NCBI RefSeq assembly: GCF_039915195.1
Contig: NZ_JBDSNT010000105.1
Coordinates: 5,252 to 69,251 of the forward strand
Length of the DNA stretch: 64,000 nt
Origin: Gaiella sp.
Lineage (GTDB): Bacteria > Actinomycetota > Thermoleophilia > Gaiellales > Gaiellaceae
Direction: 5' to 3'
In this document: in pieces, positions 1 through 64,000 of the stretch
Numbering within the stretch: position 1 is the stretch's first letter
Layout of the letters: each line of letters begins with the position of its first letter
Notes under the pieces: generated by a model
Database searches by the model: none
Seen by the model: only the letters and a program-made list of their open reading frames with translations
Told to the model about the DNA's origin: nothing
Program-made: the position numbers and the translations under genes

Positions 1-1
1 G

Positions 2-733
2 GACATCGCAGCGATCCTCACGGCGATCGAGCCGCGCGATGTGCTCTTCATCGACGAGATCCACCGGCTCAACCGTGCGGCCGAGGAGATCCTGTATCCG
101 GCGCTCGAGGACTTTCGTCTCGACATCATCTTCGGACAGGGGGCGGCGGCCCGAACGCTCACGATCGATCTGCCGCCGTTCACGCTCGTCGGTGCTACAA
201 CCCGGTCCGGCCTGCTGACGACGCCGTTGCGCGACCGCTTTGGGATGACGTTCCGGCTCGGCTACTACGAGTCGGGCCAACTGGGGACGATAGTCCGTCG
301 CTCGGCATCGATTCTCGCCGTCGAGATCGAGGACGACGCCGCCGACGAGATCGCGGGGCGTTCACGCGGAACGCCGCGGATCGCGAACCGCATCCTGCGG
401 CGTGTCCGCGACGTCGCCGAGGTGCGCCACGCGGGGAAGATTACGAACGAGATCGCGCGTGAGGCGCTCGATCTCCTCGAAGTCGACGGGCTCGGCCTGG
501 AGCGTATCGACCGCGAGTTGCTCCGCTCGATCGCCGAGAAGTTCGACGGTGGCCCCGTCGGTCTCTCGACCCTCGCGGTCTCGCTCGGCGAGGAGCCAGA
601 CACGATCGAGGAGGTCTACGAGCCGTTTCTCCTGCAGCTCGGCTTCATCCAGCGCACGCCACGCGGGCGGACGATCACGGCGCTCGGTAGGGCGCACGTC
701 GGGGCCGTGCGCGTGGACGGGAGCCTCTTCTAG
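2..733 (+). CDS. ruvB: Holliday junction branch migration helicase RuvB (5'-partial)
   Basis: Frame open from base 2 ([23 protein letters not shown], Walker B). Contains [16 protein letters not shown] and RTPRGR motifs. Confidence 0.97.
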
Positions 734-735
734 CC

Positions 736-1062
736 GTGCCGGAGCTGTGGACACCCGGCATGACGGCTCCGCTCGAGGAGTTCGTCTCGCGCATCGTGCG
801 ACGGATCGAGGCGTTCCGCGTCGACCACGGTCTCGACCGCGCCGACGTCAGCGTCGAGCTCGTGGACGGATCCCTCCACCGCCTCGCCTCGATCTCGTCC
901 GATCCCGGCTTCGGCTTCGTCACGCTGTGCCCGCACTGCGAGGCAGGCGAGCCCGAGGAGCTGATCGTGCCGCTCGGGTCGATCCGAGAGATCAGAATCG
1001 CAGCGGTCGAGGACGAGCAACGGCTCGGCTTCGCTCCGCCGGCGGAAACGCCTAGCGCTTGA
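736..1062 (+). CDS. Hypothetical protein, 108 aa
   Basis: Starts 2 nt after the ruvB stop. Globular-looking composition with one CPHC motif. Confidence 0.7.
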   Translation: MPELWTPGMTAPLEEFVSRIVRRIEAFRVDHGLDRADVSVELVDGSLHRLASISSDPGFGFVTLCPHCEAGEPEELIVPLGSIREIRIAAVEDEQRLGFAPPAETPSA

Positions 1063-1513
1063 ACTGCAGCGCGCGCCAGCTCGGCGTCGGCGCAAGCTCG
1101 AGCAAAGCGCGACCGCCTTCGGGGTCGGCGTAGCCGAAGTCACCGGTCGTCTCGTCGAACGTCACCTCGAGCAGGTTTTCCTTGACACGATGGTCGAGGT
1201 ACGCGCCGCGGAACACGAGCTTACGGAGCCAGTAGACGAGCGACTCTCCGTCGTTCAGCGACAGACGCTCCCAGTGGCGCATCAGGTACTTGCCGAGGGC
1301 GCTACGCGGCTCCTCGATGCGGCTCTCGGCTGCGAGTTCCACGAGATCGAAAGCCTCGTCCTCGTCGAGGTCACTGTCCCGAACGAGATCGAGCTTCACG
1401 GCAGCGGCCGTCACGCGCTCCCGGAAGTCATCAGCTCCGAACGCGAAGCGGTAGCCGAGGAACTCGAGCACGTAGTCGTCGCCGGATGTGTAGTTCAGCT
1501 CGCCCTGAGGCAT
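1052..1513 (-). CDS. Hypothetical protein, about 153 aa
   Basis: Start reassigned to ATG 1513 (MPQGELNYTSGDDY), which has TAGCTT 7 nt upstream. Normal amino-acid composition. Confidence 0.75.
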   Translation of the reverse strand: MPQGELNYTSGDDYVLEFLGYRFAFGADDFRERVTAAAVKLDLVRDSDLDEDEAFDLVELAAESRIEEPRSALGKYLMRHWERLSLNDGESLVYWLRKLVFRGAYLDHRVKENLLEVTFDETTGDFGYADPEGGRALLELAPTPSWRALQFKR

Positions 1514-1536
1514 GCCAACAAAGCTACCCTCAGCAC

Positions 1537-1752
1537 GTGAACTGGCGGCTGACGATCCCGATGACCGCCATCGTTCTCGTGATCTGGCTCGTCGGCGCTG
1601 CCGTGACGAAGTACACGCTCGAGCAGATGGCGTTCCTTGCTCCCGTTGCCGTTGTCGTCGTCGGAGCAACGATCGGGATCGTGATGCTCTGGGTCAAGAT
1701 CGTTAGGCAGTCGCGCGAGGACAGCCGCGCGAGGCGTGACGCCGCGTCCTGA
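1537..1752 (+). CDS. Small membrane protein with two TM helices
   Basis: GTG 1537 preceded by TACCCT-N6. Two hydrophobic segments and a basic tail. Confidence 0.7.
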   Translation: MNWRLTIPMTAIVLVIWLVGAAVTKYTLEQMAFLAPVAVVVVGATIGIVMLWVKIVRQSREDSRARRDAAS

Positions 1753-1764
1753 GTGGTTCCTCCT

Positions 1765-1788
1765 GCCGTCCGGGCCGGGACCTATCGT
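1765..1788 (+). promoter_or_regulatory. GCCGTCCG-N10-TATCGT promoter motif (recJ)
   Basis: Read directly. -10 hexamer is 6 nt before ATG 1795. Confidence 0.55.
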
Positions 1789-1794
1789 GGTTCC

Positions 1795-3672
1795 ATGATG
1801 GCGAGTTGGAAGCTCGAGTCGGTTTCGTACCCTGATGTCAGGGCGTTGACCGACGCACTAGGGGTCTCCGAGACGGTCGCGAGCGTGCTCGTGCGGCGCG
1901 GACTCGCAGATCCTGTGGCCGCCAAGGCGTTTCTCGATCCCGAGGGGATCTCGCACGATCCACTCCTCCTCGGAGACATGACCGCTGGTGTTGCGCGGCT
2001 TCGGCTGGCGGTCGAACGGGGTGAGCGGATCTGCGTTCACGGCGACTACGACGTCGACGGGATCTGTGCCACTGCCCTCGCGATGCTGATCCTACGGGAG
2101 CTCGGCGCCGACGTCTCGTGGCACCTCCCGAGCCGGTTCGAGGAAGGCTACGGCGTCTCCGTGGCGACCGTCGCACGCCTTGCCGAGGAGGGCGTGAAGC
2201 TCATCCTCACCGTCGACTGCGGGATCACTGCAGTCGCCGAAGTCGCGGAGGCACGGCGCCTCGGCGTCGACGTGATCATCACCGATCATCACCGTCCCGG
2301 CGAGACGCTCCCGGACTGCCCCATCGTGGCCACGCGCCCGTCCGCGTACCCGTTTCCCGAGCTCTGCGGCACCGGGGTCGTCGCCAAACTGGGCCAGGCC
2401 CTCCTTGGCCCGGAGCACCCGGTACTCGCCCGCCACGCCGACCTGATCGCGCTCGCGACGATCGCCGATGTGGTTCCCCTCGTCGACGAGAACCGAGCGC
2501 TCACATCGGCAGGCCTGCGAGGCCTGTCTCGCACGCAGAAGCCGGGGCTCGCGGCGTTGATGCGCGTCGCGGGCGTCGACCCGGCGACGATCGACGCTAC
2601 TGCGGTTGCCTTCCGACTCGCGCCGCGCATCAACGCTGCGGGGCGCCTCGGGCGGCCCGACGTGGCACTGCACCTCGTTCTCACCGGTGATGCTCGCGAG
2701 GCCGACCTCCTGGCCAACGAGCTCGAAAGCCTCAACCGCGACCGCCAGGCGGTCGAGGACAGAATTCTTCGTGAAGCGGTCGCGACCGTCGAAGCCTGGT
2801 CGCCCGATCGACGCAGCCGTCGTGCATACGTCGTCTGGGGGGAGGGATGGCACGAGGGAGTGATCGGGATCGTTGCCTCACGGCTCGTGGAGCGCTTCGG
2901 CCGTCCGGTCGTGCTCATCGCGGGCGAGGGCGACCGCTGGAAAGGCTCCGGCCGCTCCGTGCCGACGTTCGACCTTCACGCCGGGCTCGCCGCCTGCGCT
3001 GCCCACCTCGAACGGTTCGGTGGCCATCGCGCGGCAGCAGGGCTATCGATAGCACCGGATCAGCTCGAGCCGTTCGCCCGAGCATTCTCCGCGTATGCCG
3101 ACGGAGTACTTGGTGACGAGGATCTCGTGTCGGAGACGCGCATCGACGCGATCGTGCCGGCGCTCGCACTCACACTCGACCTCGCGCGGGAGATCGAACA
3201 GCTCGCGCCGTTCGGGCTCGGGAATCCCGACGTGACATTGCTCGTGGCCGACTGCGAGGCGGTCGGCGCGTCAACCGTCGGCGACGGGAAGCACCTACGC
3301 TTCAGGGTGCGCCAGCAGGGGCGGGACGCGGGAAGCGCCATCGCCTTCGGACTCGGCGGCCAGCTCGACCGGATGCGGGTCGGCTCGCACTTCGACGTCG
3401 CATTCCGGCTGAAGCAGAACCGCTGGAACGGAACGGTCGCGCCGCAGCTCGTCGTGCGGCGGATCTTCGACACAGACGAAGCGTACGGCGAGCTCCGCAA
3501 CTGGCTCGCCGGGCTCTGGCGTGCCGGCGACACGGCCTGGACGCCCGAGGCCCGGCGGATCTTCTCGGAGCTGTCGATCGAGGGCGGCGGCAAGCGGCAG
3601 CTGCTCGAATCTCCCACCTTCAGGGAGCTCCTCGCCCATGGTGCGCCGCTCAGTCTTCCTCAGGCCGCCTGA
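1795..3672 (+). CDS. recJ: ssDNA-specific exonuclease RecJ
   Basis: HGDYDVDG, TVDCG, DHH, PRINAAGR, GSGRS and FGGH motifs. Start set at ATG 1795 (TATCGT-N6-ATG). Confidence 0.95.
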   Translation: MMASWKLESVSYPDVRALTDALGVSETVASVLVRRGLADPVAAKAFLDPEGISHDPLLLGDMTAGVARLRLAVERGERICVHGDYDVDGICATALAMLILRELGADVSWHLPSRFEEGYGVSVATVARLAEEGVKLILTVDCGITAVAEVAEARRLGVDVIITDHHRPGETLPDCPIVATRPSAYPFPELCGTGVVAKLGQALLGPEHPVLARHADLIALATIADVVPLVDENRALTSAGLRGLSRTQKPGLAALMRVAGVDPATIDATAVAFRLAPRINAAGRLGRPDVALHLVLTGDAREADLLANELESLNRDRQAVEDRILREAVATVEAWSPDRRSRRAYVVWGEGWHEGVIGIVASRLVERFGRPVVLIAGEGDRWKGSGRSVPTFDLHAGLAACAAHLERFGGHRAAAGLSIAPDQLEPFARAFSAYADGVLGDEDLVSETRIDAIVPALALTLDLAREIEQLAPFGLGNPDVTLLVADCEAVGASTVGDGKHLRFRVRQQGRDAGSAIAFGLGGQLDRMRVGSHFDVAFRLKQNRWNGTVAPQLVVRRIFDTDEAYGELRNWLAGLWRAGDTAWTPEARRIFSELSIEGGGKRQLLESPTFRELLAHGAPLSLPQAA

Positions 3673-3677
3673 GCGCC

Positions 3678-3788
3678 TCAGCGCCCCGCATGGAGGCCGC
3701 GGCGCGGCGAGCGCGCTATCGACCGCTCGATCTCCGCGAGGAGCCGAAGCACGCGGCGGCGTTCGACGTATCTTCGGAGGAAGCCCAT
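3678..3788 (-). CDS. Possible 36-aa Arg-rich small protein
   Basis: MGFLRRYVERRRVLRLLAEIERSIARSPRRGLHAGR fills the recJ-relA gap and looks helical and amphipathic. No clear RBS or -10. Confidence 0.35.
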   Translation of the reverse strand: MGFLRRYVERRRVLRLLAEIERSIARSPRRGLHAGR

Positions 3789-3875
3789 GGCTTCAGTTCT
3801 TTCGGCAGATCTACCCTGGCTCCTGTCACCCGAATGGGGCCGGGACGGTCCCGATCCCCTCAGTAGACTGAGACC

Positions 3876-6082
<2,207 letters not shown>

Positions 6083-6083
<1 letters not shown>

Positions 6084-6360
6084 GGCGAGGTGTATCCGCG
6101 GTGGAAGAGCGTACCGCGGATTCACCTCCCCCTATCCCGGCCGATGCTTTCTGCCACGCTTCGCGTGGATCCTGAAGGGGGCCGCCCGCGACCCACTTTG
6201 AGAGAGTTGCTTGGCGACTGCTTTGGGCGCTCGAAGGGGGAGGTATATCCGCTGTGGAAGAGCGTACCGCGGATTCACCTCCCCCTATCCCGGCCGATGC
6301 TTTCTGCCACGCTTCGCGTGGATCCTGAAGGGGGCCGCCCCGCCTGGACGCTTCAGCCTG
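6083..6360 (+). repeat. Tandem duplication of a 105-bp structured element (6083-6187 and 6236-6340) plus conserved flank
   Basis: Two near-identical copies at offset 153. Each has a long hairpin (GAGGTGTATCCGCGGT...ACCGCGGATTCACCTC) and a CCACGC-TTC-GCGTGG mini-hairpin. Confidence 0.95.
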
Positions 6361-6499
6361 GCGGCGACGCCGGGCCGCGGCGAGTTTGGATCGGCGATAC
6401 ACCCGCTGTGTCGCAGTGGAGCCTGCGCAGCGCCCCTCGAACGAGGGATTGCGTCACCCTTCCGGGTGCCTACAACTGTGACAAGGGGAGAGGGGTCAT

Positions 6500-6538
6500 G
6501 TTGCTGCGGCCGTCCGGTTCGCCGGACGGCCGCGCAAC
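6500..6538. terminator. Strong hairpin between convergent genes, probable terminator
   Basis: GTTGC-T-GCGGCCGTCCGG-TTCG-CCGGACGGCCGC-GCAAC: perfect 12-bp stem plus a 5-bp extension, 25 nt past the thioesterase stop. No U-tract. Confidence 0.65.
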
Positions 6539-6563
6539 GGACATCGGAACGGAGCCCGGTCGC

Positions 6564-7022
6564 TCACTCTGCGACGTCGCCGAGCTCGAAGCTCCGCACC
6601 GTCTCGCGAACCGTTTCCGGGATCGGAAGTGGGGCACGGGCGACGGGATCGATCAGCACGAGCGTCTGGCTTCCCGTCACCATCAACTCGTCGTCGGTCA
6701 AGCTGACGGCCGCCACCTCATACGTGACGCTGGTTCGGCCAAGCCTGCTGACACGGACGAAGCACTCGAGAAGATCGTCGAACCGTGCCGGCGCGTGATA
6801 CTCGACGTTCGACGCGCGCATGACGTACTCCGCGCCGTCGACGCCGAGCGAGCCGAGATGCCGGTGGTATTCCGTGCGCGCGTGGTCGAAGTAGGGGAGG
6901 TAGCGGCCGTAGTAGACAACTCCTTGCGCATCCGTGTCCGAGAACCAGACCCTCGTCAGCGCCGAGTACTTGAACGGTGGCCGCCGGTCGGTGATGCGGC
7001 CGAGCTCGAGGGGGTCGCTCAC
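6564..7022 (-). CDS. Acyl-CoA thioesterase, YbgC/4-HBA-CoA hotdog family
   Basis: DTDAQGVVYYGRYLPYFDHAR motif. Confidence 0.9.
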   Translation of the reverse strand: MSDPLELGRITDRRPPFKYSALTRVWFSDTDAQGVVYYGRYLPYFDHARTEYHRHLGSLGVDGAEYVMRASNVEYHAPARFDDLLECFVRVSRLGRTSVTYEVAAVSLTDDELMVTGSQTLVLIDPVARAPLPIPETVRETVRSFELGDVAE

Positions 7023-7025
7023 GCG

Positions 7026-8372
7026 TCAGCCCTGGATCAGGGCGACGAGCTCGTCTCGACGCGCAGCCATCTCACTCTCGGTGAGCGCTTCGAGGTTGAG
7101 GCGGAGTAGTGGCTCGGTGTTCGAGGGGCGCACGTTGAAGTGCCACGTGTCGAAGTCGACCGAGACTCCATCGAGATGCGAGACGCGCCCGCCTTCAGCC
7201 GAATAGCGCTCCTCGATCTCCTGGAGCTTCAGTTGCACATCCGACACCGGCGTGTTGATCTCACCCGTAATGAAGTATCGCTCGCGGAACGGGCGCAGGA
7301 TCTCGGAGAGCTTCGCGCCCCGTGCCGAGATGAGCTCGAGCATGAGGAGAAACGGGACGACCCCTGTGTCGGCCTGGGTGAAGTCGCGGAAGTAGTAGTG
7401 CGCCGAGACCTCGCCGGCGAAGATCGCATGCTCCTCGCGCATCCGGTGCTTGATGTACGCGTGCCCGACGCGGTTCACGAGCGCATTCCCGCCCGCCGCC
7501 TCGATTGTTCGCGGAACGGCCCAGCTCGCCCGCACGTCGTAGAGAACCGTTCCACCGGGGCTCTTCCCGAGCATTACCTCGGCTAGAAGCGCAGTGACGA
7601 AGTCACCGGGGACGAACTCACCGGAGTCGTCGACGAAGAAGCACCGATCTGCGTCACCGTCGTACGCGACACCGAGATCGGCACCCTCCTCGCGTGTCTT
7701 CGCAACGATGAACTCCCGATTCGCCTCGAGCAGCGGGTTCGGCTCGTGATTCGGGAACGTCCCGTCCGGGTCGAAGTAGCACCGGACGACCTCGACCTGG
7801 GGGAGGCGCTCGAGAACGGGCGGCAGCATCGTGCCGGCCATTCCGTTCGCGGCGTCGACGACGATGCGCAGGGGGCTAATCGCCTCGAGGTCGACGAACG
7901 ACAGCACCTTCTCCACGAAGCCCGGCCACACGTCGAGTGGCGTGATCTCGCCGCGCCGCGCTACTGGCCCAAAGCCCGCCTGAGCGGCCGCAAGGATGTC
8001 CATCAGGCCGGAGTCGCCCCCGACCGGAAGGGCTCCACCTCGCACGATCTTCATCCCCGTGTACTGCTTGGGGTTGTGAGACGCCGTGACGCAGATCCCT
8101 CCGTCGAGGCCCAGCTCGCCGACGGCGTAATAGACCATCTCCGTTCCGACCATCCCGAGGTCGCGGACGTCTGCGCCGCCGTCTGCCGCGCCCTCCATCA
8201 CCGCGGCGGTCATGGTCGGGGCCGACACCCTCATGTCGCGGCCGACGGCGATCGCCGCGGGCTGAAAGTGCTCGACGTAGGCTCGCCCGATCGCGTATGC
8301 GCCTTTCTCGTCGAGCTCGGAGCCGTACAGACCACGCACGTCGTATGCCTTGAAGGCGCTCGGGTTCAACAC
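7026..8372 (-). CDS. Phosphomannomutase/phosphoglucomutase
   Basis: FKAYDVRG, TASHNP, DGDADR, GEVSAH and RPSNTEP motifs. Start moved to GTG 8372 (TACGAT-N7). Confidence 0.95.
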   Translation of the reverse strand: MLNPSAFKAYDVRGLYGSELDEKGAYAIGRAYVEHFQPAAIAVGRDMRVSAPTMTAAVMEGAADGGADVRDLGMVGTEMVYYAVGELGLDGGICVTASHNPKQYTGMKIVRGGALPVGGDSGLMDILAAAQAGFGPVARRGEITPLDVWPGFVEKVLSFVDLEAISPLRIVVDAANGMAGTMLPPVLERLPQVEVVRCYFDPDGTFPNHEPNPLLEANREFIVAKTREEGADLGVAYDGDADRCFFVDDSGEFVPGDFVTALLAEVMLGKSPGGTVLYDVRASWAVPRTIEAAGGNALVNRVGHAYIKHRMREEHAIFAGEVSAHYYFRDFTQADTGVVPFLLMLELISARGAKLSEILRPFRERYFITGEINTPVSDVQLKLQEIEERYSAEGGRVSHLDGVSVDFDTWHFNVRPSNTEPLLRLNLEALTESEMAARRDELVALIQG

Positions 8373-8443
8373 GTAGCCCATCGTATTGAAGGTTCGCCGG
8401 TCCGGGAGCGGGGGCTGGCGAGATCGAGCGGAACGCCGCGAAA

Positions 8444-9268
8444 TCAGCGAGCGACGAGTCCCGCGGCGTGGTCTGGAACGTACGTCATCGTCGATCGATC
8501 AGGGCGGACATAGCCCGTGTCGACCTGTCGCACCGGCAACTCACGCATCGGCGCGTCAATCGGTTCATACGGAACCTTCGAGAGCAGGTGTGCGATGCAG
8601 TTGAGCCGCGCGTTCCTCTTCACATCCGCCTCGACGACCCACCACGGCGAGATGTCCGTGTCGGTGTGGACGAACATCTCGTCCTTCGCGCGTGAGAAGT
8701 CGACGAAGCGCTTCCGTGACTCGATATCGACGTCGCTCAGCTTCCAGCGGCGGGTCGGATCTGTCATGCGGGCCTGGAAGCGCCGCTCCTGTTCCTCGTC
8801 GCTGACCGAGAACCAATACTTGACCAAGGTGATCCCGTCCTCGATCAGCATGTTCTCGAACGGGGGGCACTGGCGCAGGAACCGGTGATGCTCCTCGGGC
8901 GAACAGAAGCCCATGACCTTCTCGACGCCCGCGCGGTTGTACCAGCTTCGGTCGAAGAGGACGATCTCGCCGGCCGCAGGTAGGTGCGCGATGTACCGCT
9001 GGAAGTACCACTGCGCTCGCTCGCGCTCGGATGGCGCCTGCAGCGCGGCGATCCGGCAGAAGCGGGGATTGAGGCGCTCCTGGATCCGCTTGATGGCGCC
9101 GCCCTTCCCGGCCGCGTCGCGGCCCTCGAAGATCACAGCGACCCTCGTACCCGAGGCACGGATCCAGTCGAGCATGAGAGCGAGCTCGATCTGGAGCCGT
9201 TGCAGCTCCTGCTCGTACTGCGCCCTCGTGATCCTGGGTGCTGCTTTCTCGCGATTGGGACGCGCCAT
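8444..9268 (-). CDS. ppk2: Polyphosphate kinase 2
   Basis: FEGRDAAGKGG Walker A and FDRSWYNRAGVE motifs. Confidence 0.95.
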   Translation of the reverse strand: MARPNREKAAPRITRAQYEQELQRLQIELALMLDWIRASGTRVAVIFEGRDAAGKGGAIKRIQERLNPRFCRIAALQAPSERERAQWYFQRYIAHLPAAGEIVLFDRSWYNRAGVEKVMGFCSPEEHHRFLRQCPPFENMLIEDGITLVKYWFSVSDEEQERRFQARMTDPTRRWKLSDVDIESRKRFVDFSRAKDEMFVHTDTDISPWWVVEADVKRNARLNCIAHLLSKVPYEPIDAPMRELPVRQVDTGYVRPDRSTMTYVPDHAAGLVAR

Positions 9269-9319
9269 CGCCTGCGAGGCTACAGCAGTTGTTCCCCTTG
9301 AAGGTCGATCCGTGGCTCT

Positions 9320-9940
9320 CTACGCTTTCTCGAACCGCTCGATGCAATCGCCGATCGCCGCCAGGAGCTCGCGATGCCCACGAAGATCCTGGCCTTGGTC
9401 GGCGAGGATGTGCGTCTCCAGCCCGTGGTAGACGATCGCGACCATGTTGGCGAGCGAATGTGCCGGAAGCGGGAGGGGGCGACCGTGCTCGCGCGCCCAG
9501 GTGTCGATCGTCTCCTCGATCAATGCGACCCAGCCGTCGACCGATACGCGCCAGCGCTCGGCGAGCTCCGGGTCGCAGAGGCCGGCCGCCCAGAGCTCCC
9601 ACAACATCCGCACGTAGCCCGATGCGAGATCCTCCTCGAAGTACGCTGCTGCGGCTCGCCAACGGTCAGCGAGAGTGCCGTCGCCGGAGAAGAGCTCACG
9701 CTGCCGCTCGAGGAGACGGTCGTTCTCCCGCTCGAGCACGGCAGTGAGGAGTCCGGCGCGCGACCCGAAGTGATAGTGGACGAGCGACAGGGGAACGTCG
9801 GCGGCTCCTGCGACAGCCCTCGTCGAGGCGGCCGCGTACCCGACGCGCCCTATCAGGTTGGCTGCGGCATCGAGAATCGACTCACGCTTGTCGACTCCCC
9901 GGGCGCGGCGCCCGTCGGTTCGCCCCTCCGTATTTGACAC
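9320..9940 (-). CDS. TetR/AcrR family regulator
   Basis: N-terminal HTH (ILDAAANL...STRAVA...LSLVHYHFGS). Confidence 0.92.
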   Translation of the reverse strand: MSNTEGRTDGRRARGVDKRESILDAAANLIGRVGYAAASTRAVAGAADVPLSLVHYHFGSRAGLLTAVLERENDRLLERQRELFSGDGTLADRWRAAAAYFEEDLASGYVRMLWELWAAGLCDPELAERWRVSVDGWVALIEETIDTWAREHGRPLPLPAHSLANMVAIVYHGLETHILADQGQDLRGHRELLAAIGDCIERFEKA

Positions 9941-9943
9941 GGC

Positions 9944-9977
9944 CCGACTGTATCAGTTATAAAGTCGGTCGACCGAC
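9944..9977. promoter_or_regulatory. Probable TetR operator region
   Basis: Perfect 14-bp palindrome GTCGGTCGACCGAC (9964-9977), plus ACTG-TAT-CAGT (9947-9957) overlapping the tetR -10 (TACAGT on the minus strand). Lies between tetR and its divergent gene. Confidence 0.65.
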
Positions 9978-10038
9978 CAATTGACTCGGGAAGCGATGAA
10001 CGTGCGACAATCGACGATGCTGGTGGAGGAGGGACGGG

Positions 10039-12192
10039 ATGAGCGTGCTGGGTGCCGGAGCGACAGGAATGAACGTGCCTGATCTCTCGCGCGCCGTCCA
10101 GCCGCTCACGTCAGGCGTCGTCGACGTGGACGGCGTCGAGATCGCCTGGGAGGTCTTCGGTGAGGGAGAGCACACGCTGCTCTTCATGCCGCCGTGGGCG
10201 ATCGTTCACTCACGCTTCTGGAAGGCGCAGATCGCGACGATGGCGCGCTCCTACCGGGTCGTCAGCCACGACGGGCGCGGAAACGGGCGATCCGGCCGTC
10301 CAGCGACGAGCGCGGAGTACGTCGATCGCGTCAAGGTCGGCGACTCCGTCGCAGTCCTCGATGCGACCGAAACCGAAGAGTGCCTCGCAGTCGTCCACTG
10401 CGGCTCGGCAGGGACGGGACTCCGGCTTGCTGCCGAGTATCCCCACCGTGTCCGTGCCATGGTCTCGATCGCGCCGTCGTTGCCGCTGTCCCCGCCGCTT
10501 CCCGAGCGCGTCGGATTCCCGTTGCGCGCACGGGCCGAGCGATACGAGGACTGGGGCAAGGCGAACGTTCACTACTGGGCGAGCGAGGGAGGCTACGACG
10601 ACTATCTCCAGTTCTTCTTCGGTCACTGCTTCCCGGAGCCCCACTCCACAAAGCAGATCGACGACTGCGTCGCGTGGGGGCATGAGATCGGGCCCGAGAC
10701 GCTTGCGACGCTGATGGATGCGGCGGGGACGACGCGAGACGAGGCACTCGAACTGCTCGGCCGTATCACATGCCCTGTCCTGTTCGTCCAGGGCACCGAG
10801 GACGAGATCACCCCACCCGATCGCGGTGCCGCGATGCACGCCGCGCTCCCCGGCTCGGAGCTCGCCGTCTTCGACGGTTGTGGGCACGGCCTCAATGCAC
10901 GCGACCCGATCCGCTTCAACCTGTTGCTTCGCGACTACGCCGACCGGGTCTTCGGCGCACGAACGAGCTTCTCGTTCCGTCGGGCACTGACCCGTTCACC
11001 GCGCGCGCTCCTCGTCAGTTCCCCCATCGGCCTCGGCCATGCGTGGCGCGACGTCGCGATAGCCGAAGAACTTCGAAGGCTTCGCCCCGGGCTCGAGATC
11101 GAGTGGCTTGCGCAGGACCCCGTGACGCAGGTGCTCGAAGCGTGTGGCGAGACGATCCATCCCGCCTCGTCGATGCTTGCCGGCGAATCCGCGCACATCA
11201 CGGCGACATCGTCGGGGCATGAGCTTCCGGTCTTTCAGGCCTGGCGCGAGATGGACGAGATCCTCGTCGCGAACTTCATGCTCTTCCATGACGTGGCGCG
11301 CGACGGCCGCTACGACCTCTGGATCGGAGACGAGGCGTGGGAGGTCGACTACTTCCTCCACGAGAACCCCGAGCTCAAGTCGGCGACGTATTGCTTCCTC
11401 ACCGACTTCGTGGGGTGGTTGCCGATGCCGGAGGGCGGCGCGCGGGAGGTCGAGCTGACGGCGGACTACAACGCCGAGATGATCCGCCAGATCGAGCGCT
11501 TTCCGGGAGTTCGCGATCTGGCGCTCTTCGTCGGCGACCCCGACGACATCGTGCCGGAGCGGTTCGGCGCCGGGCTGCCGGAGATCCGGTCATGGACGGA
11601 GGAGCATTTCGACTTCACCGGGTACGTGCTCCCGGCGCACCAGGCGACCCTCCCGCCGAGGGACGTTCTGCGAGCCGAGTTCGAGTGGACGCCCGAGGAG
11701 ACCGTCCTCGTCGTCGCGGTCGGCGGCTCGGGCGTCGGCTCGGATCTGCTCGCGAGAGCGATCGAGGCACACGTTCTGCTCACATCGCGGGTCGACCGAC
11801 TCCGCACGATCCTCATCGCGGGCCCACGCATCGACGGGTCGGCGTTCGAAGTCCCGAGCGGTGTCGAGCTGCTTCCCTACGTCCATGCGGCGGGGCGCAT
11901 GCTCGCTGCGTCGGACGTGGCCCTCGTTCAGGGAGGTCTCACGACGACGATGGAGCTCGTTGCTGCCGGTCGGCCGTTCGTCAGCGTCCCTCTGCGCCGT
12001 CACTTCGAGCAGAACGGCCACGTCGCCTATCGGCTCCGGCGCTACGGCCACGCGAGCCAGGTCGAAGCCGACGCGTCTCCGGCGCACCTCGCCGATGCGC
12101 TTGCCTCGGCCCTCCGAACCCCGACGTCCTACCTGCCGGTTCGCACCGACGGCGCGCGGCGCGCGGCGGAGGCGATAGCCGCCCTCCTCTAG
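10039..12192 (+). CDS. Alpha/beta hydrolase fused to GT-B glycosyltransferase (GT28-C-like)
   Basis: N-terminal half has DGRGNGRS, GTEDEI and GCGH. C-terminal half has SPIGLGH and QGGLTTTME...EQ. Confidence 0.85.
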   Translation: MSVLGAGATGMNVPDLSRAVQPLTSGVVDVDGVEIAWEVFGEGEHTLLFMPPWAIVHSRFWKAQIATMARSYRVVSHDGRGNGRSGRPATSAEYVDRVKVGDSVAVLDATETEECLAVVHCGSAGTGLRLAAEYPHRVRAMVSIAPSLPLSPPLPERVGFPLRARAERYEDWGKANVHYWASEGGYDDYLQFFFGHCFPEPHSTKQIDDCVAWGHEIGPETLATLMDAAGTTRDEALELLGRITCPVLFVQGTEDEITPPDRGAAMHAALPGSELAVFDGCGHGLNARDPIRFNLLLRDYADRVFGARTSFSFRRALTRSPRALLVSSPIGLGHAWRDVAIAEELRRLRPGLEIEWLAQDPVTQVLEACGETIHPASSMLAGESAHITATSSGHELPVFQAWREMDEILVANFMLFHDVARDGRYDLWIGDEAWEVDYFLHENPELKSATYCFLTDFVGWLPMPEGGAREVELTADYNAEMIRQIERFPGVRDLALFVGDPDDIVPERFGAGLPEIRSWTEEHFDFTGYVLPAHQATLPPRDVLRAEFEWTPEETVLVVAVGGSGVGSDLLARAIEAHVLLTSRVDRLRTILIAGPRIDGSAFEVPSGVELLPYVHAAGRMLAASDVALVQGGLTTTMELVAAGRPFVSVPLRRHFEQNGHVAYRLRRYGHASQVEADASPAHLADALASALRTPTSYLPVRTDGARRAAEAIAALL

Positions 12193-13004
12193 GACGTCAG
12201 GACAGCGCGAATCGCCTGGCTCGACGCCTCGTCGGGTGATTCCGAGATCACTGTCGCCGGACGATCGAAGCGCGCGAGTGCCTCCCGTAGCGGGTCGGCG
12301 CGGAGCGTGCCCTCTCCGTAGGGCAGATGGTGCTTCTCGTTGCGGTTTGCGTACGCGATGTCGGAGAAGTGGATGTGGAATGGTGTCCCCGGCGCGAGGA
12401 CGTCGTCCACAGCCGCGAGTGCCTCGACGAAGAGGCTCGGCTCGAGGTAGGCGCCGTCGCTCGTCGCGTGCAGGTGCGCGAAGTCGAGCACCGGCCGCAC
12501 CCAGCCCGTGTGGCGCGAGATCTCCACGACATCGTCGAGCGAGCCAAGATCCCGAACGCGGCCCATCACCTCGATGCCGAATGGGACGGCCCGGTTCTTC
12601 CCTTCCAGGCGGGCGCGCAGCGTACCGAGCTGTTCGACGACCGAAGCGATCGCGTCCTCGCGCGTCCGACCAAGGAGGAACCCCGGGTGGAAGACAACGA
12701 CCTCGGCACCGCATGCTGCCGCGATCCCGGCGCTGCGGTCGAGCGCACCGACCGCGGAGGAGAACTTGCGGCCCGACGCCTCGAGATGGCCCATGAAGCC
12801 AAAGAGCGGTGCATGGACGGAAAGCGCGATATCGGCGTCCCGCGCCGCCTCGCCCAGCTGCGCGGCCCACGGATAGTCCATCCAGAACCCGCCCTCGAAG
12901 TCGATCTCGCAGGCGTCGTAGCCCAGCGCGAGCAGCGTCTCGACGGCCCGGTGGGGGTCGTCGCGGACGGGGATACCAGGCAGACCTACGCGAATTCGTG
13001 CCAT
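12189..13004 (-). CDS. Endonuclease IV-like TIM-barrel protein (AP endonuclease family 2)
   Basis: SVHAP, HPG, E-VMG, DFAHLHA, HIHFSD and EKHH metal-ligand pattern. Start ATG 13004. Confidence 0.8.
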   Translation of the reverse strand: MARIRVGLPGIPVRDDPHRAVETLLALGYDACEIDFEGGFWMDYPWAAQLGEAARDADIALSVHAPLFGFMGHLEASGRKFSSAVGALDRSAGIAAACGAEVVVFHPGFLLGRTREDAIASVVEQLGTLRARLEGKNRAVPFGIEVMGRVRDLGSLDDVVEISRHTGWVRPVLDFAHLHATSDGAYLEPSLFVEALAAVDDVLAPGTPFHIHFSDIAYANRNEKHHLPYGEGTLRADPLREALARFDRPATVISESPDEASSQAIRAVLTS

Positions 13005-13021
13005 TTGCGGGAACTCTATGT

Positions 13022-13043
13022 CGTCCGACGTGCTTCGTACTCT
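13022..13043 (+). promoter_or_regulatory. CGTCCG-N10-TACTCT promoter motif (78-aa gene)
   Basis: Read directly. -10 hexamer is 6 nt before ATG 13050. Confidence 0.55.
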
Positions 13044-13049
13044 TGAGCC

Positions 13050-13286
13050 ATGGATCAGCCCACGCGGATCGACCTTCTCGAGCTCGACATCGACCTTCGC
13101 CTCGCCGACCTCTGGCGCGAGGCCGCCGACGTGACTGAGTGGAATCTCGAGGTCGTTTCGGCGTTCATGCGCGCCTCCTACGGGAAGGGCTACTGCGACG
13201 CCTTCACGGAGGACTCGCCCGGTGCGCTGTGCCACGACCACGGGTACGAGATCCCGGGTCGACGGCAGTCCGTCCGCGCCGCCTAG
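13050..13286 (+). CDS. Hypothetical protein, 78 aa
   Basis: TACTCT-N6-ATG. Helical, with conserved-looking FMRASYGKGYCDA and CHDH. Confidence 0.8.
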   Translation: MDQPTRIDLLELDIDLRLADLWREAADVTEWNLEVVSAFMRASYGKGYCDAFTEDSPGALCHDHGYEIPGRRQSVRAA

Positions 13287-13310
13287 TTTCATTAACCCTA
13301 GTTTCATTAA
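13282..13310. repeat. 14-bp AT-rich direct repeat CCTAGTTTCATTAA x2 (period 15)
   Basis: Exact copies at 13282-13295 and 13297-13310. Confidence 0.9.
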
Positions 13311-13356
13311 GAGGTTGGTCAGGTCGCGTGGCCGCCGCCGCGGGTATCCTCAGGGG

Positions 13357-13764
13357 GTGGCCAGGAAGCGCTCTCCGGCGCGGCTCGTTATCGCCCTCTC
13401 GATAGCGGCGGTGCTCGCCGTGTTCCTTCTCTACACCTCGATCGCTGGTGGTGGTACGCCGTCGTTCACGCCGAGCGAGTTGGCCGCCCAGACCGGCCCC
13501 GTCTCCCTGGTGGGCCAGGTCGTCGGCAAGCCGACGGGCGATGCGAACGAGGAGGGCCTGCGGTTTCGGCTCCGTGATGTGAAGGATCCGTCGAGTCCAA
13601 CCGTGCTTGTCATCTACAAGGGAAGCGTGCCCGATCTCTTCGCACCGGGCCGGGATCTCGTCGTCGAAGGCGAGCTGCAAAACGGCAGGTTCGTTGCGAC
13701 GCCGGGGACGATGGTGACCAAGTGCCCGTCGAAGTACACGGCGATCAAACCGTCTGATCAGTAG
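13357..13764 (+). CDS. ccmE: Cytochrome c maturation heme chaperone CcmE, CxxxY variant
   Basis: N-terminal TM helix, then V-Y-K-G-S-V-P-D-L-F, VEG and C-terminal TKCPSKY. Start GTG 13357 (TATCCT-N6). Confidence 0.9.
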   Translation: MARKRSPARLVIALSIAAVLAVFLLYTSIAGGGTPSFTPSELAAQTGPVSLVGQVVGKPTGDANEEGLRFRLRDVKDPSSPTVLVIYKGSVPDLFAPGRDLVVEGELQNGRFVATPGTMVTKCPSKYTAIKPSDQ

Positions 13765-13777
13765 GGGGGACCTCTAG

Positions 13778-15784
13778 ATGGCTGATCTCGGTCGGGCAGC
13801 GCTCCTCATCACGCTCGGCCTCTGCCTGTACGCGTGCGTCGTCGGGACCGTGGCCGCGATCACGCGTCGGCGCAGGCTTGCGATGTCGGCCCGCAACGCC
13901 CTCATCGCCTCCTTCGGCTCGACGCTGATTGCTGCCGGCATCCTCGTGGCCGGATTCGTTCGCAACGACTATTCGCTCGTGTACGTCGCCGAGCACTCGA
14001 GCCGCTCGCTGGGTGGGATCTACAAGGTCTCCGCGCTCTGGGGCGGCCAGGAGGGCTCGCTCCTGCTCTGGCTCCTCATTCTTACGGGCTACGCCGCGCT
14101 CGCCGTCTGGGTCAACCGCAACCGCACGCGTGATCTCGTCGTCTGGGTGACGCCGGTACTCGGAGGCATCTCCGTCGGGTTCGCGTTTCTTCTCGTCCTC
14201 GTAGCGACGCCGTTCGCGACGCAGGTCGCGCCGGTCGACGGCGCCGGACTGAACCCGAGTCTCCAGAATCCGTACATGATGTCCCACCCGCCGTTCCTCT
14301 ACCTCGGGTACGTCGGCCTTGCTGTGCCGTTCGCCTTCGCGATGGGAGCGCTGCTCTCCGGGCGCACCGACGAGCGCTGGATCGTCGCGACGCGACGCTG
14401 GACGCTGATCGCTTGGACCGCGCTCGGGATTGGCCAGCTTCTCGGCTCGCACTGGGCCTATCTCGAGGTCGGCTGGGGTGGCTTCTACGCCTGGGATCCG
14501 GTCGAGAACGCCGCCCTGATGCCGTTTCTCGCAGCCACCGCGTTCCTCCACTCCGTGATGATCCAGGAGAAGCGCGGAATGCTGAAAGTCTGGAACATGA
14601 TTCTCGTCTCGCTTGCCTTCTGCCTCTCGATCTTCGGCACGTTCCTGACGCGGTCGGGGGTCGTGAACTCGATCCACTCGTTCTCGCAGAGCTCGATCGG
14701 CGCCTGGTTTCTCGCGTTCATCGTGATCGCCGTCGTCTTCTCGACGGTGATGATCATCTGGCGGCTGCCGCTCCTGCGGTCGACGACGAGGCTCGAGTCG
14801 CTCATCTCTCGCGAGGCGGTCTTTCTCTACAACAACCTGCTCCTCGTCGCGCTCTGCCTGACCATTCTCTGGGGCGTTGCCTGGCCGATCCTTTCCGAAG
14901 CGGTGCGGGGGGACTCCGTCGTTGTCGGCCCACCGTACTTCAACTTCTTCCTTCGTATCTTCGGGCTCCCGCTGCTCCTGCTGATGGGCGTCGGCCCGTT
15001 GATCGCATGGCGGCGAGCTTCGCTGCGTGGCCTCGGCCGGACGTTCCTCTGGCCCGCCTCGGTCGCTGTCGCGACCGGCCTCGTGCTGCTGCTCCTCGGG
15101 GCCGGGTCGTCGACTCCAGGGCTGATCGCCTACACGTTCTCGGCCTTTGTTCTTGCAGCGATAGGGCTCGAGTTCGTGCGGGGAACCAAGGCGCGTCGAG
15201 CGCTCGCGAGCGAGTCTTGGCCCGTGGCATTCGGCTCCCTGGTCGGTCGCAACCGTCGCCGCTACGGGGGATACATCGTCCACGTCGCAATCGTCCTCTT
15301 CGCGATCGGTGTCGCCGGAGCGAGCGCGTACGACTCGGTCGTCGAAGGCCGCCTGGCAAAGGGGGAGGCGCTCACGGTGTCCGGATACACGGTGCGGTAT
15401 GTCGGGCTCAGCGAGCGACAGACCGATCATGCGACCGAGGTGCGGGCGAAGCTGGCGGTCAGCAAGGGCGGCGAGAGCCTCGGTTCCCTCGAAGCCGGTA
15501 AGAACTCGTACAAGATCGCCGGTCCCGATCCACAGGTGTCGTCGGAGGTCGGTGTCCGCACCGACTATCTCACAGGCGAGGATCTCTTCGTCATCCCCGG
15601 GACGATCTACAGCGACGGCAGCGTCTACTTCAGAATCTTCGTCAAGCCGCTCGTCAACCTCCTCTGGCTCTCAGGGCTCATCTTCTTCCTCGGGACGATC
15701 ATCGCGCTCTGGCCCGATGCGCGCGAGCAGCGGCGACTTGCCGTTCGCTACGAGGAGGCCGGCAGCCCCGTCCGTGGCCGGTGA
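13778..15784 (+). CDS. ccmF: Cytochrome c-type biogenesis heme lyase CcmF
   Basis: WGGQEGSLLLW, GLNPSLQNP...HPP, WGGFYAWDPVEN (WWD motif) and RSG...SIHSF. Confidence 0.96.
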   Translation: MADLGRAALLITLGLCLYACVVGTVAAITRRRRLAMSARNALIASFGSTLIAAGILVAGFVRNDYSLVYVAEHSSRSLGGIYKVSALWGGQEGSLLLWLLILTGYAALAVWVNRNRTRDLVVWVTPVLGGISVGFAFLLVLVATPFATQVAPVDGAGLNPSLQNPYMMSHPPFLYLGYVGLAVPFAFAMGALLSGRTDERWIVATRRWTLIAWTALGIGQLLGSHWAYLEVGWGGFYAWDPVENAALMPFLAATAFLHSVMIQEKRGMLKVWNMILVSLAFCLSIFGTFLTRSGVVNSIHSFSQSSIGAWFLAFIVIAVVFSTVMIIWRLPLLRSTTRLESLISREAVFLYNNLLLVALCLTILWGVAWPILSEAVRGDSVVVGPPYFNFFLRIFGLPLLLLMGVGPLIAWRRASLRGLGRTFLWPASVAVATGLVLLLLGAGSSTPGLIAYTFSAFVLAAIGLEFVRGTKARRALASESWPVAFGSLVGRNRRRYGGYIVHVAIVLFAIGVAGASAYDSVVEGRLAKGEALTVSGYTVRYVGLSERQTDHATEVRAKLAVSKGGESLGSLEAGKNSYKIAGPDPQVSSEVGVRTDYLTGEDLFVIPGTIYSDGSVYFRIFVKPLVNLLWLSGLIFFLGTIIALWPDAREQRRLAVRYEEAGSPVRGR

Positions 15785-16083
15785 GTATCGCTATCGCCCT
15801 CAGCGCGATCCTCGGCGTCGTATGTGTCGTTCTCGTGGCCTTGCCGTACCTCCGCGAGCCCGAGCCCGTTTCCGACGAGCTCGAGGAGATGACACCGGAA
15901 CGTCAGCGACGGCTTGCACTCGCAGAGGAGCGCGATCGCGCCCTTTCGGCATTGAAGGAGATCGAGGCCGACCATCGCGCCGGGCGGGTCAGCGACGAGG
16001 ACTACCGCGCGTCGATCGGTGAGCTACGGCGAGAGGCGGCGAGTGCCCTCCGAGCGCTCGATGGGGAGAATGGGAAGGTCTAG
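15781..16083 (+). CDS. CcmI N-terminal-like small membrane protein
   Basis: TM helix followed by LKEIEADHRAGRVSDEDY. GTGA overlap with ccmF. Confidence 0.7.
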   Translation: MSIAIALSAILGVVCVVLVALPYLREPEPVSDELEEMTPERQRRLALAEERDRALSALKEIEADHRAGRVSDEDYRASIGELRREAASALRALDGENGKV

Positions 16084-16108
16084 TACCCGACGGCGCGAAT
16101 GCGTCCGT

Positions 16109-17305
16109 ATGGTCCGCCTGTCGGTTGTCCTTGGTGTGCTCGCGGCCGTGATGCTGCTCGCGGGAACCGCAACGGGTGATCCAGGTGCCGAGAAGTCGGG
16201 AGTTGACGCCCGTCTCGGAGAGGCTCGCGAGAAGGCAGAGCAGGCGGCCAGGTCGGCGAAGCTTCTCACGACCGAGGTGAGTAGGCTCAGTCAGGCTGCA
16301 CGCTCGGCGGAGGCGGCCCTCGCGGGTGAGCAGGCTCGGGTTACGGCGCTCGAGGCGTCTCTCGCAGCCGAGCAGGCTCGCCTCACGCAACTGGGACGCG
16401 AAGTAGATGCACAGAACGCGCGACTCGCAGTCCTCGGCCAGCAATACCGGGCGGCACTTCGTGTTCTCGAGAAGCATGTCCGCGCGATCTATCTGTCGGA
16501 CTCCCCCGATCTCATCTCGTTCGCCGTCGGAGCCACGTCGTTCGGCGAGCTCATCAACAACCTTGATCTTCTCGATCGAATCGGGAAGCAGGACCAGCGG
16601 ATCGCCGGAGCGTTCGACGCGGCCCGCATCGAGCTCGCACGGGCACGGGCATCGACGCTTCGCATGGAGCGCGAGGTCGCACGATCCGTATCGGTCATAG
16701 CAGCGCGAACCGCGGCTCAGCGCGAAGCACGCGATCTCGTTGCCTCGAGGCGGAGCGCGCTCGTGGCCGCCGAGAGCGACAAGGCGCAGGCGCTCGAGGG
16801 CGCACGTGAGGATCGCGCCACGTTCATCGCAGAGGCGGAGGCGCTCGCGGCCCAGAGTGCTGCGCTCGCGGCGAAGATCCAGGCCTTGCAGGCCGCCATT
16901 CCAGCGGCGACGTCACCCTCGCCCACGGCTCCTTCGTCAGGGGCAACGCTTGCCTGGCCCGTGTCGGGGCCTGTGACGAGCGGCTTCGGCCCTCGGTGGG
17001 GCAGGATGCACGAGGGCATCGACATCGCCGTCGGCACCGGGACACCGGTTGGCGCGGCCGCGGCAGGCACGGTGATCCACGCGGGGTGGCTCGGCGGCTA
17101 CGGGAATCTCGTGGTGATCGATCACGGAGGCGGACTTTCGACCGCGTACGCGCACAACTCGAGCCTCGTCGTCGGTGAGGGAACCGCCGTGAGCGCCGGG
17201 ACCGTGGTCGCCCTCTCGGGGAACACCGGCAACTCGTCCGGGCCCCACGTGCACTTCGAGGTCCGGATGAATGGCGCGGCGGTGGATCCGCTTCGGTATC
17301 TGTAG
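16109..17305 (+). CDS. M23 family peptidoglycan endopeptidase with coiled coil (EnvC/CwlO-like)
   Basis: Signal peptide, long coiled coil, then HEGID and HVHFE Zn motifs. Confidence 0.92.
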   Translation: MVRLSVVLGVLAAVMLLAGTATGDPGAEKSGVDARLGEAREKAEQAARSAKLLTTEVSRLSQAARSAEAALAGEQARVTALEASLAAEQARLTQLGREVDAQNARLAVLGQQYRAALRVLEKHVRAIYLSDSPDLISFAVGATSFGELINNLDLLDRIGKQDQRIAGAFDAARIELARARASTLRMEREVARSVSVIAARTAAQREARDLVASRRSALVAAESDKAQALEGAREDRATFIAEAEALAAQSAALAAKIQALQAAIPAATSPSPTAPSSGATLAWPVSGPVTSGFGPRWGRMHEGIDIAVGTGTPVGAAAAGTVIHAGWLGGYGNLVVIDHGGGLSTAYAHNSSLVVGEGTAVSAGTVVALSGNTGNSSGPHVHFEVRMNGAAVDPLRYL

Positions 17306-17329
17306 GCCGGACGCGCCTTGGTGTAGTTC

Positions 17330-17890
17330 CTAGGCGGCGTCGGTGGCCGCTGCCGGGAGCGCCTCTGTCGGGATGATGCGGAGATCGGGCAGCGCGCGCC
17401 ACTGCTCCTCGAGACCGAGGCCGTACCCCGCGAACAGCTCATCAGGGACTGTGAACCCGACGTACCGGAGGCCGATGTTCTCCACGAGCCTTCGGTACGG
17501 GCGATCGAGCAAGGTGACGGACGTGATGCTCGCCGGATCGCGCTCGGCGAGCGTCCGCGTGAGGAACGCGAGCGTGAGCCCCGTGTCGACGACATCCTCG
17601 ACGAGCAGGACATGCCTGCCGCCGATCGGAACGTCGAGATCCTTGAGCAGCCGGACGCCGCCGCGGCGGCCGTCAGAGTAGGCAGCCATCTCGATGACGT
17701 CGATCGTGTGCAGGATCGGCAGAGCCCGGGAGAGATCGGCGAGGAAGATCGTGCTCGACTTCAGGGGAGCCACGAGGAGTGGCTCCCGGCCCTCGAAGTC
17801 GGCAGCGATCTCCGCGCCGAGCTCTGCCACACGGGCAGCGATCTCGGCAGCCGAGAGGTAGACCTCGCCGATGAGGCGGTCGTGTCCTAT
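17330..17890 (-). CDS. hpt: Hypoxanthine phosphoribosyltransferase (start codon uncertain, possibly ATA 17890)
   Basis: PRPP-binding motif VLLVEDVVDTGLTL, plus LLDRP and FAGYGL. No ATG/GTG/TTG precedes the first conserved helix. Confidence 0.85.
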   Translation of the reverse strand: MGHDRLIGEVYLSAAEIAARVAELGAEIAADFEGREPLLVAPLKSSTIFLADLSRALPILHTIDVIEMAAYSDGRRGGVRLLKDLDVPIGGRHVLLVEDVVDTGLTLAFLTRTLAERDPASITSVTLLDRPYRRLVENIGLRYVGFTVPDELFAGYGLGLEEQWRALPDLRIIPTEALPAAATDAA

Positions 17891-18255
17891 GAGGCGAGCT
17901 TCAGCCGGTAGCGCTGGGCCAGGCGCTCGAGGTCGCGCCGGTAGAAGAGCTTGACGTTGACGTGCGGGTACTGCTCGCGCAGCTCCCGGAGCTTGCGATT
18001 CTTGCGCGTCACGAGGGACTGCTTCATCACGGTCACCTCGATGTACAGGTTCTCTTCCGGGAGGAAGAAGTCGGGCGTGAATGCGCGAGTAGTCCGCCCC
18101 TGGTCGTCTCGTTCGAGAACGAACGAGGTGGGCTCGTAGTCCCAGGGGATGCCATACCAGTCCAGGATCCTGGCGCACTCGAGCTCGATCCGGTTGGCAA
18201 ACCGCGGGGGCTCTGTTCCACGGTACGCCTGGAACCGGTGGGATTCCGACCGCAC
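17887..18255 (-). CDS. PD-(D/E)XK-like putative nuclease, 122 aa
   Basis: E...WDYEP...FTPDFFLP...YIEVT pattern. TACCGT-N6-GTG start. Confidence 0.75.
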   Translation of the reverse strand: MRSESHRFQAYRGTEPPRFANRIELECARILDWYGIPWDYEPTSFVLERDDQGRTTRAFTPDFFLPEENLYIEVTVMKQSLVTRKNRKLRELREQYPHVNVKLFYRRDLERLAQRYRLKLAS

Positions 18256-18261
18256 GAGTAG

Positions 18262-18285
18262 ACGGTACTCGCGCTCTCGGACGGC
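18262..18285 (-). promoter_or_regulatory. GCCGTCCG-N10-TACCGT promoter motif (nuclease-like gene)
   Basis: Read on the minus strand. -10 hexamer is 6 nt before GTG 18255. Confidence 0.55.
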
Positions 18286-18324
18286 CCCCTCGACCCGGAC
18301 GCCTCGAGGTCATAGACTTCGGCG

Positions 18325-19134
18325 ATGTCGAACAGCGCTGCACCGGGCCTCCGGATCGCTCACCTCTCTGACCTCCACTGTGGCGAGCAGTACTTCGAGC
18401 CGACCCTGCTCGAGCGCGCGATCAGCGAGATCAACGACCTGAATCCCGACATCGTCATCTGCTCGGGTGACCTCACGACCCTCGGTTTCAAGCACGAGTA
18501 CCAGCTCGCGAGGCAGTACGTCGACAAGATCGAGTGTGAATCCCTCGTCGTGATACCCGGAAACCATGACTCCCGGAACGTCGGGTACGTGCACTTCGAG
18601 GAGATGTTCGGCGAGCGGAATTCGGTGCTCCGCAAGGGCGGAGTCACCGTTGTCGCGGTCGATTCGACCGAGCCCGACCTCGACCACGGCCAGATCGGGC
18701 GCGGCCGCTACTCGTGGATCGAGAGGGAGTTCGGTGCCGAGCCGGCCGACCTGAGGATCTTCGTGCTCCACCATCACCTGCTTCCCGTCCCGGGAACCGG
18801 TCGGGAGCGGAACGTCGTGTATGACGCAGGAGACGTGATCGAGTGCCTCCTGCGATCCGGAGTGCAGCTCGTCCTCTCGGGGCACAAGCACGTTCCATAC
18901 GCGTGGCGCCTCGAGAATCTCTTCGTCGTCAACACCGGCACCGTTTCGTCTCTACGCTTGCGGGGTAATACACGACCCTGTTACAACGTGATCGAGGTCA
19001 ACGGCAGCCACGTCGATATCTGGCGCCGACATCCGTTCCACGGCCAGGAGCGCATCATTCAATTCTCGACCGACACGTTCGAGTACGAGAAGTACACCGG
19101 CCGGATCGAGTCCGAGGTGAAGTCCCGCGTATGA
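18325..19134 (+). CDS. Metallophosphoesterase, CpdA/Icc-like
   Basis: HLSDLH, SGDLT, PGNHD, LHHH and SGHKH calcineurin-like motifs. Confidence 0.93.
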   Translation: MSNSAAPGLRIAHLSDLHCGEQYFEPTLLERAISEINDLNPDIVICSGDLTTLGFKHEYQLARQYVDKIECESLVVIPGNHDSRNVGYVHFEEMFGERNSVLRKGGVTVVAVDSTEPDLDHGQIGRGRYSWIEREFGAEPADLRIFVLHHHLLPVPGTGRERNVVYDAGDVIECLLRSGVQLVLSGHKHVPYAWRLENLFVVNTGTVSSLRLRGNTRPCYNVIEVNGSHVDIWRRHPFHGQERIIQFSTDTFEYEKYTGRIESEVKSRV

Positions 19135-20408
19135 GGGCAGTGGCGATGATCGACGGGGAGCACTATGCCCCTGTGGTCAGGGACGCGCTCGTCGAGTTGC
19201 CCTACGACATCGTCGGCTGTGTGCTCGTCGGGGGGACGGAGAAGCTTCGGGGTGGGGAGGACTACGGTGTGCCGCTCCTGGCGTCGCTCGAAGAGGCGGT
19301 CGCCGAGCTCTCACCGGACGTCGTGCTCGATCTCTCGGACGAGCCCGTTCTCGGCCCTCCCGCGCGATTCCGCCTCGCCGCCCGGGCGCTCGCCCTCGGG
19401 ATTCCCTACGAGGGAGCGGACTTCCGCTTCGACCCGCCGCGCTTCGAGGCCATTGCGCGACCCTCGATCGCGATCATCGGAACCGGAAAGCGCGTCGGCA
19501 AGACGGCCGTGACCGGTCACGTGGCAGGCGAGCTGGCGCGGGAACGGAATGTCGTCGTCGTCGCAATGGGCCGTGGAGGACCTCCCGAACCCGAGCTCGT
19601 CGAGGTCCGGCCGACCGTCGCGGATCTGCTTCGCATCTCTCGCTCCGGGATGCACGCCGCTTCGGACCACCTCGAGACCGCCGCACTGACCGGCGTGCTG
19701 ACAATCGGCTGCCGTCGCTGCGGCGGCGGTCTCGCCGGCGCCGTCGGCACGTCCAATGTCCTCGCGGGTGTCCGCCTCGCCGAGGAGCTCGATCCCGACC
19801 TCATCGTGCTCGACGGGAGCGGAGCAGCTCTGCCTCCGATCGCGGCTGATCGCCGCATCCTGGTTGTCGGGGCGCACCAGGATCTCGCCGTTACGACCGG
19901 CTACCTGAACCCGTATCGCGCCCTGCTCGCAGATCTCATCATCGTGACGATGGCGGAGAGTGGCGTCGCGCATCGCGAGCTTGCGACCGCTATGACGGCC
20001 CTGGCGCGCCCGGGCGTGCCGGTCGTTCGTGTCGTCCTGCGGCCCCGCCCGCTCGAGGACGTCCGTGGACGGCGGGTCGCGTACTTCGGGACAGCGCCGG
20101 GAACGCAACACGCCCGGATCGCCGAACACCTCGAACGAACGTACGGGGGAGAGGTCGTTCACGTCTCCGGGAGCCTCTCGGACCGGGCGGCGCTCCGGTC
20201 GGAGCTCGTCGGCCTCGACTGCGACGTCATCGTTGTCGAGATCAAGGCAGCCGCGATCGATGTCGTTGCCGAGGAGGCCGCGCGGATGGATGTCCCCGTC
20301 GTGCTCGCGGCGAACGACGTCCTGCCCCTTGCGGGCGAGCCTGAACTCGACGCCGAGCTCGGTCGGCTCGCGAACGAGGCGACCGCGTCTGCGACGGTGG
20401 GCGTGTGA
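19131..20408 (+). CDS. cpgS: Cyclic 2,3-diphosphoglycerate synthetase
   Basis: IDGEHYAPV N-terminus, GTGKRVGKT, MGRGGP, ASDHLE and GCRRCGGGLAG, all typical of the cDPGS family. ATGA overlap with the upstream gene. Confidence 0.88.
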   Translation: MRAVAMIDGEHYAPVVRDALVELPYDIVGCVLVGGTEKLRGGEDYGVPLLASLEEAVAELSPDVVLDLSDEPVLGPPARFRLAARALALGIPYEGADFRFDPPRFEAIARPSIAIIGTGKRVGKTAVTGHVAGELARERNVVVVAMGRGGPPEPELVEVRPTVADLLRISRSGMHAASDHLETAALTGVLTIGCRRCGGGLAGAVGTSNVLAGVRLAEELDPDLIVLDGSGAALPPIAADRRILVVGAHQDLAVTTGYLNPYRALLADLIIVTMAESGVAHRELATAMTALARPGVPVVRVVLRPRPLEDVRGRRVAYFGTAPGTQHARIAEHLERTYGGEVVHVSGSLSDRAALRSELVGLDCDVIVVEIKAAAIDVVAEEAARMDVPVVLAANDVLPLAGEPELDAELGRLANEATASATVGV

Positions 20409-21319
20409 GCGAACGCCGCTATCTCGCTCCGCTACCGCTCGGAGGTGACGAGGGGCCGCCGTGGTCAAAGGGACTGATGGCGCGCGCGCTGGCCGCCACG
20501 GGCCTGACGCCCACCCGTGCGTACGAGCTCGCCCGTCGCGCCGATGCGGACATGATCGACCGTGGCTCGCTCGAGCTCGACCTCGACCGGCTGGCGGAGG
20601 TCGCTGCCGAGACGCTCGGCGAGCAGGAGGCGGTGCGCACGATGCGCCGACTGCGGCGTCTCCAGGCACTCCAGCACCTCGAGCTCCCCGTCGTGCTGCT
20701 CGTCGGCGGCGCGACCGGCACGGGCAAGTCGACGCTTGCCACCGAGGTGGCGCACCGGCTCGGCATTACCCGGGTGACGTCGACGGACTTCATCCGCCAG
20801 ACAATGCGTGCGTTCTTCTCTCGCGAGTTCATGCCGTCGGTGCACTACTCGAGCTTCGAGGCGGAGCTCGCGCTGAGCCGGGCCGACGAGGATCTTGCCG
20901 GTGATGCAACGCTGCGTGGCTTCCTCGACCAGACGCGGAATGTGCTCGTTGGCGTGGAGGCGGCGATCGACCGCTCGCTCACGGAAGGATGGTCGATGGT
21001 GCTCGAGGGCGTCCATCTCGTGCCCGGGATGATCGCCGTCGATCGAACCGACGCGATCGTCGTTCAGTGCGTGATCTCGATCAGCGACGAGCAGGCGCAC
21101 CGGAGTCACTTCTGGGTCCGGGACGCAGCCACGGATGGCCTGCGCCCACTGGAGAAGTACCTAGACGGGATGACCGAGATCCGGATGATCCAGGACATTC
21201 TCGTCGAGCGTGCACGGCGCTGTGATGTCCCGGTGATCGAGAACGTGAACCTCGACCACGCGATCGGCCAGGTACTCGACCTCGTCCTCACGGGGGCCGA
21301 GCGCCTCGCCCGGGTGTGA
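20405..21319 (+). CDS. pgk2: 2-phosphoglycerate kinase
   Basis: PWSKGLMAR ATP-cone-like N-terminus, GGATGTGKST P-loop, STDFIRQ and EGVHLVP. GTGA overlap with cpgS. Confidence 0.88.
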   Translation: MSERRYLAPLPLGGDEGPPWSKGLMARALAATGLTPTRAYELARRADADMIDRGSLELDLDRLAEVAAETLGEQEAVRTMRRLRRLQALQHLELPVVLLVGGATGTGKSTLATEVAHRLGITRVTSTDFIRQTMRAFFSREFMPSVHYSSFEAELALSRADEDLAGDATLRGFLDQTRNVLVGVEAAIDRSLTEGWSMVLEGVHLVPGMIAVDRTDAIVVQCVISISDEQAHRSHFWVRDAATDGLRPLEKYLDGMTEIRMIQDILVERARRCDVPVIENVNLDHAIGQVLDLVLTGAERLARV

Positions 21320-21371
21320 GCGATCACCGGCGGTCATCTGAAACCCGTCGCCTCGTAGCTAGACTCCAGCC

Positions 21372-21671
21372 ATGGTCACCGAAGCAGACGTCATCGAAGC
21401 GCTCCACGGCGTCGAGGATCCGGAGCTCGGAATGGACATCGTCGAGATCGGCCTTTTCTACGAGGCAGAGATCGAGGGGCCGAACATCAAGGTCATCCAC
21501 TCTCTCACCTCGATGGGTTGTCCTGCAGGCCAGATGATCCAGGAGGGCATCCACGACGCGGTCGCGGCGCTTCCCGGCGTCGAGAAGGTCGAAGTGGAGC
21601 TGACGTTCGATCCGCCGTGGACTCCCGACCGCATGTCGGAAGACGCGAAGTTCATCCTAGGCTTCGGCTAG
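21372..21671 (+). CDS. Metal-sulfur cluster assembly factor (DUF59/SufT-like)
   Basis: VEDPELGMDIVEIGL, TSMGCP and FDPPWTPDRMS. Confidence 0.92.
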   Translation: MVTEADVIEALHGVEDPELGMDIVEIGLFYEAEIEGPNIKVIHSLTSMGCPAGQMIQEGIHDAVAALPGVEKVEVELTFDPPWTPDRMSEDAKFILGFG

Positions 21672-21824
21672 CGCCGAGCTCGTTCCGCGCTCAGGGCTTC
21701 GGCGGTATCGGCGTCGAGGCCTTCTGACCCGGCGCCGCCCACGCGTCGCTCACCGGTACGTCGCTACACGCCGAGACCCTCCCTGCGAACCAGGATCCGT
21801 AGGGTCGACACGGAACCTAGGGCC

Positions 21825-21857
21825 ATGTGCGCCTGTTGCCTGAGACGGTTGCCGTGA
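21825..21857 (+). other. Candidate 10-aa Cys-rich uORF MCACCLRRLP
   Basis: ATG 21825 to TGA 21855-21857. The stop overlaps the queG GTG (GTGA). GAACCT-N6 lies upstream of the ATG. Confidence 0.4.
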
Positions 21858-22861
21858 CGGCGGCGGAGCTCGCCCAGCTTGCGATCGAGGTTGGCCTCGA
21901 TGCAGTCGGCGCGTCCCCTGCAGCGGCGTACACGGGGACGGAGGAGCACATCCGCGAGCGCCGTGCGACGGGCCTCTTCGCCGACATGAAGTTCACCATG
22001 GCCCACCCCGAGATCTCCTGCCACCCGGAGCTCCATCTCGACGGGGAGGCGAAAACCGTGATCTCGGCAGCGCTCTGCTACTGGGTCGATGGCCCCGACG
22101 CGGGCGCCGGTGAAGGGCGCCTCCCGCGGTATGCGTGGCGTGACCACTACGCGCTCCTACGCGAACGCCTCGATGCTCTCGGTCGAAGCCTCGGTGGCAG
22201 GTACCGCGTCTTCGTCGACGCCAATCAACACGTCGATCGCGAGGGGGCGCGACGAGCGGGGCTCGGCTTCTACGGCAAGAACACGATGTTGATCACGCGT
22301 GAGCACGGATCGTGGGTTGTCCTCGGCACGCTGATCACCGACGTCGAGGTGGAGGCGACGCCACCCCTCGACCTCGATTGCGGGCGCTGCACTCTCTGTA
22401 TCGATGCGTGCCCGACGGGAGCGCTCGACGATCCCGGGGTGCTCGATGCGAATCGCTGCCTCTCGTACTGGACGCAGGCACCGGCGCCGGTTCCCGAGGA
22501 CTACCGCGCCGAGCTCGGTGCCTCGGTGTACGGCTGTGACATCTGTCAGGACGTATGCCCCTGGAATCGGGGGGTCGAGAAGCGGCGCGCAGGTGTCGAG
22601 CTTGCCGACGATGCAATGTCGAACGTCTCGCTCATCGACTGGCTCACGCGCTCAGGGAGCGATCTCGTCGGCGAGCTCGACCGCCTCTACGTGCCTCGAA
22701 ATGACGCGCGCTGGCTGAAGCGCAACGCGCTCCACGCCCTCGGCAACACGGGAGGTCGCGGCGCTCTCCAGCACCTGGAGCCGTTCCGATCGAGCGACGA
22801 CTCGATCCTTGCCGACGCGGCGAGTTGGGCCGAACAGCAGATCGTCGAGCGCTCATCGTGA
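21854..22861 (+). CDS. queG: Epoxyqueuosine reductase QueG
   Basis: YAWRDHY, GKNTMLI, CGRCTLCIDACPTGAL and CLSY...YGCDICQDVCPWN. Alternative start GTG 21827. Confidence 0.93.
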   Translation: MTAAELAQLAIEVGLDAVGASPAAAYTGTEEHIRERRATGLFADMKFTMAHPEISCHPELHLDGEAKTVISAALCYWVDGPDAGAGEGRLPRYAWRDHYALLRERLDALGRSLGGRYRVFVDANQHVDREGARRAGLGFYGKNTMLITREHGSWVVLGTLITDVEVEATPPLDLDCGRCTLCIDACPTGALDDPGVLDANRCLSYWTQAPAPVPEDYRAELGASVYGCDICQDVCPWNRGVEKRRAGVELADDAMSNVSLIDWLTRSGSDLVGELDRLYVPRNDARWLKRNALHALGNTGGRGALQHLEPFRSSDDSILADAASWAEQQIVERSS

Positions 22862-23493
22862 TGCGAACCCGGCTCGATGTCCTCGTTCACGAGCTGCGGA
22901 GCCCGGTGGCCGCGCTCCTTGCGATCTCGGAGGTCTATGCCGACGCGGACTACTCGACGAGGCTCCGTCTCGTGGAGCTGGCCTGCACGGCGGGTGCGAG
23001 CCTCGAGCGCCTGCTCACCGACGTCACCGAAGCGACGCTCAGGCTGACGCGGCTCGATCTCGGTCGAATCGCTTTGGATGCGTGTGAAACTGCGACTCTC
23101 GGAGGTTCGTCGATCGTCGTGGCACCGGAGACCGACACCGCGCTCGCGGTTATCGGTGACGCGACCCGCCTGCGTCAGGCCCTCGACAACCTGATCGGGA
23201 ACGCGATCGGGCACTCACCGGCAGGGGCGACAGTCACCGTGGCGGCGACGCGTAGGGGAGGCTCATGTCTGGTCTCGGTCATCGACGAGGGCGAGGGAGT
23301 CTTGCCCGAAGACCTCGAGCGGATCTTCGAGCCGGGAGTGCGCGCCACGAGCGCCCGATCGGGGTCAGGTCTCGGCCTCGCTGTGGTACGAGAGATCGCC
23401 CGAGAGCACGGGGGAGAGGTCGAGGTGGAGTCGCGTCCCGACTGGGGCGCGACATTCAGGCTCGTGCTGCCGGCCGCTTCCGACGCGTCGTGA
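22861..23493 (+). CDS. Minimal histidine kinase without sensor domain
   Basis: HELRSP at residue 10, then N-box DNLIGNA, G1 DEGEG, F-box IFEP and G2 GSGLGL. Confidence 0.88.
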   Translation: MRTRLDVLVHELRSPVAALLAISEVYADADYSTRLRLVELACTAGASLERLLTDVTEATLRLTRLDLGRIALDACETATLGGSSIVVAPETDTALAVIGDATRLRQALDNLIGNAIGHSPAGATVTVAATRRGGSCLVSVIDEGEGVLPEDLERIFEPGVRATSARSGSGLGLAVVREIAREHGGEVEVESRPDWGATFRLVLPAASDAS

Positions 23494-25489
23494 CGCCCAG
23501 CTCCGATTGCAGTTCCTTGGCGCGCGCAGCGACGCTCGCCCGCATGTCGCTCGGCTCGAGCACGATGGTTTCTCCTGCGTCCGCGAGTACCTCGGACAGC
23601 AGCCATTCGTCCGTCTTGAACTGGATCTCCGAGAGGGCCGCCTTGTCGGTCAGAGCTCGAGCGCCGCGCTCGAGCTTCCAGCGCGCTACGACGGGTGAGT
23701 GCCAGAGTCGTGCGATCCGCTGCTCGTGGAGGTAGCGGGGGTCGAAGCCGTCGCGCGGTTCGAACGACTCGGTCGTCATCGTCGCCGACCGCATCCTGTC
23801 GAGTCGATAGGTGCGCGGTCCGTCGGCCGTGCGATCCCACGTGTGAACGCGCCAGACGGGTAGCTCGCGCTCGAACGAGTACGGCTCCACCGAACGTGTT
23901 GTCGGATTCTCGTCTCCCTCCTTGAGGTACTCGATCTCGACGACGAGACGCTTCTCCACCGCGTCCGAGAGGGTACGGACGAGCTTCTCTTCGACGTCCT
24001 CGGCATCTCCGGACGGGGCTCGAGGGAGGTCGAACTGCCCGAACGTCTCCTCAAGCTTCTTCCGCACGCGATCGAGCGGCGTGTGGGCCTCCGCAGCGAT
24101 TGTCGGCCCGACGTAGTCAATGGCGAGACGGATAGCGCGGGCCTCGAGAGGCGTCAGCTTCGGGGGACGCCGAAAGACGTCGCCGTAGAGCTCCTTGTCG
24201 ACCCGGACGATCCCTTCGTCTTCGTCGACCTCGGCGTAGACCGTATAGCAGCCGCCGCCGAAGTTGACGAGGTTGAGGAGCGACAGCGTCTCCTGGAGCT
24301 CCTCGCGGGGAATCGAGAAGCGTGAAGCAAGATCGTTGGCATCGAGTCGTGCGTCGCGTCCCTCACCGCACGCGGAGAGGACGTGAGCGAGCAGCGCCTG
24401 AAGGACTCCGAACCGCTCGGGCGCGATCGGGCCAACGGGCCGGTCGCCCCGGTCCGAGTGAGCCTCGATGCGACGCTCCCTGGCAAGGACAGGGACATCG
24501 CCGTCGTGGCCGTCTCGGAGACGGGCGAGTCCGTCGGAGACCGCATCGCGCAACGCCTTGGGAGCGAGAGGGATGGCCCGGCCGTTCTGCCGGAGCACCC
24601 AGCCGGCGAGCGGCTCGACGTTCGCAAAGTCGGTTTCGAACACCCCGTCCACGAGGGACCCGGCGTCCGACAGGGTCCGATGCACCCACCAGGCCGTGTC
24701 GCCCTGGACAGCGATCCGGGCCTTGCCGGCGGTCTCGCCGATCTGCCACGGTCGCGGCACGCGGTGCGCCTCGACATCGAACTCGGGCGGCAACCGGAAG
24801 TCGCGCTCGCGGCGCGTGGCGAAACGAATGTCGCTGCGGATTCGTGAGACGCGGAACGTCCGCACAGCAGCGCGGTCGAGGTCCTGGCCAACGACGTACC
24901 AGATGCCCTCGTCGAGGCGCAGCGCATAGGGATTGAGGGCCCGCTCACCGACCTTGTCCCGCTGCGGCGACCAGTACGAGAACTTGATCGTGCGTTGCTT
25001 CGAGATTGCCGACTCGAGCTTGGAGAGGCGACCGGCCAACTCGGGAGAGTAGTCAGGAGCGCTCACGCGCACGCGCTCGGCGGTGTCTGTTCGTGCCTCG
25101 TGGAAGCCGGGACGGCCGAGAGCGAGGTTCTGCAGCGCGAGCCGCAGCGGCTCTGCGTAGGCGAACTTCCCGTCGAGGTAGAACAGCGCTGTCTGGAGCG
25201 CCGCGAGCTCGTCGTCCTTCAGGTCGAGGCGATCGAGGAAGTAGTTCTCCGACCGCAGAGTGTAGAGCTCCTCACCCGTGAACTCGTCACGGTGCGAGTG
25301 AAGGGGGACGCCGAGCGCGGTGAGTTCCGCGCGGTCCGAGTAGAACCGACGCGCGAAGGCCTCGTCGGACATCTCCGAGTAGCCCTCGACGTTGCCCTTG
25401 ACATCGCGCGCGGTCAGCGGACGGCGCTCGGCCATCAGAAAGGCGACGAGCGAGAGTTGACGGATGAGCTTGTCGGTGTCGTGCGACAT
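23456..25489 (-). CDS. pafBC: Fused PafB-PafC-type double HTH-WYL-WCX transcriptional regulator
   Basis: Two modules. Module 1: RRFYSDRAEL...WYVVG...RTFRVSRI. Module 2: LTPLEA...EP...RTYRLDRM. 677 aa. Confidence 0.88.
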   Translation of the reverse strand: MSHDTDKLIRQLSLVAFLMAERRPLTARDVKGNVEGYSEMSDEAFARRFYSDRAELTALGVPLHSHRDEFTGEELYTLRSENYFLDRLDLKDDELAALQTALFYLDGKFAYAEPLRLALQNLALGRPGFHEARTDTAERVRVSAPDYSPELAGRLSKLESAISKQRTIKFSYWSPQRDKVGERALNPYALRLDEGIWYVVGQDLDRAAVRTFRVSRIRSDIRFATRRERDFRLPPEFDVEAHRVPRPWQIGETAGKARIAVQGDTAWWVHRTLSDAGSLVDGVFETDFANVEPLAGWVLRQNGRAIPLAPKALRDAVSDGLARLRDGHDGDVPVLARERRIEAHSDRGDRPVGPIAPERFGVLQALLAHVLSACGEGRDARLDANDLASRFSIPREELQETLSLLNLVNFGGGCYTVYAEVDEDEGIVRVDKELYGDVFRRPPKLTPLEARAIRLAIDYVGPTIAAEAHTPLDRVRKKLEETFGQFDLPRAPSGDAEDVEEKLVRTLSDAVEKRLVVEIEYLKEGDENPTTRSVEPYSFERELPVWRVHTWDRTADGPRTYRLDRMRSATMTTESFEPRDGFDPRYLHEQRIARLWHSPVVARWKLERGARALTDKAALSEIQFKTDEWLLSEVLADAGETIVLEPSDMRASVAARAKELQSELGVTTRRKRPAARA

Positions 25490-25576
25490 CGTGTGTTCGA
25501 GCTTACAGCCCGTGCCGCCCGGGTGATTGACCGATCCCGGAGGATCGATCGGGTTGACGTCGGCGCTGCGAGGTGG

Positions 25577-26029
25577 CTAGGCGGCGAGCGACGTGCGCGC
25601 TTCGAGATGTTGATGCGACGGGCAGTAGTCCCGACTCGGCAGCGGTGTGCGCTGACATGCCTTGCCCTTGCGGGTCGTGGCCTTACACCGAGCGATGCCG
25701 CCGTCGAACGCTCCTGCCTCGATCTGCTGCTCGACGAACGCGATCGCTGCCCCGACGCCCTCACGGACGGCCCAGGCGACCTGTGCCTGCGCGGTGATGG
25801 GGAAGTAGCGGCGAATGTCCTGGAACAGGGCACGATCGGGGCGCGCGAAGTACTGCGGGTCGGCTGCTAGGCGCGACATCGTGAGCTCGCACTCTTCGAG
25901 AACTGCCCGCCGTGACTCGAGGCGCGTGTGCCGATCGGTGTACGGATCGATCAGATCCTTGATCGAGCGATAGACGGCCCGCGAGTACTGATACATGCAG
26001 GACTGCAAGTAGACGACATGATCTTCCAT
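25577..26029 (-). CDS. Hypothetical protein with C-terminal CCCH Zn-finger-like motif
   Basis: CKATTRKGKAC...YCPSH near the C-terminus. Confidence 0.8.
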   Translation of the reverse strand: MEDHVVYLQSCMYQYSRAVYRSIKDLIDPYTDRHTRLESRRAVLEECELTMSRLAADPQYFARPDRALFQDIRRYFPITAQAQVAWAVREGVGAAIAFVEQQIEAGAFDGGIARCKATTRKGKACQRTPLPSRDYCPSHQHLEARTSLAA

Positions 26030-26092
26030 CGTTTGGGTCTCGCTTCTGTGAAAATGGGGAATATAGGCGGAAAATCCGCTCCCGCCACGTGG

Positions 26093-26121
26093 AGTCTACC
26101 CGGTTTCGGTCCGTGTTACAA
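26093..26121 (-). promoter_or_regulatory. Sigma70-type promoter TTGTAA-N17-TAGACT
   Basis: Minus strand, exact 17-nt spacer, upstream of the 26029 start. The leader contains a GCGGA-TTT-TCCGC hairpin. Confidence 0.6.
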
Positions 26122-26156
26122 ACTCCGTTTCGATCTCGTCAGAAGAGACAACACGT

Positions 26157-26711
26157 TCAGCGGCTGATCCGGGCGGTTCGTGCGCCGCGCTGAACCGATT
26201 TTGCATCGCGCAGATGGCTTGCAGCCTCTGGTTCGCTCGGATAGAAGCCGCTGAAGACCATCCAGTAGCCGGGGTGGAGGCTCGCGAACTTGGAGGAATC
26301 GAGCACTCCAACTCCCTTCAGGCCCTTCTGGCGCGCGTCGGCGGCGCGTGCGACGGCGGCGTCCCGGCCTTCGACCTTCGGCACGGAGACAAGCACGATC
26401 GTCCAGCCGCTCCTCTCCAAGGGCCATTCTTCGAGCCTCGAGGCGTTCGTCACCGTCGGCGCCTTGACGGTCTCGCTGCCGCCCGTCGCCGTGAGGATCG
26501 TGGTGGCTGTCGCAGTCTCGCGCGTCAGTCCGATGGCGAGAGCTCCTCCGGCGACAGCGACGATGCCGGCGAGCAAGATGGCGAGTGATGCCTTGCGACG
26601 ATCCAGAGGCACCGATCCGACACGTCCGGCGACCGGGAGCTTCAGGCCGCACTCCAGGCAGAACTCCTGCCCCACGGAGATACCCCCGCCGCAGCGTGGG
26701 CACTGTGTCAC
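26157..26711 (-). CDS. Zinc-ribbon + TM + SPOR-like domain protein
   Basis: CPRC...FCLECG, one TM helix, then a C-terminal WTIVLVSVP...LHPGYWMVFSG beta/alpha domain. Confidence 0.75.
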   Translation of the reverse strand: MTQCPRCGGGISVGQEFCLECGLKLPVAGRVGSVPLDRRKASLAILLAGIVAVAGGALAIGLTRETATATTILTATGGSETVKAPTVTNASRLEEWPLERSGWTIVLVSVPKVEGRDAAVARAADARQKGLKGVGVLDSSKFASLHPGYWMVFSGFYPSEPEAASHLRDAKSVQRGARTARISR

Positions 26712-27064
26712 CCGCTCGCCTCCGCCTGGGCGCTTTCCTCGATCAGAGATCGGCCGCAGCTCGGACAGAAGCGCGCCCCCATGAGCAACGGGGCGCCACA
26801 GGCGCAGATCGCGCTGCCCTGGCGGCGGAGACCACGCGCGCCCTGGAGCAGCGCCTCGATCTCACTCGCCCGGGCCTCGATTGCCACGAGCTCGGCGCAC
26901 CGCTCGACGATCAGCGTCTCGTTGAAGTGGTCGCGGCGGTACATCTCGAGCGTCAGGCCGCCGAGCTCCCGGAACCTCTCGTCGCGGAGGATGAGCAGCG
27001 CCCGCCGCTCACGACGAAGATCGCTTGCAGTTGGAGCGGAGGGCTTGCTGGAGAAGAGCGCCAC
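26708..27064 (-). CDS. Coiled-coil protein with C-terminal zinc ribbon
   Basis: CACG...FCPSCG. GTGA overlap with the downstream gene. TATTCT-N6-GTG start. Confidence 0.78.
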   Translation of the reverse strand: MALFSSKPSAPTASDLRRERRALLILRDERFRELGGLTLEMYRRDHFNETLIVERCAELVAIEARASEIEALLQGARGLRRQGSAICACGAPLLMGARFCPSCGRSLIEESAQAEASG

Positions 27065-27103
27065 GGCGAGAGAATAGCCGGGTGACAGGTCGCCGCCGGT
27101 CTG

Positions 27104-28561
27104 CTAGAGCCCCACACCTCCGACCTGGACGTACTTGACATCCAGGTACTCGTCGATCCCCACGGAACCGCCCTCGCGGCCGTAGCCCGACTCCTTGACG
27201 CCGCCGAATGGTGCGTTCGCCGCGCTGATGACCCCGGTATTCGCTCCGATAATCCCGTACTCGAGCTTCTCGGCAACCCGGAGGAGCCGCGCGTAGTCCC
27301 GGGTGTGGAAGTACGCGGCGAGGCCGTAGATCGACGCGTTGGCGACACGAATCGCTTCCTCCTCGGTCTCGAATCGCGTGACGCCCGCGACGGGTCCAAA
27401 TGTCTCCTCGGTCGAGATCAGCATTTCCGGGGTCACGCCCTCGAGCACCGTGGGTGCGTAGAACGACCCGTTTCCTTCGATTCGCTCGCCACCGACGACG
27501 AGCCGCGCGCCGTGCGCGATCGCGTCCTGGACGTGCTCGTCGGCCTTGTCCACGGCGCCGTCGTCGATCAGCGGGCCGATCGTGACGCCTTCCTCGGTCC
27601 CGTGGCCGACGACCATCTTCGCCACCTTCTCGGCGAGCTTTACGACGAACGCGTCATAGATGCCTGCCTGGACGTAGGTGCGGTTGGCGCATACGCAGGT
27701 CTGGCCGGCGTTGCGGAACTTCGAGGCAATCAGCCCGTCGACGGCCTCGTCGAGATCAGCGTCGTCGAAGATGACGTAGGGGGCATGGCCGCCGAGCTCG
27801 AGGGAGAGCCGCTTCACCTGGTCGGCAGATGCGCGAATCAGCTCCTTGCCGACCTCGGTCGAACCCGTGAACGAGATCTTCCGCACGCGCGCGTCGGAGA
27901 AGAGCTGCTTTGCCACCATGCCTGAAGAGCGGGAGGTGATCAGGTTGACAACGCCGGGTGGCGTGCCCGCGTCCTCGATCGCGCGCAGGATCAGCGCCGC
28001 AGTAAGGGGCGTTGCGCTTGCAGGCTTGACGACGCTCGTGCACCCGGCTGCCATCGCAGGGCCGAGCTTGCGCGTCATCATCGCGGCCGGGAAGTTCCAC
28101 GGCGTGATCGCGGCCGTCACCCCGACCGGCTGACGCAGCACGAGCACGCGGCTCGCAGGATTCATCGGGGGCACGATCTGTCCGTAAACGCGCTCCGCCT
28201 CGCCGCCGAACCACTCCAGGAAGCTGGCGGCGTAGTCGACCTCGCCCGCTGCCTCGGCGAGCGGCTTGCCCTGCTCCGAGGTCATCACGAGCGCGATCGT
28301 GTCCTTGCGCTCGCGGATCAGGTCGGCGGCGGCGCGGAGGATGCGCCCGCGCTGAAGCGCAGGCAGCGACTTCCACTCGTCCAGCGCGACCGCCGCGGCG
28401 TCGATCGCGGCGCGGACATCCGGCTCGCCTGCGTCGGGCACCGAGCCGACGAGCTCGCCGGTCGCTGGATCCGTCACGTCGAAGCGGGAACCGTTCGCCG
28501 CCTCCCGCCATTCCCCACCGATGAGGAGCTGTTCGTCGACTCCGGTTGCCGCGACTGCCAT
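27104..28561 (-). CDS. gabD: NAD(P)-dependent succinate-semialdehyde dehydrogenase
   Basis: ITPWNFP, FTGSTEVG, LELGG, AGQTCVC, EETFGP and PFGGVKESGYGREG. SD AAGGAG. Confidence 0.9.
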   Translation of the reverse strand: MAVAATGVDEQLLIGGEWREAANGSRFDVTDPATGELVGSVPDAGEPDVRAAIDAAAVALDEWKSLPALQRGRILRAAADLIRERKDTIALVMTSEQGKPLAEAAGEVDYAASFLEWFGGEAERVYGQIVPPMNPASRVLVLRQPVGVTAAITPWNFPAAMMTRKLGPAMAAGCTSVVKPASATPLTAALILRAIEDAGTPPGVVNLITSRSSGMVAKQLFSDARVRKISFTGSTEVGKELIRASADQVKRLSLELGGHAPYVIFDDADLDEAVDGLIASKFRNAGQTCVCANRTYVQAGIYDAFVVKLAEKVAKMVVGHGTEEGVTIGPLIDDGAVDKADEHVQDAIAHGARLVVGGERIEGNGSFYAPTVLEGVTPEMLISTEETFGPVAGVTRFETEEEAIRVANASIYGLAAYFHTRDYARLLRVAEKLEYGIIGANTGVISAANAPFGGVKESGYGREGGSVGIDEYLDVKYVQVGGVGL

Positions 28562-28641
28562 GTCAATTCTCCTTGTCGAATGCCGTCACGGACAGGCTAG
28601 ATGATGGAGGGCCGCGGGCCGATCGCCGCTACGCTCCTCGT

Positions 28642-29799
28642 ATGACGGACGCGCTCATCATCGACGCCGTGCGAACGCCGATCGGTCGCCGCAATGGAGC
28701 CCTTGCAGTCGTCCGTGGCGACGACCTCGCCGCTCGGGTCTTGACGAGCCTCGCAGACCGGGTCGGATTCGACCCGGCCGAGGTCGAGGACGTGCAGATG
28801 GGCTGCGTCACCCAGGTCGGCGAGCAGGCGTTCAACGTCGGCCGGATCGCGACCCTCGTCGCCGGCTGGCCGGAGTCGGTCGCCGCGACGACGGTCGACC
28901 GCCAGTGCGGCTCGTCGTTGCAGGCCGCCTTCAACGCTGCGTCGGCGATCCGGGCCGGGCACCTCGATGTCGTCGTTGCGGCCGGTGTGGAGTCGATGTC
29001 ACGTGTCCCCATGGGATCGAACCTCGGGCCGGAGGGATGGAGTCTCCTCAACCCACGGCTCGGCGATCGTTGGCCGATCGTGCCGCAGGGCATCTCGGCC
29101 GAGGAGATCGCGAAGGAGTGGGGTCTCGCGCGCGAGCAACTCGACGACTACGCGCTCGAGTCGCATCGGCGCGCCGTGGCCGCGATCGACGGTGGTCTGT
29201 TCGAGGGAGAGATCGTGCCCGTCGCACTCCCGGACGGCAGCTCGTTCACGGAGGACGAGGCGCCGCGCCGCGATACTTCCGCCGAGAAGCTCGCATCGCT
29301 CAAACCCGTCTTCCTCGACGACGGCGTCGTCACCGCCGGCAACTCGAGCCAGATCGTCGACGGCGCGGCGGCAATGCTGATTGCGAGCGAGGCTGCTTCA
29401 ACACGCCTCGGCGTCACGCCACGCGCCCGCTTCGTCTCGTTCGGGATCGCGGGCGTCGACCCGTACCGGATGCTGCACGGCAACCCGATCGCGTGTGCCG
29501 AGGCGCTTCGCCGGGCGGGTCTCGGCTGGGACGACATGGCCGTGATCGAGATCAACGAGGCGTTCGCGTCGGTCGTGTTGCAGACGCTCGCCGACACGGG
29601 CTTGCACGAGCGCTGGGTCGCAGGAGACGTCAATCCGAACGGCGGCGGCATCTCTCTCGGCCACCCCCTCGGTGCCACGGGCGCCAGGATCACCGCCACG
29701 CTGCTCGCCGAGCTCGACCGCCGGGAAGCGCGCTACGGCCTCGCCTGCATGTGCATCGGTCAGGGTCAGGCCATCGCAGCGATCGTCGAACGCCTCTGA
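28642..29799 (+). CDS. Thiolase (acetyl-CoA acyltransferase)
   Basis: RQCGSS, NEAFA, GHPLGATG and CIGQGQ catalytic motifs. TACGCT-N6-ATG. Confidence 0.95.
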   Translation: MTDALIIDAVRTPIGRRNGALAVVRGDDLAARVLTSLADRVGFDPAEVEDVQMGCVTQVGEQAFNVGRIATLVAGWPESVAATTVDRQCGSSLQAAFNAASAIRAGHLDVVVAAGVESMSRVPMGSNLGPEGWSLLNPRLGDRWPIVPQGISAEEIAKEWGLAREQLDDYALESHRRAVAAIDGGLFEGEIVPVALPDGSSFTEDEAPRRDTSAEKLASLKPVFLDDGVVTAGNSSQIVDGAAAMLIASEAASTRLGVTPRARFVSFGIAGVDPYRMLHGNPIACAEALRRAGLGWDDMAVIEINEAFASVVLQTLADTGLHERWVAGDVNPNGGGISLGHPLGATGARITATLLAELDRREARYGLACMCIGQGQAIAAIVERL

Positions 29800-29920
29800 G
29801 GCGCTAGCGCCCCGAGCTCGTAGCGTTGTTCTGCAAGGGGGTGGCCGTCCTGGATGAGTCCGAGACCACCGCTCCAGCGGCGGCGACGGCTGCGGCGACG
29901 CGCGCCGCGTGACCTCGCTC

Positions 29921-30883
29921 TCACGACGCGGCCAGCTCCGTCTCCACGCCAGCACTGACCGCCAGGGCGATCTCCACGAACGCGCGGGCGGCCGGCGACC
30001 GAACGCGATCGCGATGCCAGACGACCGAGATGACTCGATCGGGAACGGGTGGCTCGATTGCCACGACCCGCACGCGATCGTCACCGGGAATGACCGCCAG
30101 AAGGGGGACGAGGGCCGCCCCGAACTCCGCCGCCACGAGCCCCTGGAGGGTACCGTTGTCGTCCGAGCGAAACGCGTACTCGACAACGTGGCCGGCGTCG
30201 CGCAGGATCTTCTCCGCCTCGAGCCCGCTCGCACACGTTCCTGATCCGATCAGCGTCAGCCCGTCGAGCTCGGACAGCGAGCAGGTCGCGCGCTCCGCCA
30301 TCAGGTGCCCTGCCGGGAGAAGAAGAACATACGGATCCCGCATCAGCTCGAGAGCGTCGAACGGTCCGTCGGGCAGCGGTGCCGAACAGAACGCCAGGTC
30401 GAGGCGGCCGCTCTCGATCTCGGCATAGAGCTCGGAATCTGTGGTCGGCTCGGAAAGGCCGATCTCGATCTTCGGCCACCCCGTACGAAACCGCCGCATC
30501 ACTTCGGGAAGCACGCGCGAGCCGATGCTCTGATACGTCCCGACGCGGAGCGATCCGGTCTCGCCGGCGCGCAACGCGAGCATGTCGGCGCGGGCGGCTG
30601 CGAGGCGATGGACGACGGCCTCCGCGTGGCGAAGGAGCAGTGTCCCGGCCTCGGTCATCGAGATCGCACGCGGCCCGCCAGGACGCTCAACGAGCCTCTC
30701 TCCCACGATTCGCTCGAGGGCCGCGATCTGCTGGCTGATGGCCGACTGCGTGTAGCCGAGTTCCGAGGCAGCGCGACCGAAGGAGCCAGTGCGTGCAACG
30801 GCTTCGAGCGCCGCCAAATGGCGCACCTCGACACCGAGCCAGGTGTCCTGAAGAGGAGTATCAGCTTGGGTAATAGATGTCAT
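29921..30883 (-). CDS. LysR family regulator
   Basis: GSFGRAASELGYTQSAISQQIAALE HTH followed by a substrate-binding domain. Start ATG 30883. Confidence 0.93.
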   Translation of the reverse strand: MTSITQADTPLQDTWLGVEVRHLAALEAVARTGSFGRAASELGYTQSAISQQIAALERIVGERLVERPGGPRAISMTEAGTLLLRHAEAVVHRLAAARADMLALRAGETGSLRVGTYQSIGSRVLPEVMRRFRTGWPKIEIGLSEPTTDSELYAEIESGRLDLAFCSAPLPDGPFDALELMRDPYVLLLPAGHLMAERATCSLSELDGLTLIGSGTCASGLEAEKILRDAGHVVEYAFRSDDNGTLQGLVAAEFGAALVPLLAVIPGDDRVRVVAIEPPVPDRVISVVWHRDRVRSPAARAFVEIALAVSAGVETELAAS

Positions 30884-30931
30884 CAATACCTCGACTTGTG
30901 CTGATAGTACCTGCTCAGCGAAGATGCAGCC

Positions 30932-31042
30932 ATGGAAATCGCACTGATCGTCTTCATCGTTCTCGTCGCTCTCGGTTCTGTCTTTGCAGGCAAGGACTCC
31001 CGGATCGACGAGTCGGCTCGCCGGCGCAGGTACCTCGGGTGA
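30932..31042 (+). CDS. 36-aa single-TM small protein
   Basis: MEIALIVFIVLVALGSVFAGKDSRIDESARRRRYLG. Its stop overlaps the next start (GTGA). Confidence 0.6.
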   Translation: MEIALIVFIVLVALGSVFAGKDSRIDESARRRRYLG

Positions 31043-31326
31043 CCGAGCACCTTCCGGCAGCCCTCGCACGCCAGGTCGCGGGTCGGAGCGAGATCGCCAT
31101 TCGCTCCGCCCGGCCCGGCGATGCGGCCGCAATCCGGCGGCTCGCGCATCTCGTCGACCGCACCGTCCCGGCCGATCCCGTTCTCGTGGCGGAAACCGAC
31201 GGGGCAATCGTCGCTGCGCTTTCGACTTCGAGCGCCGACGTCGTCACCGATCCCTTTCGCGCTACGGGTGATCTCGTCGCGCTGCTGCGGCTGCGCTCGG
31301 CGCAACTGCATGCTCTAGCGGCCTGA
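31039..31326 (+). CDS. Small GNAT-fragment-like hypothetical protein, 95 aa
   Basis: IRSARPGDAAAIRRLA...VLVAETDGAIVAALS resembles the N-terminal half of a GNAT fold. Confidence 0.65.
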   Translation: MTEHLPAALARQVAGRSEIAIRSARPGDAAAIRRLAHLVDRTVPADPVLVAETDGAIVAALSTSSADVVTDPFRATGDLVALLRLRSAQLHALAA

Positions 31327-31351
31327 TCGATCCCTCGTCTACGATCGTCCG

Positions 31352-32206
31352 GTGACGGAGATCCGGACGATCGGTGTGATCGGCCTCGGCGCAATGGGCG
31401 CAGGCATTGCGCAGCTCGCCGTGGAAGCGGGCTACCGGACAGTCGGGCGAGAGGTGACATCCGTGCTCGGCGCCGCTGCTGCTGCCAGGATCGGCCACTT
31501 CCTCGATCGCAAAGTCGACAAGGGCCAGCTCTCCGCGGATGAGAGGGATGCTGCAATCGCAAGGCTCGAGACCACTGCGGATCTCGAGCCGTTCGCGGAG
31601 TGTGACCTCGTGATCGAGGCGATCGTCGAGGAGCTCGAGCCCAAGCGCGCCCTCTTTGCAGACCTCGACCGGATCTGCCGCCCTGACGCGATTCTCGCTA
31701 CCAACACCTCGGCGCTCTCCGTGACCGCGATCGCCGCCGCGACGACGCGGCCCGAGCGGGTCGTCGGGATGCACTTCTTCAACCCGGCTCCTCTCATGCC
31801 CCTCGTCGAGATCGTCCAGGCGGAGCTCACGTCGGACGTCGCAGTGGCGGTGGTCATCGAGGTGGGAGAGCGATTCGGCAAGGAAGTCGTAACGTGCCAC
31901 GACACTCCCGGGTTCATCGTCAATCGCGTGCTGATCCCCCTCCTGAACGACTGCGTCCGCGTCCTCGACGAGGCGCGCATCACGCCCGAGGCGCTCGACA
32001 CCGCGATGAAGAACGGGGCGGGCTGGCCGATGGGCCCGTGCGCGCTCGTCGATCTCGTCGGCATCGACGTCCACGTTCACGCCGCCGAGGCGCTCTACGC
32101 GCTCTCGCGCGATCCGCGTATGGCCCCGCCGGCGCGCATCGTGACGATGAAGAATGCCGGCCTGCTCGGTCGCAAGAGCGGCCGCGGCTTCTACACCTAC
32201 GACTGA
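31352..32206 (+). CDS. 3-hydroxyacyl(butyryl)-CoA dehydrogenase
   Basis: GLGAMG, EAIVEE, TNTSALS, GMHFFNP, PGFIVNR and GRKSGRGFY. Confidence 0.95.
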   Translation: MTEIRTIGVIGLGAMGAGIAQLAVEAGYRTVGREVTSVLGAAAAARIGHFLDRKVDKGQLSADERDAAIARLETTADLEPFAECDLVIEAIVEELEPKRALFADLDRICRPDAILATNTSALSVTAIAAATTRPERVVGMHFFNPAPLMPLVEIVQAELTSDVAVAVVIEVGERFGKEVVTCHDTPGFIVNRVLIPLLNDCVRVLDEARITPEALDTAMKNGAGWPMGPCALVDLVGIDVHVHAAEALYALSRDPRMAPPARIVTMKNAGLLGRKSGRGFYTYD

Positions 32207-33423
32207 CGGTCTTCGGGCCCGTGGTCGGCGTCGATCATCGGCACGCCGAGCCGGTTCGCAACGGTGGGTACCAGTGTCCCTTGCACCGCGACCGAGAACA
32301 GGACGATGACGAAGACAATCCCGTAGATTTCCTCCGACTGTTCTGTCCCGCCGACGACGGCAAGCGACGCGAGCAGGATCGGCACCGCCCCCTTGAGCCC
32401 GGAGAACGTGACGAAGAGGCGCTCACCCCGTGAGAGCCTGGCGGGGAGCAGGAGCGGGAGAACGACCAGCGGTCTGACAACGAAGCCCAGTACGACCGCG
32501 AGCACGAGGCCCTGCCACCAGAGTGAGTCGGCGAAGATGAACCCGAGCTCGATCGTCAAGCCCAGAGCGACGAACACCGCGAGCTCCCCGAGGTCCGCGA
32601 GGGCTGTGTGGAACTCTCGCACCTCGGCGCGACGCGGGAACGCCGCGTCACCGATAACGATGCCGGCAACGAAGACCGCGAGGAAACCGGAGCCGTGGGT
32701 GATCGCCGCGAGCCCGTAGGTGAGGAAGGCGCCGAGGAGAACCGTGATCGGGTAGAGGGATCGGTCGGGCAGCGGAACACGGCGCAGGAGGTAGAGGAGC
32801 ACGACTCCGGCCCCGACTCCGACGGCAAGACCGATACCCATCTCGCGGAGGAACTCCACGGCGACCTCGGCGACCGACGCGTCGGGATGGATCGCGAGCT
32901 CGATCATGCCGATCATCAATGCGATACCGACCGGGTCGTTGAACCCCGACTCGCCCTCGAGGATCGTTCCGGCGCGTCCTTCCACCTCCTTGCCCGCGAG
33001 GACAGAGAACGTGACTGCGGGATCGGTTGGCGCCACCGCAGCCCCGATCAGCAGTGCGACCGTCCAGTCGAATCCGAGCAGATAGTGCGCTGCGATGGCG
33101 ACGAGAGGTGCCGTCGCGAATGTCCCGACCACGCCGACGACGGTGATCGGCACGGCAGCAGAGCGGAACCGGCGCAGGCCGATTCCCATGCCGCCGTCGA
33201 AGAGGATCACGATCAGAGCGAGCGTCGCGACCCGCTGAACGTCCTGGAACGTGAGCAGACCGGCCAGCCGTTCGGAGAAATCGGAGGCGAGAGCCGTCAC
33301 TGTCAGGAGCAGTGCCGCGGTCGGCAATCCGATCCGGGCGGCGACCACGCGGACGACGATCGCGAGCGTCAGCGCGACGGCGACGAACTCGATCGCGCGC
33401 CCGAAGGTCGTGATGTCGTCCAT
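32197..33423 (-). CDS. CPA1 cation:proton antiporter (NhaP/CvrA-like membrane domain)
   Basis: About 12 TM helices, with APTDPA, LEGESGFNDP and GLKGAVPI. Confidence 0.9.
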   Translation of the reverse strand: MDDITTFGRAIEFVAVALTLAIVVRVVAARIGLPTAALLLTVTALASDFSERLAGLLTFQDVQRVATLALIVILFDGGMGIGLRRFRSAAVPITVVGVVGTFATAPLVAIAAHYLLGFDWTVALLIGAAVAPTDPAVTFSVLAGKEVEGRAGTILEGESGFNDPVGIALMIGMIELAIHPDASVAEVAVEFLREMGIGLAVGVGAGVVLLYLLRRVPLPDRSLYPITVLLGAFLTYGLAAITHGSGFLAVFVAGIVIGDAAFPRRAEVREFHTALADLGELAVFVALGLTIELGFIFADSLWWQGLVLAVVLGFVVRPLVVLPLLLPARLSRGERLFVTFSGLKGAVPILLASLAVVGGTEQSEEIYGIVFVIVLFSVAVQGTLVPTVANRLGVPMIDADHGPEDRQS

Positions 33424-33541
33424 CCGGCGATTCTTGCTGTTTTGCAGGACGGCTGCTCCCGCGCTCGGAGGCCAAGCGCTAACAGATTCCTTACCGGCGT
33501 CTCATCGCGGGATCACCCGGGGTGCCGATACTCTCGAAGAC

Positions 33542-34036
33542 ATGCGCCTCCTGGCCCTGATACTGCTCGCCCTCGCCGTCTCGGTCGGCATAGCGACCGC
33601 TGCCACACGGTCACCGGGCGGCTCGCTCGAGATCAAGGAAGGCCGTGGCTCGTTCCAGATCACCGGGAAGGGCGTGATCGTCGGTCGCGTCGACCGGGGG
33701 TCATTGAAGATCATCGACCTGACGCCGGCCGACCAGTGGAGCCCATGGGTGAACGGCGTCCCGCGCGGTAAGAACCTGTGGATCAAGGGCCGAAATATCA
33801 CGTTCCGGATCTCGGCCGGGCGGTACCGGATCGTCGCGGGCGGCGATGGTGTATCGGTGTCGGCGCGAGGAACCGGAACCGCCGTGATGGACGGCGATCC
33901 CGACGCCGTCGGCGACACCGGCCGCTACCGGGTGGGCGACTCTCAGCTCGATTCGGTTCCTGATGAGACAACGAAAACGTCGTTCGGGATCAGTGACCTG
34001 ACCGCGTCGTCGTGTCGATCAGTCAAGATCCAGTAA
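33542..34036 (+). CDS. Secreted beta-rich hypothetical protein
   Basis: Signal peptide MRLLALILLALAVSVGIATA. TAATG overlap with the response regulator. Confidence 0.75.
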   Translation: MRLLALILLALAVSVGIATAATRSPGGSLEIKEGRGSFQITGKGVIVGRVDRGSLKIIDLTPADQWSPWVNGVPRGKNLWIKGRNITFRISAGRYRIVAGGDGVSVSARGTGTAVMDGDPDAVGDTGRYRVGDSQLDSVPDETTKTSFGISDLTASSCRSVKIQ

Positions 34037-34740
34037 TGACCACCCCGAAGACGATCCTCGTCGTTGAGGACGAGGCCGCGATCGCGTCCTTCGTCACGCT
34101 CTACCTCAAGAACGCGGGATACGTCGTCAAGGCCGTCGGGACCGGCGGCGCGGCCCTGAATGCCATCGCGGCCGAGATTCCGGCTCTGATCATCCTCGAC
34201 CTGAATCTGCCGGATATGGACGGGATCGAGATCTGCCGCCGCGTCCGCAAGGGATCCGATGTGCCGATCCTGATGCTGACCGCGAGGGATGAGGACGTGG
34301 ACAAGATCATCGGACTCGAGGTCGGGGCCGACGACTATCTCACGAAACCGTTCAATCCACGCGAGCTGGTTGCTCGGGTCAAGAGCGTGCTGCGACGGTC
34401 GTCGTCGGACAGACGCCGCGACGAGGGCGACGAGATCACGCACGGCGACCTGACGATCAATGCCGGCCGGCGTGAGGTGATGGTCGGCGATCGCGAGATC
34501 CAGCTCGCACCGAAGGAGTTCGAGCTTCTCTGGGAGCTTCTCGATCATCGTGGGCTCGTCCTGACGCGCGACCAGCTCCTCGAGCGCGTCTGGGGATACA
34601 CGTTCGCCGGCGACACGAGGACAGTCGATGTCCACGTGCGTCAGATCCGTCGCAAGCTCGAGGATGCGTCGCCGATCGTCACCGTGTGGGGCGTGGGGTA
34701 CAAGGTCGCTCAGGATCGCACCTCTGCGCCCGCGGCCTGA
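34036..34740 (+). CDS. OmpR-family response regulator
   Basis: VVEDE, ILDLNLPDMDG, GADDYLTKPF and a wHTH with RTVDVHV...TVWGVGYK. Confidence 0.96.
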   Translation: MTTPKTILVVEDEAAIASFVTLYLKNAGYVVKAVGTGGAALNAIAAEIPALIILDLNLPDMDGIEICRRVRKGSDVPILMLTARDEDVDKIIGLEVGADDYLTKPFNPRELVARVKSVLRRSSSDRRRDEGDEITHGDLTINAGRREVMVGDREIQLAPKEFELLWELLDHRGLVLTRDQLLERVWGYTFAGDTRTVDVHVRQIRRKLEDASPIVTVWGVGYKVAQDRTSAPAA

Positions 34741-34799
34741 GGCTCTGAAGTGAACCCCGGGATCGGACGCCGAGCCGGCCGCGGTTTTACACTCCCATC

Positions 34800-36197
34800 G
34801 TGATGCGGTCGCTGCGGTTCCGCCTGCCGGCCCTGTTCCTGCTCGGGATCGTGCTCGCAGGGATCTTTGCCGCACTGATCTCGCTACGCCTCTTTCAGAC
34901 CTACACCCGCGACCAGTCGATCCAGGAGCTCAAACGCGAGGCCGCCGGCCTCTCACGGCTCTACGCCGACGCAGCGCTCCGTGCAGTCGACGAGGGATCC
35001 GGCTCGATCGACTTCGCCGCGCCCAAGCTGGAGCTCGCGACCGGCGACCGGATCTTCTACCTCGGCTCGTCGCTCTTTCCCGGGCAGGACACCGGGCTGA
35101 CGCGCCTTGCCGAAGCGTCAGTGCCGGCCGCGGTGCGTGACCTGTCGGGGCCGGTCACGTTCGAGTTCACGCCGCCCGGGAGCAATCGCGCGTTTCTCGC
35201 CGCGTCCGCACCCGTTCGCCTCGAGCCGGAGAGCGAGGCGCTCGGTGCAATCGTCGTCGCGAAGCCGAGGACGGAGCTGCGCGATCAATGGCTACCGCTT
35301 GTGGCGCGTCTCGCGCTTGCCGTGGCGGTCGGAGCGCTCGTTGCAGGGCTGCTGGCCTGGTGGCTCTCCCGGAAGATCACAGGCCCCGTGCTCGCCCTGT
35401 CGAGCGCGGCGGACGAAATCGCGGCCGGCAACTACGCGGTACGGGTGCCGGCGGGGGAGGGCGGCGACGAGATCAGCCAGCTCTCGAGGCGTTTCAACGA
35501 GATGGCCGGCCGCCTCGGCGCGACGGAGGAGCGCGAGCGACAATTTCTGATGTCGGTCTCGCACGAGCTCCGTACGCCGTTGACGGCGATCAAGGGTCAC
35601 GTCGACGCGATCCGGGATGGTTTGTTCGACGATCGCGAGGCGGAGCGTGCCTCCCTCGATGTCGTCGCCAGCGAGACGATCCGTCTGGAGCGCCTCGTCG
35701 GAGACGTTCTCGATCTGGCCAAGCTGAACGCGCATCGGTTCACCGTGCACGCCGAGGAGGTCGATATCGGAGCGCTCGTCGCCCAGGCGCATGCGAGCTT
35801 CGGCGAGGAGGCGCGGCGCCGCAGCCTGACGTTCAGGCTCGATGAGGACATGAACGCTCCGGTCATCGTCACCGACGGCGATCGGGTTCTCCAGGTCCTC
35901 ACAAACCTGCTCGCCAATGCGTTCCGGTGGACGCCTGACGGCGGCACGATCTCGATTGGATCGTCGAGCCTCGGCGGCACGGTTCGCATTGACGTCTGCG
36001 ACACCGGTCCGGGAATCCAACCCGACGAGCAGGAGCGCATCTTCGTGCCGTTCATTTCGCGGGACAACCACGGCACCGGCCTCGGCCTGCCGATCGGCCG
36101 GGAGCTTGCGGTAGCCCTCGGAGGCCGACTCGAGCTCGAATCGACCGTGGGACAGGGAAGCCGCTTCACGCTCGTGGTGCCCGAGCGTCGTACGTGA
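34800..36197 (+). CDS. HAMP-domain sensor histidine kinase
   Basis: Two TM helices, HAMP, SHELRTPL, NLLANA, DTGPG and GTGLGL. Confidence 0.95.
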   Translation: MMRSLRFRLPALFLLGIVLAGIFAALISLRLFQTYTRDQSIQELKREAAGLSRLYADAALRAVDEGSGSIDFAAPKLELATGDRIFYLGSSLFPGQDTGLTRLAEASVPAAVRDLSGPVTFEFTPPGSNRAFLAASAPVRLEPESEALGAIVVAKPRTELRDQWLPLVARLALAVAVGALVAGLLAWWLSRKITGPVLALSSAADEIAAGNYAVRVPAGEGGDEISQLSRRFNEMAGRLGATEERERQFLMSVSHELRTPLTAIKGHVDAIRDGLFDDREAERASLDVVASETIRLERLVGDVLDLAKLNAHRFTVHAEEVDIGALVAQAHASFGEEARRRSLTFRLDEDMNAPVIVTDGDRVLQVLTNLLANAFRWTPDGGTISIGSSSLGGTVRIDVCDTGPGIQPDEQERIFVPFISRDNHGTGLGLPIGRELAVALGGRLELESTVGQGSRFTLVVPERRT

Positions 36198-37129
36198 TCC
36201 CGCGTGGAGAGACGACGCGCGGGCAGACCACCTCACGCCGGCAGAAGGCGCCGCACGGACCCGAGCGCTCGCCGATCCGGGCGGCGTTCGTCGCCCTGAG
36301 GCCGCGGCAGTGGGTGAAGAACCTGCTCCTGTTCGGGGGCATCATCTTCGCGGCCGAGGTCGACGATCCGTTGAAGTGGCTGCAGGCATTTGCCGCTTTC
36401 GCCTTGTATTGCGCCGCCTCGAGCGCCGCCTACCTCGTCAACGACCTGCGCGATGTCGAGGCCGACCGAACCCACCCGGTCAAGCACGGGCGGCCGATTG
36501 CACGAGGCGAGCTCCGCCCGCGGATCGCCGGTGCGCTCGTCGGCGCGCTGCTCGCCGTGGCATTCGCGTTGGCTGCGTGGCTCGGCAGTCCGTCCGTGCT
36601 CTGCCTGTTCGCCTTCGTGGTGCTCCAGACGGCGTACTCGATCGGCCTCAAGAACGTCGTCCTCATCGACGTTCTCGCGATCGCGGCGCTCTTCGTGATC
36701 CGAGCCGTCGCCGGGGCGATCGCCGTTGACGTGAGGATCTCGCCCTGGCTTCTCGTCTGCACCGGCCTCCTCGCGCTCTTCCTCGCGCTCGGGAAGCGGC
36801 GCGCCGAGCTGCTGCTGGTCGAGGCCGAGCGCACCCCCGGGCGGCGAGTCCTTGCCGGGTACTCACCAGCGGTGCTCGATCGCCTACTCGTCGCCGTGGC
36901 CTTCGCGACCGCTGTCGTCTACGTCCTGTACACCCTCACGGCACGCGACTCCTACGCGCTCGTCCTCACCGTGCCATTCGTCATCTTCGGCCTCGGCCGT
37001 TACCTCCACCTCGTGCGGGAGAGCGATCGAGGAGAGGAACCCGAGAATGTCCTGCTCGGCGACACTCCGATCCTGATCACCGTCGCCGCCTGGGCTGCGC
37101 TCTGCGCGGCGATCCTGATCCAGACCTGA
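36194..37129 (+). CDS. UbiA-family prenyltransferase (decaprenyl-phosphate phosphoribosyltransferase-like)
   Basis: RPRQWVKN, YLVNDLRDVEADRTHPVKHGRP and KRRAE. Confidence 0.9.
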   Translation: MIPRGETTRGQTTSRRQKAPHGPERSPIRAAFVALRPRQWVKNLLLFGGIIFAAEVDDPLKWLQAFAAFALYCAASSAAYLVNDLRDVEADRTHPVKHGRPIARGELRPRIAGALVGALLAVAFALAAWLGSPSVLCLFAFVVLQTAYSIGLKNVVLIDVLAIAALFVIRAVAGAIAVDVRISPWLLVCTGLLALFLALGKRRAELLLVEAERTPGRRVLAGYSPAVLDRLLVAVAFATAVVYVLYTLTARDSYALVLTVPFVIFGLGRYLHLVRESDRGEEPENVLLGDTPILITVAAWAALCAAILIQT

Positions 37130-37179
37130 CCGAGGCGGCCCGGGATCGAGCCGGCCGTTCCGGGCGACATCCTGGCGCC

Positions 37180-37620
37180 CTAGGACGCAGCTGCGCGGTG
37201 ACCGTGGATCGAGACGATCTCGGCCGAGTCGCCCCGCTCGAGACGCTCGAGGCGCCGATCGACACCCTGCCAGCCCGACGAGACGAGGTCGACAAGGAGG
37301 GTGAGATCGTCGAGCCGTGCGTTGCGCTCGGCGATCAGCTCCTGCTCCAGCCGCTCGAGGCGACCGATTGCGTTGTTGAGCAGGCCCTTGATCTCGGCCA
37401 GGTTGCGCCCCACGGAGAGCACCTCGCGGCGGAGCCCCTCCTGGACGGCCTCACCGACACGATCGGGAAGCGCAGCCTCAAGCGTCAGCGCCGCGGCACC
37501 GAGCGCCTCGACCTCCTCCCGTGAGCGGCGAAGTGCCGCTTCGAACCGACCTTCCTCGTTTCGGCCCTCGCGGGCCGCTGCGATCCGTTGCTTCGCTCGC
37601 TCCAGTGCCTGTTCATCCAT
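37180..37620 (-). CDS. Coiled-coil hypothetical protein, about 146 aa
   Basis: TAGCCT-N7-ATG. Heptad-rich helical sequence. Confidence 0.72.
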   Translation of the reverse strand: MDEQALERAKQRIAAAREGRNEEGRFEAALRRSREEVEALGAAALTLEAALPDRVGEAVQEGLRREVLSVGRNLAEIKGLLNNAIGRLERLEQELIAERNARLDDLTLLVDLVSSGWQGVDRRLERLERGDSAEIVSIHGHRAAAS

Positions 37621-37646
37621 GAGCACAAGGCTACTCTGGCCATCGG

Positions 37647-38585
37647 ATGAGATCCTCTGAGCTCGATTACGATCTGCCGCCCGAGCTGATCGCGCAACGG
37701 CCCGCCGACCGCCGCGACGGGTCGCGACTGCTCGTCTTCGACCGTGCAACCGGAGCCGTTCGTCACCGCCTCTTCGCCGATCTTCCGGCTGAGCTGGGAG
37801 ACAGCCTGGTCGTCATCAACGACACGAAGGTCGTGCCTGCGCGCCTCCATCTCGTGCGCGATACCGGTGGTCAGGCGGAGGTGCTACTCCTCGAACCACT
37901 CGGCGCGGGAGTCTGGGAAGCTCTCGCTCGTCCGTCACGACGCCTACGAGCAGGGGAGAGGCTCGGCCCGGTCGAGCTGCTCGAGTCGCTCGGCGAGGGG
38001 CGCTGGCGCATCCGTCTCGACGGGGAGCCGGAGGGGGAGCCGCCGTTGCCGCCGTACATCCACGAGCCGCTCGCCGACGCCGCCCGATATCAGACGGTCT
38101 ATGCGTCCGATCCTGGCTCGGCCGCGGCGCCGACGGCCGGTCTTCACTTCACACCCGAGCTTCTTGCGTCGCTGGACGTCGAGCGCGTCACACTCCACGT
38201 CGGGCTCGACACGTTCAGGCCTCTGGCGGTCGACGAGCTCAACGATCACGAGCTCCACGGCGAGCGGTATCGCGTGGCGCCGGACGCGTGGGCACGAATC
38301 GAGGCGGCCAAAAGCGTTCTCGCCGTTGGCACCACCACGGTTCGTGTGCTCGAGACGATCGCTTCGGCCGGTGATCTCGCGGGGCGAACGTCCCTCTTCA
38401 TCCTGCCCGGCTTCGAGTTTCGCCGAGTCGACACGCTGCTCACCAACTTCCACCTGCCTCGCTCGACGCTCCTCGCTCTCGTGATGGCGTTTGCGGGCGT
38501 GGATGCCGTTCGAGATCTCTACGAGCTCGCGATCGAAGAGGAGTACCGGTTCTACTCCTTCGGTGACGCGATGCTGATTCTGTGA
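37647..38585 (+). CDS. queA: SAM:tRNA ribosyltransferase-isomerase QueA
   Basis: YDLPPELIAQ, NDTKV, PLPPYI, AAPTAGLHF, VGTT, TNFHLP and RFYSFGDAM. Confidence 0.96.
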   Translation: MRSSELDYDLPPELIAQRPADRRDGSRLLVFDRATGAVRHRLFADLPAELGDSLVVINDTKVVPARLHLVRDTGGQAEVLLLEPLGAGVWEALARPSRRLRAGERLGPVELLESLGEGRWRIRLDGEPEGEPPLPPYIHEPLADAARYQTVYASDPGSAAAPTAGLHFTPELLASLDVERVTLHVGLDTFRPLAVDELNDHELHGERYRVAPDAWARIEAAKSVLAVGTTTVRVLETIASAGDLAGRTSLFILPGFEFRRVDTLLTNFHLPRSTLLALVMAFAGVDAVRDLYELAIEEEYRFYSFGDAMLIL

Positions 38586-39739
38586 CTAGCCTCGCCGACG
38601 TGACCTGTTTCACCCTCGAAGCAACCGACGGTGCGGCCCGTGCGGGGACCGTCCACACCGTCCACGGAGACATCCCGACGCCGGCCTTCATGCCCGTCGG
38701 GACGAAGGCGACCGTGAAGACGCTCCATCCACAGGAGGTCCGCGAGACCGGGGCCGCGGTGATCCTGGCCAACAGCTATCACCTCCACTTCCGGCCCGGT
38801 GAGGAGCTGATCGAGGAACTCGGCGGTCTGCACGCGTTCTCCGGATGGAGTGGCCCGATCCTGACGGACTCGGGTGGGTTCCAGGTCTTCTCGCTCCGCG
38901 ACACGCTGCTCCACGTCGACGACGGCGGCGTGACGTTCCGCTCCGTCTACGACGGCGTCGCCGACCGCTTCACACCCGCCGGGGTCGCCGAGATCCAGCG
39001 GCGGCTCGGGAGCGACATCGCGATGTGCCTCGACATCTGTCCACCCGCCCATGCGACGCTCGACGAGCACGAGGACGCCGTCAGGCGCACGACGCTCTGG
39101 GCGGGACAGCAGATCGATGCTCCCCGCGCCCCAGGCCAACTGCGATTCGGGATCGCCCAGGGCGGCACAGATCCGGAGCTCCGACGTCGCTCGATCGAGG
39201 AGATCGTGGCGCTCGGATTCGACGGCAACGCACTCGGTGGGCTCGCCGTCGGCGAGAGCCGTGCCGAGATGCTCGAGACCGTTGAGTGGGCGGCGCCCCT
39301 CCTGCCGACCGATCGACCCCGCTACTTCATGGGCCTCGGAGACGTCGAGGGGATCATCGGAGTGATCGCCGCTGGAATCGACATGTTCGACTGCGTTCTG
39401 CCGACGCGAAACGCACGGACGGGAACAGCGATGACCATGACCGGTCGGATGAACCTGCGGAATGCCCGCTATGCCCGTGATCCCCGCCCGCTCGAGGAGG
39501 GGTGCGGCTGTCCGGCGTGCACCGGATTCTCGCGCGCCTTCCTCCGTCATCTCGTGAACCAGAACGAGATACTCGGGCTCCGACTGCTTTCTCTGCATAA
39601 TCTATGGCTCGTTCATCGACTCACCGCGGGTGCGCGGGATGCGATTCGCTGCGGAGTCTTTGACGACTTCAGGGCGGCTACGCTCTCGGGGCTCACCCGT
39701 GACCCCCAGGAGGATTCGTGGATGCACTTCCGATCATAA
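38582..39739 (+). CDS. tgt: tRNA-guanine transglycosylase
   Basis: FMPVGT, DSGGFQ, GGLAVGE, DMFDCVLPTR and Zn ligands CGCPAC...H. Confidence 0.97.
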   Translation: MTSLADVTCFTLEATDGAARAGTVHTVHGDIPTPAFMPVGTKATVKTLHPQEVRETGAAVILANSYHLHFRPGEELIEELGGLHAFSGWSGPILTDSGGFQVFSLRDTLLHVDDGGVTFRSVYDGVADRFTPAGVAEIQRRLGSDIAMCLDICPPAHATLDEHEDAVRRTTLWAGQQIDAPRAPGQLRFGIAQGGTDPELRRRSIEEIVALGFDGNALGGLAVGESRAEMLETVEWAAPLLPTDRPRYFMGLGDVEGIIGVIAAGIDMFDCVLPTRNARTGTAMTMTGRMNLRNARYARDPRPLEEGCGCPACTGFSRAFLRHLVNQNEILGLRLLSLHNLWLVHRLTAGARDAIRCGVFDDFRAATLSGLTRDPQEDSWMHFRS

Positions 39740-40197
39740 TTCTGCTCTTTGGCCTCATGTACTTCCTCATGATCCGCCCTCAGCGCGCCAAGGCGCAGGC
39801 GCAGCAGCGCCTCCTCAACATGGTTGCCGTCGGGGATGAAGTGCTCACGGTCGGCGGCGTCTACGGCATCGTCCAGGAGATCGAGCCCGACGAGGACGGC
39901 GGAGACCTCGTCGTCGAGATCGCGGAGGGCATCCACGTTCGCATCGCGCGGAAGGCGGTCGCCACCGTCGTGAAGCCCGAGGACGACGAGGACGACGAAG
40001 ATGCAGAGTCCGACGAGTCCGACCAGGACGACGAGAACGACGGTGAGCCGGACGACGACGACGTTGTCGACAGCGAGGCCGAAATCGTCGAGAATGCGGC
40101 CGAACCGCCCCCGGGAGGGGTAGCGGAGGTTAACGGCGAACAAGATTCTGTAAATCCGGGTGCTGCAGAGGGAACGGCACCACCCGAGCGCAGCTAG
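39718..40197 (+). CDS. yajC: Preprotein translocase subunit YajC with acidic tail
   Basis: YFLMIRPQ and GDEVLTVGGVYG. SD GGAGG. Confidence 0.92.
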   Translation: MDALPIIILLFGLMYFLMIRPQRAKAQAQQRLLNMVAVGDEVLTVGGVYGIVQEIEPDEDGGDLVVEIAEGIHVRIARKAVATVVKPEDDEDDEDAESDESDQDDENDGEPDDDDVVDSEAEIVENAAEPPPGGVAEVNGEQDSVNPGAAEGTAPPERS

Positions 40198-40213
40198 CCT
40201 TCCCGCCGCACAC

Positions 40214-42919
40214 ATGAGCCACCGCAGAGCCATCGTCGTCGTTGCCATGGTCGTCGCCTCACTTGTCGGCGTCGGCCTCATGGTCGTTCCCTCGTCTCCG
40301 TTCCACCAGACGCCGACACTCGGTCTCGACCTTCAGGGCGGTCTCGAGATCACGAAGCAGGCGGTACCGCCGAAGGGTCGCAAGCTGACGAAGGAGGATC
40401 TCGACCGGTCGGTGACGATCATGCGCGACCGGGTCGATCGCCTCGGCGTCTCGGAGCCCGAGATCAGAACGCAGGGCGACGACCAGATCACGATCCAGCT
40501 ACCGGGCGTCAAGAACCCGGAGGCGGCTGCGAAGATCATCGGCAAGACTGCGCAGCTCGAGCTCTTCGACCTCGAGACGAGCCTCGTCTCGCCGTCGGTG
40601 GACATCAACGGCAACCCACAACCCCGCGACTCGGTGTACGGGTTGCTGGCCGGGCAGCAGTCGCTCGTCGACGGCGAATCCGATCAGTGGTGGCTGTTCG
40701 ACAAGAAGAAGAAGCTCGTCGCCGGCCCTGTCTCGACGAAGGTGAAGGCGCTCAACAAGTTCGATGGTACGTTGCCCGACGGCTACAAGCTCCTCGGGAC
40801 ACCGAAGGACACCGTCGTCATCTCGTGTGGCGTCCAGGCTGCGGTCTGCCCGGGTGTGCCCGGCGCTCCCACCACGACGGCGTACTACCTCTTCAAGTAC
40901 ACGCCGCCCACCGTGCCTCAGATGACGGGTGCCGATCTCAAGCTCTCCGGCACGCGGCAGGACTTCGACACGCAGACGAACCAGCCGATCGTCTCGCTCG
41001 AGTTCACGAACAAGGGCAGCGACCGCTTCCAGGAGATCACCCGCAACGAGTACCTGCGCGGGAAGCTCCGGAACGCACCGCAGCATTTCGCGATCGTGCT
41101 AGACCGCGAGATCAGGTCGTGGCCGCAGATCGACTACACCGACAGCTCGCTCTCCGGCGGCATCTCCGGGAATGCCCAGATCTCCGGGATCGGTGACATC
41201 CAGGAGGCGAAGGATCTCGCCCTCGTGCTCCAGACCGGTGCGCTCCCCGTCAACTTCGTCACTCTGGATCAGACCGCGATCTCGGCGACGCTCGGGAAGG
41301 ACTCGCTCGACGAGGCCAAGACCGCCGCGCTCGTGGGCCTGCTTCTCGTAGCGCTCTTCCTACTCGTCTTCTACCGCTTCCTCGGCCTTGTGGCCGTGCT
41401 CGGTCTCGGCGTCTATGCCGCGTTCCTCTACGCCGCGATCCTGGTCTTCAACGTGACGTTGACGCTACCGGGCTTCGCCGGCCTCGTGCTGACTCTCGGT
41501 GTTGCCGCCGACGCGAACGTCGTCATCTTCGAACGCATCAAGGAAGAGGCGCGAGGTGGCCGCAGCGTCAAGGCGGCGATCCAGACCGGCTACACGAAGG
41601 GCTTCGCGACGATCGTCGACGCGAACGTCGTCACTGCGATCACTGCGCTCGTGCTCTTCGCCGTCGCGACATCGTCCGTGCGTGGGTTCGCTCTGATGCT
41701 TCTGATCGGTACCGCGATCTCGATGCTCACTGCGGTGCTCGCCACGCGCGCGTTCCTCTCGCTGCTCGCCGACTCGAAGCTCCTCAACAACCCGAGGGTG
41801 ATCGGCACCTCGGGCGGCGGCATTCCGGCCTGGTTGAAGATCGACTTCATCGGCAAGCGGCGACTCTGGTTCGGCCTCTCGGCCGCCATCGTCACCGTCT
41901 CGGTGCTCTCGATCGCCATCCTCCACCTCAATCTCGGTATCGACTTCAAGGGCGGCACGCAGATCGGCTTCACGACGCCGGCGCCGACGTCGCTCACGCA
42001 GGTGCGGCTTCAGGCTGCGAAGGTCGGTCAGGGGAATGCTGTCATCCAGGGTCGCGGCCCGTCGACGAACGACACGTACAAGAGCTTCCAGATCCGCACC
42101 GAGACCCTGACGACCGACGAGTCGGCCGAGCTCACGGGGAACCTGACGAAAACCGTGGATGCCGACTCATTCGGGATCAAGAACGTCTCGGCGAGCTTCG
42201 GCCGTCAGATCGCGAAGAGCGCCATCCTCGCCATCATCGTCTCGCTCTTCCTGATCGTCGGCTACATCTCGCTGCGTTTCCAGTGGCAGTTCGCCGTCCC
42301 GGCGATCGTGGCGCTCATGCACGACGTCCTGATCACGATCGGGATCTATGCGCTCCTCGGTAGAGAGGTGTCGACCGCCACGGTTGCGGCGGTGCTCACC
42401 GTGCTCGGATACTCGATCTACGACACGATCATCATCTTCGACCGGATCAGGGAGAACATCCCGTTGATGAAGCGCGGGTCGTTCCGGCAGATCACGAACG
42501 TCTCGCTCTGGGAGACGATCCCGCGATCACTCGCAACGACGTTCATCACCTTGTTGCCGATCGTTGCGCTCCTGATCTTCGGCGGCGCGACTCTCAACGA
42601 CTTCGCGTTCGCCCTGCTGATCGGAATCGGGTCCGGTGCCTACTCGTCGATCTTCGTCGCGGCCCCGCTGCTCGACTGGATCAAGGAGCGCGAGCCCGAG
42701 TACGCTCGTCGCAGGCACGAGGATGCCGGGGAGATCCAGTCGGTCGGCGGCACCGTGCTGCTCGACGCCTCGTCAGCGACGCTCGTCACCGAGGCCGAAG
42801 AGCTGCTCGCTCCGGAGCCTCTCCCCGAGGCAGAGGCTCCAGCGAAGCCGGTCGACTCATCGGCCCGTGATCGTCGACGTGCCCGCCGCTCGAACCGCCC
42901 GCACGGCCGCGCCCGCTAA
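40214..42919 (+). CDS. secDF: Fused protein translocase subunit SecDF
   Basis: SecD motifs (LGLDLQGG, DANVVIFERIKEE) and SecF motifs (LGIDFKGG, GYSIYDTIIIFDRIRE) in one ORF. Confidence 0.96.
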   Translation: MSHRRAIVVVAMVVASLVGVGLMVVPSSPFHQTPTLGLDLQGGLEITKQAVPPKGRKLTKEDLDRSVTIMRDRVDRLGVSEPEIRTQGDDQITIQLPGVKNPEAAAKIIGKTAQLELFDLETSLVSPSVDINGNPQPRDSVYGLLAGQQSLVDGESDQWWLFDKKKKLVAGPVSTKVKALNKFDGTLPDGYKLLGTPKDTVVISCGVQAAVCPGVPGAPTTTAYYLFKYTPPTVPQMTGADLKLSGTRQDFDTQTNQPIVSLEFTNKGSDRFQEITRNEYLRGKLRNAPQHFAIVLDREIRSWPQIDYTDSSLSGGISGNAQISGIGDIQEAKDLALVLQTGALPVNFVTLDQTAISATLGKDSLDEAKTAALVGLLLVALFLLVFYRFLGLVAVLGLGVYAAFLYAAILVFNVTLTLPGFAGLVLTLGVAADANVVIFERIKEEARGGRSVKAAIQTGYTKGFATIVDANVVTAITALVLFAVATSSVRGFALMLLIGTAISMLTAVLATRAFLSLLADSKLLNNPRVIGTSGGGIPAWLKIDFIGKRRLWFGLSAAIVTVSVLSIAILHLNLGIDFKGGTQIGFTTPAPTSLTQVRLQAAKVGQGNAVIQGRGPSTNDTYKSFQIRTETLTTDESAELTGNLTKTVDADSFGIKNVSASFGRQIAKSAILAIIVSLFLIVGYISLRFQWQFAVPAIVALMHDVLITIGIYALLGREVSTATVAAVLTVLGYSIYDTIIIFDRIRENIPLMKRGSFRQITNVSLWETIPRSLATTFITLLPIVALLIFGGATLNDFAFALLIGIGSGAYSSIFVAAPLLDWIKEREPEYARRRHEDAGEIQSVGGTVLLDASSATLVTEAEELLAPEPLPEAEAPAKPVDSSARDRRRARRSNRPHGRAR

Positions 42920-42946
42920 CCAGCGTCCGCCAGTACAATCGAGGGC

Positions 42947-43282
42947 ATGGACGAGAACGGCACGGCAGCGCCGCACTCCCTCGAGCAGCTGGCTCTCGCG
43001 GCGCTCGGCTGGGCGTCCCTGACCGTCGAGGCGTCGGATGCGCTCGCCGACGATCTCGCGCGCCGCGTCGGAATCGAGCGGGATGAAATGCGTGGCGCCG
43101 TTCGTGACACCGTCGCGAGCTGGCGCGCGGAGGCCGAGAAGATCGGGTCGCTTCCGTCGGGCGCGGCCGACAGGGCATTCGACCGGCTCGGTGTCGTTCG
43201 TCGCGACGAGGCGGACGATCTTGCGCTGCGCGTCGCCCAGCTCGAACATCGTGTCCGATTGCTCGAGAAGCCCGCAACCTAG
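42947..43282 (+). CDS. Phasin-like helical protein
   Basis: LALAALG...LAVRVAQLE coiled-coil pattern, directly upstream of an ABC1 kinase. Confidence 0.65.
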   Translation: MDENGTAAPHSLEQLALAALGWASLTVEASDALADDLARRVGIERDEMRGAVRDTVASWRAEAEKIGSLPSGAADRAFDRLGVVRRDEADDLALRVAQLEHRVRLLEKPAT

Positions 43283-43308
43283 CCAAGCCCGATCATTCCC
43301 GCGACACT

Positions 43309-44949
43309 GTGACGATGGAGACCGCGCGCCCACAGCGGAGGATCGGCCGACTGTCGGAGATCGGGCGGGTCGCAACCCGACACGGCTTCGGCTACCTCAT
43401 CGACCGGCGCCGGAGCAACGACACCGCGCAGCCGGCAGACCGAGGCCGGCGGCTGCGGGAGATGCTCGACGAGCTCGGTCCGACGTTCGTCAAGTTCGGG
43501 CAGCTGCTCTCGACGCGCCCGGACGTGATGCCGCCGGACGTCGTTGTCGAGCTGCGACGGCTCCAGGACGACGTCACGCCGATCCCGTTCGCCGAGGTTC
43601 GCCGGGTCGTCGAGGAGGAGATCGGGCTGACGATCGAGCAGGCCTTCCTGAGCTTTGACGAGACGCCGCTCGCCGCAGCATCGATCGGGCAGGTCCACAG
43701 GGCCACGTTGCCGACGGGTGACGAGGTCGCGGTCAAGGTGCAGCGCCCCGAGGCTCCGCGTCAGGTGGAGTCCGATCTCCAGCTCATGCGATCCGCGGCG
43801 AAGGTCGTCCGCGAGCGCGTCCACGCTCTCGACTTCGTCGACGCGGAAGCTCTCGTCGACGAGTTCGCGCGCGCGATTCGCCAGGAGCTGGACTACAACC
43901 ACGAGGCCCGCAACGCCGAGACCTTCCGACGCAACTTCGGTGACTCGCCCGACGTTGCGGTGCCAAAGGTGATCTGGCGCTACTCGTCCGCGCGTGTCCT
44001 GACGCTCGAGTACCTCGCAGGAGAGCAGTTCGCCGACCTGGATCTCGAGGCACGGTCGATCGACGAGCGTCGTGAGCTCGCGTATCGGATGACCGAAGCG
44101 TGGATGACGATGATCTTCCGCCACGGCTTCTTCCACGGCGATCCGCACCCGGCCAACATCCTTCTCCTCGATGACGGCCGGATCGGCCTCGTCGACTTCG
44201 GGCTCGCCGGGAGGCTGACCGACGAGGACATGACGAACCTGACGCGTCTCTTCATCGATGCGGCGACCGAGAACGTCGACGCCTTGCCACGGCGGCTCGC
44301 CGAGCTCGGCCTGCGGTACCCGAAGGAGCGCGAACCCGAGCTCAAGGATGCGATCGAGGACCTGTTCTACCGCTACTACGGATCGAGCGTCTCCGACATA
44401 GACCCACTCGAGGTGATCCGGGAAGGCCTCGATCTCATCTACGCGCTCAACCTGCGCCTTCCGAGCCGGTTCGTGACGCTGGACAAGGCGATCGCAACGC
44501 TCGGGGCGGTGGGCGTCGAGCTGTACCCGGACTTCAACGTCTTCGAGGTGGCGAAGCCCTACGCGCGCCAGCTGATCGCCGAGCGGTTCTCACCGCGCCG
44601 GGTGTCGTTGCGCGCGCAGACCGAGATCCGCGAGCTCGCGGGTGTCGCCCGGGAGCTTCCCTACCAAGTGCGCGACGTGATGGAGAAGACGCGCCAGGGG
44701 AACCTCGAGATCCAGATCCGAAACCCCGGCTTCGACGATCTCAGCTATCGCATCGACCACGCCGTCAACCGCATCGCCGTTGCGCTGATCGTCCTCGGTG
44801 GGCTCGTCGGATCGTCGATCGTCGGCGTGCTCGCGAAGGACGGCCCTCACGTTGTCGGGCTCCACCTGTTCTCGTTCGTGGGATTCATGCTTTCGGCCGG
44901 GTTCGCGGTCTGGCTCGTCTGGGGCATCGCGCGGTCCGGACGGTTGTAA
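43309..44949 (+). CDS. AarF/UbiB/ABC1-family kinase
   Basis: LGPTFVKFGQ, AAASIGQVH, VKVQRP, FHGDPHPANI and DFG. Start may be ATG 43315. Confidence 0.94.
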   Translation: MTMETARPQRRIGRLSEIGRVATRHGFGYLIDRRRSNDTAQPADRGRRLREMLDELGPTFVKFGQLLSTRPDVMPPDVVVELRRLQDDVTPIPFAEVRRVVEEEIGLTIEQAFLSFDETPLAAASIGQVHRATLPTGDEVAVKVQRPEAPRQVESDLQLMRSAAKVVRERVHALDFVDAEALVDEFARAIRQELDYNHEARNAETFRRNFGDSPDVAVPKVIWRYSSARVLTLEYLAGEQFADLDLEARSIDERRELAYRMTEAWMTMIFRHGFFHGDPHPANILLLDDGRIGLVDFGLAGRLTDEDMTNLTRLFIDAATENVDALPRRLAELGLRYPKEREPELKDAIEDLFYRYYGSSVSDIDPLEVIREGLDLIYALNLRLPSRFVTLDKAIATLGAVGVELYPDFNVFEVAKPYARQLIAERFSPRRVSLRAQTEIRELAGVARELPYQVRDVMEKTRQGNLEIQIRNPGFDDLSYRIDHAVNRIAVALIVLGGLVGSSIVGVLAKDGPHVVGLHLFSFVGFMLSAGFAVWLVWGIARSGRL

Positions 44950-44959
44950 CGTCGCCCGG

Positions 44960-46063
44960 TCAGGGGGCCCGACCGGACGCCTGAAGCCTGTCGTGCCGGC
45001 GCAGCAGCTCGAGCACGGGCTCGTGGGGGAGAGCGCGCACGACGCGCCCCTCGCGGCCGGTCGTGTCCGTTGCGGCCCAGAGTGCGTTCAGGACGGACTC
45101 CTCCGTTGTCTCGACAACGGCCGAGAAGAGGGCATCAAGGTGGCCGTCGGGCACCGCTGAGCGCGTCGCACGGGTCGGAGGGGAGTCGTCGCGAGCGCTC
45201 ACAGCTGTGGAGAATGCGACGAAGATCTCGCCGCTTGCGTGATGTGCAACCGAGCCGGTTCGCGCGAGCCCGAGACCTGCTCGCCGGGCGAGGCGCTCGA
45301 GCTGCGCGGCCCCGAGCGGTGCGTCGGTCGCGACGACCGCGATGCAGCTCCCGGCGGGTGGGCGGAGTTCGAGACCGTCGCCGACGGCGGGATACATCGG
45401 CACGCCGTCGATCCGCAGATCCCGAGCCGAACCGAAGTTGGCAAGCACGAGCACGCCGACGGTCGCGTCGACCTCCGGCACGACGCGGCTCGATGAGCCG
45501 ATGCCTCCCTTCCAGCTGAAGGCGGTCATTCCCGTACCCGCACCGACACAGCCCTCGGCGATCGTTCCCCCGAGGGCGCCGGCAACAGCTCGCCCGGCAT
45601 CGGCTGCCTCCACCTGCACGGTGCGCGCGTCGTTCAGCCAACTATCGTCGCATTCGCCGACAACGGGAATGACGACGTCGTCGACGCCGACGCCCGCGTC
45701 TGCCGCGCAGGCGGCCGCCACCGCGCCGTCGAAGACGCGACCCACCGCCATCGTCGAGGTGAGGTAGATCGGCGTTTCGATCAGGCCCCATTCCGAGATC
45801 TGGAGGAAGCCGGTCAGCTCGCCGGCGCCATTGAGGGCCGTTGCGCCGGCCGGAACGCGGTTGCGAAACGTCGATCCGATGCCTGGGACGATCGCGGTTA
45901 CCCCGGTACGGGCGATGCCGCGACCCTCGGGGATCGGCGGCTCGTCGCGCACGACCGTGACATGGCCAACGAGGACACCCGCGACATCCGTAATCGCATT
46001 CGCGGCGCCAGGCTCGAGATGGCCGATTCGCAAGCCGTGCTGTCGCAGCGTCTTCGCTTCCAT
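44960..46063 (-). CDS. P1/S58 (DmpA-type) aminopeptidase
   Basis: NAITDVAGVLVGH, GAGTGM, G|SCIAVVATDAP autoproteolysis site and SGEIFVAFST. Confidence 0.9.
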   Translation of the reverse strand: MEAKTLRQHGLRIGHLEPGAANAITDVAGVLVGHVTVVRDEPPIPEGRGIARTGVTAIVPGIGSTFRNRVPAGATALNGAGELTGFLQISEWGLIETPIYLTSTMAVGRVFDGAVAAACAADAGVGVDDVVIPVVGECDDSWLNDARTVQVEAADAGRAVAGALGGTIAEGCVGAGTGMTAFSWKGGIGSSSRVVPEVDATVGVLVLANFGSARDLRIDGVPMYPAVGDGLELRPPAGSCIAVVATDAPLGAAQLERLARRAGLGLARTGSVAHHASGEIFVAFSTAVSARDDSPPTRATRSAVPDGHLDALFSAVVETTEESVLNALWAATDTTGREGRVVRALPHEPVLELLRRHDRLQASGRAP

Positions 46064-46089
46064 GGCAGCGAGACTATAGGGTCGCCGCC

Positions 46090-47154
46090 ATGGCCCTCTC
46101 GATCCCCGTGGTCTGGTCGGACGACCACCGCTTGCACGACCCGGACGCCGAGATCTGGGTCGGCATCAGGACACCTGCGGCGGAGACCGCTCCGCGGGTG
46201 GAGGCGATTCGTGACGCTCTCGTCGCGGCAGGGGCCGACGTTGTACCGGCCATTCGCCACGACGACGCGGCGATCGAGGCAGTCCATGACTCTGCGCTGC
46301 TCTCCTTCCTCGCCTCGGCGTGGCAGGAGTGGGAGCGAGCTGGGCTGCCGGAGGATCCAGGCCAGGATCGCGTCGTCCCCTACATCTTCCCTCACCCGGG
46401 CCTGCTAGGCCCGCTCGCCCCACTCGTGCCAGCGGCGACCTGGGCGCGACCGGGCGCCTTCTGCTTCGACACGATGACGCTGATCGGGCCGGGCACCTGG
46501 GAGGCGGCGCGAGGAGCTGCGGATGCCGCGCTCACGGCCGCCGACCTCGTCTCCGGCGGACGGAGCACCGTCTATGCCTGCTGCCGTCCGCCCGGTCATC
46601 ACGTGACGCGCACCGCCTACGGTGGCTCCTGCTATCTGAACAACGCGGCGATCGCAGCCGAGCGGCTCCGGGAACTCGGGGCCGCGCGGGTGGGGATCGT
46701 CGACATCGACGCGCACCACGGGAACGGGACCCAGTCGATCTTCTGGGAGCGGGCTGACGTCTTCACCGGGTCGGTTCACGTCGATCCCGAGACGGGTTGG
46801 TTTCCCCACTACCTCGGCACGGCGAGCGAGACCGGAGCCGATGCGGTGGCGGGTGCCAACCGTAACGTGCCGCTGCCACCAGGCGCCGGCGATGCCGACT
46901 GGGTGCGTGGTGTCGAAGAGATCGTGCAGGCGGCGCGGAGCAACGGCGCAGAGGCGCTCGTTCTGGCGCTCGGAGTCGATGCTGCGGGCGGCGATCCCGA
47001 AAGCCCGTTGCAGGTGACGATGGACGGATACCGGGAGGCGGGGCGTGTCGTCGTCAACTCCGGGCTGCCGTGCGTCGTCGTTCAGGAGGGCGGCTACGAT
47101 CTCGCCTCGATCGGAGAGCTCGTTCTCGCAACTCTGGAGGGAATGGATGCCTGA
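46090..47154 (+). CDS. Histone deacetylase/acetylpolyamine amidohydrolase family protein
   Basis: RPPGHH, DIDAHHGNG, GVD and QEGGY. Confidence 0.92.
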   Translation: MALSIPVVWSDDHRLHDPDAEIWVGIRTPAAETAPRVEAIRDALVAAGADVVPAIRHDDAAIEAVHDSALLSFLASAWQEWERAGLPEDPGQDRVVPYIFPHPGLLGPLAPLVPAATWARPGAFCFDTMTLIGPGTWEAARGAADAALTAADLVSGGRSTVYACCRPPGHHVTRTAYGGSCYLNNAAIAAERLRELGAARVGIVDIDAHHGNGTQSIFWERADVFTGSVHVDPETGWFPHYLGTASETGADAVAGANRNVPLPPGAGDADWVRGVEEIVQAARSNGAEALVLALGVDAAGGDPESPLQVTMDGYREAGRVVVNSGLPCVVVQEGGYDLASIGELVLATLEGMDA

Positions 47155-49000
47155 GCCGTTGCCGGTGTGGATCGGGAAGGACGAGCACGGCGGGATTCCC
47201 CGTCCAGCCCGCGTCGATCTGAGGCCTACGCCGAGCTGGCGCCTCGAGGCGGTCGTTGCGACCGAGCGGCCGCGATCACCCGCGGTCTCGGCTGACGGCA
47301 GCTCCGTCGTCTTCATCCAGGATCGCGACACCTCGGACCTGTGGTTGCTGGACATCGACGGGGGCCCGCCACTCAGGCTCACGACCGGCCGCGATCCCCA
47401 GCCGTACTGGGAGGACACACAGCCCGTTTTCTCGCGCGACGGGACGCAGGTCGCCTACGCCGACGACGGCTGGGTCTACGTCGTACCCACGTCCGGAGGG
47501 CCGCCCCGTAAGGTCGTCGAGGCCGGGAGCCCGGCCTGGATCGGGAGCGACCGGCTCGTCGTCTCGATCGAGCGCGACCGCTGCGATCGCCTCGCCGTCG
47601 TCACCGTCGCCGAGGCGTGGCCACAGCGGCTCGCCCGCAAGCACGTCGACCTCGAAACGCACGGGGACGAGCAGGGGGCCATCGTCTCACCCGACGGCTC
47701 GACCGTCGCCTACTCCTTCGTTCCGCACAGCGACTACAGCCGCTCTGAGGTGCGCGTCGCCGATGTCGTCGACGGCAAGGTGCGTGCGCTGACCGGGGCG
47801 CCGGGAATCCGCGACTACGTTCTCGACTGGTCGCCGAACGGGACGACGTTGGCGGTGGCCTCGGAGTCGAGCGGCTGGTTCGAGCTGCACCTCTTCGCCG
47901 TCGACGGCAGCGAGGCGCGTCAGCTGACCACCGCCGAAGCCGACTTCGTCGAAGCACGCTGGCATCCTGACGGTACCCGGCTCGTGGCCACCCGCGGACG
48001 GGCGGGCCGCTTCGACCTCGTCACCGTGGCCGTCGCAGACGGCATCGTCACGGACATCGCGGCGGGCGGCGTCTTTGGCGCGCCCGCCTGGACGGCGGAT
48101 GGGCGCATCATCGCGAGCTATGAGAGCCCCACCGAGCCTCCCGAGCTCCGGATCATCTCCGAAGGAGGCGAGCCGGTCGCGATCCATTCCCCGGCGCCGC
48201 TCTCGATCAGCCGCGCGCCGCACGTCGTCGCACACGAGTTGACGTACACGACCTTCGACGGTCGCGAGATCCAGGCCTTCCTCTACCGGCCTGCGACGGC
48301 CTCCACGGAGCATCCGGCTCCCGCGGTCGTGTACCCGCACGGAGGTCCGGCCGATTGCTACGGCGGCGAGTGGGACGGTCACGCGCAGTACTTCGTCGAC
48401 AAGGGGTACGCGTGGTTCGCAATCAACTACCGTGGCTCGACCGGGCACGGCAGCGATTTCGAGCGGGCCAATCATGGCGTCTGGGGGGTCGACGACACGA
48501 AAGATTGCCTCGCCGCGGCCGACTACCTCCGCACCGTCGACTGGGTCGACGGCGACCGGCTCGGCATCTTCGGCTCGAGCTACGGCTCGTACCTGGCGCT
48601 CCTCGCGGTCACCGACGACCCCGACCACCGGTTTCGCTGCGCGATCTGCAAGTACGGCGACTGTGACGCCCTCACGACCTGGGCCCAGGCAGACCGTGCG
48701 GGAGGTCAGATGCAGATGCGGATCATGGGGCATCCGAGCGCGAATCGCGAGGACTACATCGCAGCGTCGCCGGTTCACAGGCTCGACGCTGTCACCGCAC
48801 CGATCCTCGTCGCGCACGGCCACACCGACCGGCGCGTGCCGTTCGAGCAGTCGACTGAGCTCGTCGCCGAGCTTTCCCGGCTCGGCAAGACGTACGAGTA
48901 CGTCACCTACCCGACCGAGGGCCACGGCTTCCTCCGTGTTGGACCGCAGCTCGACTTCTATCGCCGCCTCGAGGGGTTCCTCGACTGGTACCTGCTGTGA
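47147..49000 (+). CDS. S9 family peptidase with beta-propeller
   Basis: PD40-like repeats, HGGP, GSSYG nucleophile, D(RRV) and EGH. Confidence 0.92.
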   Translation: MPEPLPVWIGKDEHGGIPRPARVDLRPTPSWRLEAVVATERPRSPAVSADGSSVVFIQDRDTSDLWLLDIDGGPPLRLTTGRDPQPYWEDTQPVFSRDGTQVAYADDGWVYVVPTSGGPPRKVVEAGSPAWIGSDRLVVSIERDRCDRLAVVTVAEAWPQRLARKHVDLETHGDEQGAIVSPDGSTVAYSFVPHSDYSRSEVRVADVVDGKVRALTGAPGIRDYVLDWSPNGTTLAVASESSGWFELHLFAVDGSEARQLTTAEADFVEARWHPDGTRLVATRGRAGRFDLVTVAVADGIVTDIAAGGVFGAPAWTADGRIIASYESPTEPPELRIISEGGEPVAIHSPAPLSISRAPHVVAHELTYTTFDGREIQAFLYRPATASTEHPAPAVVYPHGGPADCYGGEWDGHAQYFVDKGYAWFAINYRGSTGHGSDFERANHGVWGVDDTKDCLAAADYLRTVDWVDGDRLGIFGSSYGSYLALLAVTDDPDHRFRCAICKYGDCDALTTWAQADRAGGQMQMRIMGHPSANREDYIAASPVHRLDAVTAPILVAHGHTDRRVPFEQSTELVAELSRLGKTYEYVTYPTEGHGFLRVGPQLDFYRRLEGFLDWYLL

Positions 49001-49023
49001 TCGCGCGATCTTGCGGGCGACGT

Positions 49024-49068
49024 GCATCCCCTCGCGCGGGATGCGATAGTACTGACTCACGAGACAGT
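49024..49068. promoter_or_regulatory. Hairpin plus imperfect palindrome upstream of ABC transporter operon
   Basis: GCATCCC-N7-GGGATGC (49024-49044) and ACTGACTC-AC-GAGACAGT (49051-49068, 7/8 inverted match). Confidence 0.4.
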
Positions 49069-49127
49069 CCGATCGACTCCGGCGCTCACTGCGCCTTCCC
49101 GTTTCCGCGACACGAGGAGAGCATGAG

Positions 49128-50828
49128 ATGAGACTACGAAGGGTGATGGGGGTAGCTCTCGTCGCAACCGCACTGGCAGTTGCCGCCGGGTGCGGTGGTG
49201 GCGACGACTCGGGTGACGGGTCGTCGAGCGAGGGTGCCTCGTCGAGTGACGTACTCCGGATCGGCACCACCAACTACATCGATTCGCTCAATCCGTTCAA
49301 CTACATCGAGTCGCAGGCGTACACGGCGATGATGATGATCTACCCGCAGCTCATCCAGTACAACGCCGCGTTCGAGTTCGAGGGCGACTGGGCGGAGTCG
49401 TGGACGACCTCGGACGACGGCAAGGACTGGACGTTCAAGCTCCGGCCGGATACGAAGTGGTCGGACGGCGAGCCCATGACCGCTGCTGACGCTGCCTGGA
49501 CGATCAACACGACCGTGAAGTACAAGGATGACGCGACCGCCGTCGCCGCGTCGGCACTCGCCAACATCAAGGACGCCGAGGCGACCGACGACACGACCCT
49601 CGTGATCCACTACTCGTCGCCGGTCGGGAATGTCCTCCCGCAGCTCGAGCAGTTCTTCGTCCTCCCCGAGCACGTCTGGGCACCGAAGGCTGGGGCGAAG
49701 GGGAAGGGCCTGAAGACGTACAAGCCCGAGCTCAATCTGCCCATCATCGGCGGAGGTGCCTACACGATCACGCAGTACGAGAAGAAGGGGACGACGGCCT
49801 TCAAGCCCTACCCCGACTTCTACGGACCGCCCTCGCACGCGTCGGGTGTCGCGCTCACGTACTACACGAACGCCGACTCGATCATCGCCGATCTCAAGGC
49901 AGACAAGATCGACTGGGCCGATCAGGTGCCCTTCCAGGCCGTCGACGTTTTGAAGAAGGCCGAGAGCATCTCCGTCAACGAGTGGCCCGGAGCCGAGACG
50001 ACGAACATCACGTGGAACTCGAACCCGGACAAGAAGAAGAACCGGGAACTGCTCTCTCCCGCGGTGAAGAAGGCGCTCTCGATGTGCGTGGATCGTGACC
50101 AGATCATCGACGTCGTCTTCGCGGGCTACGCAAGCAAGGTCGAGAGCATCGTCGGCCACATCTCGCCGCTCGAGAACCCGGACCTGGGACCGCTCGAGTA
50201 CGACTGCTCGGCTGCGAATGCGGCACTGGACAAGCTCGGCTTCAAGCGGGGCTCGGATGGCCTCCGGGTCGTCCCGGCCGCGACCGGCGCCAACGCGCAG
50301 GCAGAGCACAAGATGTCGTACGAGATCGTGACGCCGACCTCGGCCGACTTCAACATCGACCGTTCCTTCGACATCGTGAAGGACGGCTTTGCAAAGCTCG
50401 GCGTCAAGGTGACGCAGAAGGTCGGTGGAGACGCAACCGCGACCTACGCCATCGAGACCGGCGACTGCTCTGGTCCGGAGAGCAACCAGTACCAGGGCTG
50501 GGACATCGCGATGTGGGACTGGGTCGGCTACCTCGACCCCGACTTCATGCTCTCGGTCACGACGAAGGGGCAATGGTGCTCGTGGAGCGACACCGGGGTA
50601 AACAATCCGGCCTACGACAAGCTCTACGTGAAGCAGGGCGTGACGGTCGACCCGGAGGCACGCAAGGCCGTCGTGTGGGCCGCGCAGAAGGTCATCTACG
50701 ACAACTTCTACTACACGCAGCTCACGAACCACGTGGCCATCGATGCGACCTCCAAGAAGTGGACAGGCTTCCAGTCGAAGCTTGGTGGCTACTCCAAGGT
50801 CTACTACACATCACCGCGCCAATCCTGA
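49128..50828 (+). CDS. Family 5 (peptide/nickel) ABC substrate-binding lipoprotein
   Basis: Lipobox LAVAAGC and family-5 signature WTFKLRPDTKWSDGEPMTAADA. Confidence 0.93.
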   Translation: MRLRRVMGVALVATALAVAAGCGGGDDSGDGSSSEGASSSDVLRIGTTNYIDSLNPFNYIESQAYTAMMMIYPQLIQYNAAFEFEGDWAESWTTSDDGKDWTFKLRPDTKWSDGEPMTAADAAWTINTTVKYKDDATAVAASALANIKDAEATDDTTLVIHYSSPVGNVLPQLEQFFVLPEHVWAPKAGAKGKGLKTYKPELNLPIIGGGAYTITQYEKKGTTAFKPYPDFYGPPSHASGVALTYYTNADSIIADLKADKIDWADQVPFQAVDVLKKAESISVNEWPGAETTNITWNSNPDKKKNRELLSPAVKKALSMCVDRDQIIDVVFAGYASKVESIVGHISPLENPDLGPLEYDCSAANAALDKLGFKRGSDGLRVVPAATGANAQAEHKMSYEIVTPTSADFNIDRSFDIVKDGFAKLGVKVTQKVGGDATATYAIETGDCSGPESNQYQGWDIAMWDWVGYLDPDFMLSVTTKGQWCSWSDTGVNNPAYDKLYVKQGVTVDPEARKAVVWAAQKVIYDNFYYTQLTNHVAIDATSKKWTGFQSKLGGYSKVYYTSPRQS

Positions 50829-50863
50829 GATGAACACGCCGAGAGGAGCGGGAGAGAACTGAG

Positions 50864-51838
50864 GTGAGAGGGGCCGATTACGTGGTGAAGCGCGTTGCGT
50901 TCGCGCTTCTGACCGTGTTCATCGCGATCACTCTCAACTTCGTCCTCTTCCGCGCCCTCTCGGGCGACGCCGTCTCCGCGCTGCGCTGTCGGCAGTGCAG
51001 CGCAGCGTTCAAGGAGGCACAGCGTCGCGAGCTCGGCCTCGACAAGTCGAAGTGGGAGCAGTACAAGCTCTATGTCGCGGATCTCGCTCGATTCGATCTC
51101 GGCAACTCCGTTCCGTCGGAGAAGCCCGTCAGGGGAGAGCTCGTCGAGCCGATCAAGAACTCGCTGCCGATGATCGCGCTCGGCACCTTGTTCGCGATCG
51201 TCTTCGGCACGCTCGTGGGGGTGATCTCCGCGTGGCGACGGGGGACGGCTGTCGACAAGGGGGGGCTGTATACCGCGCTCAGCTTCTATTCGATGCCGAC
51301 GCAATGGCTTGGTCTGATGCTGATCTTCTTCGTCGCGAGCGCCGTCGGGTTACCGTCGTCCGGGATCAAGACGCCCACGCTCGGGCTCTTCACCGACGCC
51401 TCGATGTGGGAGCTCTTCGTCGACCGGATGAAGCACATGATCCTGCCCGCACTGACGCTCGGGCTCGTCCTCTACGGTGATTACGCGCTGATTGTGCGCT
51501 CGGCGATGCTCGAGACGCTGGGAGAGGACTACGTTCTGACGGCGCGCGCGAAGGGGCTGAAGAACTGGGCGATCGTGAGAAGCCATGGGCTGCGCAACGC
51601 GATGTTGCCGATCATCACGCTCGTCGCGCTCTCGCTCGGCTTCATCATCGGCGGCTCGATCACCGTCGAGTACGTCTTCTCCTATCCGGGCCTCGGGTTG
51701 TTGACCGTCGAGGCGATCGACAAACGCGACTTCCCACTTCTCCAGGCGATCTTCCTCCTGCTCACCCTGTCCGTGATCTTCTTCAATCTCCTCGCTGACC
51801 TCCTGTATTTCACATTCGATCCGCGGGTGACGGCATGA
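50864..51838 (+). CDS. Opp/Dpp ABC permease (B-type)
   Basis: EAA loop EDYVLTARAKGL and YPGLG. Confidence 0.93.
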   Translation: MRGADYVVKRVAFALLTVFIAITLNFVLFRALSGDAVSALRCRQCSAAFKEAQRRELGLDKSKWEQYKLYVADLARFDLGNSVPSEKPVRGELVEPIKNSLPMIALGTLFAIVFGTLVGVISAWRRGTAVDKGGLYTALSFYSMPTQWLGLMLIFFVASAVGLPSSGIKTPTLGLFTDASMWELFVDRMKHMILPALTLGLVLYGDYALIVRSAMLETLGEDYVLTARAKGLKNWAIVRSHGLRNAMLPIITLVALSLGFIIGGSITVEYVFSYPGLGLLTVEAIDKRDFPLLQAIFLLLTLSVIFFNLLADLLYFTFDPRVTA

Positions 51839-52800
51839 GCCTGATCGAGCCGGTTCAGGCGGCCGACGAGGACGGCCTCGCGCAGGGAATCCTGAAGACG
51901 AGCCGACCCGGCTTCCTGCGGACGACGCTGCTCGGTAACAGGCCGGCGATGATCGGCCTCTTCATCCTTACGTTCTTCGTCCTTGTTGCGATCTTCGCCC
52001 CGTGGCTCGAACCGTACGATCCAACGGAGAAGGTCGGGCCTGTCTACGCGCCGCCGAGTAGCGAGTTCTGGCTCGGCACCGACGACGGCGGCGGGGACAT
52101 GCTGTCGCTGTTGATCGCCGGAAGCCGTGTCTCGCTCGGCGTGGGTTTCGTGGCGGCACTCGTGGCGATCCTGATCGGCGGCACCGTCGGCGTCCTCTCC
52201 GGATACTTCGGCGGGAAGACGGACACCGTGCTGATGCGATTCACGGACTACATGCTCGTGATCCCGGACATCCCGCTGATGATCATCGTCGCCGCCCTCT
52301 TCGGTCGTAGCTTGACGAACATCGTGCTCATCATCGGGGTCATCTACTGGACGAGCACGGCACGTCTGATCCGGGCCCAGGTGAAGAGTGTTCGCGAGCG
52401 GGTGTACGTGAAGCGGGCGCAGGCGCTCGGCGCAGGCAACCGGAGGCTCATCTTCAAGCACGTGCTGCCCCAGGTGGCGCCGCTCCTGATCGCGAACACC
52501 GTGCTGATGATCGCGCTTGCGATCTTCGCCGAGACGTTCATCACCTTCCTTGGCCTCGGTGACCCGAGCACGATCTCGTGGGGGAGGCTGATCGAGAACG
52601 CGTTCGAGGGCGAGGCAACGATCAACAACGCGTGGTGGGCGATCGTGCCTCCCGGCGTCTGCGTGACGATCGTGATTCTCGCCTGCACGATGATCGGGCA
52701 GTCGGTCGAGGACGGCCTCAACCCGCGCCTGCGCGTCGGGCATCTCTCGGTGAAGCGGTTCCGCGTTCGTCCGGGCGCAGGTTCGGAGGCGGCGAAGTGA
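51835..52800 (+). CDS. Opp/Dpp ABC permease (C-type)
   Basis: WLGTD...GSRVSL, YVKRAQALGA and FLGLG. Confidence 0.93.
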   Translation: MSLIEPVQAADEDGLAQGILKTSRPGFLRTTLLGNRPAMIGLFILTFFVLVAIFAPWLEPYDPTEKVGPVYAPPSSEFWLGTDDGGGDMLSLLIAGSRVSLGVGFVAALVAILIGGTVGVLSGYFGGKTDTVLMRFTDYMLVIPDIPLMIIVAALFGRSLTNIVLIIGVIYWTSTARLIRAQVKSVRERVYVKRAQALGAGNRRLIFKHVLPQVAPLLIANTVLMIALAIFAETFITFLGLGDPSTISWGRLIENAFEGEATINNAWWAIVPPGVCVTIVILACTMIGQSVEDGLNPRLRVGHLSVKRFRVRPGAGSEAAK

Positions 52801-53795
52801 GCACGCGCCCTCCCGTGGTCAGGGTCGAGGATCTGAACGTGTGGTTCGACTTGCCTGGCGGCAGCGAGCTACACGCCGTCCAGGGGGTGACGTTCGAGCT
52901 GCGCTCGGGCGAGCGGATGGGGCTCGTCGGTGAGTCCGGCTGCGGGAAGACGACGACGATCCTCGCCATGATGGGGCTGCTTCCCGCGACGGCATCCGTG
53001 TCGGGGAAGGTGTTCCTCGACGGGCAGGACATCCTCTACGGCGGCGAGGAGACGATCAGCCCGCACCGCTGGAGCGACATCTCGATGGTCTTCCAGGGCG
53101 CGATGAACGCCTTCAACCCCGTCAAGACCGTCGGCGCCCAGATCGCTGAGCCGATGGTGCTCCATGGCATGGCGACGGGGAGGAGCGCGCGCTCACGGGT
53201 TGCGGAGCTGCTCGAGCTCGTCGGTATCGCCGGCGACCGGGCCGACCGCTACCCGCACGAGTTCTCCGGCGGCATGCGTCAGCGGGCGGCGATCGCGATG
53301 GCGCTCGCGTGCTCTCCGAAGGTACTGCTCGCCGATGAGCCGACGACGGCGCTCGACGTGATGGTGCAGGCCCAGATCCTCGAGTTGCTCGTCGGCCTGA
53401 GCAAGACGCTCGGCGAGGAGCTCGGGTTGACGGTGATCCTCGTCACTCACGATCTTCCCGTCGTCGCTCAGGTGTGCGATCGCGCTGCCGTGATGTACGC
53501 GGGAGAGATCGTCGAGATGGGTGGGATGTCCGACATCTACCACGACCCTCGCCACCCCTATTCCCGGATGCTGTTCTCCGCGACCCCCGATCTCCTCGGA
53601 GACGACGAGGTGATCTCGATTCCAGGCGCACCCCCGCGCCTCGATCGCGAGATCGTTGGTTGCGCGTTCCGGCCCCGCTGCGATTCGGCGTTCGAGCCGT
53701 GCTCGACGGTTCGTCCCGGTCGAAGCGAGCCGGTGGCGGGCCACGAGGCGCGCTGCCATCTCAATGATCCGTCGCTGACGGAGCTTGCGTCGTGA
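52797..53795 (+). CDS. Opp/Dpp ABC ATP-binding protein (D-type)
   Basis: GESGCGKT, FSGGMRQR, DEPTTALD and C-terminal Cys motifs. GTGA overlap. Confidence 0.94.
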   Translation: MSTRPPVVRVEDLNVWFDLPGGSELHAVQGVTFELRSGERMGLVGESGCGKTTTILAMMGLLPATASVSGKVFLDGQDILYGGEETISPHRWSDISMVFQGAMNAFNPVKTVGAQIAEPMVLHGMATGRSARSRVAELLELVGIAGDRADRYPHEFSGGMRQRAAIAMALACSPKVLLADEPTTALDVMVQAQILELLVGLSKTLGEELGLTVILVTHDLPVVAQVCDRAAVMYAGEIVEMGGMSDIYHDPRHPYSRMLFSATPDLLGDDEVISIPGAPPRLDREIVGCAFRPRCDSAFEPCSTVRPGRSEPVAGHEARCHLNDPSLTELAS

Positions 53796-54826
53796 GAGAG
53801 GCGGCCGAGATAGCGGAGGCGAAGGTGTCCGTGGCGGACGGGTCGCTGCTCGAGGTCGACGACCTGATCAGCCACTACCCGGTGCCGCGCGGTCTGCTCG
53901 GAGCGATGATGCGCCGGCCCCAGCTGACGGTGAAGGCGGTCGACGGCGTGACCTTCTCGGTCGCCGCCGGCGAGATGGTGGCGCTTGTCGGCGAGTCGGG
54001 TTGCGGCAAGACGACGACCGCACAGACGGTGATCCGGATGGTCGAGAACCAGGGCGGCTCGATCCGCTTCAACGGCGTAGAGATCGGAGAGCTGAGCCCT
54101 GGCGCGCTGAGGCCGCTGCGCCGGGAGATCCAGATCATCTACCAGGACCCGTACGAGTCGCTCGACCCGCGGTTCACGGTGCGGGACACGATCGAGGAGC
54201 CGATTCGGGTGCACTCGCTCGTCCCCCGCAAGGAAGACAGGGAGGCGAAAGTGCACGAGGCGATGGAGCGCGCGGGCTTGACCCCGCCCGAGCTATTCAT
54301 CGACCGCTATCCCCACGAGCTGTCAGGTGGCCAGCGTCAGCGCGTCGCGATCGCGGCGGCGCTCGTGCTCGAGCCGAAGCTCCTGATCGCGGACGAGCCG
54401 GTGTCGATGCTCGACGTGTCCGTGCGAGCGGGGATCCTCGCGCTCCTCGACGGACTCCGTAGAGAAGGCATGGGCGTCCTCATGATCACGCACGATCTCT
54501 CGACGGCCGCCCATTTCGCGGACCGGATCGCGGTGATGTACCTGGGCCGAATCGTCGAAGAGGGGCCGGCGCGCGATGTCGTGCGCAATCCGCAGCATCC
54601 GTACACGAAGGCGCTGATCTCCGTCGTGCCGCGCCGCGATCCCGACGAGGAGTCTTTCCCGCAGATCCTCACGGGCGAGACGCCGAACCCCGTGCGGGTG
54701 CCACCGGGCTGCCGCTTCCACCCGCGCTGCCCGGTGGCCGAGGAGCGATGCAAGGAGACGGATCCCGAGCTGCGCGTGTTGGATCGCGTGGCGGCGGGGC
54801 ACCGGGCAGCCTGCCTTCTTCTCTAG
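53792..54826 (+). CDS. Opp/Dpp ABC ATP-binding protein (F-type)
   Basis: GESGCGKT, LSGGQRQR, DEPVSMLD and GCRFHPRCP. Confidence 0.94.
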   Translation: MREAAEIAEAKVSVADGSLLEVDDLISHYPVPRGLLGAMMRRPQLTVKAVDGVTFSVAAGEMVALVGESGCGKTTTAQTVIRMVENQGGSIRFNGVEIGELSPGALRPLRREIQIIYQDPYESLDPRFTVRDTIEEPIRVHSLVPRKEDREAKVHEAMERAGLTPPELFIDRYPHELSGGQRQRVAIAAALVLEPKLLIADEPVSMLDVSVRAGILALLDGLRREGMGVLMITHDLSTAAHFADRIAVMYLGRIVEEGPARDVVRNPQHPYTKALISVVPRRDPDEESFPQILTGETPNPVRVPPGCRFHPRCPVAEERCKETDPELRVLDRVAAGHRAACLLL

Positions 54827-54907
54827 CCGCCTCTGCACGTCAGCCGGGTCGCGCGCGGTAGCGATACGGTGTCGCGAGGAGTCCGATTTCGACCAAGGGA
54901 GCAACGC

Positions 54908-55831
54908 GTGAGCGGTACGTCGCAGGAGCCGATCGGGTGGATCGGGTGCGGAGTCATGGGGAAGTCGATGTGCGGGCACCTGCTCGATGCCGGCCATCCG
55001 GTCACCGTCTACTCGCGCACGAAGTCGCGTGCCGACGACCTCGTTGCGCGCGGGGCCGTGTGGGTCGATACGCCGGCAGAGGTTGCCGCCCGCGCGAACG
55101 TCGTCTTCACCATGGTCGGCTTTCCGTCCGACGTTCGCGAGGTCGTCCTCGGCGAGCGCGGCACGCTCGTGGGCGCGCGGGCAGGGTCGATTCTCGTCGA
55201 CATGACGACGAGCGAGCCGACGCTGGCGCAGGAGATCAGTGTCGCGGCCCTCGCGCGCGGGCTCGAGTCGATCGACGCGCCGGTCTCCGGCGGGGATGTC
55301 GGTGCCCGCAACGCGACGCTCTCGATCATGATCGGCGGTGACGCCCCGGCGATCGAGCGGGTCAGGCCGCTGTTCGAGATCATGGGCAAGACGATCGTCC
55401 GGCAGGGCGACGCGGGAGCGGGCCAGCATGCGAAGATGGTCAACCAGGTCCTGATCGCGACCCTGATGATCGGCGTCTGCGAGGCGCTGCTGTACGCGTA
55501 CAGGGCCGGGCTCGATCTCGAGACAGTGCTCGAGGCGGTCTCCGGTGGCGCTGCGGGGTCCTGGTCGCTCACGAACTACGCGCCGCGGATGCTGAAGGGC
55601 GACTTCGAGCCGGGATTCTTCGTCGAGCACTTCATCAAGGACATGGAGATCGCGCTCGGTGAGGCGCGGCGAATGAACCTCGCGCTCCCGGGCCTCGCGC
55701 TTGCACACGAGCTGTATCTCGCGCTCCGCGCTCAGGGCGGAGGGCGGAAGGGGACGCAGGCGCTGTTGCTCGCGCTTGCTCGGCTCTCGGACGTCACCTG
55801 GGAGCCGAGGGTGAGCCCGGCGACAGGCTGA
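54908..55831 (+). CDS. NAD(P)-dependent oxidoreductase, 3-hydroxyisobutyrate dehydrogenase family
   Basis: [24 protein letters not shown] and HFIKD. Confidence 0.92.
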
Positions 55832-55920
55832 AGCGTCCAAAGCTGGCCACTGGCCCTCGAAGCGCTCCTTCACTCCCGGCCCGCGGGCGGCCCTTCGGGA
55901 TCAGGCGAAGCCGGCAGAAA
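55824..55920 (-). repeat. Diverged inverted copy of the element found at 6148-6360
   Basis: CAGGCTGAAGCGTCCA (55824-55839) is the exact reverse complement of 6345-6360. GGGCGGCCCTTCGGGATCAGGCGAAGCCGGCAGAAA (55885-55920) matches the reverse complement of 6148-6187 and 6301-6340. Confidence 0.8.
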
Positions 55921-55923
55921 AAC

Positions 55924-57897
55924 TCAGGCCAGATGACGGGGAAAGCTGCGCTCGAAGCGCTGCTCGCGGCGGAACGGCTCCACGCCCGGCACCGGTGTGA
56001 CCTCCTCGACGACCAGGTCGATCACGACGTGGTACGCCTCGGCGTCCGAGTGCATGTCGAGCCGTGCCTCCGTGCGCACGTCTGCCTCGGGCCACGTGAT
56101 GCGGTACACCGTCTTCGCTCGAGCCCACGCGTGGGCCGGATCATCGAGCGAGACGCCGACGGTTCCCTCGTACCCTTCCTCGCAGCGCGCTCCGAATGGC
56201 GCCTCGTAGATCGAGCCGTAGCTCGTGACCGCGCGCGTCTCGTGTGCGAGCTGATCCTCCTCGATCACCCACACGGTCGGCGGCTGCTCGACCTCCTTCG
56301 AGGGGGCGTGCGTGTCCTTGCCCGTCGTCGGTGGGAGGGTCGGGGCGGGGAGCGGTGGCGGCCCCGAGAGAACGGGCAGAACCAGCTCCACGCTTCCCCG
56401 CTCGACCTGGAGCGGGGCGCCGCTCGGTGGCGGCCAGGTGTTCGGCCAGTCCGCGCCGGAGAGCGCGAGCCGTACCCTATGGCCCTCCTCGAAGATCCAC
56501 GACGTCGCCTCGAGCTCGATCTCGACGGGCGTTGGAACGCCCGGTTCGAGGGCAACCGGCACCGTGTGGCCGTTGCGGTGGGTGAGGTTGAGAATCGCGC
56601 GCCCCGCGAGCGCCGAGACGCCGTCCGGGAAGACGTCACACAGACGTACCGAGAGGTAAGCGACCGGCACGGGCGAGGTGACCGTGAGCTTCACACGTGG
56701 GTGTCCCATCACGTCGAGATCGGCCTCCGAGAGATCCCAGTCGTAGGTGAGCGAGAGCGCGTCGTCGAAGCGCTGGTCGGACGGAAGGCCCCACGGGCCG
56801 CTCCCGGCGCAGGAGATCCAGGCGGCGCGGCCGACGTCGCCGCGCACGTGAATCGTCTCGAGACCCTCTCCCTCGGGCTTGAGGACGTGCTCCATCAGTC
56901 GCTCGGCCGGCCAGGTCGACTCGCTCCGCCATTCGCCGTTGACGAGCGCGAGATCGGGTGCGGGACGGGTGGAGCGGCGGGCGAACACCGCGATCGGCGG
57001 TTCGGCATCGACGCCGTTCTCCTCATCCGCGAGCCAGCGACGGAACCAGCGGATCAGCTCGGGAACGAGGTCGATGTGCGGGCCGGGCCGCGCGGTTGCC
57101 GTGGACTGGTGGCCCCAGGGGCCGAGAATCACCCGCTTCGGGCAGCGCAGCGCCTCGAACCCACGCAGCGCAATGTTCGTGTACCCGTCGGCCCAGCCGG
57201 CGACGATCATCGTCGCGCACCTGATCCTTGCGTAGTCGGGCCGCACCGAGCCGTGGCGCCAGTAGGGGCCGTCGGTCTGCTCCTCGAACCAACGCAGCAG
57301 CCACGGCTCGACGCCGTCGATCCGCTTGGCCCATTCCTCGCGCCAGCCCTCGCCGAACACCTGAGGCACGGGTGGAAGTGCATTGCACGCCACCATGTAG
57401 AGCGGCCAGTCGATCAGGTCGAGCGCTTTGACGGCGCCACCCATGTAGTGGACGTCGTCCAGATAGCGATCGTCGGACGCGTAGATCGGGGCGATCGCGT
57501 GGAGCGCAGGGGGGCGCAGGCAGGCGACCTGGAGCGAGTTGAACCCGGACCACGACGTGCCGTACATGCCGACGCGGCCGTTCGACCAGTCCTGCTCTGC
57601 GAGCCAGGCGATCACCTGGCAGATGTCATCGAGCTCCGCTGCGGTGTACTCGTCCGTCGCGATGCCGCTCGACGAGCCCGTGCCGCGAATGTCCAGACGG
57701 CAGACCACGAGCCCGCCCTCCTGGCACAGCCGCTCGTACTCGCCGACGTACGACGACGTCAGGTCGTCCATCCGGTACGGCAGCGCCTCGAGCGCAACCG
57801 GGGCCGGCTGCACATCCGGCAGCCACAGCTGGGCAGCGAGGCGCGTGCCGTCTGCGACAGTGATGAAGATGTGTCGGTGCTCCATGCCCGGGATCAT
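55924..57897 (-). CDS. CocE/NonD family hydrolase (X-Pro dipeptidyl-peptidase-like)
   Basis: DIRGTGSSSG, GMYGTSWSG nucleophile, GWADGY, GPWGH and a C-terminal PepX-like domain. Start 57897 or 57885. Confidence 0.9.
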   Translation of the reverse strand: MIPGMEHRHIFITVADGTRLAAQLWLPDVQPAPVALEALPYRMDDLTSSYVGEYERLCQEGGLVVCRLDIRGTGSSSGIATDEYTAAELDDICQVIAWLAEQDWSNGRVGMYGTSWSGFNSLQVACLRPPALHAIAPIYASDDRYLDDVHYMGGAVKALDLIDWPLYMVACNALPPVPQVFGEGWREEWAKRIDGVEPWLLRWFEEQTDGPYWRHGSVRPDYARIRCATMIVAGWADGYTNIALRGFEALRCPKRVILGPWGHQSTATARPGPHIDLVPELIRWFRRWLADEENGVDAEPPIAVFARRSTRPAPDLALVNGEWRSESTWPAERLMEHVLKPEGEGLETIHVRGDVGRAAWISCAGSGPWGLPSDQRFDDALSLTYDWDLSEADLDVMGHPRVKLTVTSPVPVAYLSVRLCDVFPDGVSALAGRAILNLTHRNGHTVPVALEPGVPTPVEIELEATSWIFEEGHRVRLALSGADWPNTWPPPSGAPLQVERGSVELVLPVLSGPPPLPAPTLPPTTGKDTHAPSKEVEQPPTVWVIEEDQLAHETRAVTSYGSIYEAPFGARCEEGYEGTVGVSLDDPAHAWARAKTVYRITWPEADVRTEARLDMHSDAEAYHVVIDLVVEEVTPVPGVEPFRREQRFERSFPRHLA

Positions 57898-57959
57898 CCC
57901 AGGTAGGGTCGCTGCGTGCGCTGTCCGGGGAATGCGAAGCGTTTGCAGCCGGCCGAGTT

Positions 57960-59138
57960 GTGCCGTACTCCCCGAAGAGCGCACTAACCTTGCACCTGCG
58001 CCCGACAGCCGAGCAGAGCGCCCTTCGGGCAGACGCTGCCGCCTTCTGTGCGGGCCTGCGGCCGCTCCTCGAGAGCGAACCGGGGTGGTGGCGGCAGGGG
58101 ATGCTCTCGGACGGTGACTCGGTTGCCGTCAACCGGGCCCTCGGCGAGGCGGGATGGATCGGGATGTCGTGGCCTGTCGACCTCGGTGGCCGGGGGCTCT
58201 CACGGCTGACGGCCACGCTGGTCGAGGAGGTCTTCGGCTACCACTGGCTGCCGCTCTCGTCGTACCTCCTCTCGTACAAGACGATCGGCGCGGCAATCGA
58301 GCGCTTTGGCTCGCCCGAGCTCGTAGAGCAGCTTCTGCCGCCGATCGCGCGCGGTGAGCTCGTGTTCTGCCAGGGCTTCTCGGAGCCGGGCTCCGGAAGC
58401 GATCTCGGCTCCCTGACGACACGGGCGGACCTGCGCGGCGACACCTACGTCGTGAGCGGCCACAAGATCTGGACATCGAGCGCGCAGCTCGCCGACTGGA
58501 TCTACCTCGCGGTGCGCACGGACGCCGATGCAAAGCACCGCGGGATCTCGGTTCTCGTCTGCCCCGTCGACACGCCCGGGATCGAAGTGCGGACGTTCGC
58601 GACGCTCGGTGGCGGCCATCTCTGCGAGACGTTCCTCGACGGCGTCGAGATCCCGGCTGAGAACCTGGTCGGCGAGGTAAACGGGGGCTGGGACATCCTG
58701 ATGCACACGCTCGACTACGAGCGCGTAACGGCGGAGAAGCTCGGCGGATTCGCCTGGGTGCTCGACGCCGTCGAGGAACGGCTGCGCGAGACGGATCGGC
58801 TCGATCGTCCCGCGTCGGACAAGCTCGCCCGGCTGCGGGGCGAGCTACACGCGTCGCGGCTGCTTTCGTTCCGCGCTGCCGACACGCTCGACCGCGGCCT
58901 TCCGGGGAGCGCAACATCGGCGATGGCCAAGCTGTCGGGTGCGCGACTCGCACAGGCAATCGGGGATGCGGCCGTCGACCTGCTTGGCCTCGAGGGGCTC
59001 GGTGACGCTTCGCCGGATGCGGCGGTACAGGGACGCGCGGCCGCGCTCTATCGCGCGTCGGTCGGATCGACGATCGCGGGTGGCACGGCCGAGGTGCAGC
59101 AGCTCGTCATCGCGCGACGAGGACTGGGGCTGCGATGA
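57960..59138 (+). CDS. Acyl-CoA dehydrogenase (full-length subunit)
   Basis: QGFSEPGSGSDL, GHKIWTS, GEVNGGW and IAGGTAEVQ. Start uncertain (TTG 57990 possible). Confidence 0.93.
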   Translation: MPYSPKSALTLHLRPTAEQSALRADAAAFCAGLRPLLESEPGWWRQGMLSDGDSVAVNRALGEAGWIGMSWPVDLGGRGLSRLTATLVEEVFGYHWLPLSSYLLSYKTIGAAIERFGSPELVEQLLPPIARGELVFCQGFSEPGSGSDLGSLTTRADLRGDTYVVSGHKIWTSSAQLADWIYLAVRTDADAKHRGISVLVCPVDTPGIEVRTFATLGGGHLCETFLDGVEIPAENLVGEVNGGWDILMHTLDYERVTAEKLGGFAWVLDAVEERLRETDRLDRPASDKLARLRGELHASRLLSFRAADTLDRGLPGSATSAMAKLSGARLAQAIGDAAVDLLGLEGLGDASPDAAVQGRAAALYRASVGSTIAGGTAEVQQLVIARRGLGLR

Positions 59139-60325
59139 GCTTGCCGCTCGCGGGTGTTCGCGTCGTCGACCTGGCGCAGTATGTCGCCGGCCCACTGGCG
59201 GGGTCGCTCCTCGCTGAGCTCGGGGCCGAGGTGATCAAGGTCGAGCCCCCCGGTGGGGACGCCTACCGGCGGGTGATGCCCGTGGCGGATGGATTCGGCC
59301 GCTTCTTCGTCCCGCTCAACCGCGGCAAGCGATCCGTCGTTCTCGACCTGAAGACGGAGGAGGGGCGGGCCGCGCTCGCAAAGCTCGTCGCCACCGCGGA
59401 TGTGGTCATTCACAACGCGCCCGCAGCGCGCGCGCAGGCGTTCGGCCTCGGGTGGGAGGATCTTCACAGACGCCACCCGGCGCTCGTCGTCGGTGTCGTG
59501 ACGTCGTTCGGTTCCGAAGGCCCGCTCGCGGGCGCGCCCGCGTACGACCTCGTCGCCCAGGGCCACTCAGGCCTCCTGACCTCGCACGCCTCCCAAGGCG
59601 ACCGCGTGCCCGTAAGGGCGGGCGGGATCCCCATGGCGGATCTCACCGCGGGCCATCTGCTTGCCACCGGAGTCACCGCAGCGCTCGTCCGGGCCCGGAC
59701 GACGGGAGAAGGGCAGCTCGTCGAGGTCTCGTTACTCGGGGCTGCACTCGCCGTTCAGATTCAGGATCTCGTCTGGCTCGACGGCGAGGCCGACGGGCCC
59801 GCGAAGGCTGCGACGCGCTCGGATCTCGCCGCCCGCGCCGACGAGATCGCAGGTGGCCTCGCGATGAACCCCTACTACCGCTGCTACGAGGCGACCGACG
59901 GATTCCTTGCGGTCGCCTGCCTCAACGTGCCACAACGGCAGGCATTTCTCGCGCTGTTCGGCCACGAGGACGCGACGATCGCGGCGCCCGACCTCGTTCC
60001 CGACGACCCGGACGCCCTGGAGGAGAAGCAGCGCGTGACGACGGCGATAGAGGTAGCCATGGCGGCGGATTCGGTGGGGTCGTGGATCGCTCGGCTTGCG
60101 GCGGCCGGAGTTCCGGCCGGCCCGGTTCTCGCGCGTGAGTCGGTGCACGCTGACGTCCAGGCGCGTGCGAACGGTCTCGTGCAGGACGTCGAGCAGCCCG
60201 GGCTCGGACGTGTGACAATGCTCGGCGGCGTCTTCAGGGTCGGAGGGATGGCGCCGCCGGCGATCCGTCCGGCTCCGACGCTCGGCGCCGACACCGAGGT
60301 CGTCCTCCGTGAGGTCGGGGCGTGA
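59135..60325 (+). CDS. Class III CoA transferase (CaiB/BaiF)
   Basis: LGAEVIKVEPPGGD, LNRGKRS, catalytic Asp in PMADLTAG and APTLG. Confidence 0.93.
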   Translation: MSLPLAGVRVVDLAQYVAGPLAGSLLAELGAEVIKVEPPGGDAYRRVMPVADGFGRFFVPLNRGKRSVVLDLKTEEGRAALAKLVATADVVIHNAPAARAQAFGLGWEDLHRRHPALVVGVVTSFGSEGPLAGAPAYDLVAQGHSGLLTSHASQGDRVPVRAGGIPMADLTAGHLLATGVTAALVRARTTGEGQLVEVSLLGAALAVQIQDLVWLDGEADGPAKAATRSDLAARADEIAGGLAMNPYYRCYEATDGFLAVACLNVPQRQAFLALFGHEDATIAAPDLVPDDPDALEEKQRVTTAIEVAMAADSVGSWIARLAAAGVPAGPVLARESVHADVQARANGLVQDVEQPGLGRVTMLGGVFRVGGMAPPAIRPAPTLGADTEVVLREVGA

Positions 60326-61104
60326 GGTTCACGATCGAGCCGGAGCTCGAGCTTTTCGCGGAGTCCGTGCGGGGCGCCCTGGCGGGCTGGGAGGCCCCCG
60401 TCGAGCCGGTGTTCGGGGAGTGGCAGGACGATCGCGACGACGCGCTCGGTGCACGACTCGCGGCGATCGGCTGGGGTGAGCTCTGGAGCGACCCCGATCT
60501 CCTCGGGCCTGCCGTGGCGGGTGGGGTCGAGCTCGGTCGGGCGTGTGCGCCCCTGTGTCTCATCGACGAGGCGACGCTTGGCGTCCCGCTCGCGATCGAC
60601 GGTCGAGTGCGGCACGGCGACGGGCGGGCAGAGGGCGGTGATCGCGAGCCTACGCTCGACGGCACGGGCACGCTACGCGGGGTTGCTTCAGCGCCGAGCG
60701 TGCCCTCCGATCCGACGCGGCTTCGTGCCTGGGGTGCCGTCACGCTTGCGTACCTGGCGGGCCTTGCCGACGGTGCCCTCGAGAAGGCAGTCGAGCACGC
60801 GAGGTCGCGGGAGCAGTTCGGGGCGCCGCTTGCCGCGCTGCCGGCGGTGCAGGCCCACCTCGCAGACGCAGCCATGGCCCGCGACGGTCTCCTGCTCTCG
60901 GCGTGGTCGGCCGCCGATCCCGAGACCGGTTTCCCCCGTGACTCGCTCGCCTGGGCAGGGAGCGCGTGTCGCGAGGTGACGGCGCACGTACAGCAGGTGC
61001 ACGGCGGCATCGGGTTCGCACTCGAGGGTGGGGTGCATCGCTACGACCGTCGCGCGAAGACCGTGCAGGTGTGGACCAACGCGCTGCTTCGTGAGCTCAG
61101 CTAG
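60322..61104 (+). CDS. Short acyl-CoA dehydrogenase-like subunit
   Basis: Only the C-terminal motifs are present: SREQFGAPL...QAHLAD and QQVHGGIGF. Middle domain reduced. Confidence 0.82.
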   Translation: MRFTIEPELELFAESVRGALAGWEAPVEPVFGEWQDDRDDALGARLAAIGWGELWSDPDLLGPAVAGGVELGRACAPLCLIDEATLGVPLAIDGRVRHGDGRAEGGDREPTLDGTGTLRGVASAPSVPSDPTRLRAWGAVTLAYLAGLADGALEKAVEHARSREQFGAPLAALPAVQAHLADAAMARDGLLLSAWSAADPETGFPRDSLAWAGSACREVTAHVQQVHGGIGFALEGGVHRYDRRAKTVQVWTNALLRELS

Positions 61105-61191
61105 CCGCCTCGGACCGCTGGGGAGCGATCGTCACACATTCGTCCGAAAGGACATCTGGCGGTGGACGATCGATCACCCTACCGTGGAGGG

Positions 61192-61866
61192 ATGCGTGCC
61201 GCCCTCCTTCTCGCAGACCCTGATCCCGCCCGACCGGGATATCTCGAACGCAACCTGAGCTCGGACGGGTTCGACGTCGTCGAGGCGGGGTGGAGTGCGC
61301 AGGCGCTCGATATCGCCGAGCGCTCGCGGCCGGACATCGTCCTCACGGGTGAGATGGAGCTGTGCGCCCGCCTCCGCGAAGGCGAACCAGGCCGGCGCTG
61401 GGACAGAAACGTCCCCGTGATCGTGCTCACAGCCCCGGGTGCCGACCCTGTCGAGCGCATCCGGGCCTTCGAGTGGGGTGCCGACGACGTCGCGGAACGC
61501 GATCTGTACCCCGAGCTCGTGGCGCGTATTCATGCGCTGCTGCGGCGCGCTGCCGCGGGACAGGCCGATGTGCTCGAGGTCGGTGAGCTGGTCGTCGATC
61601 GGCGGGCGCGGCAGGTGCGAGTGCGTGGCGTCCCGGTCTCGCTCGCAGCCCGTGAATTCGACCTTGCCGTCGGGCTCGCGCGCGATCCACATCGTGTGTT
61701 CACGAAGGAGGAGTTGCTCCGCGATGTCTGGGGATACGGCGGCCGTCTCGTGACGCGCACCGTCGACTCGCACGCCTCACGGCTGCGTCGCAAGCTCTGC
61801 GCAGCGGGGGCGGAGCTGCCCTACGTGATCAACGTATGGGGAAGGGGGTATCGCCTGCTGGAGTAG
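61192..61866 (+). CDS. Atypical OmpR-family response regulator (pseudo-receiver)
   Basis: Intact wHTH (RTVDSHASRLRRKL...NVWGRGY). The receiver lacks the phospho-Asp and the KPF lysine. Confidence 0.85.
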   Translation: MRAALLLADPDPARPGYLERNLSSDGFDVVEAGWSAQALDIAERSRPDIVLTGEMELCARLREGEPGRRWDRNVPVIVLTAPGADPVERIRAFEWGADDVAERDLYPELVARIHALLRRAAAGQADVLEVGELVVDRRARQVRVRGVPVSLAAREFDLAVGLARDPHRVFTKEELLRDVWGYGGRLVTRTVDSHASRLRRKLCAAGAELPYVINVWGRGYRLLE

Positions 61867-61872
61867 CCGGCT

Positions 61873-62667
61873 CTATTTCCGCACCCCGGTCGCGACGATA
61901 TAGCGGCGCTCGACGCTGATCACGTCGCCCGAGCGGTAGCTCTCGAAGAACGCCTCCATCGTCGTGTCCAGCTCGGCGCGACGCTCGGTGTCGAGGGAGT
62001 GCCAGAGCGTGTACGACGGGCCGAAGTTGTCTCGGAAGAACGTCCACATCCCGGTACCGTCCTCGCCTGTCTGCGGAATTTCGAGCTCCTCGAACGTGAG
62101 GTCGAAAGCTCCCCCGAGCGACGATTCGACATACGTCTCGTCGCCCCACTGGAGTGGCGATCCAGCTCCGGGCGGCGGTGTGGGCATGAACGGCGCCATG
62201 GCGCCGAACATCGCGCCGACGCCGCTCTCCTTGCGCCAGGCGGTAAGCCCGACGCGGCCTCCGGGGCGGCAGACGCGGGCGAGCTCGATCGCGACCCGCG
62301 CGTGGTCCGGCGCGAAGATCACGCCGACGGAGGAGGAGACGACGTCGAAGGACGCGTCCGGGTAGGGGAGGTTCTGGCAGTCGGCAACTTCGAGGGTGAG
62401 CTCGAGACCGTACTCCGCTGCCCGGTGCCTGGCCGTCTCGACCAGGGTCGGCGAAAGATCGGATCCGGTGACCGTGGCACCGGCGCGAGCAGCATGGAAG
62501 GCGACATCGCCCACGCCACAGCCCAGGTCGAGCCATCGCTCGCCGGCCACCGGCGCAAGCCGCTCCACGAGCGCCACGTGCATGCCCTCGATCAGATGCG
62601 CGATGTTCTCGAACGGAGCGGAGCCCCACATCACTGCGTGCCGGCTCGTGAGTTCCTCGAACGCCAT
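61873..62667 (-). CDS. Class I SAM-dependent methyltransferase
   Basis: WLDLGCGVG, LPYPDASFDVV and RVCRPGG. SD-like AAAGGTGG before ATG 62667. Confidence 0.92.
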   Translation of the reverse strand: MAFEELTSRHAVMWGSAPFENIAHLIEGMHVALVERLAPVAGERWLDLGCGVGDVAFHAARAGATVTGSDLSPTLVETARHRAAEYGLELTLEVADCQNLPYPDASFDVVSSSVGVIFAPDHARVAIELARVCRPGGRVGLTAWRKESGVGAMFGAMAPFMPTPPPGAGSPLQWGDETYVESSLGGAFDLTFEELEIPQTGEDGTGMWTFFRDNFGPSYTLWHSLDTERRAELDTTMEAFFESYRSGDVISVERRYIVATGVRK

Positions 62668-62764
62668 GCGACCACCTTTCATACCTTGATGCCGAATCTC
62701 ACAGTATTGCGCTCGCTGCTTCGTCGGGCAACATCGCCCGATCGCGCGTCGCTAGCGTGAGCGG

Positions 62765-64000
62765 ATGGAGGCAAGCCATCCGACTGACGCCGCGCACCGC
62801 GTGCGGATCTTGACCCTGTTCGCGACGGCGCTCGGCTCCGCGCTCGCTTTCCTGGACACGACGGTCGTGATCGTGGCGCTCCCCGCGATGGACGACGACA
62901 TCGGGCTCGGGCTCTCTGGCCAGCAATGGGTCTATCTCGCCTATGCGCTGTCCCTTTCGGCCTTCTACCTCGTCGGCGGGGCGATCGGGGATCGCGTGGG
63001 GCTTCGGCACACGTTCATCGTCGGCGTTGTCCTCTTTGCAGTCGCTTCGCTGCTCACCGCGCTCGCGCCGAGCGAGGGCGTGCTGATCGGCGGCCGCGCA
63101 TTGCAGGGGGTCGGCGGCGCCGTCCTCACGACGACGAGCCTCGCGCTCCTTCGTGTCACCTGGGCGGGGCAGGCCGGCCGCGCGATCGGCCTCTGGACGG
63201 CGCTCACGAGCCTCGCCACCGTCGGTGGGCCTCTGCTCGGTGGCGTGATCGTCCAGACCGTCTCATGGCGGTTCGTCTTCCTGATCAACGTTCCGCTGGC
63301 CGTCGTCACAGTCGTGCTCGCCGTTGCCGGACGAGGGGAGGAGGAGAAGGCGACAGGCCGCTCGACGCTCGATCTCGTCGGCTCATCGCTCGTCGCCGTT
63401 GCGCTCGTCGGCATCACCTACGCGCTCGTCGAGCTGCCGGCACGGGGGCTTGCGGCCGTGGCACCGTTTTTCGTCGTGGGCATCGCTGCGTCGATTGGCC
63501 TGATCGTCTGGACTCTGCGTGTAGGCGCTCCCGTGATTCCGCCCTCGCTCCTGCGGATGCCAGGCCTTGCGGCGGCCAACCTCGTCACGCTCGTGATGTA
63601 CGCGGCGCTCGGCGCACACCTGCTCTTTCTCCCCGTCTATCTCCAGTTTCTCGGGTTTTCGCCGACCCTCGCCGGGCTTGTGTTTGTGCCGCCGAGCCTC
63701 GGGTTGGTCCTGCTCGCTCCGCGCTTCGGTCGCTACGCCGACCGCAACGGTCCGCGGGTCCCGATCGCGGTGGGTGCGGCAACGATCGGTGTCGCAGTGT
63801 TGTTGCTGCTCCAGGTCTCGAGTCGTCCGGACGCATGGACGTGGGGCGGCGCAAGTATCTGTCTCGTCGCGATCGGGCTGCCCGCCGTGGTCGCTCCGGT
63901 CACTGCCGCGGCACTCGCTGCGGCGCCCGAGGATCTCGCTGGCGTCGCGGCAGGGCTCAACCAGACGGTCGCACGCGTCGGTGGGATCCTCTCCGTAGCA
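62765..64000 (+). CDS. MFS transporter, DHA2-like (3'-partial)
   Basis: FLDTTVVIVALP, GGAIGDRVGLR motif A and GRALQGVGG. Frame stays open to the window end and is absent from the supplied ORF track. Confidence 0.92.
   Translation, partial: MEASHPTDAAHRVRILTLFATALGSALAFLDTTVVIVALPAMDDDIGLGLSGQQWVYLAYALSLSAFYLVGGAIGDRVGLRHTFIVGVVLFAVASLLTALAPSEGVLIGGRALQGVGGAVLTTTSLALLRVTWAGQAGRAIGLWTALTSLATVGGPLLGGVIVQTVSWRFVFLINVPLAVVTVVLAVAGRGEEEKATGRSTLDLVGSSLVAVALVGITYALVELPARGLAAVAPFFVVGIAASIGLIVWTLRVGAPVIPPSLLRMPGLAAANLVTLVMYAALGAHLLFLPVYLQFLGFSPTLAGLVFVPPSLGLVLLAPRFGRYADRNGPRVPIAVGAATIGVAVLLLLQVSSRPDAWTWGGASICLVAIGLPAVVAPVTAAALAAAPEDLAGVAAGLNQTVARVGGILSVA

Follow-up and report, generated by a model that had tools for sequence, protein, structure and literature searches.

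A YGTCCG-N10-TANNNT promoter box in front of DNA repair and DNA metabolism genes, probably the Gaiellales version of the PafBC-dependent promoter

The promoter motif YGTCCG(R)-N10-TANNNT is probably the Gaiellales version of the PafBC-dependent promoter (RecA-NDp, -26 element). In Gaiella sp. we observed this motif at a fixed spacing and in genome-wide excess, in front of repair, recombination and other DNA metabolism genes. The box is conserved across the order and is accompanied by a PafBC-like regulator with an altered recognition helix. By homology to mycobacteria, a PafBC-type mechanism is proposed, in which the fused PafBC would bind the box and DNA damage would be the signal. Gaiellales (class Thermoleophilia) is a deep-branching, almost uncultured order that is abundant in soil.

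The analysis started from a stretch of 64,000 nucleotides of Gaiella sp. (hereafter the window), for which the original prediction listed exact CGTCCG sites upstream of recJ, of a nuclease-like gene and of a gene encoding a 78-aa protein, as well as a 5/6 match at the gene starting at 37620. The three exact sites were re-found at the same positions, and the weaker one is real.

1767 to 1788, plus strand: predicted PafBC-type promoter of recJ; CGTCCG (1767-1772), 10-nt spacer, TATCGT (1783-1788)
1795 to 3672, plus strand: recJ, single-stranded-DNA-specific exonuclease (TIGR00644, E 1.2e-143, above the curated cut-off)
13022 to 13043, plus strand: predicted PafBC-type promoter of the 78-aa gene; CGTCCG (13022-13027), N10, TACTCT, with an ATG 6 nt further on
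13050 to 13286, plus strand: conserved 78-aa protein; two helices at the N-terminus and a tail with invariant Cys/His residues (C49, C61, H64)
17887 to 18255, minus strand: 122-aa endonuclease-I-like (PD-(D/E)XK) nuclease, assigned from several weak, concordant matches
18262 to 18283, minus strand: predicted PafBC-type promoter of the nuclease-like gene; CGTCCG (18283-18278), N10, TACCGT (18267-18262), GTG at 18255
37180 to 37620, minus strand: gene of a 146-aa protein, ATG at 37620
37628 to 37649, minus strand: variant box CATCCG (37649-37644), N10, TAGCCT, in front of the 146-aa gene

The sequence GCCGTCCG lies at 1765-1772 (+), 10 nt before the TATCGT hexamer of recJ, whose ATG follows 6 nt past this hexamer in a leaderless geometry, and again at 18285-18278 (-), 10 nt before TACCGT of the nuclease-like gene. 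Exact CGTCCG-N10-TANNNT matches numbered 3 in the window against 0.36 expected, a count reached in 0 of 100 shuffles. As the earlier reading held for other leaderless-type promoters, most lacked the box: NNTCCG at N10 was carried by only 4 of the 29 candidates in the window, i.e. the three exact sites and the 37620 gene. Elsewhere in the genome CATCCG at N10 precedes ruvB and udg, and the 146-aa gene is a possible regulon member; its product had no family match in family-model and PHROG searches. The queA gene (37647-38585, +) was ruled out as the gene behind this site, which is on the minus strand and serves the 146-aa gene.

A chance or post-hoc pattern, or copies of a dispersed repeat, could be suspected behind a motif first noticed post hoc in a small sample, the more so as TCCG-N10-TANNNT by itself showed no enrichment inside the window (4 sites, 2.57 expected). 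We give this explanation a negligible probability, since the genome-wide, spacing-specific excess refutes a chance pattern, the box is conserved in 30 relatives despite divergent spacers and flanks, and the sites are not copies of each other. Genome-wide, CGTCCG occurred 24 times at N10 against 3-7 times at each of N6-N9 and N11-N14 and ranked first of 4096 hexamers for N10-specific excess, which removes the post-hoc concern. A seedless k-mer search of 726 leaderless-type promoters returned TCCG at -14 (28 vs 5.6) and CGTCCG at -16 (11 vs 1.06) as the most position-specific k-mers.

At N10, NNTCCG was found 71 times against 34, about half of all NNTCCG-N10-TANNNT matches being background. [CT]GTCCG gave 32 sites against about 6 expected; C[TA]TCCG was also enriched (14 vs 3.3) and stands before ruvB, udg, recQ and thyA, with CATCCG occurring 6 times at N10 vs 1.7 at other spacings. 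The consensus is YGTCCG(R): the CGTCCG box first proposed is real, and TCCG (YGTCCG), not CGTCCG alone, forms its conserved core. The GTC triplet (box positions 2-4) is present at all three exact window sites and in [CT]GTCCG, its G2 being dispensable at about one quarter of the sites (CTTCCG, CATCCG). The canonical mycobacterial TGTCGG at N10 had 0 occurrences genome-wide and NGTCGG at N10 was not enriched (16 vs 13.8); box position 5 is C, where the mycobacterial box (tGTCgg; TGTCRgtg) has a purine. Regarding a -35 element, no information content was found in the 8 nt 5' of the box, in 22 regulon promoters and in the orthologue sets.

In 30 relatives belonging to five Gaiellales families, the box was found upstream of the recJ, 78-aa and nuclease orthologues amid divergent spacers and flanks, N10 giving 28, 34 and 29 matches, respectively, vs 0-2 at N7-9 and N11-13. 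Upstream of recJ, which encodes a protein with DHH, DHHA1 and RecJ_OB domains, the box is kept across the order, as had been predicted: it reads CGTCCG in families f5 and f3 as well as throughout the genus loci, and nATCCG at 4 of 7 loci in families f2 and f4, with variable spacer sequences and 0-1 matches at spacings other than N10. The nuclease promoter box is kept in 19 of 19 genus genomes, in families f5 and f3 and in G019.

The 122-aa product of the latter gene, which is followed by hpt, is a candidate junction- or structure-specific nuclease according to sequence and model comparisons. It matched Pfam Phage_endo_I under the cut-off (E 1.7e-4) and PHROG 9019 'Holliday junction resolvase' (E 2e-7), and its family profile matched PDB 3cae 'Endonuclease I' (E 0.0028). 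Its AF2 model (pLDDT 83) gave no Foldseek match with E <= 0.001; the top matches, all weak (E >= 0.065), were mostly PD-(D/E)XK nucleases.

The 78-aa gene is the most consistently box-linked of the genes examined: an N10 box (CGTCCG, TGTCCG or CATCCG) precedes it in 30 of the 30 genomes having the gene, among 31 searched in five families. The protein matched no Pfam, NCBIfam, PHROG or PDB profile and has 2336 homologues, the names shown among the 120 listed being all 'hypothetical protein'; its AF2 model (pLDDT 70) was too weak for a fold search. Many of its database entries begin at an upstream ATG, thereby translating the promoter itself, and this is of use for annotation.

Genome-wide, the enrichment at repair genes that had been anticipated was found. 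Box promoters, mostly leaderless, stand before ruvC, ruvB, recJ, radA, rmuC, pcrA/uvrD, two recQ genes, udg, lexA and dnaB. The ruv promoters lie just upstream of the window:

2 to 733, plus strand: 3' part of ruvB (RuvB TIGR00635, E 8.8e-134)
Contig C8, position 4949, just upstream of the window: ruvB box promoter (CATCCG)
Contig C8, position 3826, just upstream of the window: ruvC box promoter (CGTCCG; RuvC TIGR00228, E 8.9e-38)

Besides the endonuclease-I-like nuclease and the conserved 78-aa gene, further box promoters precede smc, scpA, nrdJ, thyA, rnhB, a DUF222-HNH nuclease gene and a LigD-like gene; the regulon is wider than repair, as smc, scpA, nrdJ and thyA illustrate. Some box promoters front genes without a link to DNA (pyruvate dehydrogenase E1, acyl carrier protein, a permease). 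Gene identities behind the boxes are backed by family models, and assignments were checked by eye and with these models since the in-house gene caller mis-assigns some strands. Two ORFs behind further sites, of 1199 aa (C44:7910) and 614 aa (C87:12984), look like antisense artefacts and were left uncounted.

Among recA, uvr, ruv and ssb, for which enrichment had been suggested, ruvC and ruvB carry the box at N10 and recA carries CGTCCG-N11-TATCTA, i.e. an exception to N10. At uvrA a LexA box alone was found, at uvrB CGTCCG is present but 10 nt from no -10 hexamer, and ssb sits within an operon; none of these three is a member. The nearest metagenomic recA relatives show CGTCCG-N11 or N10-TAnnnT, and the canonical TGTC[AG]N-N10-TAnnnT occurs at roughly 35 of 76 tabulated recA loci, all more distant. 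The regulon had also been proposed to be LexA-independent. This holds for most promoters (recJ, ruvC, radA, rmuC, recQ, smc and others), where the LexA box is absent; lexA, dnaB and recA carry LexA boxes besides the TCCG-type box, and the regulon is therefore not wholly LexA-independent.

Rather than being classic damage genes, several members serve housekeeping in chromosome maintenance or dNTP supply, as would be expected if the box marked a constitutive or replication/cell-cycle-coupled class of 'DNA metabolism' promoters and were not damage-inducible. We judge this very improbable: most members are repair or recombination enzymes, lexA, recA and dnaB join the box with LexA boxes in a dual damage control known from mycobacteria, and the WYL residues that bind single-stranded DNA (ssDNA) are all kept in the regulator proposed to read the box (PMC11804915).

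23456 to 25489, minus strand: fused PafBC-like regulator, 677 aa; two HTH-WYL-WCX modules; proposed box reader

Pfam models recognised two WYL stretches as well as WCX and HTH_PafC domains in this chain. Its N-terminal half matched M. smegmatis PafB (7p5x_AY, E 2.5e-20; 9fnd_X, E ~2e-20; residues 6-321), and the chain also matched the protein of A. aurescens (6sj9, E 2.4e-14). The PafB WYL residues R181, Y196, R204, R208, R211 and R214, which bind ssDNA (PMC11804915), all have counterparts (R183, Y198, R206, R210, R213 and R216, numbered manually on the alignment). The DNA-backbone contacts K5, R8, S40 and Y76 are also kept, together with the base-reader R46 (R47 here). HTH-B R46 and R50 are the base-reading arginines, R50 being 'almost absolutely conserved' in actinobacteria (PMC8635444). 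In HTH-B of the fused protein R50 is replaced by Ser (S51), R56 by T, M47 by R and E49 by Y, and the helix SDEAFARRFYSDRAEL shows no difference over 16 residues among the 75 Gaiellales homologues where it was found. With R50 and R56 exchanged for Ser and Thr, the read-out cannot equal the mycobacterial one, and a recognition helix altered exactly at a base-reading arginine fits a variant box; the fused protein thus probably works like PafBC with a changed read-out. No box was found in the sequence upstream of pafBC when autoregulation was considered, as expected if the protein level is constant, which is the case in mycobacteria (PMC6789036). In the window the gene is not adjacent to pafA, the scanned neighbours with family matches being genes for an aldehyde dehydrogenase, a QueG-like protein and a Na/H exchanger.

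The absence of R50 and R56 from HTH-B and the lack of linkage of pafBC to the box genes and to pafA would also suit a real repair-regulon box read by a different factor (a ClgR-like HTH protein, an activator missed in an assembly that is 92% complete, or an alternative sigma factor), with some other role for the fused PafBC. For the mycobacterial RecA-NDp/P1 motif, binding by a ClpR-like regulator (ClgR) was indeed reported at one time, as far as the citing paper relates it, and this favours another reader (Wang et al. 2011, cited in PMC5656591). In a tblastn search of the genome, the fused PafBC matched only itself, leaving it as the single PafBC-like gene found; with an assembly completeness of 92%, a further WYL regulator could have escaped detection. 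Against another reader, exactly 10 nt separate the end of the box from a SigA-type TANNNT, which is the PafBC sigma-adaptation geometry (PMC8635444), and the box lies too near the -10 hexamer for the -35 element of any sigma factor. Moreover, all Gaiellales homologues in which the recognition helix was found have it in identical form, and it is in this lineage that the box changes, too. The target list also overlaps mycobacterial reports (PMC5656591, PMC8151990), in which RecQ protein is lower in a pafBC deletion strain, recA is reported as well (PMC5656591), dnaB is partly PafBC-dependent and ruvC is induced RecA-independently (PMC8151990). We hence regard a different reader as unlikely.

Under the preferred reading, i.e. 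recognition by the fused PafBC, the regulator would be made constitutively. DNA damage would generate ssDNA, which would occupy the WYL/WCX tunnel, and the activated PafBC would place itself between the promoter and region 4 of SigA. In this sigma adaptation the -10 hexamer would be recognised by SigA, and the box, at -28 to -23, by the PafB-type HTH of the regulator. The outcome would be the activation of about 35-40 transcription units, most of them leaderless, covering repair and recombination, lexA, dnaB, smc/scpA, nrdJ/thyA and the 78-aa protein.

A broader reading, towards which we lean slightly, is that the PafBC -26 element and its regulator were re-specified together across the order: R50 would have become Ser, an arginine been gained at 47 and the GTC-purine core turned into TCCG, with 35-40 promoters co-evolving and the regulon widening to smc, scpA, nrdJ and thyA, and with the 78-aa Cys/His protein as the most faithfully conserved target. 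PafBC and sigma adaptation have, to our knowledge, been worked out in mycobacteria only, where R46 and R50, like the GTC triplet, are described as nearly invariant among actinobacteria. Gaiellales, with the same promoter architecture and another box core and recognition helix, would offer a natural specificity variant for probing the recognition code, as well as a ready-made regulon map for soil-abundant organisms. The 78-aa protein and the endonuclease-I-like nuclease are two conserved, uncharacterised damage-regulon candidates and, if the reading is true, the 78-aa Cys/His protein would add a new core member to the damage response of actinobacteria.

Among known systems, the LexA/SOS regulon is present in this genome, where it appears to control lexA, dnaB and recA, plus uvrA; it differs in relying on a repressor with a palindromic operator (actinobacterial box GAAC-N4-GTTC). 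DriD of Caulobacter crescentus, a WYL protein that activates a damage response independent of SOS (PMC9186387, PMC13004042), resembles the proposed regulator as an ssDNA-sensing WYL transcription activator of damage genes acting LexA-independently. Unlike it, DriD is a homodimer on a palindromic-type site upstream of promoters, with no -26 element 10 nt from the -10 hexamer, and no sequence relationship to the fused PafBC is detectable past the WYL domain. The naturally fused PafBC of Arthrobacter aurescens (PDB 6sj9; PMC6789036) likewise joins the PafB and PafC halves in one polypeptide, as do fusions in Kocuria and Thermobifida (PMC6789036); its helix, ...FGRMFERDK..., keeps both arginines whereas that of Gaiellales reads ...FARRFYSDR..., and overall similarity is low.

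The closest counterpart is the mycobacterial PafBC/RecA-NDp/P1 system (M. smegmatis, M. tuberculosis; PMC8635444, PMC11804915, PMC5656591), which shares the box-N10-TANNNT architecture without a -35 element. The published box, tGTCgg(N10)tA(N3)T, stands at -23 to -28, lacks a -35 element and has a GTC triplet described as 'strictly conserved' (PMC8635444). The T-C centre and the terminal G are common to both boxes, as are recA, ruv, recQ, dnaB, lexA and nucleases among the targets and the overlap of some promoters with LexA control. The regulators share two HTH-WYL-WCX modules, the ssDNA-binding arginines and a box-free promoter of their own. The differences lie in the box (YGTCCG with a strict TCCG core in Gaiellales, tGTCgg with a strict GTC in mycobacteria), in the regulator, which here is a single fused chain not encoded beside pafA, and in the regulon, which here includes smc, scpA, nrdJ, thyA and the 78-aa protein, with recJ prominent and uvrA under LexA only. 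Taken with these likenesses and differences, the Gaiellales system is best read as a new lineage's form of the known PafBC/RecA-NDp sigma adaptation, probably with its box re-specified.

Four box sites, i.e. a YGTCCG-type hexamer 10 nt (N10) upstream of a TANNNT -10 hexamer, were considered in the window. The three sites originally noted at recJ, the 78-aa gene and the nuclease-like gene were found exactly as described, and the 5/6 match (CATCCG) at the 37620 gene was located on the minus strand.

Box sites in the window
recJ (1795..3672, plus strand): gcCGTCCG-ggccgggacc-TATCGT-ggttcc-ATG
78-aa gene (13050..13286, plus strand): CGTCCG-acgtgcttcg-TACTCT-tgagcc-ATG
122-aa nuclease-like gene (17887..18255, minus strand): gcCGTCCG-agagcgcgag-TACCGT-ctactc-GTG
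CATCCG site (37649-37628, minus strand): ahead of a 146-aa gene starting at 37620

The gene queA was rejected as a target of the last site, which serves the 146-aa gene. Three CGTCCG-N10-TANNNT matches were counted in the window for 0.36 expected, and at least three were obtained in 0 of 100 shuffles.

The analysis was extended to the whole assembly (2.66 Mb, 67% G+C, 153 contigs, 92% complete), in which the window is C8:5252-69251. Genome-wide counts of CGTCCG-Nx-TANNNT for x = 6 to 14 were 4, 3, 5, 6, 24, 7, 5, 4 and 5. When all 4096 hexamers were ranked by N10-specific excess, CGTCCG displayed the largest, TGTCCG (8 vs 1) and CTTCCG (8 vs 1.6) also being within the top five. Additionally, k-mers were ranked by position specificity, with no seed motif supplied, in 726 leaderless-type promoters (i.e. 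TANNNT, 5-9 nt, then an ATG or GTG opening a coding-like ORF); the most position-specific were TCCG at -14 (28 vs 5.6), CGTCC at -16 and CGTCCG at -16 (11 vs 1.06). Position-by-position dissection at N10 across the genome gave 71 vs 34 for NNTCCG, 32 vs about 6 for [CT]GTCCG and 14 vs 3.3 for C[TA]TCCG, and the excess was lost upon any change inside TCCG. Canonical mycobacterial TGTCGG had 0 occurrences at N10 genome-wide, and NGTCGG was not enriched there (16 vs 13.8). Based on this dissection, TCCG is the strict core of the element YGTCCG, after which an A or G often comes. Some 35-40 sites stand above background; they share no common flanks or spacers and are therefore not copies of a repeat. 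The motif is not a post-hoc accident.

Genes behind the boxes were called with a crude home-made caller and manual checks, and identified by family models unless assignment by eye is stated.

Targets by hexamer
CGTCCG: RuvC, RecJ, RadA, RmuC, ScpA, a DUF222-HNH endonuclease, an NrtR-like Nudix/winged-helix protein
CGTCCG: SMC (by eye, from N-terminal sequence)
CGTCCG plus LexA box GAACATATGTTC: DnaB
CGTCCG with 78-nt leader: class II ribonucleotide reductase
TGTCCG plus GAACACGTGTTC: LexA
CATCCG: RuvB, family-4 uracil-DNA glycosylase
ACTCCG: PcrA/UvrD
CTTCCG and GTTCCG: two RecQ-family helicases
CTTCCG: thymidylate synthase
GTTCCG: RNase HII
CCTCCG, then a LigD-like protein (by eye only)

Enrichment at repair genes, as anticipated, extends genome-wide (ruvC, ruvB, recJ, radA, rmuC, two recQ, pcrA/uvrD, etc.). 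Among the genes originally named, ruvC and ruvB carry the box at N10 and recA at N11; the expectation failed for uvrA, whose promoter has a LexA box without a PafBC-type box, for uvrB, with no box in the right geometry, and for ssb, which lies inside an operon. About half of the 28 leaderless TCCG promoters drive DNA repair, replication or chromosome maintenance genes, the few unrelated genes being probably background. The -10 hexamer lies 6 nt from the start codon in 18 of the 28, a promoter geometry which implies that box-gene mRNAs would be leaderless.

Some sites are less clear. Upstream of a 972-aa SNF2/DUF3670 helicase gene (C98:23395, minus) lies CGTCCC-N10-TATCCT, which departs from the box in its final base; the helicase may be a weak regulon member. 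Long ORFs behind the perfect boxes C44:7910 (minus) and C87:12984 (minus) were rejected as looking like antisense artefacts; both have leaderless-type ATGs, and the boxes there may serve short genes missing from the annotation or give rise to antisense RNAs. At C4:7614 (plus), GATCCG-N10-TACGAT lies 10 nt ahead of a 183-aa protein with a SepF-like N-terminus (by eye), which hints at a tie between cell division and the box regulon but may be due to chance.

A separate LexA regulon (CGAAC-N4-GTTCG boxes) is present in this genome.

LexA boxes
C147:1293, lexA
C148:48032, dnaB
C51:3869, uvrA
C132:3150 and 3174, adjacent pair

The lexA and dnaB promoters combine a PafBC-type box with a LexA box just downstream of the -10 hexamer. 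At recA (C72:5258-6217, minus), LexA box GAACATATGTTT lies directly upstream of CGTCCG-N11-TATCTA. The nearest RecA relatives (86-88% identity, metagenome loci L171-L176) have CGTCCG-N11-TAnnnT upstream of recA, i.e. they keep N11 rather than N10; one locus at 75% identity has the box at N10 and a LexA box. Of 76 tabulated recA loci, some 35, each of them more distant, carry canonical boxes at N10 (TGTCGGTGG, TGTCAGTGG, TGTCACACC), so that the box variant tracks lineage at this archetypal target. A distinct subtype, TGTCACACC(CC)-N-TAnnnT, is found repeatedly ahead of recA, in L183, L184, L185, L187 and L192, which are more distant, actinobacterial-like contigs.

Conservation was assessed in 30 relatives (18 congeners plus 12 members of four further families in the order). 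Upstream of recJ orthologues, where conservation had been proposed as a check, members of the genus and of families f5 and f3 have CGTCCG or TGTCCG at N10, and 4 of 7 loci of the two most distant families have nATCCG at this spacing. All 30 genomes found to have the 78-aa gene keep a box there, and the box at the nuclease gene is kept in 19/19 of the genus, f5, f3 and one f2 genome. NNTCCG-Nx-TANNNT occurs 28, 34 and 29 times at N10 in the recJ, 78-aa and nuclease loci, respectively, and 0-2 times at each of N7-9 and N11-13. Orthologous promoters differ in spacers and flanks but retain the box, a following A/G and the -10 hexamer, a pattern that reads as a phylogenetic footprint.

The 122-aa protein gave weak matches to Pfam Phage_endo_I (E 1.7e-4) and PDB Endonuclease I (E 0.0028), and a match to PHROG 'Holliday junction resolvase' (E 2e-7). 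Best Foldseek neighbours of its AF2 model (pLDDT 83) were mostly PD-(D/E)XK nucleases, none significant. These several weak but concordant results predict an endonuclease-I-like structure-specific nuclease. Many homologues are labelled 'hypoxanthine phosphoribosyltransferase' by JGI; the real HPRT domain begins at about residue 161 of a 337-aa frame (17330-18255, minus), and the label may reflect the hpt gene downstream in another frame. For the 78-aa protein, 2336 homologues were found, and all names shown in the list of 120 are 'hypothetical protein'; there was no family or structure match; two helices then a tail are predicted, with C49, C61 and H64 invariant. In many public calls of this gene (database homologues P0001, P0006, P0018 and others) the start is placed at an ATG further upstream, so that the protein opens with 'MPSD...', a translation of the promoter box itself (ATG-yCG-TCC-GAc; window 13008-13050); this is probably an error that leaderless genes cause in annotation.

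The candidate reader (23456-25489, minus) contains two WYL domains, a WCX domain and a PafC-type HTH; the N-terminal half of the chain aligns to PafB from the M. smegmatis RNAP-PafBC structure (7p5x_AY, E 2.5e-20). Residues were hand-counted from the HMMER alignment and mapped directly, since its printed numbering is that of PMC8635444. Backbone contacts K5, R8, S40 and Y76, residues E42 and A43, and base-reader R46 are kept, as are all PafB WYL residues required for ssDNA binding (R181, Y196, R204, R208, R211, R214; PMC11804915); R50 is replaced by Ser, M47 by Arg, E49 by Tyr, K52 by Arg and R56 by Thr. The recognition helix SDEAFARRFYSDRAEL is identical in 75/75 Gaiellales homologues where it was located, down to 73% overall identity. 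No box was found in the pafBC promoter, nor pafA next to the regulator gene. The box could be read by another factor than the fused PafBC, or mark a non-damage regulon; both are less likely in view of how the promoters are laid out, which genes they serve, the pairing of this box with a LexA box at lexA, recA and dnaB, and the recovery by tblastn of just one PafBC candidate, with no second gene, from the 92%-complete assembly.

The published PafBC box is tGTCgg(N10)tA(N3)T at -28 to -23, without a -35 element; mycobacterial HTH-B reads it and HTH-C docks on SigA region 4 (PMC8635444), the activating signal being ssDNA in the WYL/WCX tunnel (PMC11804915). Every architectural feature is alike here, whereas the box has a TCCG core with C at position 5 and G2 merely preferred, and the recognition helix has lost R50 and gained an Arg one turn earlier. 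M. smegmatis and A. aurescens both have F-x-R-M-F-E-R-D-K, unlike SDEAFARRFYSDRAEL. The most economical reading is that the mechanism would be that of mycobacterial PafBC, box and helix specificity having changed by co-evolution; plausibly, the relaxed G2 may follow from the loss of R50, and the C-C-G step may be read by R48/R47. The pathway was already expected throughout the phylum by the authors of the mycobacterial work, and strong comparative evidence argues for a known kind of system whose altered variant is new.

Follow-up and report, generated by a model that had tools for sequence, protein, structure and literature searches.

A tandem three-hairpin repeat at the 3' end of relA

The window analyzed here, a stretch of 64,000 nucleotides from a Gaiella sp. 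genome, carries directly after a relA/spoT-type gene a tandem pair of units of a small, modular, three-hairpin DNA repeat that is undescribed so far. Our preferred interpretation, to which we assign a probability of roughly 55%, is that the pair represents two units of a non-autonomous element that is spreading in a few Gaiellaceae lineages and replaces the intrinsic terminator at the 3' ends of genes.

The relA/spoT-type gene (3876-6083, plus strand) codes for a (p)ppGpp synthetase-hydrolase with the Pfam domains HD_4, RelA_SpoT, TGS, and ACT_4. Convergent with it is a minus-strand gene coding for a 4HBT-type thioesterase (6564-7022; third-position G+C 0.84; 4HBT domains in Pfam), which has its own plain terminator hairpin at 6506-6533 and in favor of which an alternative plus-strand gene downstream of relA (6498-7106) was rejected. 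Between these two genes lie direct repeats of 106 nt each (6082-6187 and 6235-6340), which are offset by 153 nt and are 97% identical, with mismatches at 3 of the 106 positions and with differing left arms. An earlier note, made from the letters of this DNA, had described two copies of about 105 bp, each led by a long hairpin and situated between convergent genes; both parts of this description are borne out, the latter at this locus as well as at the second one discussed below.

A complete unit comprises the hairpins H1, H2, and H3 and the linkers between them. In unit A, the long hairpin H1 (6074-6141, plus strand) has arms of 29 nt (6074-6102 and 6113-6141) that are 93% complementary, with an invariant apex at 6098-6117 made of a 5-bp stem and a 10-nt loop. 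The outer part of the left arm is formed by the final 7 coding bases of relA together with its TAG stop codon (6081-6083), and the right arm mirrors this gene end. On the same strand, H1 is directly followed by a T-rich, U-tract-like linker (6142-6153), H2 (6154-6168; a 6-bp stem with a TTC loop, reading GC-GAA-GC on the minus strand), the nearly invariant and unpaired linker GATCCTGAAG (6168-6177), H3 (6177-6194; a hairpin of 6 bp, rich in GC and capped by a CCCG tetraloop), and a weakly conserved tail or spacer (6194-6234), which is missing from a sister assembly. Unit B, also on the plus strand, begins with an H1 (6235-6294, apex 6251-6270) whose right arm is exactly that of unit A and whose left arm is a diverged copy; its remainder (6307-6344) consists of H2 (6307-6321), the linker GATCCTGAAG (6321-6330), and a shortened H3 (6330-6344). 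The conserved block that the earlier note had recognized in each copy corresponds to H2, the linker, and H3, and is found in both units. H2-H3 was also considered as a coding sequence and rejected, as the ATG in the linker is unconserved and the stem swaps alter codons.

A shortened third copy and a second hairpin class

The inverted third copy claimed for the far side of the window does exist, at 55878-55923 on the minus strand, without H1. It begins directly after the TGA stop codon of a gene for an S15-family X-Pro dipeptidyl-peptidase (Pfam; 55924-57984, minus strand) and comprises a T-rich linker (55914-55923), H2 (55902-55915), a linker (55893-55901), and H3 (55878-55892). Convergent with the peptidase gene is a gene for an NAD-binding oxidoreductase of the 3-hydroxyisobutyrate/6-phosphogluconate dehydrogenase type (Pfam; 54869-55831, plus strand). 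The orthologue of this copy in the related genome G008 has kept H1 and is missing H2.

The two loci further share an exact 16-mer, TGGACGCTTCAGCCTG, at 6345-6360 (plus strand) and 55824-55839 (minus strand), against 0.08 matches expected from shuffles, which upholds the observation of the earlier note. The motif that it had termed block 2 and counted as part of the element belongs instead to a second class of weaker hairpins, which combine a variable stem with the apex GGC-TGAA/TTCA-GCC and number ~13 in the genome. The version after relA (6345-6374, plus strand) is a degenerate copy of this separate class, and the second version (55816-55839, minus strand) extends over the final codons of the oxidoreductase gene together with its TGA stop (55829-55831). 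The class shows tandem copies in G004 and is also found at the gene ends of several relatives; its apex resembles the apex of the hairpins flanking the RAYT gene of the genome (see below). The proposal that the element supplies the oxidoreductase stop codon would thus concern this second class: the stop lies in the loop of the block 2 hairpin and not in the H1-H3 element, and the orthologue in G008 ends at the same position.

Dispersed copies in the genome and its relatives

The source assembly is a MAG of 2.66 Mb (67% G+C, 153 contigs, 92% complete). It contains 29 H1-type hairpins and 61 H2 motifs, as against 1 and 12, respectively, in a reversed-sequence control, so that a chance origin of these counts is excluded, and the genome content is estimated at about 30 H1 and 40-50 H2 copies. 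Several of the copies sit at contig ends of the MAG.

A search for the exact apex pattern in one genome per prokaryote species recovered more than 114 loci. Among the 80 matches listed, 64 are from Thermoleophilia or Gaiella MAGs, and the 16 from other phyla, a set of which chance should by our estimate account for about nine or more, are without a real stem (only 0-5 bp). An even sample of 401 Thermoleophilia genomes has the apex in just four, namely this genome (G000, 15 copies), G377 (8), G405 from another genus (5), and one further genome with a single mismatched match. Among 24 members of the genus, copies are present only in the four nearest relatives (G004, G008, G017, and G023). A metagenome scan with the 3' end of relA retrieved mostly distant actinobacterial relA genes, with H1 in 2 of 120. 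Further dispersed copies are thereby established for both the genome and its relatives, and these copies, the covariation, and the insertion polymorphism documented below support the earlier description of an unnamed, dispersed, REP/MITE-like structured repeat.

No relevant Rfam family emerged from a scan of the window, which yielded zero matches at the gathering thresholds and, at E-values up to 10, generic miRNA-hairpin models only, all far below threshold. Look-ups of two proteins of the window for exact matches were also negative. Likewise, no published description of the family was found in the literature on Gaiella repeats, mobile terminators, and stop-codon hairpin repeats.

The element occupies the position of a terminator

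The genomic position of the element was assessed with 146 H1 copies having a stem of at least 5 bp, by counting high-GC3 sense ORFs that end next to them. A sense ORF ends beside H1 in 78 of the 146, as opposed to 14 in the antisense control, and in 52 of these 78 the stop codon falls within the paired arm, the median stop being 13 nt before the apex. The other H1 copies are for the most part internal array units or located behind tRNA genes: by ARAGORN, H1 abuts a tRNA-Leu (L046) and a tRNA-Met (L099), and lies 17 nt after a tRNA-His (L104). Some copies, such as C138:97293, are antisense to both of their neighboring genes.

Relatives lacking the element have, at the same place, unrelated plain GC hairpins with T-rich tails, which are different in each species, indicating that the element occupies a terminator position. 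A consensus promoter/terminator scan of 5500-7000, which accepts loops no longer than 8 nt and demands 5 T in 8, made no calls; H1, with its loop of 10 nt and its imperfect T tract, thus goes uncalled. Given the position, the orientation, the strength of the hairpin, and the T-rich tract, a terminator or 3'-end cap would be the most economical function for H1 with its tract, and from position and shape we infer that transcription probably terminates at H1. As a counterpoint, a plain terminator needs no invariant loop, no invariant linker, and no two further conserved hairpins.

Module anatomy and covariation

Comparison of the copies shows that the H1 apex, GCG-R-T GGAAGAGC-R-T A-Y-CGC, constitutes an invariant 20 nt with a 5-bp stem and a 10-nt loop, and that the stem outside it differs at every locus. 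The left arm is semi-conserved and purine-rich from -9 to -1 (GGGGA..CC) and locus-specific further out. The ten columns before H2 have 50% T across 55 copies, compared to 16.5% T genome-wide. H2 has a stem of 5-6 bp and a TTC loop that varies at its middle base only (TTC, TGC, TCC, TAC; equivalent to G-N-A on the minus strand), and is followed by the almost invariant unpaired GATCCTGAAG and then by H3. The latter occurs in two forms, one with a 6-bp GC stem and a CCCG-type tetraloop, and the other with a GGGAACC stem, a TACG loop, and a C-rich tail. The H3 loops observed on the plus strand (CCCG, CUCG, CAAG, UCCG, and UACG) are ones that we take to belong to the YNMG/UNCG tetraloop classes, just as we take the minus strand of H2 to be a stable GNA mini-hairpin. 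These modules are separable, with H1-only copies, H2-H3-only copies, and arrays of 2 to 4 units all occurring.

All three stems covary strongly. For H1, an ungapped comparison of 105 non-redundant copies (the apex plus 16 nt per side) has 87% of the cells paired, against 36-47% with a slid partner; double-change cells number 654, where shuffles give 217. Each of the 16 flanking pairs occurs as several Watson-Crick types, the 16 positions of the flanking stem having all four Watson-Crick pairs around an invariant apex and loop. The H2/H3 region (55 non-redundant copies) has 96% of its cells paired versus 29-52% when slid. H2 reaches 99.6%, its pair 15-25 being AU in 26 copies, GC in 23, and UA in 5, with a single exception; H3 is 94% paired and shows CG/GC/UA swaps. 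The earlier note's observations of a GC-GAA-GC core and of a compensatory change in the stem thus hold and now extend to 55 non-redundant copies. For a whole unit, the folding energy is about -76 kcal/mol for both strands (z-score -6.7 for the plus and -6.5 for the minus strand).

The mismatches in H1 include 55 of the G-T type and 58 of the A-C type, i.e., they are without a wobble excess. In an RNA under selection, G-U pairs would normally be far more numerous. The near-equality of the two mismatch types suggests that the arms behave as DNA palindromes or are corrected by copying, and the lack of a wobble excess fits a DNA-level palindrome better than a wobble-selected RNA.

These features bear directly on whether the repeat might chiefly be a functional 3' UTR RNA under selection in the transcript, as a stabilizer, processing site, protein platform, or 3'-UTR-derived sRNA, with the dynamics of the DNA being secondary. 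The sense orientation of copies just after genes, the strong conservation of the three hairpins along with invariant unpaired linkers, the fit of the H3 loops to stable YNMG/UNCG tetraloops, and the plus-strand folding z-score would all be consistent with such an RNA; but the G-U pairs are no commoner than A-C mismatches, folding is just as favorable for the minus strand, some of the copies run antisense to the adjacent genes, even the permissive Rfam search returned no matching family, and the patchy, strain-variable spread is unlike that of a conserved regulatory RNA. We regard this alternative as unlikely.

The H1 stem mirrors the end of the host gene, and insertions are polymorphic between relatives

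The locus-specific H1 stem that mirrors the 3' end of the gene is the most unusual feature of the family, and was missed in the first note. In its 3' arm, the final codons of the host gene are mirrored together with the stop codon, and the arm tracks synonymous and stop-codon changes between orthologues. At the relA locus, the gene end CCG GGA TAG of this genome is paired with the right arm CTATCCCGG, CCT GGT TGA of L314 with TCAACCAGG, and CCG GGT TGA of L106 with TCAACCCGG, such that TGA faces TCA; the H1 hairpins of this genome and L314 have four compensated differences. At the C87 locus, the gene ends in GTC TGA in this genome with the right arm TCAGAC, and in TTC TGA in both G008 and G004 with the right arm TCAGAA; the locus is empty in G023 and G377, where the gene is one codon longer. 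As relA ends at the same residue with or without the element (empty in G017, G005, and L312), its left arm is the native coding sequence and its right arm an inverted copy thereof. Similarly, at C138:97293 a flank motif that is conserved in four element-free relatives is mirrored in the right arm in this genome. Gene ends are also affected at other loci: an rnc-like gene ends 6-15 residues earlier in the two element-bearing genomes, and the ORF at the C25 locus continues across H1 to a stop within the linker. Between sister species, the inner stem of orthologous copies can differ entirely.

The insertion polymorphism was examined at seven orthologous loci, at which presence and absence of the element are nested among the relatives: two loci carry it in this genome only, two in common with G008 only, one in common with G008 and G004, one with G023, and the relA locus with several species. 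The two insertions private to this genome have a default-like stem, about GGCGGGGAGGGCC and its complement, without mirroring of the flanks, unlike the older shared copies, which do mirror them. The same default-like stem GGCGGGGAGGGCC recurs at inner array units in many MAGs. Small as the sample is, this suggests a progressive re-templating of the H1 stems over time.

Under the preferred reading of a spreading element that replaces terminators, H1 and the T-rich tract would end transcription or cap the 3' end of the message, with H2 and H3 adding stability or serving as back-ups. The invariant apex, linker, and H2/H3 argue for an additional sequence-specific partner, and a putative trans-acting protein might recognize the invariant apex and linkers for mobilization or function. 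At insertion, a new copy would have a default stem of about 13 bp; during replication, intrastrand template switching would then keep the arms strictly complementary and, with the left flank as template, lengthen the right arm outward, whereby the stop codon and coding bases would join the stem. The number of units could shift by slippage or recombination between them.

Perfect stems can be both generated and preserved by single template-switch events (PMC8794818), and the strictly Watson-Crick arms, the multi-base compensated differences between orthologues, and the outward growth of the stem fit such a process, which we infer to be the origin of the re-templated stems. By itself it explains poorly the different inner stems at the same site in sister species, to which gene conversion among the copies or recurrent insertion may have contributed. 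A bolder form of this scenario, which we offer tentatively and hold to be doubtful, is that the elements define a new class of mobile, portable terminators, in which a putative enzyme reads the fixed tip, and hairpin-primed (fold-back) synthesis rebuilds the stem from the target, capturing the stop and last codons.

Searches for a mobilizing enzyme

The earlier note had linked the element to HUH/Y1 transposases of the RAYT/IS200 kind. A single Y1-type gene is present in the genome (237 aa; Pfam Y1_Tnp, 26.8 bits; G000 C128, L127 1204-1914, minus strand). It is flanked by its own inverted hairpins, whose sequence is unlike H1-H3, and no H1, H2, or H3 module was found beside it. RAYT homologues occur in 28 of 41 relatives, as against about 5 with the element, and no match to RAYT was obtained in the element-bearing G023; the proposed link is therefore not sustained, the Y1 gene having different hairpins and a spread that mismatches the patchy one of the element.

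Searches independent of this family were likewise negative. No recurrent gene was recovered beside the element among 1211 ORFs at about 110 loci, just ordinary paralogue families, and a self-comparison of the genome, a 92%-complete MAG of the kind that often loses IS copies, revealed no repeat of IS size with the modules in it. Terminal inverted repeats are lacking, the H1 palindrome at the left end and H3 with its tail at the right end being without inverted similarity, as is a direct target-site duplication, the flank being repeated in inverted form instead (e.g., GCCGGGATAG facing CTATCCCGGC). The conserved 5' tetranucleotide tag (GTAG/GGAG) typical of REPs is also lacking from the element. 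As a counterpoint to mobility, then, a transposase, terminal inverted repeats, a target duplication, and an autonomous parent were all not found.

These results make it improbable that the repeat is a REP/REPIN-type element moved by a Y1 HUH transposase (RAYT or IS200/IS605 TnpA) with H2 and/or the H1 apex as the substrate. The palindrome-like stems without wobble excess, the G-N-A loop on the minus strand of H2, which fits a stable GNA mini-hairpin, the existence of a Y1-type gene in the genome, and the patchy distribution with polymorphic insertions would be in keeping with such an origin. Conversely, the only Y1 gene has different hairpins of its own, many of the relatives with homologues are element-free whereas the element-bearing G023 shows no match, the H1-H3 modules flank no recurrent gene at the approximately 110 loci, and a GTAG-type tag is absent; moreover, REPs conserve the stem, while here it is the loop that is conserved.

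Unit number and the reality of the tandem pair

A sister assembly, GCA_046594565.1, has flanks that are 99.5-99.7% identical to those of this genome and differs from it in the number of units. The fmdB locus has four units here versus one in the sister, and the relA locus two versus one, the sister being exactly 153 bp shorter at the latter. The relA H1 of GCA_046594565.1 is a perfect 29-bp palindrome, as opposed to two mismatches per left arm here. About 48 nt of unit A, including the intact H3 and the tail, are found nowhere in GCA_046594565.1, and this tail is homologous to tails in other species. Orthologous relA loci of other species (L106 and L267) likewise have two units, and independent MAGs show tandem arrays within contigs of 0.9-1.6 Mb (L082).

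Differences in unit number between near-identical assemblies could stem from assembly collapse. They also raise the alternative that the tandem pair is itself an artefact, with a repeat loop traversed once too often during assembly and a single true unit. The lone unit at relA in a 99.7% identical assembly, 153 bp shorter, and the one unit against four at fmdB in the same assembly speak for this possibility. We nevertheless consider it very unlikely, for units A and B are distinct at 3 of 106 positions and in their left arms, the stretch of ~48 nt of unit A absent from the sister comprises an intact H3 and a tail with homologues elsewhere, two-unit relA loci and arrays on long contigs recur in other species and independent MAGs, and it is no less probable that the array has been collapsed in the other assembly. 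With the ~48 nt absent from the sister and the two units at relA in L106 and L267 in view, we judge, short of proof, that the pair is real and that the sister assembly has undergone a deletion or collapse.

The least probable alternative is that of a host DNA-level site for a nucleoid, topoisomerase, or recombination protein (comparable to BIMEs with IHF or gyrase) spread by gene conversion: the invariant loop and linkers, the palindrome-like stems, and the location of copies between convergent genes, where supercoiling accumulates, would suit such a site, but no partner protein was identified, a housekeeping site would hardly be confined to so few members of the family, and the strong sense bias with respect to the upstream gene is unexpected for a symmetric binding site.

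Implications and comparison with known systems

If the preferred reading of a spreading, terminator-replacing element is correct, the 3' ends of genes in abundant but barely cultured soil actinobacteria would be shaped by a mobile, self-repairing terminator cassette, and the evolution of a gene's synonymous sites and stop codon would be tied to that of a neighboring non-coding arm. Textbook covariation would then have arisen from copying at the DNA level rather than from selection on RNA, which would call for caution in covariation-based RNA discovery. The compact three-hairpin module would also be a candidate terminator part for high-GC hosts, and the invariant apex predicts a sequence-specific partner protein that might be found by phyletic profiling.

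At the level of an individual module, the minus strand of H2 reads GC-GNA-GC in nearly every copy with only N varying, akin to the d(GCGNAGC) mini-hairpin reportedly characterized by Hirao and co-workers; that, however, is a physicochemical motif, whereas here it lies inside a covarying stem of 5-6 bp in a larger module. The REP/BIME/REPIN elements of Proteobacteria are comparable as short, GC-rich extragenic hairpins in tens of copies that often follow stop codons and lie between convergent genes, are sometimes in tandem, and can act as terminators or mRNA stabilizers. They differ in that REPs fix the stem and a 5' tag and let the loop vary, the reverse of the invariant loop and locus-specific stem seen here, and the RAYT of this genome has its own distinct REPs, with a spread that does not match that of the element.

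The pneumococcal BOX (boxA-boxB(n)-boxC), RUP, and SPRITE repeats are modular and intergenic, with proposed effects on the expression of neighboring genes; to our knowledge, no mobilizing enzyme is known for them. BOX offers an analogy of design, in having separable hairpin modules whose number varies between strains; yet its sequence and phylum are unrelated, and it neither mirrors the flanking gene nor locks onto stop codons. The MITEs (Correia of Neisseria, ERIC/IRU, and bcr1) are similarly small, non-autonomous, dispersed, and insertion-polymorphic, and can carry terminators or promoters, but the present element is without their terminal inverted repeats and direct target duplication, and no parent IS with matching ends was found.

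Comparable in position are the intrinsic (Rho-independent) terminators, which share with the element a GC-rich sense hairpin directly after the gene followed by a T-rich tract, at the very place where the relatives have plain hairpins. The element departs from them in its much longer stems (15-30 bp), its invariant 10-nt loop, its two additional hairpins, its fixed linkers, and its repetition across loci and genomes. Finally, quasipalindrome correction by template switching (the Ripley model; Monttinen and Loytynoja 2022, PMC8794818) offers a parallel for the reverse-complement copies, the perfected stems, and the one-step multi-base compensation, in line with the strictly Watson-Crick arms and with the arm that follows coding changes; it is described as a general mutation process, in contrast to the family presented here, a dispersed repeat in which the capture of host stop codons has recurred.

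Repeat hairpins at the ends of host genes

The long hairpin H1, which opens the gene-end repeat unit, extends into coding sequence at some loci. At the end of an rnc-like gene in the related genome G008 (locus L145, about positions 1-60), the 10-nt stretch GRGCCGCTGA, in which the gene's final codons and its TGA stop lie, occurs three times in tandem immediately upstream of the H1 apex, a triplication that looks like a slippage product within the H1 left arm. An ORF upstream of H1 on contig C25 of the window's own genome (C25:5960-6030; L131:2060-2130) has lost its native stop, crosses the entire hairpin and terminates at the linker TGA, with about 16 residues encoded by the repeat element being appended to the protein. 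On the minus strand, the invariant H1 loop (window 6098-6117) reads TACGCT or TATGCT, which is consistent with the actinobacterial -10 pattern TANNNT and might reflect an antisense promoter.

A second hairpin class, with a GGC-TGAA/TTCA-GCC apex inside a variable stem, is found at window 6345-6374, at window 55816-55839 and at locus L288 (about 1430-1500). The copy at 55816-55839 covers the final codons of the oxidoreductase gene, whose TGA stop lies within the hairpin loop; tandem copies are present in the related genome G004, and further ones at several gene ends in relatives.

Repeat types between relA and the thioesterase gene

In relatives with RelA at least 90% identical (L312, L315), a TPR-repeat gene separates relA from the thioesterase gene, whereas this genome (window 6084-6563) and L314 lack the TPR-repeat gene and have repeat units there instead. 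The same interval contains a small hairpin (window 6433-6459) followed by a GAGGGATTGC box; hairpin and box, beside the thioesterase terminator, are kept in G004 (L003) and L314, and L009 has four hairpins of this type in tandem.

A Y1/RAYT-type gene and GTAG-tagged repeats

Outside the window, contig C128 of this genome encodes a Y1/RAYT-type protein of 237 aa with an HUH motif and the Pfam Y1_Tnp domain, its gene bracketed on both sides by inverted 33-nt hairpins with the core GGGGTGAGGC-TTTA/TGAA-GCCTCACCC (L127:1173-1917); its G008 orthologue (89% identity) has an internal stop. A third repeat type, with a GTAG tag (CCGTAGGGGC followed by a short palindrome), occurs in related MAGs (L015, L105, L115, L142); one H1 in L105 has this repeat in place of its right arm. 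The GTAG tag of these four loci is likewise a feature of classical REPs.

Follow-up and report, generated by a model that had tools for sequence, protein, structure and literature searches.

The closest described system is the biosynthesis of cyclic 2,3-diphosphoglycerate (cDPG) in Methanothermus fervidus and Methanothermobacter (PDB 8ORK/8ORU; De Rose et al. 2023, PMC10690619), which employs the same two enzyme families as the operon analysed here, the 2-phosphoglycerate kinases (2PGK) and the cDPG synthetases (cDPGS). This structural paper states that cDPG occurs exclusively in hyperthermophilic methanogens; a role as a phosphate or energy store has been proposed for it in the literature. 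Its breakdown has been described as a membrane-bound cDPG hydrolase activity in M. thermautotrophicus, inhibited by K+ and Pi, that converts cDPG to 2,3-DPG (Sastry et al. 1992, as reviewed in PMC1224877). The accessible literature names the activity and no gene, in agreement with the original prediction, which held that no gene is known to be firmly assigned to cDPG hydrolysis. Further, the literature searched contained no report of cDPG from any bacterium and no paper describing a bacterial cpgS-pgk2-phosphoesterase operon.

The operon studied here lies in the window, the whole 64,000 nt stretch of DNA that was analysed, and its host is, as had been claimed, an actinobacterium; it belongs to the Gaiellaceae. 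The methanogen hosts are hyperthermophilic, whereas this host is a mesophilic soil actinobacterium. In Methanobacteriales, cpgS stands apart from 2PGK and phosphoesterase genes, whereas in Gaiellaceae the three genes form one overlapping operon. The preferred reading, held at a probability of about 0.5, is that the operon makes cDPG and that its first gene encodes a dedicated cDPG hydrolase, most likely opening the ring to 2,3-DPG.

An overlapping operon framed by a repeated motif

Three tightly packed open reading frames on the same strand make up the operon, and the features that the analysis refers to are as follows.

18325-19134, + strand: gene 1, metallophosphoesterase (MPE), start of the operon; 269 aa, ATG start
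19131-20408, + strand: gene 2, cpgS, cDPG synthetase homologue (cDPGS); 425 aa, ATG start
20405-21319, + strand: gene 3, pgk2, 2-phosphoglycerate kinase family (2PGK); 304 aa, GTG start
18313-18318, + strand: TAGACT, a -10-like hexamer 6 nt 5′ of the gene 1 ATG, read from the sequence
21360-21374, + strand: second TAGACT-N6-ATG, at the start of a DUF59/FeS_assembly_P gene (21372-21671), found by motif search

Genes 1 and 2 overlap by ATGA at 19131-19134 and genes 2 and 3 by GTGA at 20405-20408, behind a TAGACT-N6-ATG start, just as the original prediction described. The public gene call of the window's cDPGS (P0001, 422 aa) places its start three codons downstream, which would turn the ATGA overlap into a small gap. 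Across Gaiellales, with starts chosen heuristically, the MPE-cDPGS junction overlaps in 70 of 78 loci (by exactly 4 nt in 57), and the cDPGS-2PGK junction overlaps in 72 of 77 (by exactly 4 nt in 60).

The motif TAGACT-N6-RTG occurs three times in the window against an expectation of 0.11, a count that none of 100 shuffles reached. Of the three sites, one opens gene 1 (18313) and another opens the gene that follows the operon (21360); these two frame the operon, and the second TAGACT-N6-ATG marks its downstream end. The hexamer at 18313-18318 is a probable promoter of a leaderless transcript; neither a sigma-70 consensus promoter nor an intrinsic terminator was found between 17300 and 22000.

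Family assignment of the three proteins

Gene 2 encodes a genuine member of the cDPG synthetase family, with that activity predicted from its sequence. It matches the M. fervidus structures 8ORU/8ORK over residues 3-395 (phmmer E=1.3e-88) and the structure 9SXB (E=2.4e-86), with 40% identity to the M. fervidus enzyme over a full-length alignment. All ten residues whose ligand or catalytic roles come from the published M. fervidus structure study (De Rose et al. 2023, PMC10690619) are kept: E45, K46, K145, R146, K149, T150, D208, T353, E404 and K406 in M. fervidus numbering. In particular, K145, R146, K149 and T150 of the Walker A loop GTGKRxGKT are invariant in both alignments, and the 2,3-DPG, Mg and adenosine contacts E45, K46, D208, T353, E404 and K406 are invariant in the cDPGS alignment. 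The family PF27272 (CpgS_N) is assigned to P0001 and to all 120 listed relatives by precomputed annotation, on which this assignment rests; a separate Pfam profile search of gene 2 returned no family. The naming of gene 2 as cpgS stands on its structure matches and its conserved ligand residues, and the protein falls within the cDPGS family.

These data also bear on whether the operon makes cDPG at all in a mesophilic host, since the synthetase and kinase homologues could have drifted to another substrate. The silence of the searched literature on bacterial cDPG would fit such a drift, as would an identity to the characterised enzyme of only 40%. It is nonetheless highly improbable: the ten published residues are all invariant, gene 2 matches two independent solved cDPGS structures over its full length (E<=1e-86), and, as in the known pathway, it is paired with a member of the 2PGK family.

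Gene 3 encodes a member of the 2PGK family, whose function is suggested by its partner gene. Its match to the NCBIfam model PRK04220 (2-phosphoglycerate kinase; E=1.5e-78, 264.3 bits) is full-length, covering positions 16-290 of 306, and P-loop NTPase models match residues 95-136, the P-loop kinase core. It scores below the equivalog cut-offs of both PRK04220 (264.3 versus 343 bits) and PRK12337 (273.7 versus 603 bits). The earlier naming as pgk2 thus holds for the family and the full-length alignment, but falls short at the equivalog level.

Gene 1 encodes a complete and intact metallophosphoesterase that looks soluble. The Pfam family PF00149 (Metallophos) is recognised at E=5e-20 and 73.1 bits against a cut-off of 21.5, and all five metal motifs (D16xH18, G48D49, G79NHD82, H149-H151 and G186HKH189) are invariant among 37 linked sequences and in a second alignment, in support of the phosphoesterase originally proposed. 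Residues R84, R126, R160-E-R162 and R213 are likewise invariant, and R211 is present in 97% of linked copies. No membrane segment was found in the protein, whose maximum Kyte-Doolittle mean over 19 residues is 0.99.

The AF2 model of gene 1 (pLDDT 84.6, pTM 0.88) has its best fold matches in GpdQ of Enterobacter aerogenes and Rv0805 of M. tuberculosis (TM 0.65-0.8), with purple acid phosphatases also among the matches. Gene 1 shares its fold and two-metal motifs with Rv0805 and GpdQ, of the class III phosphodiesterase type, and these are also its nearest solved relatives (E about 1e-9); no nearer solved structure or named family was found. The fold gives no substrate, because these relatives share only about 20% identity with gene 1 and act as diesterases of broad specificity. 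The alignment to Rv0805 shows no counterpart of the family-specific conserved loops PxTGRER, RxRG and GxxGR of gene 1. The best NCBIfam match is partial, to an anti-phage phosphoesterase, and far under its cut-off. The 'CpdA-like' label of the original prediction does not survive the CpdA/Icc equivalog model (NF008359; 42.7 bits versus a cut-off of 225), and equivalence to CpdA/Icc was rejected. Public annotations read 'CpdA', 'Icc' or 'metallophosphoesterase'; the CpdA/Icc names are generic transfers.

Conservation and co-occurrence in Actinomycetota

All 80 Gaiellales loci show the triad with one gene order on one strand, and it is present in all examined relatives that carry cDPGS; among 40 loci drawn from about 38 further families of Actinomycetota, 33 keep this order. 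Counting phosphoesterases beside cpgS/pgk2 had been suggested as a check, and the result is strongly positive in this phylum; the counts are not independent events, because many of these neighbourhoods descend from shared ancestors. Among 401 Actinomycetota genomes, 225 carry both cDPGS and the MPE, four cDPGS only, two the MPE only and 170 neither; the cDPG genes are present in 57% of this 401-species sample, and the MPE subfamily in 2 of the 172 sampled genomes without cDPGS.

The 37 linked MPEs form one clade (support 100/94) within a small subfamily (257 clusters at E<=1e-30 among 1.84 billion). In 76 of 77 and in 31 of 32 loci, the MPE shows higher conservation than either of the other two operon proteins. 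The operon genes are intact and under clear purifying selection, and their carriers are mostly uncultured soil and water organisms. Unlinked MPE paralogues also occur (loci L024 and L025).

The triad is incomplete in some lineages. In the Gaiellales families f2 and f3, cDPGS and 2PGK were found in 0 of 4 each, and the MPE family in 0 of 4 and 2 of 4, respectively, the latter as weaker matches only. Loci from several families (L114, L119, L126, L135 and L139) carry cDPGS and 2PGK and no adjoining MPE. No other phosphohydrolase replaces the MPE in such loci; the upstream gene encodes ThrB, an SppA-like peptidase or a GDE-like glycosidase, which indicates that the MPE was not displaced. A search for extra genes in the long spacers of family f4 loci gave no Pfam match, and the spacers resemble protein extensions.

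A search of representative sequences yielded about 15 single-frame fusions of MPE and cDPGS (for example, P0364, P0371 and P0425). These candidate Rosetta-stone fusions were discarded and treated as frameshift or assembly artefacts at the 4 nt overlap, because each of the seven examined forms a cluster of its own and stems from an ENA contig, and several have patchy matches.

Outside Gaiellales, the triad lies within a conserved lysA-hom-thrC-thrB ... rho-prfA block; in Gaiellaceae it is intact, yet at another chromosomal place than the thrB-rho block used elsewhere. Its GC content (0.63-0.70) is similar to that of its flanks, and recent horizontal transfer was rejected on this basis. The triad is old and widespread in Actinomycetota and is not an archaeal import, making the earlier description as an 'archaeal-type' operon misleading. 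The nearby ppk2 gene, which had been offered as a hint of a phosphate store, occupies 8444-9268 of the minus strand at a distance of 9 kb from the operon, and a link between the two was rejected.

In archaea the arrangement differs. No Metallophos or 2PGK gene was found within 7 kb of cpgS in three Methanobacteriales loci, so that the proposed neighbourhood of phosphoesterase and cpgS holds in Actinomycetota but not in Methanobacteriales (0 of 3). Archaeal MPE homologues, including those of Methanothermobacter at 42-45% identity, fall outside the linked clade, and their co-occurrence with cDPGS is loose (132/8/6/5). One Methanothermobacter homologue (L150:4992-5780) has a PhoU-like gene as its neighbour.

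These patterns allow the pathway link itself to be weighed. Gene 1 could be an unrelated housekeeping phosphodiesterase, acting for example on cyclic nucleotides, whose place beside cpgS is inherited synteny devoid of functional meaning. Its public names, its unlinked paralogues and the separation of the genes in methanogens would all suit this explanation, and the very conserved housekeeping block outside Gaiellales is a setting in which neighbours can persist by inertia. However, it is very unlikely in view of the failed CpdA equivalog model, the near-absence of the MPE subfamily from genomes without cDPGS, the 4 nt coding overlaps in most Gaiellales loci and the joint relocation of all three genes in Gaiellaceae.

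A candidate cDPG hydrolase and its implications

From its context, gene 1 is a candidate for the hydrolysis of cDPG or 2,3-DPG. In the proposed mechanism, gene 2 would use ATP to close two phosphates into a cyclic pyrophosphate, and gene 1 would act as the dedicated hydrolase of the pathway, its two-metal centre most likely reopening the P-O-P bond to convert cDPG to 2,3-DPG. Arginine-rich loops (R160-E-R162, R211/R213 and R126) would hold the highly anionic substrate, and reopening of the ring would cap the cDPG pool or draw it down as a phosphate, carbon or energy reserve. Several enzymes of the MPE fold, including LpxH, ApaH and ADPRibase-Mn, cleave pyrophosphate bonds.

Synteny, co-occurrence, conservation of the MPE, the single linked clade, intact metal motifs and conserved basic residues all argue for this hydrolase. 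The activity from M. thermautotrophicus carries out the same reaction as that proposed for gene 1, is inhibited by K+ and Pi and has no gene named for it in the accessible literature; according to the review PMC1224877, however, it is membrane-bound, whereas gene 1 has no hydrophobic segment. Other observations also weigh against a hydrolase. Methanobacteriales, where cDPG is proven, have no MPE or 2PGK adjoining cpgS; archaeal MPE homologues lie outside the linked clade; and several families keep cDPGS and 2PGK with no adjoining MPE. Further, a hydrolase co-translated 1:1 with both synthetic enzymes would waste ATP unless regulated, a futile cycle that may be avoided by phosphate inhibition, as reported for the methanogen activity.

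The same contextual evidence (synteny, co-occurrence, MPE conservation and the single clade) applies equally to a 2,3-diphosphoglycerate phosphatase, a monoesterase that would release phosphate from 2,3-DPG to leave 2- or 3-phosphoglycerate. The ring would then be reopened by reversal of the synthetase, yielding ATP; the M. fervidus enzyme is reversible (reviewed in PMC1224877), and a ring-opening hydrolase is consequently not strictly required. Many MPEs are monoesterases, and the purple acid phosphatases that gene 1 matches in fold belong to them. This assignment is unlikely, though: Rv0805 and GpdQ, the nearest relatives of known structure, act chiefly on diesters, and a DPG phosphatase made alongside the kinase would undo the pathway at its intermediate step, a futile cycle worse than that caused by ring opening.

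Gene 1 could also serve the pathway in some other capacity: as a protein phosphatase regulating both enzymes, in the clean-up of a side product such as a 2-pyrophospho intermediate, or in forming a related end compound other than cDPG. Its position as the first and most conserved gene of the operon would suit an indispensable function in biosynthesis or regulation no less than one in catabolism, and the score of gene 3 below its equivalog cut-off leaves the kinase's substrate less than certain. Such roles are quite unlikely, however, given that the published cDPGS mechanism requires no helper enzyme (PMC10690619) and that all 2,3-DPG-binding residues of the solved synthetase are kept in gene 2, which points to an unchanged substrate and product.

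The proposed pairing of synthesis with hydrolysis has a parallel in the E. coli ppk-ppx operon, where a polyphosphate kinase is encoded with an exopolyphosphatase, a synthase with its hydrolase. It combines the synthase and hydrolase of one phosphate-rich reserve compound, as the cDPG operon is proposed to do. The protein families are unrelated, however, and its product is a polymer, whereas cDPG is a small cyclic pyrophosphate; the analogy is one of logic only.

Its presence beside the two synthesis genes in over half of the phylum sample makes gene 1 a testable candidate for the cDPG-breakdown enzyme whose activity was described in 1992 with no gene attached. The presence of cDPG genes in more than half of a phylum-wide Actinomycetota sample contrasts with the methanogen-only cDPG of the literature. 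Because 57% of the 401-species sample carry the genes, it can be tentatively suggested, at somewhat less than even odds, that mesophilic Actinomycetota of soil and water commonly make cDPG or a cyclic pyrophosphate much like it. The compound would then be a dynamic buffer for phosphate and energy, and the MPE that leads the operon would be its phosphate-gated release enzyme. The candidate also matters for the biotechnological production of cDPG, since a hydrolase in the production host would limit yield; an enzymatic route to cDPG is now available (PMC12136491). Overall, if the pathway is active, a supposedly thermophile-specific 'extremolyte' would become a widespread bacterial metabolite, the 1992 hydrolase activity would gain a concrete, clonable candidate gene, and the role of cDPG would move away from protecting against heat and closer to storing phosphate, carbon or energy or to countering stress.

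Architecture of the operon and identity of its enzymes

The original prediction described three overlapping, same-strand genes behind a TAGACT-N6-ATG start, and both the open reading frames and the sequence bear this out.

18325-19134, plus strand, gene 1, metallophosphoesterase (MPE), ORF of 269 aa
19131-20408, plus strand, gene 2, cyclic 2,3-diphosphoglycerate (cDPG) synthetase (cDPGS, cpgS), ORF of 425 aa
20405-21319, plus strand, gene 3, 2-phosphoglycerate kinase (2PGK) family (pgk2), ORF of 304 aa, GTG start
3864-3878, TAGACT-N6-RTG site
18313-18327, TAGACT-N6-RTG site at the start of gene 1
21360-21374, TAGACT-N6-RTG site at the start of the next gene (DUF59)

Read from the sequence, the junctions are ATGA (19131-19134) and GTGA (20405-20408). 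The ATG of gene 1 follows TAGACT after a six-base spacer, and the 64-kb window holds three TAGACT-N6-RTG sites versus 0.11 expected, a count reached in 0 of 100 shuffles; because two sites lie at the starts of gene 1 and the DUF59 gene, the operon is framed by them. Leaderless transcripts are common in Actinobacteria; the motif looks like a recurrent -10 element positioned for such transcripts, with which the TAGACT-to-ATG spacing would be compatible. Within the operon, neither a sigma-70 consensus promoter nor an intrinsic terminator was found, and its GC content is similar to that of its flanks. The longest minus-strand ORF (17330-18343) has a phosphoribosyltransferase domain (residues 165-289) and shares 19 nt with the beginning of gene 1; the real start of this minus-strand ORF probably lies further in, in which case the divergent promoter region is very short.

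The assignment of gene 2 to the cpgS family is confirmed by matches to solved structures and by contact residues. In particular, it aligns over nearly its full length with the Methanothermus fervidus synthetase of known structure (E=1.3e-88), and also matches a second solved cDPGS, 9SXB (E=2.4e-86). The contacts to 2,3-DPG, Mg2+ and ADP (M. fervidus numbering) are made by E45 and K46, contributed by the partner subunit, by the Walker A residues K145, R146, K149 and T150, and by D208, T353, E404 and K406 (De Rose et al. 2023, PMC10690619); in our alignment, none of these positions varies across the archaeal sequences, the protein of the window and two distant relatives from Actinobacteria. Gene 3, predicted as pgk2, aligns across the entire 2-phosphoglycerate kinase model (E=1.5e-78), though its 264 bits fall below the equivalog cut-off of 343; it is a 2PGK family member, whose substrate we infer from its partner gene.

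These matches argue against a rival reading in which the bacterial pathway no longer produces cDPG. The 2023 structure paper describes cDPG as exclusive to hyperthermophilic methanogens (PMC10690619), and no papers reporting cDPG or its genes in bacteria were found in the searchable literature; cDPGS genes were noted previously in thermophilic ammonia-oxidising archaea. Public records already carry machine-made names for the synthetase and the kinase, and a generic name for the phosphoesterase.

The phosphoesterase and its family

Gene 1 codes for an intact calcineurin-like metallophosphoesterase (73 bits in Pfam versus a cut-off of 21.5) with no hydrophobic segment; the label CpdA-like does not hold, as the protein scores 42.7 bits where a CpdA equivalog would need 225. 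Across 37 linked MPEs, those adjacent to cpgS, the metal motifs D16xH18, G48D49, G79NHD82, H149-151 and G186HKH189 are invariant, and a basic set (R84, R126, R160-E-R162, K188, R211 and R213) is conserved. The AlphaFold model (pLDDT 84.6, pTM 0.88) is confident outside loop 208-215, where R211 and R213 sit; confidence for the PxTGRER loop is middling, as would be expected of a mobile lid. Among solved structures, GpdQ and Rv0805 come closest, each sharing about 20% identity with the protein.

The family is small: a search of 1.84 billion representatives gave 257 clusters at E<=1e-30. Maximum-likelihood phylogeny groups the linked MPEs in a single clade (support 100/94) whose sister is a group of unlinked actinobacterial paralogues, with the Methanobacteriales homologues outside. 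The family also occurs as tandem gene pairs (genomes G449, G469, G494, G498, G505, G506, G515, G532 and G556) and as fused double-domain proteins of 490-560 aa (P0372, P0374, P0375 and about 25 others), one cluster of which has five members from several sources. Public gene calls also contain single-frame MPE-cDPGS fusions (P0277, P0364, P0371, P0425 and similar); because each of the seven looked up, which did not include P0277, is a single-member cluster, the fusions probably arose as artefacts of indels at the 4-nt overlap.

Conservation and chromosomal setting

The host belongs to the Gaiellaceae (Gaiellales, class Thermoleophilia). Among 41 relatives, all three genes occur side by side in 22 of the 24 genomes belonging to the genus, and likewise in every one of eight genomes from two further families; in two other families of the order, cDPGS and 2PGK are each found in 0 of 4 genomes, and the MPE has no match in one of these families and just two weaker, family-level matches in the other. 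Scanning a single genome per species yielded at least 551 loci encoding a relative. The neighbourhood described in the original prediction recurs in the best 80, all from Gaiellales: an MPE lies immediately upstream of cDPGS in 80 of 80 and 2PGK immediately downstream in 79, the exception being at a contig edge. The order is also kept in 33 of 40 loci from about 38 other families; the remaining seven comprise five cpgS-pgk2 pairs without an adjacent MPE, one MPE-cpgS pair without pgk2 and one contig edge. In two MPE-less loci (L135 and L139, families f20 and f56), cpgS-pgk2 directly follows and overlaps a gene for a 737-774 aa protein that, judged by eye, resembles a glycogen debranching enzyme.

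Across a phylum sample of 401 genomes, cDPGS occurs in 229 and the MPE subfamily in 227 (both, 225; cDPGS alone, 4; MPE alone, 2; neither, 170), relatives not being independent, so that the tiny P value exaggerates the association; per-family tallies agree nearly one to one. Of the three proteins, the MPE shows the highest conservation in 76 of 77 loci from Gaiellales and in 31 of 32 at phylum level, with mean identities to the window of 80, 63 and 67% (MPE, cDPGS and 2PGK) in Gaiellales and 55, 44 and 41% at phylum level. Overlaps of 4 nt are the rule in Gaiellales, the start codons of relatives being chosen heuristically. In family f4 (loci L017, L018 and L019), 700-1000 nt without a Pfam match separate the genes; there the C-terminal tail of the MPE is of low complexity, and the reading frame of the synthetase stays open well upstream.

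The usual place of the triad outside Gaiellaceae is after the homoserine kinase gene and ahead of a transaldolase-like gene, with rho next, and thus within a lysA-hom-thrC-thrB ... rho ... prfA block, which we take to be a classic conserved actinobacterial arrangement. The triad is therefore old and vertically inherited, which weakens a simple adjacency count and gives some weight to the rival, less likely reading of gene 1 as an unrelated diesterase retained by synteny; but the relocation of the triad as an intact block argues that selection keeps the three genes together. In the window its surroundings differ from that block: upstream lie genes for CcmF, an M23 peptidase and a phosphoribosyltransferase, downstream the DUF59 gene and a QueG-like gene. 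A same-strand gene after pgk2 and ahead of rho in 28 of 45 diverse loci (for example L144, ORF start about 2250 nt past the cpgS start) resembles, by eye, a transaldolase or fructose-6-phosphate aldolase; absent from the window, it may share the triad's transcript in lineages having it. The suggested link to ppk2 falls away, as the PPK2-type polyphosphate kinase (8444-9268, minus strand, DAAGKGG motif) lies 9 kb off on the opposite strand, outside the operon. A fused PafBC-like regulator (23456-25489, minus strand, 677 aa; two WYL domains, PafC-type HTH and WCX) lies 2 kb downstream.

Archaeal homologues and proposed function

None of three methanogen genomes (Methanothermobacter, Methanobacterium and one other) has a 2PGK or phosphoesterase gene within 7 kb of cpgS, whose neighbours are hisD, UPF0058, thermosome genes and a RimB-like gene. 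A small UPF0058 gene precedes cpgS in all three Methanobacteriales loci (L147-L149) and a RimB-like gene follows in two; both are possible archaeal cpgS partners. Methanothermobacter (genome G441) has two gene 1 homologues, at 42-45% identity. One of them lies, with a PhoU neighbourhood, in locus L150:

L150:4992-5780, gene 1 homologue
L150:6501-7436, part of the same neighbourhood

This homologue adjoins a PhoU-domain regulator (winged-helix and PhoU domains in one gene), which hints at phosphate-regulated use; the other homologue lies between NAC and NYN RNase genes. H90 and G96 are common to the homologue near the PhoU-domain gene and the operon-linked copies from bacteria. Among 151 genomes of the methanogen phylum, cDPGS occurs in 140 and the MPE family in 138 (both, 132; cDPGS alone, 8; MPE alone, 6; neither, 5). 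This weak association, which incompleteness or shared descent could explain, leaves the archaeal evidence neutral on the proposed MPE function.

The best reading of the operon is a synthesis-plus-turnover module, in which 2PGK would produce 2,3-DPG, cDPGS would close the ring and the MPE would hydrolyse a pathway phosphate. The most likely substrate is the cyclic pyrophosphate, because an activity has been reported for the ring-opening step in a methanogen (Methanothermobacter thermautotrophicus, Sastry et al. 1992), with no gene named in a later summary of that work (PMC1224877). Rival readings make gene 1 a 2,3-DPG phosphatase, acting on the product of the kinase step, or give it another pathway-linked role, regulatory or biosynthetic. 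The main objection to the turnover module is that 1:1 co-expression would create an ATP-wasting cycle. Inhibition by phosphate is chemically natural for two-metal phosphoesterases. The methanogen hydrolase activity is, according to the same summary, inhibited by phosphate (PMC1224877). Such inhibition of the MPE would resolve the ATP-wasting cycle and would turn the operon into a phosphate buffer.
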